Positions 1 to 64,000 of a stretch of DNA of 64,000 nucleotides are shown here, piece after piece. The notes under the pieces were generated by a model. That model was not told the origin of the DNA. It did not search any database and worked only from the letters and a program-made list of their open reading frames with translations. The stretch is from Yuukianura sp. NJ FZ-2021. Its lineage: Eukaryota. The stretch lies in NCBI GenBank assembly GCA_046563655.1, contig CM102290.1, forward strand, positions 5,890,001 to 5,954,000, written 5' to 3'. Position numbers and translations under genes: made by a program. The number at the start of each line of letters is the position of its first letter. Position 1 is the first letter of the stretch.

Positions 1-1141
1 ACAATTAACTAAGCAACTAATTAATCGTCTGAGCAATTGAGTTACCTAGCTGTTCCACAATGACCTCCACATCTGTGATACGCAGTTATCATCTACACAT
101 CCAACTTCTATTTTCAACGTAGTTACTTAAGTGTCACAAATAGTTACGGTTACTTGACAACACGATCCTGTTCCAACTCCGTTTCTAGTCAACCACAACC
201 ATCTTCACGATCTGTCCCTTTTTACAACAAAAAGAAGAAGAAGCTGAATTTTAGAATACTCCCAATATGCTCAACAACAATTTGGTCAAAAAGTAAAAAC
301 GTCAAGACGTGAGATCATCAACACAAAAGATTTGTAACGATTGACATTTTGACTTTGTGATGAACATGTGTTGAGTATTGGTCCTGCTACAGTTATGAAA
401 TGGATTAACTAAAGTTTGATGTGATTAAATGTTATATGTGAAATTGATTAAATGTTATGTTGATTGAATGCTACGTTGTGTTTTTGAGTTGAGGAAGATC
501 GGTTAGTGGTTTGAAAGTGGTTAGGGTAATTAGTTGTGCAATTAATTGAATGAGTGGCGAAGGAGAAACCACTGCCAGTAGTACTTGCCTCTTCGTGTGC
601 CGTCACTTCCGTGGGGTCACTTTGACAGAGTGGGGAAGTGGTTCTGGGTCAGGAGTTGCGCAGTGACACTTGGACCAAGTCCCCCCCTGGGGAAACCACT
701 CGCTGTCGCCTCCGTCTCATTACACCAATCAATCAGATGCTGCTCCAATATCATGCAATACTTGGTTAACCCAATTAAACGCTATTGCCCAACACCAGTT
801 GCCCAATATTTTATCAACGCATGTGCAATGGCAGCGATCTCCAAATGCCCTCACCATTTTGTCTTTGTTAAGCTTGGCTCATGCGTACTCATCTCGAGGT
901 CACCAGACTCATGGGGTCATGTCACATTTCTTAAAGTGTTTTGTAAAAAGAGGGAAAAGTGAAACTTTTGAAACGTGTGATTTTGCTTCCGTCTTTTTTC
1001 TTTGAGTGGGTGGGGAGATGCGTTGTGGCCAAAGTGGTTTGGGCAGTTTGACTCTCGTCCCACGTAGCCCCACATTGCTCAACGCCCCACCAGACATGTT
1101 GACAGAATGAGCCAAAAAGATGGTCAGGAGCTAAGTGGGGA

Positions 1142-1175
1142 TATAAAAAGGATTCTACAGGATCAGCATATCAGT
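1142..1175 (+). promoter_or_regulatory. TATA box plus arthropod-type initiator of the cuticular-type gene
   Basis: TATAAAA at 1142-1148 and TCAGT at 1171-1175 (~30 nt spacing), ~65 nt upstream of ATG 1240. Confidence 0.75.
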
Positions 1176-1239
1176 ACGACTCATTCTCTCATCACAAAAT
1201 CATCTTCACAGGTCACAGGTCAACTGTAAACAAGAAATC

Positions 1240-2590
1240 ATGTTCTCAAAGGTACTTTGGAGTCCATTTGGACACAAGGAGAAAGTGGACTCACTTCCGC
1301 AGTCGTGACAATTGGACACACACACTCAGGATCCGCTCAACTGACCAAAACTCACAGACCAAACTCAACTTTGACCTTTGACATTTTTGGATTTTGAATT
1401 TTCCCACTCATTTTGTTCTGGATTTTGTAGGTTGCAGTTCTGTTCGCCGTTTTGGCCGCTGCCCAAGCTGGAAACGAAGCCCCGCCCCCAAAAGTCCACA
1501 CTTACTCTGTCCCCAGTGTAGCCAAGGTCTCCTATCCAGGTAATACTATAATTAATTGTTAATTAAGATTAATTGTTAATTAACTTAACTTAATTGAAGG
1601 ACCCACCGTGACGAAGAGTGTGGAAACGTACTCTGCTCCATCCATTGAGAAGACGACCACCATCACCCGCACCATCACTGCACCACTCAACGCACCAGCC
1701 GGAAAACAAGTCGCCTACGCCGCACCAAGCCCACTCATCAAAGCAGCTCCAGCTCCAGCTGTCTACGCCGTACGTCCTACTTTTCAAAAAAGTTACACAA
1801 ATTCAAAAATGTTGCTTTTCAAAAAAAAAAATCGAAATTTTTTTGAATTATAATTTTCAGGCAGCGGCTCCCATTGCAGCTGCCCCACTCGGTTACGCTG
1901 CTGCACCAGCTCCACTGGCCTATGCTCAAGCACCAATCGCCTACGTAAGAATTCTTCACTCTTTTTCAACTTCCTTTTCAACAAAATCCTGAAAAAACTC
2001 TCGAAACAATTAGTTTGGCAATAATTTGCATTAATTGGAACAATCAATTACTCAACTAAATTGCGTCAACTAAAGTGCTGAATTGCACAACTAATTAATT
2101 GTGTGATTGTAATCAGGCCCAACCAGCTCTCGCTGCCGCTCCAGTAGCCTATGTAAGTCTAACAAAAGTCAATGATGTTTGAACGTTTTTGAACGTTTTG
2201 TGCCGAATCGAACGTTTTTGAAACGTTTTGTGTTCTAGGCTCCAGCTCCAGCTGCCTACGCCGTTAATGCAGGAGCCGTTTCCGCTCCAGGACTCGCCCT
2301 CAACTCGGCTCCACTCGGAAACAACTTCCAGAATCAGTTTGCTTCAATCTACGCTGCACCAAGTCTCGGATACGCCCTTGGACCACAATTCCTCGCTGCT
2401 GCTGCCCCTGCAGCCTACGCTGCCCCAGCCGTAAGCCAAGGCTACAACTACAATCACTGAACTGTCCAAGTACCTTTGGACTCCACTACTTCTAGCCTCA
2501 CTGACGTTACAACTCTTCACTCACCGCAACATTCTTGACTTTCAGGCTCCCGTAGCTGCAGTTCCCGCCGCTCCAGTCAAGGGCTACTAA
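1240..2590 (+). CDS. Secreted Ala/Pro/Tyr-rich low-complexity cuticular-type protein (multi-exon span)
   Basis: 4-codon first exon MFSK (1240-1251), GT-AG intron, then signal peptide VAVLFAVLAAAQAG (1431-). Further exons carry AAPA/AAPI/AYAAP repeats. Last exon 2546-2590 reads APVAAVPAAPVKGY*. AATAAA near 2790. No R&R chitin-binding consensus was seen. Confidence 0.8.
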
Positions 2591-3024
2591 ACACTCAGGT
2601 CCAGCATGGTTCAACCTCATTGTATCTCATACCTCTCACCTTTGACCTCCCTCTGTCCTCTCCTTCAAGTGTCCATGAGCGAGTAACTGGAAGAATGCAG
2701 GGAGGGGATGACCCCTTCAAGGGTCCCCTTCCTTCTAGTCCACACGAATAATTGACCTCTTTCTTTTCACTAATCACACTTTACAAAAGAAATAAATACG
2801 AATTTCATAAGCAAAACAAGGAAGTCATCCGTCAATTCATTATGTAAAAGCGGAAGTGGGTTATGATTGGTTGTAAATTTAATTGCTTCAATTAATTGGT
2901 TGTATGCGAAGTAATTGCGGAAGTAATTGTTATTTTAGGTGTAAATTGAAATTACTGGAATTCTCTGGAAAGTTGACAGTCGTAATTAAACTTACTTTTT
3001 AATACATTTTATGTAACTAGAAAG

Positions 3025-4927
3025 TTATGACTTCGTTGATGATCAACACCTTGTCATGGTACTCGCGGAGAAGATTGGTGGCATCTTCCATATCAGCGTT
3101 GTCCTCCCAGCAAGGCTGAAAAAATTAAACAAACATTGCAAGTTACTCACTTTAATGTTCCCAAACAAAGATCATTCACGTAAAGCTTTTGTCGCATTTG
3201 TATGCACAATTATATTGAAAAAAGAAATTGTTAAATTACCAGCTCATCGTGTGTAACAAAGGTGAGTCGCTGGAGTCGTTTGAGCCGTCCAGTGGCGGAA
3301 GCGTATACGGCATGGTACATGTCGGTAAAGCCAAAGATCAATTGAATTTCAAGCTCCTTCAGTTCTAAAATAATTAAGTTAAAACGCATAGTTGAAACTC
3401 ATGTTTGAATGGGTTACATATCTTTTAACTTACTACTAAGTTCTCCAATTTGATTTTCATCAATGCCAAAACCTTTTCCTTGGAAATCTCTGATACGCTG
3501 GAGCACATATTCTCGCCCGAGAAACTCATTTGTTTCATAGTCGCATGGTTCGCCAGTTAACACTTCCCATGGCCATCCCCTCAGCTTTAGGCTTTCCAAG
3601 TGAGGCAAATGTTTGAGCAGGGTGTTGAATGTATAAAAATCTGGATGGAACGATTTTGGCCCACTGTGATTTATAGCTAAATCCACAGTCAGCTTCTTGA
3701 CGTTTGGAAACAGGAAGTGAGCGTTGTTTGAAGTTATGTCCGTGACACTGGTCAAGCGGAGTTGGTGGACGGTGTAGAATGGGTTCGTGTCTAAATCAGG
3801 AACGTCGTCGTAGTTAGTACTATTTTGAAAGAACTTGAGTTTGGCCAAAGGGAAAGTTTGAATCCAATTCCAAATTGAAGCTTTGAGATCCACGTTGAGT
3901 ATGGGCGGGAGTGAAATAGCGAGGGCAACAATCCTGGGCTGTGGAGTTAATGTAACGAGTTCATTGAACACATCTTCAAATTTGTTTGTGATAACTCCGA
4001 GCCGAAGTTTGACTTTTGTTGAAGATGAGCGAAGGTGACTTAACATGTTTGGTAACTTTTGGAGTTCGGTTCTACGCATAATTTGTTCATGATAGTCTGA
4101 TCCTTCCTCAATGTTACGCAAGGCCAACGGATGAATGCCAGGGTAAATGTAGTGGACTTGGCAAAAGTATGGGTAGTAGTGTAGAGAAAGTACTTGGAGG
4201 TGAGGCGAGTGCTTGATGATGTCTTGAAACATAGCTGGCTCCGTAGAATCACGTCCCCAGTCATCATTTAGTGTAAACTTGACCTTGAACTTTCTTAAAT
4301 TTCCGAAAGCTTGAGCACAACTTGCGTCGGTTGTGGCGGGAAATGTGGTTCCGTAGCTAACCACTAGATACAAAGATGTTAAATTTGAAGTGGTAAAAAG
4401 CAGAGTTTGAATTGGACGTCCATAGTATCTTCCCCACGATCGACTTTTTAATTTCAAATCTTGAAGTCTGAAACTCCATTTCTTCTCTACCTCCGAGACG
4501 AAACTGATTTGAGTGATTGGTGTAGTTTTCAAGAAATCTTCAATTGTCTTTAGTTGAATGTCGTCGTCAACTCGAAAAGCAAACTTGGAAAATGGAACTT
4601 GTGATGCTGGAGTTGCGCGCATGAGCCACGAGAAGTACTTGATGTCATTGTTCGTTCGGAAGTGAATTGTCTTGTGACATTTGCTGAGCACAAGAAACAT
4701 TGATGGGTCGTCCCTCCAACTGCGGCAAACCAGGCGACAATTCAGAATGTCATTATTGGAAAGTAGCGACAGTATTTGGCCAAATACCTAAAACAGTACA
4801 ATATTTGACAAAAATTCTTATTTTTTAAGTCAAAAATCCACAACTTAACTTCTGTTGGTAGTGAATCCATATCACCATTTTGCTCAATTGCGTCTCCTGA
4901 AGCGGCTGAAGCCCAAATTTCCTCCAT
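3025..4927 (-). CDS. F-box protein with a Leu-rich (LRR/RNI-like) C-terminal region (multi-exon span)
   Basis: Splicing at ~4790-4849 gives MDSLPTEVFGQILSLLSNNDILNCRLVCRSW, a classic F-box. A ~1.3-kb exon follows (ORF 3414-4700) with LxxLxL motifs, then two small 3' exons ending at TAA 3025-3027. Confidence 0.8.
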
Positions 4928-4964
4928 TCTAACTTTCACTTTTGTCTGGACGCTGGTGGCGTAA

Positions 4965-6146
4965 ATCGCTGAGTTTCAATATTGCAAAAATATAGATGAT
5001 GAACGTAGAATGAAGACAGGATCCGTTTGCAAGTTCTGAAAACAATAGTTTAAAAAATCATCAACCTCCATGTCAACCTGACATTGTGAACGTCAATGTC
5101 CAATTAACGTAAAACCGAGATTCGAATAGCATAAGGAGTCTGACACTAATCATGACCAGTGTCACCCTCACCGTAATGAATGATGGTCCACCGAAAACTG
5201 AGGTTTTACCGAATCAGACTTACCGGCTGTCGTTGATTCAGTAGGAACACCGGATATGGAAGTGGAAGCGACGGAGACGAGTTGACCTCAGTTGACCTTT
5301 GCAGTCCTTCCAGTATCACAGATGACAGGATGAAAACAGACCACAAGAAAAGTGACAGATGACAGATAACAAGACAATTGGCACTTGCTGGACAATATTC
5401 CTGGGCTGAAGTAAGGTACACCGATAGTTATTGTAACCGCAGTGTAGCCATTTTGCCGTGGCAATTGGTCGTTACGCTATGTAGCATAGTTATGTTGCCA
5501 CTTTGGGCTATGTTTGACTAAGTTAAAGTGCTTCACATGTTGCCACTCAAGTGTTGCCACACGGGATGGGCAGAGTGGCTACATTTTGTGGCTACAACAA
5601 CTATTGTTGAGCCTTATCCCAACCAAATTCTGTGGCAACACAAAAACTTTCACTACAACTCTTCACCACTTCAACAGAGCTGGGCACATTTAAATAATTT
5701 ATTTACTTCAGCCCAGGAATTATTGTCCAGCAAGTGCCAATTGTTTTGTTATCTGTCACTTTTCTCATCTGTGATACTGGAAGGACTGCAAAGGTCAACT
5801 GAGGTCAACTCGTCTCCGTCGCTTCCACTTCCATATCCGGTGTTCCTACTGAATCAACGACAGCCGGTAAGTCTACACAAACATTCTAATTCGGTTATTC
5901 GGTAAAACCTCAGTTTTCGGTGGACCATCATTCATTACGGTGAGGGTGACACTGGTCATGATTAGTGTCAGACTCCATATGCTATTCGAATCTCGGTTTT
6001 ACGTTAATTGGACATTGACGTTCACAATGTCAGGTTGACATGGAGGTTGATGATTTTTTAAACTATTGTTTTCAGAACTTGGAAACGGATCCTGTCTTCA
6101 TTCTACGTTCATCATCTATATTTTTGCAATATTGAAACTCAGCGAT
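4965..6146. repeat. Long near-identical inverted repeat (arms 4965-5414 and 5703-6146, ~290-bp spacer) between divergent F-box and VPS13B genes
   Basis: The left arm ATCGCTGAGTTTCAATATTGC...CTGGGCTGAAGTAA is the reverse complement of the right arm TTACTTCAGCCCAGG...GCAATATTGAAACTCAGCGAT. They differ by a few substitutions and a few small indels (up to ~20 bp). The ORF track shows the same peptide (SSVILEGLQRSTEVNSSPSLPLPYPVF) on both strands. Confidence 0.95.
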
Positions 6147-6358
6147 AAAGAGAATCGACAAGTATTTATTTTTGAAACACTGTTATGAAAGTGGTAAGCA
6201 GTTAGTTAATACTTTTTTAATTATAATGTTTTGCTTATGTTGATTCACTTTCGAAACGTTTTCTTTTATTTGTCCGTTTAGCTTAATTAGTTGGAGTTAC
6301 AGGCAGTACTAAGTCTGCAACTTTGGAAAAAGCAACTTTGGCTACTTTGGAAAACATA

Positions 6359-9300
6359 ATGTTCAGCATAGAGTCGTATCTCACTCCATACATTGCGGCG
6401 TACCTTGGGAAATACGTCGACAACTTCAACAAGTCCAACTTCCAAGTGAGTTTTGGAAATTCATATTGGCTACATCCTATTTTGATGTTATGGATAAGAA
6501 TGTTAATTGTTGTTTTTGTTCCAGCTGTCACTATGGGAGGGAGAAGCAACTTTTCAAAACGTAGACTTGAATCTGGGTGCGATCGAGGCAGAGCTGGAGA
6601 TTCCTTTTCATGTGATCAGTGGACACATCCACGAAATGAAGATCAGTGTACCATGGACCAAAATCACTTCAGAACCCATCGTCGTCACCATCAATACCTT
6701 CGGTTAGTTTCATCATCAAGCTAACGAATGTCAGAGAAACTAATTTGGTCTTCTTTTGACAGAACTTTCGATGGGATTGAAGCGGAAACGACCAGGCGAA
6801 GAGGAAACGAAAGTGAACAAGTAAACGCGAATTAGTTGAAACGACCAAAATGTTTGAAATGTGACACTATTTTGTACTTAGGTCTCCCATTGAACCGAGT
6901 CTTCCTCCAGACACAACGGGGTACATGCAAGGTCTCATGAACAGAATCATCCAGAATGCCAAAGTGGTCTGTCGGAATGTGATCCTCAAGTACATTGAAG
7001 AAGATATTGTGATTAGCTTTAATTTTGAAAATGTCACCCTCTGCTCAGTCAATTCCTGCTGGGAACAGGCTTTCGTCGGTAAGTTTCATATAAAAAAAGA
7101 AGAGAAAAGAAATTCATTAGGCCTTATTCAATTTTGTTCCATTTCCAGATTTTGGAGGAACTGACTTTATCGTTCGTCGTAAACTTAGATGTCCGGATCT
7201 GACAGTGTGCCTTGACAACGTCCATTCGGTGTCCAGACACAGTTATATGGTAAGTAACTCTTGATCATTTAATCAGCATGTTAAATGTTATGTTAAGTGT
7301 GTCCTTTGTTTCAGGAACCTCTGCTCTACAAATGTGCCTTTGACGTTAGGATTTTGAATCAATTCCAAGGACCCTTCTCCAGAACTCCGTTTTTTAGACG
7401 AATCGACATTCTGTTCAATGAAGCAGACGTTTCTGTCAGTGAACAGCAGGTACAACCACAAACTACTTTTGATCACTTTTCATTTGATTTCATACTTCTG
7501 ATCAGCTGACTGACATTTGTTGTCATGACAGATTCCGATGCTGATTCGCCTGTACAATCTCCTCATTGCGCTGACACAACTCAAAGGTCCACAATCTGAT
7601 TTGGTCACGACTGAGCCTCGTCAGGGTGGCGGTGACATACTTATAGACGACAAGGAAGAAGAGAAATGTGAGACTGAAACGAAAGCGGAAGAAGAACCAT
7701 TACCATGTACACCACCACCAGGTAAATTTTCATGAAAAAGTTTAAATTGGTGTTGGATTAAAATGTAGGACTGACTAATCCTCGGAATCCTCGGATATTG
7801 TTTGTTTAGAATGTAGTATGGAATTGGTCTGCGTTGAAGAGGAAATGTCTTCTCCACTGTATGACTGGGCTGCTTGGGCCGTGGGGTGGATCCCACTTGG
7901 TGGTTTCGTGGCCAGTGACGAACCGCCTCCAGAACCCTTGACCCCAACTCCACAAATTCAGCCGATTCTGGCTCTCGGTCTCTATGTCAACGCTGCTCAC
8001 TGTACGCTCAAGAAGTCAGAACAACAAAGATTCTCCGACAGAGCAAGCACATCAAGCAGCACTCCCAGCTCAAGAATCAAGGCCAAACCTTATCTCAAAA
8101 TCCATATTCAGGGGATCGTCGCAGACATTTCTGTCCAGGGACCAGCGAGGAGTGTGCGAGGCGGCTTTTGCGAGGTAATTTACTAACTAACTTGCTAATT
8201 AGTTAAAGTTAAAGACTTTAAGGTAAAGTACTTGTGACTTGATTTTAGGTGAGAGTTGATGGAGTGGGTGTTTGTCCTTGTGGTGTGGACGACGGAGGTG
8301 ATGAGAGATCCAGTTCTCCTCTTCCCTCTGCTGGAATTCCCTACTCAGTCATGGGCCGAAAGCGAGATGACTTCCTCACTGGAACTCTCTTTGACCCTGA
8401 CACGGATCCTGCTTATGACGCCTTTGACTGTCGGTTTCATTGCAAGGGCTATGAAGATAGATATTCGGGTAAACTTTTCATTCCTTTCTACTAAAAAACG
8501 AGTTTTTAGTAACTTTCAACATGATGTTAACACTCTGTTTTGTTTTTTGTAGAGGATTCAATGCTGATTCGTACTCCAGCTATTGCTCTCGACTCGGTTG
8601 AAATTCTTCCAACGTCGTCATCCCCAGATGAATGCTGTGAAGGTGGACCAGAAGATACTGGAGTTCTGCCTACTCCTGCAGACTCTAACTTCCGTATTGC
8701 ATTGTGAGTTGTCTGAAAAAGTAACTAAGTTTAGATTTTATTTAGATTTTTGTCAAGATTTACTAAATTATTGATGAAGTTGTTTGTTTTAAAAGTGAGA
8801 AAGAAGGACCGAAAACTTCTACGCGTGTTGTTTTTTCTCCTCTGAGCATCAGAGTATCAACTGGTCTAGTTCATCGTTTCAAAGTCATTCAAAAGGCATT
8901 GGAGGCCTATAACTACATTCCATATGTCAACCTACTCCCTCTGTGTAAGTGGAATTTCAAACAGAAGTTACTCGATTATTTCATTTTTAATCGATTATTG
9001 ACTTTTATTCATTGTTTAATTCCAGACATACCCGAACTCCGATTGTTCATGAAGTTACGAGTGGATAGACTGGAACTTGTTTTCTGTGACAGTGAAAGCA
9101 GTCTACTCAGTGAAACTAACAACGAAATGAGACTTACACTCTTTGGAATCAAAACGAATTTGGATGTAAAGGAATTCTACCGCAAGAAATATTTCCAGCT
9201 CCGAGGACTCGATCTCCAGAGTTACCAAAAGTAAACTTGAAACACTAAACTTCGGAATGTTTGACTTTCAGAATTTCACAATTTCAGAATTTTGTTTTGG

Positions 9301-12300
9301 CAGGGAGGCCGACGATTGGGTCAAAGGTCACTGCATGGGCATTGTCGTTTCTTCTACACAAGGAGTTGATCCACAAATTGAAATTCCTTCAGGCATGCCC
9401 ACCAGCAGTACTTCCTTTGAACTCCACCAACCAACAGAGGCCCTTCGTCGTCCTAAGGGCCCTGCTATCAAGATGGACACGAGAACAGATCGAGCTCTGG
9501 AGTCTTTCTTGGCCTTTTCATACACCGAAGTCCAAGCATCTCACTACCTCAAAACGAATCATTCCTCAGAACTTCCAAACTCCTGGAACGAACTGCTTCG
9601 ACGCAAACTGGGACCCGAGTCACAGCTACTCCTTGCCTACAACCACGATCCGACGAGACTCGTCACAGAAATTGATCTCAAGATGAAATCAGTCGACATC
9701 TTCCTTCATCCAGCCACGGTTGATCCAATGGTGCCATTGACCAAAGAAATTTTGTCACTTTCCGTTGGAACAGCAGAATCCTCTGCCAAATCGAACTACA
9801 CGAGTATCAACATGCCCATGGCCTATATAGAGACTCAAAGGATCCGACTATTCCTCAGAACAGTGACGGAACCATCTGAAAAGGCATTTGGAGATGTACT
9901 GCTTGTCCAAGTGCCGGGAGTCTACCTGACATCGCAAGTTGACAATGCACTGGAACGCCAATGTCTTCGTCCAGATCTCCTTGGACTGGGAGAAGAAGCG
10001 GGCATTACGATGCTTCCAGGATCTTTTCTGGAAGATAGAAGATACGAACTGTTTGTTCCGCACTTGTCACTCTCAACTTGCAACTGGGAAGATCTGGAAA
10101 GTGCAACCCTGGGGCAAAAGGAGACTGTAATCGCATATCCTCTCTTCCAACAGTAATTAACTTTATATAGAAATGAATTATTATAGTATTTTAATTATTG
10201 AAGTTAGTGTTTTATTTTTTGTTTTAAGCTCTGAACTTTCTGTTGCCTTTTCACCGGCTCTCGTCTTCCAAGGCTCTTCCACTTCTGACCAAATTCTGGT
10301 GGCAGGTTACGGAGCTCAAATGAACTTTTCACGTGAAATCCACATCACTGCCAGCACTCACCAACTCGCTCTGCTCCTTCGACTGGCTTCTGATTGGATC
10401 GGAATCAAAAACAGTTGGAAGGGAGTAACTACTTATCAAGTGGAATCCATTTTCTCATGGCTGGATTTGAGACAAGGGATTTCAGATGCTGAATGGGAAG
10501 GATCCAAGGTTCGTAAACAAGAAAATAGTTTTTTCTTCAACAGGGTAGGCAATAAGTCGCTTGTCTATTTTCTCCCCAAAATTTCAAAAATGAAAAGACA
10601 GACACGGCAACTGCCTTTCCATGTCGATTTTTGGAAACGGAATTTTTTTATTCATTTTGAACGTTCAATTTTGTACAAACTTTTACATTTTTGCATAAAA
10701 CGAGCGATAACCATCTTTGGGTGAAACTTGGGTGACAAAAAAAGTTTGGAGAGAGATTTTTTGAAATTGGTTCTTATTACCTAACTTGTTAAAGGATATG
10801 TATTGTTGCTATAGGTTGGTATGAAATATTGTAATTATTTTCAAAACTTATGTAGAATTTTAAAAATTCCATTATTTGGGGAGAGATTTTTTGAAAGTGG
10901 GACTTATTGCCTCACCTGTTAAATCTTGTTTTTTGCTAAAGGAACCTTGGGAAGGATCTGTGAAAGAAGTTGATTCTGGAGTTGGTGCGGAATCTACAAA
11001 TACAATTCATCAAGCCGAAGTAGAAACTGCTCCGATAGACTACTTCCTGGCAGCAGCCAATGTTAGAATTACAGTATTCCACTTGGAGTATGCTGTGGAT
11101 CCAGAATCAAATACTTTCCAAATGGCAGCACTCAAACCACTTCTCATGCTCAACATTCTCCGACCGTACTGTGCCACTTCCATTTCTGTCAGATCTCAGA
11201 AGATGGATTTCTCAATCTTCGATTTAACAATTGCTATGGGCGATGGAAATTCACGACCACTTGAAGAGTTTATGGTGCCAAGGAAAAGTGATTTTCCAGT
11301 CCACGTTCTGGAGACGCTGCCTGGAGAGAGAAATCCGAAGACTGGGCTACTTCGTCCTCTCTTGAATATTTCTTCACTGGACTTCTTCATTCAAAATGTG
11401 AATTTGAGATGCGAAGTTGGACGACCTGTCAAATTTATACTCTGTATGGAAAGATTCTATCAGTTGGCAGAGTTGTGGGTTCGGATTGCAGAAGAAACTG
11501 GACCAAACGCCCCACCGGAATTCCCACCGCCCGACCCACCTCCAGATCTGAACATCCACAGACTCATCGCCCTCGTGGCATCTTACACTCAAAGGTTACA
11601 AGTCTACGCAACTCAGATTGTTGTGGTAATTGCAGAAGAACCACCAGGACTTACCAAAGCAGCCATCACGACGAGTCTGGCAGGTCTGGATCTGAGTCTG
11701 CGTGGAAGCGATGTGACTAACAGCGCTCAACTTCCGTCTGATTGGACACGAATTAAGTTGGGCTTCGAAACTATTACGATGACAACTCTACTAGGGGATA
11801 GGTGAGACTCAATTTTAAAATTCAAAAAAATCTGAAATTTTAAATTTTAAAACTCAAAATTAAATTTTTTGTAGGACTGACATGCTGCTGAATCCAATGT
11901 CGTTTCACCTTCACCTAACTCTGGAATGGAACCCGTTCATTGACGTTCCTCTGATTGCGATCAACTTGTGTCCTGGTCCTGTCCGAGTCTTCTTTGGACC
12001 ACAAAATATTCTGGCCATTCTTCAAGTCTATCACACATTTGGATACTACTGGGAGGTTAGAAAAGATGCTTTGATTGTGATTTTGGAAAATTGAAAACTT
12101 AAAGAATTCTTAAAACTATTTGTTTACTTTTCAGAAATTTGTGGAGGTAGAAGAGAAAGAGTTGGTAGAGATTCTAGAAGAGACGGTGAGTACTAAGGAG
12201 GAGGTGAGTTTCGAAGATGATCTGCGGAATGGAGCCTTCCATTTCTACTACTCAACTGCTCCATCGTCTGTGCCGCCTGTGTACCAAGTCGGAATTTGTC

Positions 12301-15300
12301 GAGAGGAGAAGACAATTACTTGGCGATATCCGCATCCACGCTCCATCCAAGCCATCCTCACCCACCCTCTACCCCTCAATAGAGCACCAACTCAATCCAC
12401 CGTAACTGACAAACTTATTTTTACTCAAATCTAATTTTTACACAAAATTATAACCAAAATATGCTGATTTTAGGAGGTGGAATGCAGTTTGAATTGCTGG
12501 AGTGAAGCGGATTCGGGGTTTGTGTTCGTGGGATCCTTTGTCATTCACGATTGTATTGCAGAGGAGGTCGTTTTTGGGGAAGAGGAAGGCAATGAACATG
12601 TTTCCAGCCTCTGGAGAGTCACTCTACTCACACCCATGGAAGAGTCAGTTTATTAATTAATAATAATTAATATAAATTAATTAATTAAAGTAATTCATCA
12701 GGGAGGATTTACAAAGAACGATGAGGCCGGATGGAGTGGTGGCTTCGTTGTACATCAAGTCGTCGTTTGCGAGACACAAAGTTCCTAAACTTCATTTCAT
12801 CGCCCGCATTCCATCAACTACGATTCACTTCATCAATCATCGGACTTATGCCGGCAAGAGTGAGTCTATATTTTTTAGTTAAAACTTAAATCTGAGGTTA
12901 AACAACTTGATTGCAAGTTTTTATTTTGTTTAGTTCCTGAGGAGCGGCTTGGAATGTATTCGATTGAGGGTCTTCAAACTCAAATGGACCAACCATTTGC
13001 AACAATCCACTTTTCTCATGTCATCGCTACAGCGTCTATGTGGATTCAGAGAGCTCGAGCCGAGTTGAAAGCTACTACGCATGTCACTGTCACAGATTAT
13101 GAGTATCTAACAGACATGACAGTCGTCGAACCTTTCCTCACTCGCGTAAGTTTTAGACAATTCACATGTTGAATTTCAAATTTCGAATTTTCATAACTTT
13201 GAAATTGTCTAAATTTTGAACTTTGGTGGATTTGTTTAGGCAACGTACAATTTATTAGAAGAGACTTCCATCAAAGTCCACGAAGGATTCGGCATCATGT
13301 TTGAAAAACTTTGTATCAAGGTTGGTTCTTCGGCTTTGCACACAATAACGACCTCAACATTATGCTGGATCCAAGTACTCAAAGCCTACTATGGAGATGT
13401 AGTGGACACTTCAAGGGCCCACTTCCAGTAAGTCACAAAGTTTTAACATTTAACTTATTTAAACTAATATTATATCATATTAATTAATATAATATAATTT
13501 AATGTTTGCAGACCGTCGATCTCAATGGCTCGAATTATGATTGCCAACGACACGGCATTCCACTTGAACCTCAAACAAGTCCTGACCAAGAAACCGCTGC
13601 TCATTCCCTCTGGCAGTGCTTATGCCTTTGGTTGGACCACGCAAAAGGTCAAACCAGAACTGACGTTGGCTCTGACCGAAGAACCTACCAAAGAAACGGC
13701 TCCTTTTTCCCTCAGACGACCAGAAACACTGGCGAGACAACTCGGAGACTCACACCTCTTCATCACCTCCAAATATCTCCATCCAGCACAACTTCTAGTC
13801 ACAGTGGGTGGGTCATTGGATGTCGCCAATGGACTGGATGTCGCCGTAGAAGTGGGACTGTTGGGAAAACGCATGAGTCAAGAACGATGTTGGAGAGTGG
13901 AGAGTGGGTGTCATGGTCCATCCCTCCTCCTGCCAGCACACGAAGTGGCTGGAATAAGATTCAGACTCACGAATGTCAATGGAAGACAACATGGGTGGTC
14001 ACACAGTGTGACACTGGAGGAATTGGGGTCACTTCCTCAGCAGTCCAGAGTGGTGACACTTTACGAAGAAAGAGAAGGAGTGCTGGTGGATTTGAATATT
14101 TGGTGTTCATTGGTCGAAGAAGGACTGGACGGCGGGCGACGTTGTCTGCTCCTGCTCTTGCCACTTTTTAGGCTTGCCTCGTTTCTGCCTACTCCAACAA
14201 CGGCGACCATCGCTGAACCAGGAAACGCTTCTCGAACTTCAGTCGTTTTGCCTGGCAGAGGATCTAAAGCAGAAGTGGATTTCCGAGGTCAAGCCACTGC
14301 AGCCCATCTTCTAACATTCCAGTCTGAGTGAGTCAAGCTGAATTTCCAATTTTTGAAACTGAAATTTCGAAATTTGAAAACTAATTGTTGATTTTGTTGT
14401 TGCTGCAGTGCATTTTCTGAAGCATCTACTCCGATTCCACTTGTAGCTGGCGGCGGTCCTTGTTTGGAAACACCTCCTCCCAAACCACCGATTGACTCTA
14501 TTCTGGACGATCTACTGCGACGTGACATCGGAGACTTGAAGAGACCGTGGCCATTCACCCGGGAGAATATGGATGGAACCGACTGGGCAGAAGGACCTCG
14601 TTCAGATGGACCAGTCAAAGTGAGCTTCAAACCGTGGATTCCAGGATTCCCGTCGGTCGTTGTCCAAGTCAAACCAGCAGCAATGCTCGTCAATCTCACT
14701 GGTCAGACGCTGCTATTTCGACAAGAGGGCGACGATTTGTCTATTTCGAACAAAACTGTCTTTTCTCCGAACAACATTCATGGGAAATTTGCATTTGGAT
14801 TTAACCTGAATCTACTTGGGGGATCTGGAGTCGTTTGGTCAGAAGAATTAGAGATGAGTGACCATCCTGGTCCGGCGCAAATCCATCATGTCAATTCCGA
14901 CTGGAAAATTCCAGTTAACTGTCTGAGTCGACTGGAGCTGAATGGACACAAAATGCAAGTTCATGTGACAATTGAAGTAACAGTTTTCGAAGGAATCACT
15001 CTCGTTGTTCTCCGTCCAACATTCAACATTCAGAACAAAACGCCATTTACACTTTCTGTTTCTGGATTATCTCTACAAGGAGACGGAAAGAAGGTGGAGA
15101 AGATGATTGGACCAATGGACAAAACTTACCAGCCAATCGATGGCCAAGATGCTGGAAATACTGGAGATCCTGGAAGTGCTTATCCACTTCTACTGTTCAA
15201 TTGTGACTGGAATCCTAAAGAAAGGAATATCTACACGAGTGGAGTCAAGTACTTGGCCCTTAAGTACTCCGAAAGTCCAGCATGGCTCATTCGCCTCATC

Positions 15301-18300
15301 AAGTTTGAGCAAATTTTTGACAACATTTCTGCTCCACAAGGAATTCCGGTCAATCAGCTGACCACGGCCATTCCAACTGTACAGCCACACTGGATCCAAG
15401 GAAAACCGAGAGAAACTGTGGAAGTTGCCATGCCAATTTCTGTTTCCTGGACATCAAAAGATGGACAAGTTTGGATTTCAATTCAATTGGACTCCAGTCC
15501 CCAAGTTGTTCTGGTCAACGAATCCAACATTCCACTGTGCTTTTTGGATCCTGAGAGTTTAAGTCGCGGACACTACCAAAACTACTGGCAACTTCCAATT
15601 TTGAGTCCATTTGCCACTTCGTTCTACACTTTTCGTCAAAACACTTTCCCAGAAGTACAAACTATTCAAGCTGAACTCCATTTTGGACTGTTTCCACTTC
15701 CGGAAAAGAATTTCCGACTGACGACTATGCTGCATGACCTCAAAAGAATCGATTGGTCACCGCCGGTCAAATGTGAAGATTCAGAAGAAGTACAACTGTT
15801 ACTGCTTGGAACTGAACCATCAAAAGTATACTTGAAAGTACTGACAGAAAAACTGGGTCCTGTATACTACATTGTTGTTGAGGAATTGTCAGATGCAGAA
15901 GTGTCGGCAAGAGATGTCAGATCAAGAATCCAAGAAGAGTTGACACAATGTTCACAAACTACTGTTGTCATGGAAAACGAAGTTTCGACATCGACGTTTG
16001 CCAGTTCTCTACAAACGATTTTCCGGAACAGTCAAATTTTCAATGATGGATTCGGTCTGGTTCTGAGTGAAGATGAATTGGCAGCATCAATTGTCAAGTC
16101 CACTTTTGCTCTGGATGTTGCGAGGTCATCGGTATCCAAATCAGAGATTGAAACTGATGTGGGAACAGCCAAAAATCCATTTGTGGAACTACGGATTCAT
16201 TTGCCTCAAATTCGGTTGATTCTGACGAATGATCTGAGTGGACTGGGCATAAGACGTGAAATTTTGAGCCTAACGTTGAATGATCTCTTTTTTGAAAAAC
16301 GTTCAAAACATGGCGAGAGACGACTGCGCGTTTTAGGCAACAAGCCGTCTGAATCTTGGCTCCTTCGTGTCTTGCTGGGTGATTTTCAAGTAGACAATGC
16401 TTTATCGCAAGAAAAAAGATGCGATTTTCCAGTGATTTTGCAGCGGGAAGAGATTTATGAATCAACTGGAGTTCCTTGTCTGTTTGAAACTCCGAAGGAC
16501 TTTGACTGTTGCGTAGACGAAACGTTTTTGAGTCGTGGTGCTCTACTGGAAGTGGGCGGAGAGTTTCTCATAACAAAACCAGAAGGACTGCCACATCTCC
16601 AGTCACTCGAGGTCAAATGTCAACCTGTACGGCTCAACCTGGAGGAAAAGTTTTTAGTCAACATTGTTCCACTTACTTTTGAAGTTGCTGCTGTCGTGAG
16701 AGAAAGACTACCACTTCTTCAAACACAAACTCAAATTTTGCAAGCACAAAGTATGTCTCAACTTAATTTTGGAATTTTGAGAAATTTTGATTTTAATTTG
16801 TTTAATTTCTGGATTAATTGCAGGACTGGAACGCCATTCGAGGGAAAGTTTGCAATTTATTATGCTGCCACTAACAAGAAAAAATACGGAACTGCTGGAA
16901 TCGAAATTTCAAACTTCGGAGGTATCTGTGGCAGCATCAGCGTCAGGAACAGCGACAGTAGAGTTGGTGGGAGCAAGACGCTTAAGTTGGAGCGGTCCCA
17001 GCACGCCTATTGAGTCTCCTGGATTGAGGTCACCCAGTTCAGAAGATGTGAGGTCACTTGTAGCTGTTCCCATGGAAACGGATTTGGGAGTGGGTCCACT
17101 TTATGGCGACATTGGAAAAGACTATGTCCAAAGTATCATCGACGGAGACCAAAATGCAAGTGACTTGACATCACCACAAGAAGAAGGAGTGAACATGGAA
17201 GTCCTTTCTGGAAAACTGCTAGGAGCGATGGAACGTTCTAAAACTGTGACAATTCCTGACGAAGTTCGTTGGATCTTGGAAGATGTTTGTCAACCAATCC
17301 AACTTCAGCGTCTGCATGTCCATCAGGTCCAGACGTACTTGACCTTTCGCGGAACCTACGCTGGTCTCTACTTTGCATTTGACAATTCACCAATTCTGCT
17401 CAACGAATACGTCGCCCACCAACTGCTGACGACCAGATTCAACCTTGGACAAACTCTCGGTGGACACTTTCTGCTTGGAGCGATTTACCGAGCAGGAAAC
17501 CCGATGAGAATGCTGGCTTCACTGGAACTGATTGGGAGTCCAGGGTCCCTTGCAAGGACCCTTGGAACGGGAGTGAAGGACTTTGTGGTGTATCCCTTGA
17601 GGGGCGTGAGGGAAGGGCCCTTGGCCTTTGTGGCTGGACTCAACAGCGGATCTTCGTCACTCTTGCGCAATTTCACGGCTGGTAACAGAACAGAATTTTA
17701 AAAATGAACAATTTTAAACATGAACATTTTATTAAAAAGTTAGAATTGAATTTGTTCGGGGGTTTGAAGTTTTGCCTTTTTTTGCTTAGGTACTTTGACC
17801 TCGGTGACGAACTTGGCTTGGAGTGTGTCCAGGAACCTGGATCGCTGGACACTGGATGAGCTGGAGGAAGAAATGGCAGAGGACAGCAGACGCATACCGA
17901 TCGATGGGATTTCCGATGGACTTGTTCATGGCCTCAGTGCATTTGGCATACGACTTCTAGGTTCGTTTTACTTATATAAATTATAATGATAAATATAAAT
18001 TATAAAATATATCTAAAAATATAAATTATAATTTTTAGTGATAAAATGTAACTTTGTATAAAAGTTAAATTTTTGTGTGTGGTAGGTGCGATCGGTGGAG
18101 TTCTTCATCATCCTCTGCAGGCAGCGATTGATGATGGAGCTTCTCCTTTCAAGATTGCAAAGGGACTGGGGAAGGGCCTTATCGGAGTAGTGACGAAACC
18201 GGTTGGAGCTACTGTTGAATTGGTTGCCATGACAGGACAAGGGATCCTCCAGGAGGCTGGATGGGCTCAAAAATTTACAGTAAAAACAAAAATATTGGCA

Positions 18301-18820
18301 GTATTCAGTATAATGGCTGCGGATTAGAAGTAATGTTTGGATTTGATTTGACAGAGGAAGGAAGATGTGTTTGTGGAGGACACTTCGGGCACTTTGAATT
18401 CGGGACTCAAGTATCGTTGGAAGTTGGGGTTGACTGATCGAGAGCCGGGGCAGGAGAAACTTCTTCTAGTCGTGGAGGGCGTAGAGCTGGATGCGAGGGG
18501 CAGACCAACACTCGTGTCACTTCTCATAACTACTGAGGTCAGTTTTAAAAACACAAACTGAACTGAAGTTTGTAAATTGTAACTAATGTTTTGAATTTGA
18601 ACAGCATGTGCTTGTGATGGATACGAGTCTGGATCAAGTGAGACGCAGGGAGTCCATTTCGTCTTCTGTCATGCAACCGACTGATTTTGAACTGGACTCG
18701 AGTGTTGCCACTGAATTCTTCACTCTTCTTGGAGTTCTTAAAAAAATGCACAGCGACGACCTCTTCAAACTCTTTCCGAAGTCCCACCGAGGAGAATCCA
18801 ATCAAATGATCAGCAAATGA
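6359..18820 (+). CDS. VPS13B: Vacuolar protein sorting 13B (VPS13B/COH1) bridge-like lipid transfer protein (many exons)
   Basis: Chorein_N start MFSIESYLTPYIAAYLGKYVDNF...LSLWEGEATFQNVDLNL...GHIHEMKISVPWTKITSEPIVVTINT. VPS13B-like FEDDLRNGAF and TWRYPHPR segments. C-terminal LASLELIGSPGSLARTLGTGVKDF...KGLGKGLIGVVTKPVG (ATG2/VPS13_C-type). Consistent GT-AG introns over ~12.5 kb. Confidence 0.93.
10541..10918. mobile_element. Degenerate MITE in a VPS13B intron, with a duplicated right end
   Basis: Left end CAGGGTAGGCAATAAGTC versus right end GACTTATTGCCTCACCTG (imperfect ~18-bp TIR). A second similar right-end block (GAGAGATTTTTTGAAATTGGTTCTTATTACCTAACTTG) lies at ~10750-10788. Confidence 0.6.
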
Positions 18821-19129
18821 TCAGAAATGATCAGTACATGATCAGAAAGTGATGAATTGCTCATTCCAAGTACCTTATTGTATTCAAATGTTACCAATCA
18901 GTACCTTAGTTACCAAACCCACCGTTCACTATAAAACATTGAGTGTCTATTGAGTCAAACTTAATTTGTCAATGTCAATTGTTCTTACTCTTTATCTGTA
19001 TTAGTGGTTTTGAGTAAAATTATTTTGAAACTAATTTGAAAAATTGTGCATGTTATTCTGGATTTAGTTTTGAATAAGTTTTGAATAGGGGATTTTTTTT
19101 AATTTTATTTCAATTTTGAAAATTCATAA

Positions 19130-19860
19130 CTCGGGAACGAAGAGCGATAGAGATGTAAACTCTTCGGATCTGAACTCAGAAAAATATGAAACAACAGAAA
19201 AATTAAAAGGAGCCTTCATTTTGACCTAGAATTAAAAAAAAAACAACAATGTTCTAGAAAAGTTTAGAATAACGGAAATCCGAAATGTCCACTTTTGAAT
19301 GTGTATTCTTATTACAGATTTTGAGTCGCTGAATCTAAATCTGCAATCAGATTCCCCCGCTCACGAGCCATTTTCGAGGTACAAACATTCCAATTTTTTT
19401 AATATGAAAATTGATAACTATAAAATTAGAATGTTGGTATCTCGAGAACGGCTCGTGAGCGGGGGAATCTGATTACAGATTTAGATTCTGCGACTCAAAA
19501 TCTGTATGAATACACATTCAAAAGTGGACAATTCGAATTTTCATTATTCTAAAATTTTATAACACTTTTTTTTGTTGAAAAATTTCGACTCCAATCGTTG
19601 CGAAATGCTGCTCTACATGAAGAAAATAGCTCTCCACCAATAGGAATCTCTCCAGACTTGAAACTTTCAAAAAATATAAAGACTTTTTAGCTATTTTGAA
19701 AAGTCCAGCAGCGAACATCAAGTTGTTCGTTAAATTAAAAAAAAACATGGACTATAGTTTATGGTTTTTGCGGGTGCCTTTTTCAAATTTTTAAAAATAT
19801 TTCATATTTTGTAAATTCAAGAGCGCAGAGGTTACCTCTTTAACGCTTTCCGTTCCCGAG
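19130..19860. mobile_element. Non-autonomous TIR element with an internal ~290-bp hairpin (19263-19553)
   Basis: Outer imperfect TIRs of ~85 bp (CTCGGGAACG.../...CGTTCCCGAG). Inner arms include GATTTTGAGTCGCTGAATCTAAATCTGCAATCAGATTCCCCCGCTCACGAGCC and its near reverse complement at ~19450-19503. Confidence 0.75.
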
Positions 19861-20060
19861 ATAACATATAATATTGAGTAAAATAAATATGAGATAATTG
19901 TGAAACTAATTTTAAAAAATTGTGGATATTATTCTGGATTTAGATTTAAGCAGAATGGAAAGTCAAAAGTGTTGACTATGAAAACATTTGGAAGACGAGT
20001 ATGGAAAAAGTGGTAACTTGAGCCTGGTCAATCGTTGTTTGGAATTAAGACTGTGTTTGG

Positions 20061-23499
<3,439 letters not shown>

Positions 23500-25899
23500 T
23501 ATAAAGATCAACAATTAAGCTCCCTCAAGTGTCCAAAGTCAATGGTCCTCCTGAAACCAGAACAGCATGACTCAATATTCATAGAATCCAAAACTATCAC
23601 GCAAAACAGAACTCTTTACAAGTATTCCATTCCTAGAAAAGGAGCGAATAAAACTGATTTTGTTTAGAAATACGGACAGAGTTCAGAGTCCTTTTTGACC
23701 GAAAAGGACAAACACAAAATGTTTTGTTGACTTTAAAATTTAAATTTTATGTGGAAAGCGTGCAGAACAATGGACGGTAAAAGTAACTAAAGACTTCTAA
23801 AGTAAAACTAAACACTTCTACATAAATGCAAAGTTTTTTTTTGGTACAGGAAAGTTGCCCCGGTCATGCCAACTCTAAAAACCGTGACCTTTGGAAAAGT
23901 AACGGGATTCCAGAAAAGATGTGTGTTGCTCTACTTATGCAGAAGAACATGTTTGTGTATTCAAGGCTTTCACTTGTCTCACCTGTTGAATCTCAACGAA
24001 TGGAATGAATGAATTAGAGGCACCTTGGAGGACGGAACGCACCCAGCACTTGATCTAGCCGTGGTGGCAGTTGACCTCTGACCTAAGGCAAGTTAAATAA
24101 TAAGTAATTAACATAATTAACTAATAACTATGAAGTTATTAGCAGTGTTTTACGTTGGAGGTAGGAGAGAAGATGGACGTTGTCGTGCCGGTGGAGATGA
24201 CTTGATAACTAACCTGTTGAGTGGATTGGTAAAAAGAGCTTTTTAGTTCCTGAGTACTCTAAATCCCGTTTGGGCTATCCGTGACCAATTCCAGGGCGTG
24301 AGCCGAGTCTCTTGCTGTAGCTGTGGTGATTGAAGGAGGAAAAGTGAGTAAGGTTTTAGTACTATCAACTTCTGTTTCTGACAGCCAACCCATGCCAATT
24401 CCGGCCAGCACTCGTATATCATCACTATTTTTCAATGGAAAGGATCCAGTTAACATTAACAGAGAGGCATTCACCCCTTCACAATCCCCTTGCTTGTAGT
24501 ACTCCAACCAATGTTGTCAATTGTCCTCGGAAACCATAAATTTCGGTTAAACTTACCCATATTCAAACTCCAAAGTCACAACTTTTCACTTCTGATACAA
24601 ATAGTTCGGTCCACGGTCCAGTTAGTGTCAATGTCCAACTGCAAAAACAGGACATTAACTCAAATTCCACCATCAACCTTTCCATACTTCCTCGCTTAGC
24701 TGGAATGGAATTCCAAAAATTGCGATTTCAAAATTTCAAATGTTTACAATTTTGAAAATCCCGCTTTTGTCCATTTGAATTCTAAAAGAGCGATAGACAA
24801 TTTGAAACTCCCGCTTTTGTCCATTTGAAATGTAGGAGCAATAGGGATTACAAAATAAACAAGAGGATTAAAAATGGACGAGGCGTTGGCTACTTGGCAT
24901 TTTTCAATTCCATGTTTACATTGACATGTTTACTGATTTGTTATCCGAGTGTACCAAGCGTAGGACACTTCCTTGATAATCCACTTACAAATTGGTAAAA
25001 AGTGTAACGTTTACAGAGCGGAGGCGCAGTTTTGTTATTATTGTTCATAAAAGATTTCCAAAACAGTTTTATCTTTCCCAATCTCATCTCCACATTTGGC
25101 ACTCAGACATCAAACGTATCCCGTGATCCTCCACATTTGTGGAAATACGAAAGGTCAAAGGTTGCCATCTGCCGAATCATATACACACAGGGTAATAAAG
25201 CGTAATTCTAGTTTAGTTATCGAAAACTAATTAGAGAGAATCCTAACATAAATTTCTTTGTCCAGTTATGTAATTGCATCGTAAATTAGTTGGAGTCTGG
25301 CTAAATGTTGGATATCGGACTTCTCGGATTTCTCAGATTTGTAGGAGGGTCGCACACTGTCAAACCGCGGACTCTCTAATATGCAACAGATTAACTTAGT
25401 AGGTATGGTAAACCCCTTAATACAAATCATCTAATAAACTTTGAATGGGTTTGGTGAAACTCTTACCAAACCATTTAAATATAGCTTCAAATCGGCATAG
25501 TTTGAGCAACTGATTTTAAGGAGTCTGGAAAATTAAGGAGTCTGGCATGACAGTCTGCACCCCTCCCTCATACAAATCGGAGGATTCCGAAATCCGACGT
25601 TTAGCCGGACCCTGTGGTTGCGGCTGAGCATAAAGAGCCTCCTCCCTGGGCCAAGACTAAAAGTCTGAAGTGCTGTCTGAAGTGCCTGTAACTTTGTCCA
25701 GAAACTCCAGAACTGACTGGAAACCACAAAAACAATTCTCCCACCTCCTTCTCACTCGATCCCACCACTGGGAAATGCTGGGAAGTCACTGGGGAAAAAA
25801 CTACCCCTTTAGCTGTCTGAAGTTGCTGTCTGAAGTGGACCCACTATTCCGCTGATTCGTCAGAAATCGCGATCGCATTGGTTAAAATTTTCGCTAGTA

Positions 25900-27733
25900 G
25901 GAATGTGCGAAATACCAGGAAATGACAAAACTGAGTTCCCAGCATCTTGTTCATCATTTCCCAACACTGGGAAATGGTGGGAAGTGTCTGGGGAAAAAAC
26001 TACCTCTTTATTTTGGGGGTGGAAGGAAGTCTGAAGTGGGAATAACTTTGGCTAGAAAGGTGGGAAATGCTGGAAAACAATAAAACTGAGTTCCCAGCAT
26101 CTAGCTCATTACTTCCCACTACTGGGAAATGGTGGGAAGTGACTAGGAAAGAAACTACCTCTTTATTTTGGGGGTGGGAGGAAAACTCTGAAGTTGGAAT
26201 AACTTTGGCTAGGAAGGTGGGAAATGCTGGGAAATGACAAAACTGAGTTCCCAGCATTTAGTTCATCAGTTCCCACTACTGGGAAATGGTGGGAAGTGAC
26301 TAGGGGAGAAACTACCTCCTTATTGTGGGGGTGGGAGGAAAACTCTGAAGTAGGAATAACTTTGGCTAGGAACGTGGGAAATGCTGGGAAATCACAAAAC
26401 TGAGTTCCCAGCATCTAGCTCATTACTTCCCACTACTGGGAAATGGTGGGAAGTGACTAGGAAAGAAACTACCTCTTTATTTTGGGGGTGGGAGGAAAAC
26501 TCTGAAGTAGGAACAACTTTGGCTAGGAACGTGGGAAATGCTGGGAAATCACAAAACTGAGTTCCCAGCATCTAGTTCATTACTTCCCACTACTGGGAAA
26601 TGGTGGGAAGTGACTAGGGGACAAACTACCTCCTTATTGTGGGGGGTGGGGGCAAAACTCTGAAGTTGGAGTAACTCTGGCTAAGGAAGTGGGAAATGCT
26701 GGAAAACAATAAAACTGAGTTACCAGCATCTAGCTCATTACTTACCACTACTGGGAAATGGTGGGAAGTGACTAGGAAAGAAACTACCTCTTTATTTTGG
26801 GGGTGGGAGGAAAACTCTGAAGTAGGAATAACTTTGGCCAGGGAAGTGGGAAATGCTGGGAAATCACAAAACTGAGTTCCCAGCATCTAGCTCATTACTT
26901 CCCACTACTGGGAAATGGTGGGAAGTGACTAGGAAAGAAACTACCTCTTTATTTTGGGGGTGGGAGGAAAACTCTGAAGTAGGAATAACTTTGGCTAGGA
27001 ACGTGGGAAATGCTGGGAAATCACAAAACTGAGTTCCCAGCATCTAGTTCATTACTTCCCACTACTGGAAAATGGTGGGAAGTGACTAGGGGACAAACTA
27101 CCTCCTTATTGTGGGGGGTGGGGGCAAAACAGAAGTTGGAGTAACTCTGGCTAAGGAAGTGGGAAATGCTGGAAAACAATAAAACTGAGTTACCAGCGTT
27201 TAGCTCATTACTTACCACTACTGGGAAATGCTGGGAAGTGACTAGGAAAGAAACTACCTCTTTATTTTGGGGGTGGGAGGAAAACTCTGAAGTTGGAATA
27301 ACTTTGGCTAGGAAGGTGGGAAATGCTGGGAAATGACAAAACTGAGTTCCCAGCATTTAGTTCATCAGTTCCCACTACTGGGAAATGGTGGGAAGTGACT
27401 AGGAAAGAAACTACCTCTTTATTTTGGGGGTGGGAGGAAAACTCTGAAGTAGGAATAACTTTGGCTAGGAAGGTGTGAAATGCTGGGAAATGACAAAACT
27501 GAGTTCCCAGCATCTAGTTCATCAGTTCCCACTACTGGGAAATGGTGGGAAGTGACTAGGAAAGAAACTACCTCTTTATTTTGGGGGTGGGAGGAAAACT
27601 CTGAAGTAGGAATAACTGTAGCTAGGAAGGTGGGAAATGCTGGAAAATCATAAAACTGAGTTCCCAGCATCTAGCTCATTAGTTCCCACTACTGGGAAAT
27701 GGTGGGAAGTGACTAGGAAAGAAACTACCTCTT
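25900..27733. repeat. 157-bp satellite array, ~11.5 copies (left arm)
   Basis: The anchor CTACCTC recurs every ~157 bp from ~26000 to ~27725. The unit is rich in GGGAAATGCTGGGAA, TTCCCAGCAT and GGGGGTGGGAGG. Confidence 0.95.
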
Positions 27734-27839
27734 CAGTGGCGGTTTCGGTGCTTACTACATAGAAGACCAAAAGGGCCATTCGCAACTTTCGATTTCCGAC
27801 TCGGAAATTTTGAGTGAAATTTGACTTGTACTGTTTTCC

Positions 27840-28090
27840 GGTTTCCAGCCTTCCCAGCTTCTGAAGAGAAACAGCGGATTCGTCTTCCAGTCTTCCGATT
27901 TCCGGCTTCCAGAGAATGTTTCGTCTTCCAGGCTTCTAACTTCCGGCTTTTAGAGAATGTTCTGCCTTTAGGCTTCCAATCTCCGGGTTCAAAGGAATAT
28001 CTTGTTTTCCGGGCTTCCGGACCCCGGCTTCAAGAGAATATTTTCTCTTCCAGGCTTCCGTCTTCAAAACTTCCGGAAGCCGGAAGACGC
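27840..28090. repeat. Degenerate ~38-bp tandem repeat inside the Foldback loop
   Basis: Recurring TCTTCCAGGCTTC...TTCCGGCTT..AGAGAAT units, ending in the palindromic CTTCCGGAAG. Confidence 0.6.
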
Positions 28091-30709
28091 CTTCATTGGA
28101 AGAGTCTTCGCGAAGACACTACATCACTGAGTGCGAAATAAACGATGGCGTTGAAGAAACCAGGAATTAAAAAATTATGTAATCCGACTACATTGTTTCC
28201 TTGTTAACTTACTTAAGCAGAACCTTGTTTCTTCATCACCACACAATCTTGTTAGTTCACCTTGCAGAACTTACTTTGCTCATTTCAGATAAACACATTA
28301 GGATATTAACACAAAATACCATCCCTTTAGCTATCATTACCGTATTTTCTGGCAGATAACCTTTGGACTTTCTGTGAAATTTTAATTTGGGATGAGCGAA
28401 TTTTTGGTCTGCAAAACCTCATCATCACATAACCTCATTATTTTACTCGCGTAAAACCATATTTTTTGTTAAAAAACATCATCCTCCACATGCATGATCG
28501 GGGTTCACGCAGACACGTTCACTCTTTTTAGTAGTTAGTTGGAGCACTAACTGCAAAAAGAGTGCGTATTCTCAAGTCGAAAATTCAAATCACATAAAGA
28601 TTCAAACGTGCCTACTGTTTACTGGATTAGTTTCAATTTGAGGTTTTAAAACTTCTCAAGCTCCACATTTTTATTTCCAATTTATCAAAAATTTTTGATC
28701 TAAACTATTACACAATTTGTTTCCACAACACCTCCACGCACTTTGGGATTAACATCAAAACGTTGCCACAAACATGTCATGTTTCGGTGGGCTCTATTTA
28801 AGTGTTAATACCAGACGTGTGAAAAGAAAGATAAATCTTTTTGGGGACTTCTTTGTCTTTAATAAGTTTTAAAGTCTTTAAAAATTTTAAAAAACTCTTT
28901 TTGCTATAAAACCTTTTTCCGCTCTTTTTTTAACGAAAATCAGGTAAAAACAGGAAAGAGTCAAAAAATGCAATTTTAGCAGAAATTTCCACGATTTTTT
29001 GTTAGTCTTTCAGAATTGGGCGAAAATTTTAATTTCAAAACGGTGGGGTGAAAATTTAGTCAAAATTTTATAACATGTCTCATATTAACATCATCTTTGA
29101 TATGCATTAGATATTCAGTGACGGTTCGTCCAGTGAATATCTAGTGGATAATATATTTCATCCGGTTTTATCCGGAAGAATTGGCTGGATAAAATGGATA
29201 TAAGTAGATACTTCCACTTATTTTGATGTAAGTGGAAGAAATACTTTATCCATCTAGCAAAAATGGTGTTTAGGAACAAAAGTTACGCTTAGTTTAACTA
29301 TTTTTCCAATAACACATACAAATCTTTTATTGTATTTGGTTGATTCTAGGATTTTTACGTTTTCAGAGTTGCTTTTCTAGCCATTTTTAAGAACATTTTT
29401 AGAACTTATTTGAGCAATTCTTTAAGGATTTTTAAGATTTTAAAATAAGGATTTTTGGAATTTTCTTTTCACAGGTCTGTTTATTACAAAATCTAAACAA
29501 CAGAGCACGTTCAGCTACACAAATTATACTTGGACATTTTCAATGTAACGTTAGGTATTCGCTTCCAAAGACTTACGTACACCAGTCCATCTTAATTAAT
29601 GTTCGTCTAAAAATGCTCCGGATGCTTAAACACTTGAATATGAAAGTTTACTTTATGCTCATGGAAAAATTGATGGGAGACATTTTTTGTCGAACCGCCT
29701 CTTCTTCATTTGAAGAAGCCCCTCTTATCTCAGGTGAATTTTCAGTAATTCAATTACACAACAAAATTTGGATGTCAGTTCAGTTACTAAGAAACTAATT
29801 ACCTCCAACAGTAAGTGTCGGGAAATGTATAAACTAAACGACTAAACCTAGAAATGGCAAAATCTTCTCATTTAATCTAACAACTAGGTCTAAAAATAAT
29901 TTTATCCTTGACAAAGACATGTTCTCATTGAGTCATATGTATAGAAATAGAAGATAAATGAATGTGTGATTATTTTAAGGATTTGTGGTATTACTAAAAT
30001 GATTTGACCTTCAGAACTTCTGAAAGAATTCTGGGACTACAGTAAGCATTTTCGCATTTGTAGACAAATTCGGAGTTTTGAAAATTGAGAATTTGCAGAT
30101 AATCTTGCAAATGCATATCTCTTCTAAATTATAAGGAAAAATTCGAATTTAAATTACAAACTATAATCAAATGTGTTTCACTCATCACCAAAATTAACTA
30201 ATTATTTGAAACTCATGCAGAAACAATATTTCCTTTGTTTTTGCACGGTATTTTGAATTTTTTAGGTTTTTTGTATCTAATTAATTCAAACGCCGCAAAC
30301 AAAGCTCCGTCCCTTTGAATTCATCCATTTCTTTCGCTGGGTTATTAGCCGTGGACAAAATGTCGAGCTAGCTGGAGAAGGACGTTGTTTAGCATTACAA
30401 TAAAATTTTATAACACACCAGAACCAACAAAATTTAATTGAGGTGAATTACGGTATACGGTGTTTCGCAAGTGCTTGAAAAATATGGCAACAATAAATAA
30501 AATATTTTAGTAAATATATTGCCCGTTTTTAGAATCTATTAAAAATATATTTTGCCAGATTTTAGTAAATATTTTTCTCATACATGATACTAAACGAGAA
30601 AGTCGCATTTCTTTAAATTCGAAATCATTGTTTCTATGCGCGTGGCCCTTTCACGCTTCCGAAAAGTAGAAACCAAGTTTTTCAGCCAACAGTAAACAGG
30701 TAGTTTCTG

Positions 30710-31850
30710 CCCGTGTGACTTCCCACCATTTCCCAGTAGTAGGAACTCATAGACTAGTTACTGGGAACTCTGTTTTATTATTTCCCAGCATTTTCCACTT
30801 CCCTAACCCAAGTTATTACAACTTGAGACAGTATAAAAGTATCCCCTCACCCTCCCAATAAAGAGGTAGTTTTTTCCCCAGAGACTTCCCACCATTTCCC
30901 AGTAGTGGGAAGTAATGAGCTAGATGCTGTTAACTCAGTTTTATTGTTTTCCAGCATTTCCCACTTCCTTAGCCAGAGTTACTCCAACTTCAGAGTTTTG
31001 CCCCCACCCCCACAATAAGGAGGTAGTTTCTCCCCTAGTCACTTCCCAGCATTTCCCAGTAGTGAGAAGTAATGAGCTAGATGCTGGGAACTCATTTTTG
31101 TGATTTAAGAGCATTTCCCACCTTCCTAGCCAAAGTTATTCCAACTTCAGACTTTTCCTCCCACCCCCAAAATAAAGAGGTAGTTTCTCCCCTAGTCACT
31201 TCCCACCATTTCCCAGTAGTGGGAACTAATGAAGCAGATGCTGGGAACTCATTTTTGTCATTTCCCAGCATTTCCCACTTCTCTGGCTAAAGTTATTACA
31301 ACTTCAGACAGTAAAAAAGTATCCCCTCACCCTACCAATAAAGAGGCAGTTTTTTCCCAAGAGACTTCTCACCATTTCCCAGTAGTGGGAAGTAATGAGC
31401 TAGATGCTGGGAACTAATTTTTGTGATTTCCCAGCATTTCCCACCTTTCTAGCCAAAGTTATTCCAACTTCAGAGTTTTGCCCCCACCCCCCACAATAAG
31501 GAGGTAGTTTCTCCCCTAGTCACTTCCCACCATTTCCCAGTAGTGGGAAGTAATGAGCTGGATGCTGGGAACTCAGTTTTGTGATTTAAGAGCATTTCCC
31601 ACCTTCCTAGCCAAAGTTATTCCAACTTCAGACAGTAAAAAAGTATCCCCTCACCCTCCCAATAAAGAGGTAGTTTTTTCCCCAGAAACTTCCCACCATT
31701 TCCCAGTAGTGGGAACTGATGGCCTAGGTGCTGGCAACTCAGATTTATTACTTCCCAGCATTTCCCACTTCCCTAGCCAAAGTTATTTCAACTTCAGACA
31801 GTAAAAAAGTATCCCCCCACCCTCCACGATAAAGGGGTAGTTTTTTCCCC
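30710..31850. repeat. 157/166-bp satellite array, ~7 copies, inverted relative to the left arm (right arm)
   Basis: GAGGTAG-like anchors at ~30863, 31020, 31177, 31343, 31501, 31667 and 31833. The unit is the reverse complement of the left-arm unit. The 166-bp variants carry GACAGTAAAAAAGTATCCCCTCACCC. Confidence 0.93.
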
Positions 31851-32359
31851 AGTGACTTCCCAGCATTTCCCAGTGGTGGAAAGTAACAAGGAGGTCACGG
31901 GAGAATTGTTTTTGTAGTTTCCAGTCATTTCCCACGCTCCTGGACAAAGTTACAGCACTTCAGACAGTAACTTCAGATAGCACTTCAGAGTTTTAGTCAG
32001 GGCCTCCTCCCTGTGCAAAAATACGAAAACACTTTTTTTCATATGCAGATCTGGTTGAGTAGGCGAGATTTCGGAGAAAATACAAGTGACGGTACGAACG
32101 GTACCACAATCAGGTTTGGGACTAGTGAATGGGAACAGGTAAGTGCATATCTTATACCGACATCATCTACAGCAGGTGACATTCAATTACCGGTTTGTTT
32201 TGTACGATTTAGGATCGACTGGAATTGACTCCTGACACGGATACCCCTGACGTAGTTTAGGAGGGACTACTGGACCAACAGAAAGGAAACGGACATCTCG
32301 TGGACCAATCCAACCACGCCTAGCTAAATACCCGGCTCAAAGTACAATTAGTCCGCAAC

Positions 32360-33487
32360 ATGGTTGAAGTAAGTCCAAAAGTTCAAATTAACAAAACTTT
32401 CCTTTCTAGCTAACTCACTAACTTCCTTACTAAACTATCTTTGGACTCAAATAGTCTCAATTCAGTTGTAAAGTACATGTAGAATTGTTGGATTCAACAG
32501 GTGAGTTATGAAGCATTCAAGGAACCGAGGGGTTTCCTCAAAATCCTGCAGTGGGTAAGTAACAAACAACATCAGTGACGATGATTTTGATTTATCAGTT
32601 GCATTATTTAGTTTCTTCGGTATGATTTTGTAGCTTTTCGGAATTTGTGCCTTTGCCACAACGGTCAATTTCTCTTCAATTTCATCCGTCAATGTCATCT
32701 GTCCGGCGAATCCACCTAATGTTACGAATGTGACTACACATTTGGCTCATGAAGTCCAATATCCATTTGAGTAAGAAACTATGAATGAGAGATACAATTC
32801 AATCTGATTAGTCCTGTTATCAACTTAAGTTCTTTATTACAGTTTGGATCAACCGAAGAACGAGATGCCAGTGCCAGTTTGCAAACCCTTTACGCTCCCG
32901 TCCACCGGAAAGGACAACACGCTCCACTGCAGCCTCGTGTCCAATGCCAAGTCAGACTCTGAATTCTTTGTGACGACCGGAGTGCTGACGTTCCTCTATG
33001 CCACTGGATTCATCGCCTTGTTCCTCTTTGCTGATAACATGTACACTGCCAACAACAGGATTCCCAAAATAGTAAGTTATTACATACTTAGATTAACTTA
33101 ATTAATCACAATGATTAACTTAAACAGGATTTCTGGATTACTCTTGTGTTTGCCGTGTTCTGGTTGGCTGGAAGTTCTGCCTGGTCCAACGGACTGTCTG
33201 GAGTTAGAGCCGGTGCTGATCCCAATAATTGGCAAGTAGTTATCAACTCAACTGACACAAGTGGGAAGAGTGTGGACATTGCAGTTGGGTTATGTGAGAC
33301 TGCCTCGACTGGATTCCTCTGCGACCAAATTCATAGCGGGTCCTTTGGTGGGATTGTGATTTCCATTCTGTTTGGATTCATCAACGTCATTCTGTGGGGT
33401 TCCAACCTCTGGTTCCTCTACAAAGAAACACCGTGGTTCGACAACTTCCAAAGCAACGGACACCCATCCACCTCTGGACAAGCTTAA
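32360..33487 (+). CDS. Synaptophysin/synaptoporin-family MARVEL-domain vesicle protein
   Basis: Spliced MVE|VSYEAFKEPRGFLKILQW|LFGICAFAT...YPF...SEFFVTTGVLTFLY...FWLAGSSAW...SILFGFINVILWGSNLWFLYKETPW. These are physin signature motifs. Confidence 0.9.
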
Positions 33488-34046
33488 ACTCACTCCAGAG
33501 GAACTTCAATCAAAACACAGACTAAATCATGTGTTAATCTGTCCATCCCTTCCTAATTAAAACTTATTTTGCCGGAGGATCGACTCATGCCTTAACACTA
33601 GTCAGATCCCGGTTGTCCTTAAATTCCCCCCTTCTTTCCTAAATCCACAATTAATCAATTCCTTTTCAATTAATCCATTAACTACTTCCCCTAAAAGACT
33701 TGTACAGAGCTTCAGCTCAGACGAATCAAATGGACCATTGGCAATCCACTTATTAGATGGCAATCACCTTTAATTAGTCTAAGATTTAGTAATTAATCAA
33801 CTAAAACTAATAAGTTACAGCCAAACAACGACATTAAGTCACCTCTTCTAACTTGTATTCAACTTTTCCCAAAGTACAATGTATACTAAAGTGCCTTTGG
33901 ACAAAGACAGCTTACAAGTTTTATTCAAATATTCTCATTAACAAACTGTACGAAACTTAACTGATTAATCGATTAATTCATTTTTACCATCACGAGATTC
34001 ATCCTCTTCCCACAGATCGATTGCTGATCTTCAACACTTCGTCGAT

Positions 34047-36689
34047 TCAGTTCGGTTCGTCTGCTGCTTCCAGCATTCTTTTCTTGATGAGTGCATCCAG
34101 AACCCTCACTTTTTCCTTGGTAGCTTCCAGTAGTTTGGTGATAGCTCGGTGGGACCAGACACGAGGCCCACCCTCACTATTCTCCTTCCCCTTGGCTTTT
34201 TCCTTGTGATGGCTACTCGTGATTTCCTTGGGGTGGCTACTGCTGACCTTGGGATGGCTATTCATGAGCGTAGCCACCCCATGGCTACGTTTTGTCATCT
34301 CCTGAGATTCTTTGAGTTGATGATGTCTATGTGTCTGGGTGTGGGTTGTGCTGGACACTTTATGGACTGGTGGGGGAATTGCTGCTAGAGCTTTCATTTC
34401 TCTTTCTCGTTCAAACACTTTTTCCAGTGTTCTCTCAACTAGGTTGAGCAGTTTCTTGATCTGTGCAACATCAGCTCTGAATCCAGCTCCATCCAGCTTC
34501 CGACGCATCTCCGTTTGTTCCACTCGTCTACGAAGGATTTGATTTCGATCAGTCAGAGCCTTTCTGTCTCCCTAAGTTCAAAAAAGTTAGATTTTACTCA
34601 AAATTTAAAACAAAGTACATAATTCATGTGGAGAATTTGTGTTTTACGTCGTAAGTTTTCTTGGCCTCGTCTGTTTCTTCCCTGAGGCGATTCAGTTGTT
34701 TCTCGAGACGAAGAATGACCATTTTTAGTTCCAGAATCACGTTTTCCTTCTCCAACACCTCATTCTGCACAGAAAAATTAACATTTTTTAAAGATTTAAC
34801 ATTTAACAAAGATTTTTGTAGTTTTAACAGCTGATTGTCCAGAAATGCGTTTCTTACCTCGAGCCGCACTGAGTTCCGTTCCAGTCGCTTCACAATTGCA
34901 GTTTGGTCTTCTAAATTAAGAAATTATGTTATATTAGATATAATTATATTTTAGAGTTTAAATTGTTGAATTTCTGGACTAAGTTACCATGATAATGCTT
35001 TCCATCAACTGCAGATGAGCCTGAAGAAGTTCCTTTGAGATCAGTCTGAGCTTGGCAATAAACGTGTGGTTTCGTAAGTCGCTTCCGCTCAGTCATCCAC
35101 TCATCTTCTGCCATTACAATCCGCTTCTGCAGTTCAACGTTATGCACAAGAGAAGAGTGAAGAAGTAACGTCTTTTCCTTTAGCCTATTTCCATCAAAAA
35201 GTACAATTAATTAGATTAATTAATTGATTATTAATGCAAATGAAGGAGACTTACTGATCCGAAGTGGCCGAGAGACGCAGTTCAAGTTGTTCCACTCTGC
35301 CAGCAGATTCCTTCTTCGTAAGACTCAAGGCCTTTTTGAGTGAGAGGAGTTTATGGTCATGAAGAACTCGGGTATCCCGCAGAGCCTTCTCTAGTCGTTC
35401 AATTTCCTTACGTAGCATCCCGCAATCCAGACTTTCGAATTCGTCTATCCTCTCTCCCGAGCCTATAAATACTTTTAGCATCAAAACACAAATTCTGAAA
35501 AGATTGTCGGTAGGAAAACTTACAGGAACGGATTTGTTGCTTAACGTCGATCATTTCATCTGTAAGTTCCTTGGCTCTGGGATGCCGTTGGAGGAAATGA
35601 GTTACGTCCTTTTCGTCCCGGCCGCTGAGCAACAAGGCCGTTTGGAATTTGCGACGAAAGTCATCACGCTCCAGCTGAAATAAGGCCAATAAGTAAGTCC
35701 TTTCAGTGCTGCTATTATGACAAAATGTAGGTAGATTTGGAAACCAGAGTGAATGTTACCTTCAACTTTTCGCTTTCGGATAAAAGTCTGAGGAAATTTT
35801 CTCTTTCTTCGTACAATGACAGTTGAGCTTCATTGAGACACTGCTGAAGGCTGAATGCCTCGGCATCACGCTCTTCAACTTTTGCATTGAGATCAAGGGC
35901 TTTCTCTGCTGAATCTTTGCACCTATACATTCAGAAACACAATTAAAGTCAAGCTAGTTGTTTCCTATTGGAAAAGAGGATACTTGTAGCAACTTGGTTA
36001 TAGTAAAGCGTTCTAGTCTGATTTAGAAAATTTTTGCGAGTGACATGACCCTAGATAACGCAAAAAATGACCCCTATAAAAGTTGTCGGGGTCAATGAGT
36101 AGATCATTTTTTGTCCTGTGACATATGACCCTGTGACCTACCCCTGAGGCTCTAGGTTAGGTTTTTTAAAAAGCCCCAGATTTGACGACTTTTAAAAAAC
36201 CTAACCTAGAGCATCAGGGGTAGGTCACAGGGTCATATGTCACAGGACAAAAAATGATCTACTCATTGGTCCCGACAACTTTTATAGAGGTCATTTTTTA
36301 GGTTGTCATAGGTCAGGTCACTCGAAAAAAAATTTCTAAGTAAATCAGACTAGAACGCTTTAACTATAACCAGCAACTTGGTTACTTGTGGAGTAGAGCA
36401 ATCGTTGCTTCGTTGTCTCCTTGTAGTTTGGTCAGTTTGGTGGCAAAGTACTGCAGGAAGTCAAAGGGATGATGGATATTGTTGTATACGTTCTGGACAT
36501 CAACTGAAGCTGTGGATTTGGCTCGATTTACTCCACTTCTCGTCTTCTGCTTCGCATTCCCCATTTTGAGGGCACGACGATCTAAAAAATTAATACATAA
36601 AAATTAATATTTAGTCTTTCTTCCTTTAAAACTGAATGTAATTAACTTTTGTTTTGAGTTGGATGTGTACCTGAGCCTTCCTTATTCAT
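34047..36689 (-). CDS. CCDC77: Coiled-coil domain-containing protein 77-like
   Basis: LQYFATKL...LQQCLNEAQLSLYEERENFLRLLSESEKLK...ERDDFRRKFQTALLLSG and C-terminal RRKLDGAGFRADVAQIKKLL resemble the CCDC77 N- and C-terminal blocks as recalled. An upstream exon MNKEGS (ATG 36689) splices in frame. Confidence 0.7.
35996..36371. mobile_element. 376-bp hairpin MITE with an 8-bp TSD in a CCDC77 intron
   Basis: Nearly the whole element is an inverted repeat (GGTTATAGTAAAGCGTTCTAGTCTGATTTA.../...TAAATCAGACTAGAACGCTTTAACTATAACC). TSD AGCAACTT at 35988-35995 and 36372-36379. Confidence 0.92.
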
Positions 36690-38126
36690 TACAACTCTCC
36701 AACAATAAAGTATAATTAAACTGCAGTGTTGAATTAATTTTAACTAGTAATTAATTGAGATAAATTAATGGAGATTCGACAATCGACATTCAATGTTCAG
36801 TTCTTCGGTGACACCGGTGTCCATTTGCAGATAACTATAGCTTTCTCCCAAAGTTAACTATGCTAATTTTTGGACTTTCACCTAACCTAACCTTTAAGCC
36901 AGAGGGCGCTGACAACACCAAATTTTTTGACTATGCAAATGAGGAGAAAGTGATAGTTGTCTCTAAGTTATTATTGCTTTCGGTGACACGGTGAGAAAAA
37001 AAATTGAGAAAATAAGATTCTCCCGCCCTTTTTCAGTTTGAAATTTCACAACATTAAAAAAGTCGCACGCAGAAAAAAAATTCACGTCTGTTGGAACAAT
37101 AACAGTACTTTTTCATTATTGTTATAAGTTAAGTTATAACACGCCATATCAGCTGATATTGTTTCTAACTACCAAATTAATTGTTAGTTACGTTCATAAT
37201 TTAAAGAAAAAGCACAATTAAACATTAGTTGCGTATTTAATGGTACATTGTTTAAACAATGACCTTCGAAATGAAACATGAAATGCACTCTCCTGTGTTA
37301 CACAGTGCAACTTGCACTGGATTTGTACCCACACCACAAACAAAGCATGTTGCCAAATCTCGCTCATTTTTTCAACGCATAAAATTTGGAAAATGAAAAA
37401 TATAATTATTTTTATTATCTAGTAATAAATAATTAAACAAAGAATTTCTTGTAATTTCACTGATTCCCTATATTTTTTAGACATAGGAAACACTAATAAG
37501 TTTATTCGTATTACAAAAAGCATTAGAAATTGATCAATTTTGCGATGGTGCCAAGTTGTCACTCAATTAACAAAACAGCCAAATCTAAAGCCCTTATGAC
37601 GTCCAAATGACGAGTATGAGCACTGATCTTGGATAAAAATTCGGATAATTAACTTTTTAGGAATTAAATGTGTAATTTTGTTAGTGTGTTTCGGGTGTTA
37701 GGTGGTTGACCCCGGGTGGCCGACCCCCTGGGAGGAGGTGGCTGTGGGTTCCCTTCCGTCCTCCTCTCCTCTGTGCCTCATCCACCAGTCGAATCACAAC
37801 TGCAGAACGGAGCACTTCCTTTCTACTCGCAAACAACAAGGGTTCTCTCCTTTCATTTTCACCAACTTATTGTTCCAGTGGACACTGTTTCTCTCCAGCA
37901 CAAATCAATACACACCAAGGTGAGTACTTAGAGTACTGGCAAGCACATATCAAGTACTTAATCCTTTTGTCTCTTTAACTTTCCTGTTTCAGCTTCTTCA
38001 CCTTGCTCCACAACTGCCTTCTTCTCTCGACGTTTGCTGGGAGGTATGCCACTAGCCTACAGTGCATCCTCACCTAACACAATTTGAAAAAAGTACTGGA
38101 CAGGACAAGTATTCACATCAAACAAG

Positions 38127-46040
<7,914 letters not shown>

Positions 46041-47370
46041 AAGGAACTTAGTAGCTTAATTAATTACAGACAAGTATTTATAAATTATTACCAAGTCATA
46101 GGAATTTGTTTGTATTGTGGTCCACATGGACTCAAACCAAGTTAGTTCATAATCTTATATCCTCATCTCAGAAGAAATAAAATAATATTATAATTTCAGA
46201 TACTCCACCTTTCACAACTTCTGTCCTTTTTTCTTAAGCGAGTCAGTTACATTTTTTTGTTAAAACGACGAGAGTTTTAAGTTTTTTTAAGTTTTTTGAA
46301 GTGAATTTTATGATTGGAGACTTCCGATGGTGGAAGCCTTTGATGTTCGGCTACCCGACTTTTTCGGTGTGACGGGACAGGAAACATTATGGATTGGGAG
46401 GTGAAGGGAGTTTGATTTTAAGAATTGGAAGTCCGTTGTCATGGTTTCCAAGAAACCAAAACTTAGCAAAGTTCGTCGAACAGGAATTGAGTGGACTTTT
46501 CGGGGAAGTGGACATTTAGTTTGAAAAGTTTCCAATTGACTCTGATCACTTCATTCCACGACTTGGCTCTCCTAACACTTTCTAACCAAAATTTAACATC
46601 CAAATCCGTATTTTAACAATCCAAACTGGGTATTTGCTTAACTTTTAACATTTTAAGTTGAAATGTTTTGACTTTTGAGTGGAAGATTCCGGAAGGGGTG
46701 TAAATTTGTTGTTGGATGAAACAGGGCAGAAAGCCTCATTCGGTCGACTAACTTTTAATTTTTTGTGTAATTTTGAGTAAGAGTGCTTGACCCTCTTACG
46801 TTATTTTGGTTGGACACGAACAGTTTCCTAATTTTTAACATTTTTGGATTTCAGTAATCACTTGGATCCTTTGAGGTCAACTTTATCCGTTCCAACGGAA
46901 CTTTTAACCCCTCAAGGTCACTCACACTGCAATTTAACATGGACTGGGCATACAACACTACAGCGGGGTAACTTTTTAAAACTTTACTTTTTTTAAGAAT
47001 TCCATTTTTCGAGTTGATTTTTTAAAGTTTGTGAGTTTGGAAACTGTCGTTGGAAAGTAGAACGGAAGGCGTTGTTGAAATTAGTATTTGGTTGATTAAG
47101 AATTGAATTGTGTTTCACTTGAACTGAAATGATTTATTTCCAATTCCTCCATTCATCTTCATGCTATTAAGCTTTGATTTGGGTTAACTCCCACTTTTTA
47201 ACACTTCTCTTCACTAGAGACTCCATTTTGAGCTAAATGCTATAGGCTTCTTTTTAGTACTGTCATGTCAGTTTCCCAATTTCTACAAAATGAAGCGATT
47301 TGAGGGGAGAAGGGACATTTTTTTGAGAGTTTTGATCAACTCTTTTTTGAATTGTTGTTAATGTGTATTT

Positions 47371-47892
47371 TATAGTTCATCTATTTTAAGAAGGCGGGTT
47401 TCAAATTTATTTTTGCGCTGTTCCTAGTAGCAACGCAAGTAAAATTTGACGGGTTGAGTTAAGGCGCGACCAATTTTTCGTATTCAGAAAAGGTAAATTT
47501 AAAATTGACGCTGAATTCCTCTGAAGGTTACCCATGGACAAAAGTTTAATTACGACAACCCATATCCTAATTAAGTGAAATTTTTTTTAAACTTAATCGC
47601 TCTCTTCTTCGCTGGATTCTGAGCTGGACTCAGTGTCGGATGACGATCCATTTCCCAAATCGATAATTATACGATCTTGATTTGTTCATATAAAGGTATT
47701 TAAACGTTAAACATAAGATAAAATGAAAATAAGCATTTGACCTGTTTTGAACAAAGAAGACACTCGTGCGCAGTTGCTGTTGCACATGTTACACATGCGC
47801 AACAGATATCTTAAGTCAACCGGGGCAACATAAACAAAAATAAAACTTTTGAGTGAATTTCAAACCCGCCTTCTTAAAATAGATGAACTATA
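47371..47892. mobile_element. ~520-bp MITE with 31-bp perfect inverted ends, likely TA target site (Tc1/mariner-type)
   Basis: TATAGTTCATCTATTTTAAGAAGGCGGGTTT at 47371 and its exact reverse complement AAACCCGCCTTCTTAAAATAGATGAACTATA ending at 47892. Non-coding interior. Confidence 0.88.
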
Positions 47893-48730
47893 GTCAACGG
47901 TGCATTGAATGTAAAAATGTAAAAGTTTAGAAAATGACAATGGTGGAGTCAAAGCGTGACCTTCCCAAAATGCTCCAAATCTCTCTCAAAGTGGAAATCA
48001 AAAACAATGAGATACACAAAAAAAAGTTTTTTTTTTGGTTTTTTGAATGTGAAAAAGTAAGTTTTTAGCATAACTGAGGATTTGGGATTTAAGCCACTGC
48101 AATACACATTGACTGTGAAAATGGGATCTGATTGGGAAGTGTAACGATGAGGGAAGGGAGAGATGCGTTTTCTGAATCCTGTTACTTGTGATCTCTCTTT
48201 CCCTATAACTATTGTGCACTCAACGTAACAATGGGAGGTTAACAATGAACAGGAGACTATACACTTTTAGTCCAACACGACATCATCTCTCAAACAGATC
48301 ATCCAACAGTTGTCTCAAAAACTGTCACTTACACATCATTCCGTTTAGTCCGCACAGATTCAGTTTCCCAAAAACATCTTTTCCTAAAAGTTTGGTTTGG
48401 AATTGAAAGAGTGATGTTTGGAAGTTAAATTGAAAAGAGAAAGACAAATGTCATGAAACAGTTGAACTTTCTCCGTCCATCCATCGATTGTCTTTTTCCC
48501 ATAGTGTCCCAGTTTCGGCTGGATTGTGATTAGAGTTGATCTTTGAGTCACTTTGGCACTATTTAGTTAGTCTTTGTGTCATTGTTGACATTATTGAGAG
48601 ATGGGAAGGAGCCCAAGAAACAAGAGTTGGTGTAATCCGCATCAAAAGTGCAACACGGCCATTCTTTCTGTTGAATTTGATTAATTAATTAGTTGATTTG
48701 GAATTGATGTCTGTTTCACATGTGAAAAGG

Positions 48731-51700
48731 ATGAGTGGGGGAGGTGGGGCAGAAGACAACGGTGGGATGGTGGCAACAGTTCCCGTTCCAATTGCACGCA
48801 AAATGAAGTTGGATCAGCAGGTCAGCTCACTTTTTAAATTCAACACATTTCTAAAAAATGTTCTCCCCAAAAATGAATTGGGATTGGAAAGTTTGGAAGT
48901 GGGACAAAATGAAATGGGTGGATGAATCGACACGAATAAATCGATAGTTGTCATCATAACGCTGTCAACTGGGTTGGCTAAATTGGGAAAAGTGTATGCA
49001 ATATAGAACTTTCATGCTACAAATCGAATGGACCATTGATTGATTCACTTCGTTTCTTCAGCCACTCAATGAATCCCGAACATCCAGCATTTCTGCTCAG
49101 TTTCTACTTTTGTTCCAAATCAAAATAGAGAATTATGGGTTTTGAAAAAAGAAAGTAATGAAAGTGTTTGTTTGAATTTTAGAAGCAACTGATAGAGAAT
49201 CGTCAGAAGCAGAAGCGAATTCAGTCAGGGATGCTGCACATGTCTGATGCAAGGGAAAATGGAAGTCGATCTTCAGGGAACAACAACTCTGCAGCAGGCA
49301 AGAGACGACCAGTCACCAAAAATTCTCCTACGCACGCTCCAGTCGGAGAGGTCAAAGGTCAGTTTCACTCCTCTAATGTCTAATTTTGGTTGTGGACCCC
49401 TGGGGGTTTCCAGAGTGAGAGAACCGTCGACGGCTGGAATGAAGTGGCCAATTATAAAGTGGTTACACACCAATGCGCCTCAGGGGAAGTGGGAGGGGGG
49501 AGTCTGCTAGGGGGGTGGGAAGGAAATGAGGCGGTGGGATTCAAATTGAGTTACACTCATGAGCCATTCCAGAGTTTCATGGACCAGAGACTTCCCTACC
49601 CCTGGGGAATCACTTTCTCTTTCAAGTACTTTCAACCGATTCTCCTCCAATCGCTTTCACTTCAAGCGATTCTCCAAAAATCCCTTTTACTCCAGCCGAT
49701 TCTCTGCCAATGGCTTCAAAGTCATTCAAATTGATTCTATGAATTGAGGAAGATGGAAAGGAGTTTAGACTGGAAAATGACTGTGCGGGAAGTGATGCCT
49801 GTTGAGCCTCTTTGTGTTCAAATGTGGTTGAATTAGGGCTGAAGTGGTTCGGATGTACCCACTCCACTTTCATTTCCTAATTGAGCCCATGTACTATTTA
49901 GCGGAAAGTGGCTCTTCAAATGAAGTTGGTTGAAATTGTTTTCCATTTGGATTTTGTTTTTGTAGAGCCAGGAAGGAAGAAGTCTCCGCCTGAGTCCAAG
50001 AGTGAGAAGAGTTGTGAGGAGGAGGGATCCAAATGCACGAATTCGGGTAACTTGGAGGAGAAAGGAATGTTGGTGGGAGAGCTGGAAGATGACTTGGAGG
50101 TTTTGGACTTGAGGGACCAGCAACACGCAATTCAGCCCAACACGGTGTCTCCACCACTCTCCAAAACAAACTGTAAGCGGAAAGTTGGAGAAAGTGGTCC
50201 ACTTCCATCCAAGATTAAGTCTTTCTCCGCCGTTTAATCATTTTAAAACACTTTCACTCAAACTTTACACTTTCCTCACTCCAAACTAAGTCACTTAATT
50301 CCCACGTCCTCCCCTTTATTAGCTCAATTCTCACCCTCTCTTCCTTAATCCACCCTTCAACTCTCTTTTTCGTAAACTCCGTTTTTAAAAGTACGTCTTC
50401 TTAACAATTTGTTTGATGCAGAGAGTTGTGCGTCCTTCCGAATGTGTTTTGGTTTCGCTTGACTGACCTGAGGAAACGAATGGAACTGCCTCCCATGCGC
50501 CCAACTTTCTCCGCTTTCTCCTCACTTTCTCATTTCAGCTTCCTTTCAGTCTCATTCCATCTTCCACTTTCTCATCTTACCCAAAATCCATTCCTACAAA
50601 ATCCAACAAAGTTTTTAGTTACAACCTTTCACTGGAACTTTAAAAAGCTGAGGTGAAAGTGACACGAGTAATTGTGGATCTTTGGACACAACAATTTAAC
50701 CTAAAAACATTCACCAACTTTACTTTTTCTTCAGTTTTTCTGAGAAATTGGGAATGTTCACCTGCCGTACAGATTTTTCAAGGAAAAGAGAAAGTTTTGT
50801 CTGTTGATTTTCTGTTCCTCGTTCATTAATCACCAGAAACGGAAGACGCACTACGCTCTTTTCTTCAGCCAAAAACTTTCTTTTACTTCCAACTAACAAA
50901 AAAAAAAATTCTTTTTTTTTTTTTGGGAAGGTTTAAGTTTACTTCTGAAAAGTGAGAAAATCGAGGAGGGAGTCGATAGTTGTTTAAAACGAAAAGGAAC
51001 GCTTTTTCTGAAAGTTTTTTTCTGATTTTATAGAAAAAGAGTCTCGTGTAATTGTATACACCGAAATGGTTTGAAAATGACCTGTTGAAGTGCAGTGAGG
51101 CTTGGTTTTTGATTTGAGTTTTTGAGTTTGACGCCAACTACTACGGCCTTGTTAACTTGACGTTTTTATTGATTCGGAAGAGAAAGCATAGATTTTTCTC
51201 TTTTCACTTTTGTTTCAGTTCAAAATCCATAAAAAAGAGGGATTTGAAATCCATTTCCACTGAGACGGTTTTATTCTAATTTGAGAGAGAACAGACGTCA
51301 AATTAACTCATAACCTAAAATACTCTGCTTCAAAACACTAACTGTCGTTAGCCTAACTTTTCCTACGCCTTGGGAAGTGAAACTACCATTTTGCACGAGT
51401 TTCGGCGGAAGTGGTGAGTTAAGTTTGTGAAGGCTAAAACTGTTGTGAATGGTGAGTGAAGTGACCTTGGTGAGGGGACTGCGGAAGATGCGGAAGGTGA
51501 GAGTGGTGGGCCCTTAAAGTCCCCCACTTTCTCCCTTCCAATTCCATCTCTTGACGAAATCCACTTTCACGTGCAAACTGCTTTCTCCCAAGCACTTTTT
51601 GTTCCTTAGGCAGAATGACCTCCGGAATAATCCAACACTAACTGAAGTGTGTGTTTTTAGCTGTGGACTTTGGGAGGGACTTCAAGTCCCCCACTGCAGA

Positions 51701-54568
51701 GTCTAAGGGTCTCTCAATCTCAGAGTCCTTCGATGGCTCTGCCCCCATCGTCCCTGTCCTCTTGGACAAACTGAAAACGCAACAAAACGGAAGTCACGCA
51801 TCTCAACTCGACAAAATCGCTACGGTAAGCCCTATATCGATTTGTGTAAAAGTGGAATTTTCAAAAAGAAGGTCAAAGGTCAAAGTTCACACTTTCACAA
51901 GAACAGAATTAGTTTTGTAAAACTCATACTATAAAATTTGTTCTTGTTGTTGAGAGGAAGAGACAAAAGAGGAATAAAGTTTTAAGGGTTTTGTGGAAAA
52001 CCACAAAAGTGAGGAGAGGAAATTGTTGGTTGATGGTGGAAATAATTGGAAGTATTTCGTAATTGGAAGTATTTCGTAATTCGTAATTGCAGGGTGAGGA
52101 GGAGAGTGGAGGTGTGAAGTTCAGTGTCAACTTGGCTGAAGTGATGGACAACATTGAGCAGTTCGTCATGCAACCTGCAGGGCAAGGTTTTTTGATCAAA
52201 TGCAGAATTACAAGGGATCGGAAGGGAATGGATCGCGGACTTTACCCCACTTACTACATGCATCTAGAGAGAGACGACGGCAGAAAGGTAATGCAAAAAA
52301 TCACTTTTTTCAAAAAAAAAAAAAATTCATTTCAAAAAAATGAAATGGAATTTCCTCCTTGGGGATTGAAAATTGTGAAAATTGAAATTCCGTCTCACTT
52401 CCTTTTGAATTTTGATCCATTTGCTTTATGTGCTGAATTTTGATTTTCACGTTATCCTTTTTCATTTTTTTTAAAAATGGTGGAGATTTTTTTGAAATTG
52501 GCGGGAGTTCATAATTGTGTCAAAGGTTATGTGTTGTACTGAGGCTGTTGAGAGTTATGTTTTTCCACCCAATAGAAACTTTGATGATGTGGAAAGTTAT
52601 TCTGGGGCTCAAGATTTACTTTTTCTTTTCTCCGGCAGGATTTTCTACACAAAGTTCCGCTTCTTGGCAGCATCCAACATTTTTCTTTTCCTTTTCTCCA
52701 CTTCTTCACTTTCTCTCTCCACAATTTCCAATTTAGATTTTCCGATATTTAGACTTTTCTAGGGATTCTTTTTCGTGAAAGTCAAAAACCTAGGTTTTTT
52801 GTCAAAGAACGGATTTTGAATGTCACTGGAACCTCAATTGTTCTTATGCCACCTCAAAACTCAAAATTTCTTTTTTCAACGTCAAATTTTGGAAATCAGA
52901 GAAAGTGTGAAGAAATTTTTAATGAAATGAAGAATTCCAGTCATCGCTTAAAAATCTTCCCTGACTTTTCAGAAATTGGAAGACACTCGGCGTTTTTAGA
53001 AATCAGAAACAGACGAATGGAAATTTTTTGTGGAAATGCACCGGGGGAGTAACTATAGATGTTGTAGTTTTGGGGTTAGAAATTTTGATGGACAGTTAAT
53101 TTGATCGATAGTAATTTGGTCGACATGAGAGACTAGATTTGTTTTTTGAGAAGTGGAGAGGAAGAGAAGTGAAAGTTGATTGGAGAAAGTGAGACAAGTT
53201 CCTGGATGAGTTTGGATTAGGTTTGTTACTCCCAACTTTCTATTGAACTTTCTCATTCTGTCTCTCTCCATCCAACTCCATTTAGAATCTTGTCGTTTAA
53301 AAAAAAGTTTTACGTGCGGATTTAGTCTAATTCTGGGAATTCGACAACCCCGAGAATACGTTTTACAAGATCAGTTTGGTCGTTAAGCAAACCAACAAAA
53401 GTTTAGCTTAAACTTCCTAAAAAAAAGTTTGTTTTTGGTACTGTACAACATTGACACAAGAAAGTTGTACTGACTTGTGTGTTTTACTGGATTAGGAATT
53501 TAACTTAATTTGGATTTTTTTTGTTCTAAAATAACATTTTGAATTTGAACTTAAATTTTGAATTTGTTTTTGTTAGGTGTTCCTTTTGGCTGGTCGTAAG
53601 CGTAAGAAGAGCACGACGAGCAACTACCTCATTTCCACTGATGCGACTGACTTGAGTCGTGGCGGGGAGTCGTTCATAGGGAAAGTTCGGTCCAACTTGC
53701 TGGGGACCCAGTTCACGGTGTTCGACCACGGTGAACCCTCACGCCGTTCCACCGCCGCCACCAGCGACAAGAACGCTCTCCGGGAGGAACTGGCTGCCGT
53801 CATCTATGTCAGTCTCACACTTTCAAATTTAGAACAACAGTTTTTAGTTTCCTAGGAGACGAGAGAGACTGAATTTTGTGGTTGCTAGGAGACGAATGTG
53901 CTGGGGTTCAAGGGTCCTCGCAAAATGACTGTGATCATCCCAGGGATGCTGAACGAGTCCAAGCGGAAGGAAGTCCGTCCAGAAGTGGAACAAGACTGTC
54001 TCCTGGGTAATCACAAGGCAATATTGGGCTCTGGGGGGCCCTTAGCCTAACTAACCTGGGCCCTTAACATTCAACCTCACCTAACAGTCTTTTTGCAACT
54101 TCCTTCATGTCTACTTTAGTTCTAAACACATCTAGGCTACAATTTTAGGCGTGTTTTGGAATTTAAACTTTTGAAAAAAGTTTGAATTTTTTAAAATGTT
54201 GTTAATTTTTAGAACGGTGGCGAAGTAAGCGGATGGAGGGGCTGGTTGAACTGAAGAACAAAACGCCCGTGTGGAACGACGAGAGCCAGTCTTACGTTCT
54301 GAACTTCCACGGGCGCGTCACGCAGGCCTCCGTCAAAAATTTCCAAGTGATACACGAATCTGATGGTGAGATTCAATTTTCAAAAAAGGATTTCAAAAAA
54401 AGTATTTCAAATTTTGAAATTTTGAATTGTGTAGAGGAGTACGTGGTTTTACAATTTGGGCGTGTAGCAGAAGATGTGTTTACTTTGGATTTCCGTTACC
54501 CGATTTGTGCCCTCCAAGCCTTTGCAATTGCCCTCACAAGTTTCGACAACAAATTGGCTTGTGAGTAG
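48731..54568 (+). CDS. ktub: Tubby-family protein (king tubby-like), multi-exon
   Basis: N-terminal [20 protein letters not shown]. Tubby domain [90 protein letters not shown], ending SFDNKLACE*. The 5' start is uncertain. Confidence 0.92.
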
Positions 54569-55103
54569 ACAAAAAATCCGCGCTTAAGGCGCGAATTTGA
54601 GAAAAAAAACTTGATCACCTCATCATCGTCCACTTCCGGATCTCAGACTTACAACACAATCGCAGTGATACAATTTCATAATGCTATGCAACCCAGAGAA
54701 TCAGTATAACCTAATGTAACCATCGCAACCATCAGTCGTAACCATAGTTACCACCGTCTCAAGCCTTCAGAGCACCCACACAAAACTCCAAGTATTTTTA
54801 ACCTAAAGTCTAAATTTTAAAACCGTAGTAAAAACTTGACTAATTTTGTATCCAAATTCAACCACTTTTCAAAAGTCCAAAAGTTTTTAGATTTCGACAA
54901 AAAAAAACGAGCGAATATAGAGTGTTTAGCTGTTCAATTCTTGAAAATAGTTTTTTTTTTAATTTTTGAACTTATGAAAAAGTAACAGAGAGTATTTTTT
55001 TGATTTTATGCAACCAATTTCTTTTTAGTCATTTCCACACGATGTTTTTGTTTTCCTTGTTTTTGAAGTTTCCATTGTTCTAAAATTCTGTTTATGTTTT
55101 GTA

Positions 55104-55261
55104 TTCTGAGAAGTTTCAATAAAAACATTAACATCCTGAGTCACAAGTCGTAACTTTATGACATGAAAATTACAATTTTGAGTATGTTTGACCTTTGACC
55201 TCCACGGTTTACTTCTGTGATACTTTGATAACAAGAGACTCCACTTTGCATTCAGATTCTC
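55104..55261 (+). repeat. Direct repeat copy 1 (upstream of PRCP)
   Basis: TTCTGAGAAGTTTCAATAAAAACAT...GAGACTCCACTTTGCATTCAGATTCTC, matching 57435-57573 with small indels. Confidence 0.9.
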
Positions 55262-55376
55262 TTCCCAAGTGAAAACAAGTCAGTCATAACTTGTAAGTTA
55301 TCTTGCTTCTACCACTCTAAACGTCTTTTTGAAACACTTTTTTTAAAACAAAACCTTAAAAGTCCAAATTTTGAAA

Positions 55377-57309
55377 ATGTTTGAGTTAATTTTGGGATTT
55401 TTAGTACTAGTTAGTGGCTGTGGAGCGGAAGATGTTCCGTACACCTACAAAACCGACTACTACGAAGTTCCGGTCAGAATTTTTTTAAAATATGTTTTGT
55501 GAAAAACTTTTTTTAAAGTTTAAATTTTTGGCGGGTCAAAGGTGGATCACTTTAGTTTTAGGTCGAATGCCACGTTCAGGATGAAGTATCTGTACAATGA
55601 CAGTTGGTGGGACAAGGCTCACGATGGACCAATCTTCTTCTACACTGGTCTGCTCAATTTCAAAAAGTAAAAATTTTTCAAAATTTCAAAAAAAATTTGA
55701 AACAGGGAATGAGGGGGCGATTGAGCTGTTTGCAGAAAATTCAGGGTTCATGTGGGAAATTGCACCGCAGTTTGGGGCCCTGCTCCTCTTTGCAGAACAC
55801 CGCTACTATGGCTCATCACTTCCCTTTGGAAATGACTCATTCTCGGTATGACCTCTGACCTCTTCCAAGTTGACCTTTGACCTTGATCTTTGAATTTTTG
55901 AAGGGCCCTGACAAGAGTGGGTACTTGACGTCAGAACAAGCCTTGGCGGACTTTGCAGACTTTGTGCTCTACTTTAAATTTCATCGTGGAGGCCAACAGA
56001 GTGCTGTGATAGCCTTTGGTGGGAGTTATGGTGGGATGCTCACTGCTTGGATGAGAATGAAGTACCCCCATGTCATCCAAGGGTACTTACAACTTTTCCA
56101 AAATATTTAAATTTTAAAAAATGTTGTTTGAACAAACTTTTTTTGAAAATGTTTCCAGAGGAATTTCTTGTTCAGCTCCAGTTCTGCAGTTCAGTGGGCT
56201 CACTCCGTGCGGAGCCTTTGCTCAAATTCTAACCAACGCTTTTCTCAAAGAATCCAAAGAGTGTGTTCAAACAATCAGAAAATCATGGACTTACATCACC
56301 GACTTTGGAAAAACAGGCACAAACTTTTTCAAAATTGTGAAATTTTATTATTTTTTTTAAATTTTGAATTCGGCGTTTAGAAGCAGGAAGGGCGTGGCTG
56401 ACTAAGAAATGGAAGCTGTGTGCACCGCTCAATTCGAGCAAAGATGTTGATTTGATGAAGGGCTGGTTGACTGACGTGTATGGGAATCTGGGGATGGTCA
56501 ATTACCCCTACGAAGCAAACTTCCTCTCCAAACTACCCGCTTATCCTGTCAAAGTAAGGTCAAAGGTCAAAGGTCAACTAAAAAAAAACTATGATTTTTG
56601 GATATTTAGGTGTTTTGTGAGAAATTGGTTGACTCAAATTTGCCAGCCAAGGGCCTCCTTCGCTCTATTTTCAAGGGCCTCAACGTGTACTTCAACTACA
56701 CTGGCCAAACCACTTGCTTGAACGTAGCCAGCTCAGGAACGGCGCAACTGGATGACGCTGGATGGGACTTCCAGGTGACTTGACCTTTGACTTTTGATCT
56801 TTGACCTTTGACCTGCATATTTTTTTTGTTAGGCTTGTACGGAGATGGTGATGCCAATGTGTAGTGACGGGGTCAATGACTTCCTGGAGCCGTCTCCATG
56901 GGAATACGGCTCATATGCTGCCAATTGCACGAAAAAGTGGAGCGTCACTCCGAATGCGTGGATGAGCCAGATCATGTATGGAGGAAGAGACCTCAGTGGA
57001 GCATCTAACATTGTGTTTAGGTTGGTTTTTAATTTTGATAGAAGAATGACATGAGTGACGTTGACCTTTGACCTCTGACCTTGCAGTAATGGGCTGCTGG
57101 ACCCCTGGTCAGGGGGCGGAGTGCTGTCCAATGTGTCCGACAGTGTGCTGGCAGTCGTCATTCCAGAGGGAGCTCATCACTTGGATCTGAGAGGTTCCAA
57201 TCCCAGGGATCCAGCATCAGTCATTGCTGCGAGGAATTTGGAGAAAGCACAGATCAACAAGTGGATACACGAATATCACCACAAAAACAACTTTCACAGT
57301 TCCTTTTAA
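55377..57309 (+). CDS. PRCP: Lysosomal Pro-X carboxypeptidase (peptidase S28)
   Basis: Signal peptide [17 protein letters not shown]. Motifs [40 protein letters not shown], nucleophile GGSYGG, NGLLDPW and GAHHLDLR. Confidence 0.95.
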
Positions 57310-57434
57310 AAATTATTCACAACCAAAATGTTAATTTTGTGGGTTTTTAGTGTTAAATAATACAAACTTAAAATAAATAATACATTTTATAAACTGCCTC
57401 AGTGTTTGGTGTTTGTAAGGCGGAGGTTTGGACC

Positions 57435-57573
57435 TTCTGAGAAGTTTCAATAAAAACATGAACATCCTGAGTCACAAGTCGTAACTTCATTACAATTCTG
57501 AGTATGTTTGACCTTTGACCGGTTTACTTCTGTGAAACTTTGATACGAGACTCCACTTTGCATTCAGATTCTC
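57435..57573 (+). repeat. Direct repeat copy 2 (downstream of PRCP)
   Basis: Same-orientation copy of 55104-55261 with several short deletions. Confidence 0.9.
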
Positions 57574-60023
57574 CTCCAAATTTTGGAGGTTATCATGGAG
57601 TATCTCCATGTGAAAAAAAAACGACTAAAACAGACTGCGAAAGTGATCTCCAACCAAAAATCCTCCAGAAACTTCACGTTTTCGTTTTAAAAAAACATAA
57701 AACATAATTCATAAAACATAATTCAAAAAACCTAACCTAACCCAAGGTAAATAGAATACTACTATAGGGGCTGAACCTTAGAATGATAGAATTTTAATAA
57801 AATAAATAATAATAATAAAATAATTTTAGAATTATATTTTCGAAAGATGCTATAGGGCAGTCGTGAAAACACATATGACTTTGAGAGACTAAGTTTTTAA
57901 TGCATACTTTGCGTAGTTGCGTCAGATAAAATTTTTTAAGTCGGCAAACGAATCGAGAAACACATTGCATCCTTCTGGAGAAGTCCTTAGTGGATGCCAT
58001 CAATTTTCAGTTAATTAGTTTTATCGACTTTTGTTTACGCAGATTTTACACTTCTGAAGCTACATGCAACTGCTATCAGAATGTGGAATCATAAAGTTGT
58101 ACAGGGCGGAATATTCTGTACAGAAAGTCAAAAAAAAAAAAAAGAATCCACCTCGACCTGACCGAAACAACGACTTGAAAACTAGTATGTGACCTCACGC
58201 TACTTTTAATTACAAATATTCCAATTTCATCGATTCAATAACACAAGGCTTGTGTTCAAATTACTTGTGTTGGCTACTGCATTTAGTAATATTTTAAACA
58301 ATATATTAAATATTAAAATATATTAATACGCTGCTAAGATGTAAATGGTAGTATGCAGAGAAGCCTTCACTCTAGGTATGTTGCTCAAAATCCCTTTCAA
58401 ATTGGAACCGAACAGTGGCAGAATGCAAGAAGTACTCCGTTCTGAACTTCACAGCATCTTTCCAACCACCACGATGAAGCTTGACTGCTTGTTTAATAAT
58501 ATTTGTCCATTTGACTGGTTGCCCAACAACAATGTCATTCGAAGGGCCATTTGAAGTTATGATATCTTCTGTCAAATACCAATCAATCCAGATTGCCACT
58601 CCATTCGGCTCCAGATCCTCACGCTCTGACTTGCACTCTGTCAGTGATGTTTGCACTGGAATTCCGTCGTTATGAATTTTCAAAATATCAAAGGATTCGC
58701 CACAAGCTATTCCTGGAAATTGCCATAGAAATTCATACTCCACTCCGCTAGGGTCTTCCACTGCTTTCTCCTAATTGAAATTGAAATAAACTTAAGGTAA
58801 TTTTGAAGAATAAAGGAATTTACTCTTAGATATATTTTCAAGGTATCAGTTTGCGGAGATTTGCGAAGTCAAATGGTTAAACCTTGTATGAGTCGGCAAA
58901 GCCTTCTATAAAGAATGCTTCGTCTAGAACACTGCTGAGAGGAGAATTGATTCTAGACAGGTTTTCAAACCGCATGAGAACTCCACGAATTACAGCTTTA
59001 CATGGAGAAATGCGTGTTTGGGTTGGGGCAAGACCCATTTCCAGCAGAAAGCGAAAGTAGCGAAGATGATACCACCAAATGGTATGCCCCTCGGCGCGGG
59101 AGAACGTCGGGAACGGGTCAAAAATTGACTCTCCTTTGTCTTTCATAAAGAATGGTTCTCCAATTACACCAGTCACCTACAGAGTTATTAAATTGTTGAG
59201 AAATACAAATTTCACCTCAATGTACGTAAATGCGCAAGTACCAAATTGCAATACTGCTTATTGTATGGAAATTTCGGAAATTTTAGCAACTATATTGTCG
59301 TTGGATGAATGGCGATTTGGCTGCGGTAGCACTGTGGGATTGTAGCACTACTATCGAGTATGAAGATAAACTACATCATGAGAGTCTTTCCTGAAACTTT
59401 TCCCGAGGTTTGAATATACTGTAAATAGATCAAGAAACAAGACCAAATAGGTCATCTTTCTTGTTCAAAAGGTGATAATTGAAAGTAGTTCTTGGGAAAT
59501 GGTGGCGTTTTGTGCCTAAAACGCATTTCTCGTGTTATTTCGTAGTTTGGGGTTCCAGTCCAGTTGTTTTTCTAGAAACTGGACCAGACAAGCTATCCAA
59601 CGTTTATATCACTTTCGTCCAGCCCAAGGACGTCCATGGTTACGATCAAAACTACAAAGTGAAATGTTTTCTAAATTAGAAAATAGATACTTTGGGTCTA
59701 ATTATTTATGTTTCCGGACGTGGGTCATCCAAAGCTATTATTTTCCAAAGAATTCTGCATCAATTTTGCTTTAAGGAAAACATTTGCCCTAACATTGTGT
59801 TAAAATCATATTAAGCCAAGTTGTCTTTTAAAAGAAAATTTCCGAACTCACTTCTTGAGTACTTGACTCGCTTCCATTTCTCAAGTCCTTTTTTAGTTTA
59901 TATTTGCGATCCCACGAGTTCTATATGTAATTTTACATTCATTTGCATATTTTCCTAAGTTAAAACTGGCATGAATATAATGGGAGTTGATTCCGATTGT
60001 GCTAAAGGCACCATTAGATTTAC

Positions 60024-60178
60024 AATTGACGTAGTTCGCGGAACAAGTTGCAAACTCGAAATCATAATTTTAGCATTAAGAGAATTTGAATGCATTTTTC
60101 CATGCTAACAATTGAAAATTTTCTATTTCCCTTGGTTGCGAAAGGAGTTTGCAACTTTTCCCGCGGACACCTTCAATT
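60024..60178. mobile_element. Small inverted-repeat element in a PRMT7-like intron
   Basis: AATTGACGTAGTTCGCGGAACAAGTTGCAAACTC versus GAGTTTGCAACTTTTCCCGCGGACACCTTCAATT (imperfect ~34-bp inverted ends). Confidence 0.6.
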
Positions 60179-61908
60179 ATCAAATGGCGATCAACCTATT
60201 ATTCCTAATTGGAGAGCGCACAACGTAAAATAACATATCCGAAAAGCGCAAATAGCAAAAAAGTGTAAACGTATGTGAATAATTCAAGGCAAATAAAATT
60301 CCAATATACCTTTCTGGCAACCGATTGCAACTCATTCGTGGTAACAAATTCCAGCCCGGCCTTTACACCGCAAAGTTGAGCAAATCTAGCAGCGTGTTCA
60401 CGATCATTCTCATATTGCAGCATAACATATACCTTTTTGGCACCCAAGTAGTTCGCAATTATATGTAGAATTGTCGCTCTGGCGTCACTCAAACACAAAA
60501 GTACAGACCTGGTTGGTACAATCATGGACTTTAAAGCCAGGACGTGTTGACTAATGAACTTTCGATCATTCCATTTGCGAATTTGGTAGGTGTATACTTC
60601 ATGAAATCCGCATCGACAACTGATATCCCAAGGATCGGGAGTTGGGAGTGCAATGCTGCTACTTGCGGAAATACGAAAACACATTTCGATTCTTTGTTCC
60701 GCGCAGAACTTTCCGCGAAATCCTTCCAAGTAATACTTTGTATTTTGTTGAAGCTGAAAGTCCTCTTGTCCATAATAGACGACAGGGCTCCAGTGATATC
60801 GCACATCTTGTGTTGATCCACCAGCCCAGTACGGTTTTAGTGTTATCTGTATTTGTCGCTCTTGGTCCAATTCAAGCGTCCACCATGAAAATATAGCTGT
60901 AGCAACACCAGTGCCTTTACTTTTGAAAGGAAATCTCATCTTCTCTTTTTCATTTACCAAATCATCACCACCAAATTCTAAACTAAAATTAAAAAAATAA
61001 GAGCGCAATCAACAACATTTAATTTAAATTTATATAATGAATTAATTAAGTTATGCCTCAATATTATTTGTTTTCACGTTAAATCCTCTAAATTCAAGTA
61101 GACGGGTGAATCATTTGTATCAAGTCAAACTTTAACATAATATGGTTAGGTTGTTGAGTTACTGGGAATTTTTACTGGAAGTTCATAGCCAACCCTACCG
61201 CCTGTATTCACGATAGATGATATGATATGTCGATGAAGGCCGTAAAGATTTTGGATTACAGTGTTGAGTGCATACCTCGCCGTACAGCCCAATGGCGTGC
61301 CCGCCCCATTTCATACCAAAATATGCTAATTAGTTGAAAAGTTAAACAAAACTTACTTGAAAATTTCCACGGGATCCGAGTAAATTGTGAACTCATCTTT
61401 CCCAAGAGATGAAATTTGGGTTGGAGTAGCCATATTAGATTTACTGCTGCAAGTCCTCATTTCTTCTGGAAAATTAATTACTCTTCCATCTGGCAAGGTC
61501 ATCGGGCGTACCCAGTTCTCTTTTGCCACATCCGGATAATCCACAACTTGTGCAAATATGACCACATTATGAGGAATAATAATGCAGTCCTCCTTTAGAA
61601 GCAAAAGAATGACTTATGATTACATAAATTATGGAAATATACACAACATTACGATTAAATAGGACACGACGTCAAACAATTTACACACAAAAAAATTAAA
61701 AAAAGTATAGAGGTCAGGGTCAGGTAACGACATCACTTTTCAAACTATTGAGATGCATTGAGACCACGAATCAAGTTTATAAAGTGACTTCAACTTATTA
61801 CAAGTTGTTCAATCGTGGAGCCGTTGGCTAGTGAGTAGAATCGGATGGAGCTTCTTAAATTCCAGATTTTTCATAATTTATAGAAATTATTTTTCAACGT
61901 CGAATGAT

Positions 61909-62087
61909 TCGTCCGCTACGGAGTTACCGTGCTGCCTCTGTGCACGGCGCAAAAATACAGTGGAGGCGACATATTTTGTTGTTAAGAGCAACTGAAATTG
62001 AAATAAAACGTTTTTTCGCTTTCAAGTTGGCGACATTGTATTTTTGCACCGTGCACGAAGGCAGCATGGAAAGTTCGTAGCGGGCGA
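61909..62087. mobile_element. Small MITE-like hairpin next to a PRMT7-like splice donor
   Basis: TCGTCCGCTACGGAGTTACCGTGCTGCCTCTGTGCACGGCGCAAAAATACA versus TGTATTTTTGCACCGTGCACGAAGGCAGCATGGAAAGTTCGTAGCGGGCGA (~50-bp imperfect arms). Confidence 0.7.
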
Positions 62088-63485
62088 TATTCTCACCGTG
62101 AGTAATCGCCTCTTCGCATCGTTTATGGTTTCTACCACCCTTTCCTCAAAAATTGCAGACGCAAACAGTTCTGTGATGAGCACATTTGCTTTTGTTTTCA
62201 TATCGTTTGCTCGTCCCTTCCCAATGCTAAGTTTGAACGATGGCTTTCAAATCAGGGTAATTCGATTGCTTAAATTATTCTCCATAATAACATCTCTGGC
62301 AACTTGGACCAACCACGGCACTTCCTGAAATATTTAAGAAAAAAGTCAATATGGTTGATAGGAAATCGTTCTATTTTTAGTTTCATGAAGAAATTTTCTT
62401 TAGAAAATTCTCTAACCTAACCTAAGTTTTACGCACAGAAAACTTTCAAAATTTATAATTGCTTAACCCTGACATCCTCAACGAACGCTAACGAGACAAT
62501 TATTTTAACGTTATCGCATGCTGCCACCCCCCTACCACTGGTTTGGGCAAAAACTTTAATTTGAGTACGAAGTTGGAACTAAACGCTGGTAGAAATAGAA
62601 CAAATATTTAGCATTCGTGTTAAGGAAATTAATATTTCTACATAACCGAACACCTTTACGGCTTAAGTTTGCTTTTTGAATTTGTTTTTGACATTTGAAA
62701 GAGCATTTGCTGACCTCCTCATGAACCTAATTTTAAATACGTACAATATTTTTGAGTCAAATTATTAAATTTATGAGAGCCTTTTAAAATGACTGTCCTA
62801 TTGTCGCAACGAGTGGAGAGGCGCTTTGCTATTTTTCGCTCAACTTTCCTTTCACACGAAGTACTAAGCCTTATGTTTGGGTTAAAGGTTAAACTAACCT
62901 AACCTAACCTATTTTGCTATTTTATCGAAATATTTCCACTATGTCTGTATCTCAACATGCCTCTGCTTTGTCATACTCTTAAAGAAACCTTACCTCACAT
63001 GCGTAAACGTAATCTGCTCCTGCTTTTGCTGCCATCATTGCTAATAGGCCACATCCCGTCCCAATATCCAGAACGACTGCTTTCTTGCCTGATTTGTGAA
63101 GCGATGCAATGCACTGTATGATTGCTTCATAGTATTTGGCATTCTGGGCATAAAGTTTTTTAATACTTTAATTTATTGTAAAGAATTAACGTAAAAGTGT
63201 AGGGGTGATTACTCTGTCATGGTCATGGAGCATGTCCCAATACGCGCTCTGTACGACACAAAATGGATCATTTTCTATGTCCAGTCCGCTCATCATTCTG
63301 CGCAGTATTTCGAAGTCCATTCTTTTCTCGGTTAGTACCGACGACTTTGAAAGACATAAAGTATCTCCCTCGCCGACTGACCCTAAACAAACAAGACCAC
63401 CGCTTGCTACTTAATATCGGTAAAGTTGTGAGCTTTGTGGGAAACTATTTGATCATCAATATTTTATATTTTGTGTGAAGCAAGC

Positions 63486-63721
63486 GCCTTTTCTGCCTAA
63501 TTAGCAGACATGAGAAAAATATTTACTAAAAACTGGCAAAATATTTAAATATTAAATATTTTTTGTCAAAAACTCCAAAATATTTACTTATTTAACATTA
63601 GGGGCATGGGAAATTAAATAAATATTTAGTAACAAAAAAGCCCAAAATATTTAAATTCTTAACATTATAAGCATGGTGACTAAATATTTTTTGTCATGTC
63701 TGCTAATTAGGCAGAAAAGGC
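63486..63721. mobile_element. MITE-like element with ~40-bp inverted ends and an AT-rich core
   Basis: GCCTTTTCTGCCTAATTAGCAGACATGA... versus ...TCATGTCTGCTAATTAGGCAGAAAAGGC. Confidence 0.75.
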
Positions 63722-64000
63722 AGGCAGAAAAAGTTTTGAACTACTGGTTTGAAGGTTTTGAAATTCCGGACGTTGATGCGATTTTATGGAATACATTCTT
63801 CTTATACCAATTATCGACATCTTTGTTCTGGTGTAACAGAAAAAATCACTTACCTAAGCTAAGTTGTTCTGTGAATAGAATAGGTTTTGAGTGTTGTTCA
63901 CTTACACAGTTGTATGTCTGAACTAAACTGGATTACTGCAACCGCAGTCGGAATCTCGGAATCAAACTAGACAAACGGATCTACCCCTAATTTCAGAAAA

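Follow-up and report, generated by a model that had tools for sequence, protein, structure and literature searches.

A young gene duplicate needs a promoter and a workable 5′UTR, and the known routes to these are the recruitment of a neighbour's bidirectional promoter and the partial duplication of 5′ exons. Inverted duplications are familiar from genomic palindromes with arm-to-arm conversion, such as those of primate sex chromosomes, in which inverted arms at least 99% identical surround a unique spacer, and from the hpRNA endo-siRNA loci of arthropods, in which a single transcript spans both arms. A duplicated promoter is described in a preprint on the BRCA1/NBR1 bidirectional promoter of catarrhine primates, the duplication of which gave the pairs BRCA1-NBR2 and BRCA1P1-NBR1 (bioRxiv 10.1101/2025.11.08.687349).

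The locus described here resembles each of these in part. In the BRCA1/NBR1 case the promoter was duplicated together with first exons and introns, and the 5′ ends of the partner transcripts are highly similar to those of the parents; that copy, however, is a tandem one of about 4.4 kb which yields a lncRNA and a pseudogene (bioRxiv 10.1101/2025.11.08.687349). Here, in contrast, the copy is inverted, measures about 0.45 kb, would comprise a non-coding leader and nothing more, and adjoins an unrelated protein-coding gene that is intact; both copies, moreover, flank a single putative promoter centre. With the sex-chromosome palindromes it has in common near-identical inverted arms, the identity of which may mean conversion rather than youth. 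Those palindromes, however, extend from kb to Mb and carry whole genes in their arms, whereas the present one is 1.2 kb long, has only the putative leader in its arms and lies between two different genes. The titles and abstract openings of the literature consulted mention no case in which two unrelated genes received a common leader through an inverted duplication.

The inverted repeat occupies 1182 nt (4965–6146; about 1.2 kb) between two divergent genes whose ATGs are 1432 nt apart, in the window, i.e., the whole 64-kb stretch of DNA that was analysed. The features are as follows.

3414–4927, minus strand: F-box gene (from the ORF list, the translation and Pfam)
4928–4964, minus strand: unique stretch of 37 nt that separates arm L, at its outer end, from the F-box ATG, with no minus-strand ATG
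4965–5414, read on the minus strand: arm L, 450 nt (repeat search, blastn and global alignment)
about 5450–5224, 5223–5036 and 5035–4965, minus strand: putative leader of arm L, with exon 1, an intron of 188 nt and the beginning of the exon in which the F-box ATG lies, respectively
5415–5702, no strand: diverged centre, 288 nt (global alignment)
5703–6146, read on the plus strand: arm R, 444 nt (repeat search, blastn and global alignment)
to 5866, 5867–6075 and the 71 nt after it, plus strand: putative VPS13 leader in arm R, with exon 1, an intron of 209 nt and 71 nt at the start of exon 2, respectively
6147–6358, plus strand: unique sequence, putative rest of the VPS13 leader
6359–6445 and 6525–6698, plus strand: coding exons 1 and 2 of the VPS13-family gene (Pfam, PDB matches and collinearity with the related VPS13 locus L001)

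We propose that this lineage-specific, two-armed inverted duplication constitutes a mirror-symmetric divergent promoter-and-leader module serving a young F-box gene on the minus strand and a VPS13-family gene on the plus strand, a reading to which we give about an even chance. According to this proposal, the 288-bp centre would be a common bidirectional core promoter, each half of which has three or four sense-oriented TGGCWACA copies directed toward its own gene. The TSSs would lie near the inner ends of the arms, at roughly 5400–5450 on the minus strand and 5640–5730 on the plus strand. The arms would be transcribed leader, consisting of a non-coding exon of about 170–220 nt, an intron of 188 or 209 nt and the first 71 nt of the exon after it. 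Since the arms are near-identical and would be transcribed, two unrelated mRNAs would start with almost the same spliced 5′UTR.

The initial annotation had described two near-identical inverted arms of about 450 bp, and the measurements bear this out. In the global alignment, 419 of the 422 aligned columns are identical. The arms differ by three substitutions (L5029, L5134 and L5373) and three indels, namely 21 nt extra in arm R just past the donor, 28 nt extra in arm L (21 + 7) and 1 nt extra in arm R. The repeat search returned the pairing in three pieces, 250, 110 and 38 nt long, which are 99%, 100% and 97% complementary, respectively, and blastn matched arm L to arm R with an E value of 5e-161. 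With two inverted copies, high identity and sharp ends, the structure is an inverted segmental duplication. Beyond its outer edges, the likeness of the flanks is not significant (60 of 1000 shuffles reach the score). The distance from the end of arm L to the F-box ATG at 4927, given earlier as about 38 nt, measures 37 nt.

An inverted duplication of this shape could also be a foldback or MITE-type transposon, or an artefact of assembly, given that long terminal inverted repeats round a short centre are characteristic of foldback elements and that chimeric reads can create palindromes. We regard either origin as extremely unlikely. Unlike a dispersed element, the arm exists in two copies only: blastn found no further copy in the 64-kb window, even at sensitive settings, and no third copy at least 85% alike was found among the contigs of four runs, so that the arm is not the high-copy TE considered in the initial annotation. 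The absence of a target-site duplication and of transposon-like ends, which had been noted by eye, also holds, as the flanks (...GGCGTAA and AAAGAGA...) share at most 2 nt (AA). No subrepeats were found within the arms, the five ORFs of arms and centre had no Pfam match at E < 0.04, and in 4700–6500 there were no Rfam families at E ≤ 1 and no genes in the tRNA search.

The read-derived contigs, compared with the window at a likeness of at least 85%, come from the runs X1, X2, X3 and X5. X1–X3 are from one sample, possibly the source of the assembly, and X5 is the only independent study. In all four runs, X5 included, a contig corresponding to 5296–5794 (499 nt) crosses the centre into both arms, covering the 28 nt specific to arm L, the entire centre and 92 nt of arm R with 0–1 letters different from the window. 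A second contig of X5, at 5765–6216, has no differences. The depth over the centre in each run is that of the single spanning contig, and the depth within the arms, where they are covered, is one contig (5070–5236 in X1; 5905–6071 in X2, X3 and X5). The uncovered bins, at 5905–6071 in X1 and at 5070–5236 in X2 and X3, are uninformative because a collapsed arm contig is assigned to the other arm. No contig bridging the outer-left junction, 4935–4965, was present among the pieces listed. The palindrome is thus a genuine, two-armed structure present in the sequenced DNA, and the worry that one arm was an assembly artefact is removed by the centre-spanning contigs. As a separate observation, X2 and X3 have contigs in which states of arm L are combined with those of arm R.

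The centre contains 7 of the 13 TGGCWACA matches of the window, while 3.5 are expected in the whole 64 kb. Four copies are on the minus strand (5443, 5493, 5538 and 5552) and three on the plus strand (5576, 5589 and 5633), and each half of the array faces its own gene and lies on the sense strand of that gene. Three motif pairs are mirrored about position 5567 to within 1 nt, with spacings of 37/36, 6/5 and 7/7, and this mirror axis lies within 9 nt of the axis of the arms, 5558.5. The strand order together with three mirrored pairs arose in 39 of 200,000 simulation trials.

Four of the seven copies (5493, 5538 and 5552 on the minus strand and 5633 on the plus strand) fit exactly TGGYAACR; the remaining three are TGGCTACA and do not. 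In Drosophila, TGGYAACR is listed under the name DMv2 (Ohler 8); the motif is strand-directional, and its occurrences cluster close to the TSS, within about 100 bp (PMC1779564). In a second Drosophila study, MEME recovered a DMv2-like motif in promoter regions bound by NSL, Ohler motif 8 was also enriched at NSL-bound promoters, and the title of the paper ties NSL to housekeeping genes (PMC3375229). The divergent genes and the copies on the sense strand of the faced gene are shared with bidirectional promoters and with DMv2, whereas the mirrored arrangement of seven copies, three of them TGGCTACA variants, is a difference from Drosophila DMv2. In head-to-head pairs with a bidirectional promoter the start sites are less than about 1 kb apart, and here it is the ATGs that are 1432 nt apart. 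We call the centre a putative bidirectional core promoter, with the reservation that what is known of the motif's role comes from Drosophila and that the host is another organism. A TATA-like TTTAAATA occurs at 5687, and the left side has no counterpart. A sigma-70 promoter/terminator scan was set aside, as its model is bacterial and irrelevant here.

The position of the array changes one part of the earlier reading, in which the arm was held to be a copy of the promoter as well as of the leader. The promoter-like motifs are situated in the diverged centre, outside the near-identical arms, and therefore the arms would duplicate mainly transcribed leader and not promoter.

The orientation of the motifs also bears on a further alternative, namely that the locus encodes hairpin RNA, with a transcript across both arms giving a duplex of about 450 bp that would be diced into small RNAs against both leaders. 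As in an hpRNA locus, a portion of a gene has been duplicated in inverted orientation and could form a long duplex; indeed, the 1182-nt stretch is predicted to fold into a single long hairpin (minimum free energy, -876 kcal/mol). However, the motifs point outward from the centre and not across it, so that each transcript here would hold one arm, unlike the transcripts of hpRNA loci, and we consider this alternative very unlikely.

The symmetry of the centre raises the question of the age of the palindrome. It may be, though this is rather unlikely, that the palindrome is old, that the whole 5′ module, including a half of the promoter, was duplicated, and that the arms are 99% alike through arm-to-arm conversion, with nothing recently donated. 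The centre would have diverged since, save for selected motif sites and their spacing, and the module would be common to both genes. Such a history would account for the near coincidence of the motif axis and the arm axis, and for the alignment of the two halves of the centre, which beats shuffles (z 3.3; 1 of 1000 shuffles reaches the score). It would also fit the clustering of the arm differences toward the centre, and the mixed states in the X2 and X3 contigs could reflect conversion. Against this, once the motifs are deleted, the halves align no better than shuffles (z 0.9; 410 of 2000 reach the score), and therefore common descent of the halves is unsupported, while mixed contigs can also be graph artefacts of collapsed arms. 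Of the recent inverted duplication that had been claimed, the inverted duplication stands; "recent" goes beyond the evidence, as a mirrored centre allows an older palindrome with arms kept alike by conversion.

Returning to the proposed promoter-and-leader module, we next consider whether the arms could be spliced. The donor and acceptor coordinates of the initial annotation proved correct in sequence on both strands: the donor CAGCCG|GTAAGT has its G at 5867 on the plus strand, mirrored at 5223 on the minus strand, and the acceptor TTTTCAG ends at 6075 on the plus strand, mirrored at 5036 on the minus strand. The arms contain 10 ATGs, and every one of them is in the putative intron. On the plus strand, 5567–5957 is an ATG-free run of 392 nt, the fourth longest on that strand, and the next five ATGs after the 5957 boundary are all inside 5867–6075. 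The minus strand is ATG-free from 5450 to 5154; five ATGs follow inside 5223–5036, and past the putative intron there is no ATG until that of the F-box gene. As a control, 444-nt segments of the window outside the region were searched. GTAAGT followed 50–400 nt on by TTTCAG occurs in 127 of the 12,215 segments, and the combination of donor, acceptor and ATG-free flanks in none of them. The arm thus carries what appears to be a convincing exon–intron–exon signature.

Both the TSSs and the splicing are features that we infer from this signature and from the array. Splicing out the mirrored intron on the F-box side would remove all five upstream AUGs, and the F-box AUG would become the first. It is in this sense that the F-box and VPS13 mRNAs probably both begin with the same spliced untranslated leader.

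Alternatively, the structure may be real although the copy next to the F-box gene does not serve as a spliced leader. In that case transcription of the F-box gene would start downstream of 5061 or at some other place, the mirrored intron would function as no more than promoter or spacer DNA, and it would be of no consequence that the 5′ ends are alike. With a TSS within 5060–4928, too, the F-box AUG would come first, and the TATA-like TTTAAATA, which has no match on the left side, also speaks for this reading. However, the donor, acceptor and pyrimidine tract of arm L are intact, with none of the six differences between the arms touching them, and the minus-strand motifs, at 5443–5559, would be about 400–600 nt from such a TSS, while DMv2 is described as TSS-near in Drosophila. 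We judge this alternative to be unlikely. If the F-box copy is unspliced, the locus amounts to no more than a local inverted duplication of small size within intergenic DNA.

The gene on the left has an intact reading frame of about 483 aa, in exon 1 (4927–4850), an intron of 62 nt (4849–4788) and exon 2 (4787–3417, followed by a stop). Residues 4–26 of exon 2 match the Pfam families F-box-like, PF12937 (26.8 bits; cut-off 24.3), and F-box, PF00646 (24.9 bits; cut-off 20.5), and the nearest Atlas clusters of the ORF, taken as a lead only, are F-box families. Many contigs of paralogues, 85–95% alike, align to the coding region (3400–4900), and 37 of the 40 variant places listed are in this gene, which belongs to a large young family. 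An expansion of F-box genes is reported for Collembola (PMC10087712), and a table for Daphnia includes an F-box/LRR class (PMC4860698). A paralogue contig has a joint with a 30-nt side starting at 4908, which suggests that the paralogues are still alike for about 10 nt upstream of the ATG. At most 27 nt separate the edge of this likeness from the palindrome's outer edge. No arm-like contigs accompany the F-box paralogues at a likeness of at least 85%, a threshold at which more diverged leaders would be missed.

The gene on the right begins at the ATG at 6359 on the plus strand. Pfam VPS13_N (PF12624) matches one 66-aa exon with an E value of 2.3e-15 and 55.9 bits, a score that falls short of the 80-bit cut-off for the whole protein, as the scan covered a single exon. 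The N-termini of VPS13A, VPS13C and VPS13 in the PDB match at E values of 9e-6 to 8e-5. Atlas gives VPS13_VAB clusters, again as a lead only, for the ORF at 14392–17013, which has no match in the PDB. The gene may be the B paralogue, as it was labelled in the initial annotation. Protein searches at E ≤ 1e-3 returned no match for a VPS13 ORF among 5,059 longer candidates and none for the F-box ORF among 4,983 candidates; these results are not evidence of novelty, because they probably reflect database content. Beyond arm R, the putative VPS13 leader would continue with exon 2 to 6193 (with an upstream ATG at 6185), intron 2 at 6194–6281 and the leader part of exon 3 at 6282–6358.

In the related locus L001, which has the same G+C content (0.406), the sequence is collinear with the window from the VPS13 ATG onward. 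The coding DNA is 75–83% identical, exon 2 is 93% identical at the amino acid level, and an acceptor lies 22 nt before the ATG of L001. Upstream of VPS13, L001 has an O-methyltransferase gene, and this region contains no inverted repeat longer than 27 nt, no F-box gene and no motif array. Its likeness to the centre, arm R and the leader is not significant; against the arm it gave a Smith–Waterman score of 16, compared with 13.1 ± 1.4 for shuffles, 18 of 300 of which reach the score. Neither a long inverted repeat nor an F-box gene was found at the VPS13 locus in any of three related taxa, nor was the motif array found upstream of VPS13 in any of them. The palindrome module is lineage-specific. 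The initial annotation had expected a single arm copy, at VPS13B, in relatives; the upstream region of L001 has no detectable likeness to the arm. The idea that a conserved VPS13B promoter was the source is unsupported, as the nearest relative shares nothing upstream of the ATG and is without the array. As judged from these comparisons, the motif array would not be ancestral to VPS13, the whole upstream region may be new, and L001 appears to be too distant to show arm R as the ancestral VPS13 leader.

This break in synteny directly upstream of the VPS13 ATG, together with the missing array in the three related taxa, is what would be expected if donation had gone in reverse. In that case leader and promoter would have come with an F-box insertion, and an inverted copy would have given VPS13 a new 5′ end after a rearrangement had removed the old one. 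We consider this sequence of events distinctly improbable. The F-box paralogues are without arm-like contigs, as described above, and the junctions point the other way. The 4-nt direct repeat GTAA, at 4961–4964 and 5411–5414, brackets arm L, while at the edges of arm R only 2 nt are repeated; we estimate the chance of such microhomology at roughly 1–2% over the four junction configurations examined. Moreover, it is the edge of the F-box unit, and no feature on the VPS13 side, with which the palindrome's outer boundary coincides.

Within the proposed promoter-and-leader module, the most likely history would be that an inverted copy of the VPS13 leader was placed ahead of an F-box coding unit. 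The direction of this donation and the age of the duplication are what we infer, the former from two weak hints, namely the GTAA bracket of arm L and the lack of arm-like paralogue contigs. Blastn and tblastx searches found no leftover inverted VPS13 exons to the left of the F-box gene.

If this is so, the locus would show a compact third variant of the routes mentioned at the outset, a 0.45-kb inverted copy of a spliced leader placed across a symmetric promoter. Since the copy would be on the far side of that promoter, an unrelated coding unit would get the same leader, with its own AUG first. Confirmed by RNA, it would illustrate cleanly, in a natural setting, how a leader can be captured when a palindrome forms, and it would lend itself well to tests of arm-to-arm conversion in palindromes as small as this one. 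It is tempting to go further and to combine all of these elements: the same spliced leader of about 250 nt on both mRNAs, one mirror promoter, arms kept alike by conversion, small RNAs from a 450-bp hairpin, made by occasional read-through, feeding back on both leaders, and small palindromes as a general route of leader capture for expanding families. In this combination, ongoing conversion would tie the F-box copy permanently to the transcriptional and translational control of VPS13, a lipid-transfer gene. That all of it holds together is, in our judgement, quite unlikely.

As to the remainder of the window, the alanine/proline-rich ORFs at 582–3256 match no Pfam family, and nine large ORFs elsewhere gave Pfam matches to PLU-1 and PRMT_C only.

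The initial annotation had described an inverted repeat between a minus-strand F-box gene and a plus-strand gene of the VPS13 family, and it lies where it was placed. In a repeat search it appears as three inverted blocks in collinear order, 250 nt (99% complementary), 110 nt (100%) and 38 nt (97%) long, which blastn joins with an E-value of 5e-161; no further copy of the arm was found by blastn within the 64-kb window. The donor, acceptor and start-codon positions proposed earlier agree with the sequence too. The structure is confirmed and extended, with arms and centre taken from global alignment and signals from the sequence:

4965-5414, arm L, 450 nt
5415-5702, centre, 288 nt
5703-6146, arm R, 444 nt
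5867 (+) and, mirrored, 5223 (-), G of the donor CAGCCG/GTAAGT
6075 (+) and, mirrored, 5036 (-), end of the acceptor TTTTCAG
6359 (+), VPS13 ATG
4927 (-), F-box ATG, 37 nt beyond arm L
4927-4850 (-), F-box exon 1, followed by an intron of 62 nt and an exon of 457 codons; intact protein of ~483 aa

The two arms are identical in 419 of 422 aligned columns. The substitutions are three (arm L positions 5029, 5134 and 5373), as are the indels: arm R has 21 additional nt directly after the donor, arm L 28 additional nt in the putative first exon, and arm R one more nucleotide elsewhere. None of these six differences hits the donor, the acceptor or the pyrimidine tract. On the right, the exon at 6525-6698 (+) matches VPS13_N in Pfam (E 2.3e-15) and, at E 9e-6 to 8e-5, the N-terminal ends of VPS13A, VPS13C and VPS13 chains of known structure; a downstream 873-aa ORF was likened to VPS13_VAB clusters in Atlas, which is a lead only.

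As far as the sequence tells, each arm looks like a spliced leader. On the plus strand, 5567-5957 is free of ATG (392 nt), the fourth longest such run on that strand, and ATG-free runs of at least 300 nt number 29 of 1,954 on both strands together. The next five ATGs (5958-6050) all fall within the putative intron, 5867-6075, and arm R's part of putative exon 2 has none. On the minus strand, 5450-5154 is free of ATG, five ATGs then follow within the mirrored putative intron (5223-5036), and none lies between that intron and the F-box start codon. Therefore, the F-box AUG would be the first only if the mirrored intron is removed or if transcription starts downstream of 5061. GTAAGT followed 50-400 nt on by TTTCAG occurs in 127 of 12,215 control segments of 444 nt outside the palindrome region, and the same pair with ATG-free flanks in none of the 12,215. 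As one arm duplicates the other, this signature counts as one observation, not two. It is plausible, and internally coherent, that both genes would share a spliced leader. The stretch might also be taken for a hairpin RNA locus, as it has the folding potential (-876 kcal/mol), but nothing suggests a transcript across both arms.

What, then, is the role of the centre? The window holds 13 copies of the motif TGGCWACA where 3.5 would be expected. Seven of these lie within 5443-5640: the left half carries four, all minus-strand, and the right half three, all plus-strand, each half-array being on the sense strand of the gene that it faces. Around 5567, three motif pairs lie in mirror positions (spacings 37/36, 6/5 and 7/7 nt), and this axis is at most 9 nt from that of the arms; in simulation, the strand order together with at least three mirrored pairs arose in 39 of 200,000 trials. 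Aligned to each other, the two halves outscore shuffled sequences, of which 1 in 1000 reaches the score; with the motifs removed, this signal is gone (410 of 2000). Four of the seven centre copies fit TGGYAACR exactly. This is the DMv2 motif (Ohler 8) of Drosophila, described as strand-directional and clustered near transcription start sites (PMC1779564). MEME analysis of promoter regions with NSL-complex binding yielded a DMv2-like motif, NSL-bound promoters are reported to be enriched for Ohler motif 8 as well, and the title of that paper ties NSL to housekeeping genes (PMC3375229). Most simply read, the centre is a putative bidirectional core promoter, and the arms would be mostly transcribed leader, not promoter. 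The initial annotation had proposed that the inverted duplication gave the F-box gene both the promoter and the spliced leader of VPS13B; the ATG layout and splice signals favour the leader part, while the position of the motif array, in the centre, speaks against an arm-borne promoter. The centre also holds an off-axis inverted match (5423-5457 with 5569-5605, ~36 columns, roughly 80% complementary), which is carried by GTAGCCAC motif copies and whose score is reached by 17 of 500 shuffles.

The arrangement was followed in contigs of four out of five listed DNA sequencing runs, X1-X3 from one sample, possibly the assembly source, and X5 from a second study. A 499-nt contig spans 5296-5794 in all four with 0-1 other letters, taking in the arm-L-specific 28-nt stretch, the entire centre and 92 nt of arm R. 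A further X5 contig covers 5765-6216 with 0 other letters. Because the centre-spanning contig is present in X5 too, the head-to-head arrangement exists in reads of an independent study, and the possibility named earlier that one arm is an assembly artefact is not borne out. Depth per bin was summed over every matched contig: in each run, the total for the centre bins is just the depth of the one spanning contig, and in the arm interior the bins with depth match that of one contig (X1, 5070-5236; X2, X3 and X5, 5905-6071). No other contig lies on the palindrome at 85% likeness or more in the four runs, which argues against the arm being a high-copy transposon. The outer flanks (...CGTAA / AAAGAG...) hold no target-site duplication, as had been noticed before. 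No Rfam families or tRNA genes were found at the palindrome, and no Pfam domain with E <0.04 in the five ORFs of arms and centre. On the copy number in these runs and the lack of a target-site duplication, a foldback element or MITE is rejected. Unlike the F-box coding region, the palindrome does not belong to a repeat family. The k-mer depth of the centre contig is below that of its flanks in X1-X3. Within 5765-8400, an X2 contig links the unique right flank to an arm with arm-L states at four of four distinguishing places; a second contig of this region, from X3, mixes arm-L and arm-R states. These could be graph artefacts (bubble-popping) of collapsed arms or real arm-to-arm conversion variants.

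The F-box domain clears both Pfam cut-offs, and diverged contigs gather on its coding region (3400-4900) in all runs. There, 154 of the 197 contigs matched in X1 are less than 95% alike (80 at 90-95%, 74 below 90%), and among the variant places listed, 37 of 40 lie in 3771-4831 (there are 164 further places). So many diverged contigs indicate that this gene is one of many young paralogues, in a family that is large in this genome. Contigs of some paralogues leave out 4791-4907 or 4790-4875; thus, the first exon or intron is built differently in those paralogues.

Scanning metagenome contigs with the exon-2 peptide gave six VPS13 loci from three taxa. One of them, L001 (93% amino-acid identity over the peptide, equal G+C content of 0.406), is collinear with the window from the VPS13 ATG onward. 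Upstream, on the same strand, it carries an O-methyltransferase (1,640-2,890 (+), PF01596, E 1.7e-13), so synteny breaks right at the VPS13 5′ end. That upstream region has no F-box gene, no inverted repeat >27 nt and no copy of either motif (TGGCWACA, TGGYAACR), and its sequence bears no detectable likeness to the corresponding part of the window. The other five loci, L002-L005 (one taxon) and L006, are without a long inverted repeat or F-box gene. Since palindrome and F-box gene are missing from related loci, the module is lineage-specific, judged on three related taxa. The initial annotation had foreseen relatives with one arm copy: they do lack the palindrome, but no arm likeness is seen upstream in L001. 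An acceptor lies 22 nt before the ATG of L001, so the 5′UTR intron is probably an old feature of the VPS13 gene. The relatives, whose coding DNA shares just 75-83% identity with that of the window, are too far removed to tell which arm is ancestral.

Arm L may be the derived copy, as is weakly hinted by its edge and by a short repeat. Its outer edge (4965) is at most 27 nt from the traceable limit of F-box paralogue likeness, as inferred from a paralogue joint whose 30-nt side starts at 4908, and a 4-nt direct repeat, GTAA (4961-4964, 5411-5414), brackets the arm; arm R is bracketed by only 2 nt, and its outer edge coincides with no landmark, falling inside putative VPS13 exon 2. A microhomology-mediated template switch could have set arm L before the F-box unit. 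To the left of the F-box gene, no remnants of inverted VPS13 exons were found. Taken at face value, three substitutions over 422 columns would make the copy very young. The data also allow an older inverted duplication that included the promoter halves, which the mirrored centre fits, and later gene conversion that homogenised the arms; the substitutions would then give no date.

The locus combines known kinds: inverted segmental duplication, bidirectional promoter and 5′ leader capture. The closest described case that could be documented is the duplicated bidirectional promoter of BRCA1/NBR1, where the promoter and first exons were duplicated in tandem, giving rise to partner transcripts whose 5′ ends resemble each other. 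At this locus, in contrast, the copy is inverted, tiny and limited to the leader, and would serve an intact, unrelated gene. No description of such a mirrored leader was found in literature listings.

Elsewhere in the window, alanine/proline-rich ORFs at 1,584-2,600 (+), with AAPAPA..Y motifs, recall arthropod cuticle proteins and matched no Pfam family. A 100-N assembly gap (22,083-22,182) adjoins three 131-bp tandem units (21,521-21,968). An ORF with a PLU-1 (KDM5-like) domain, 43,133-43,603, is directly preceded by an 11-bp minisatellite of ~12 AAACGTTACTN-like units (42,999-43,194) that extends into its start. The ORF at 60,205-61,008 (-) matches PRMT_C, an arginine-methyltransferase oligomerisation subdomain (E 6.8e-6, 26.6 bits, cut-off 27). 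Finally, a ~157-bp unit forms a tandem array on one side and an inverted array on the other, ~3 kb apart (25,700-27,750 and 30,680-31,990); the tandem array has 10-13 copies, mostly 76-90% alike with a few at 62-64%, the inverted array is 85-91% complementary, and the two resemble a foldback-like pair of satellites.
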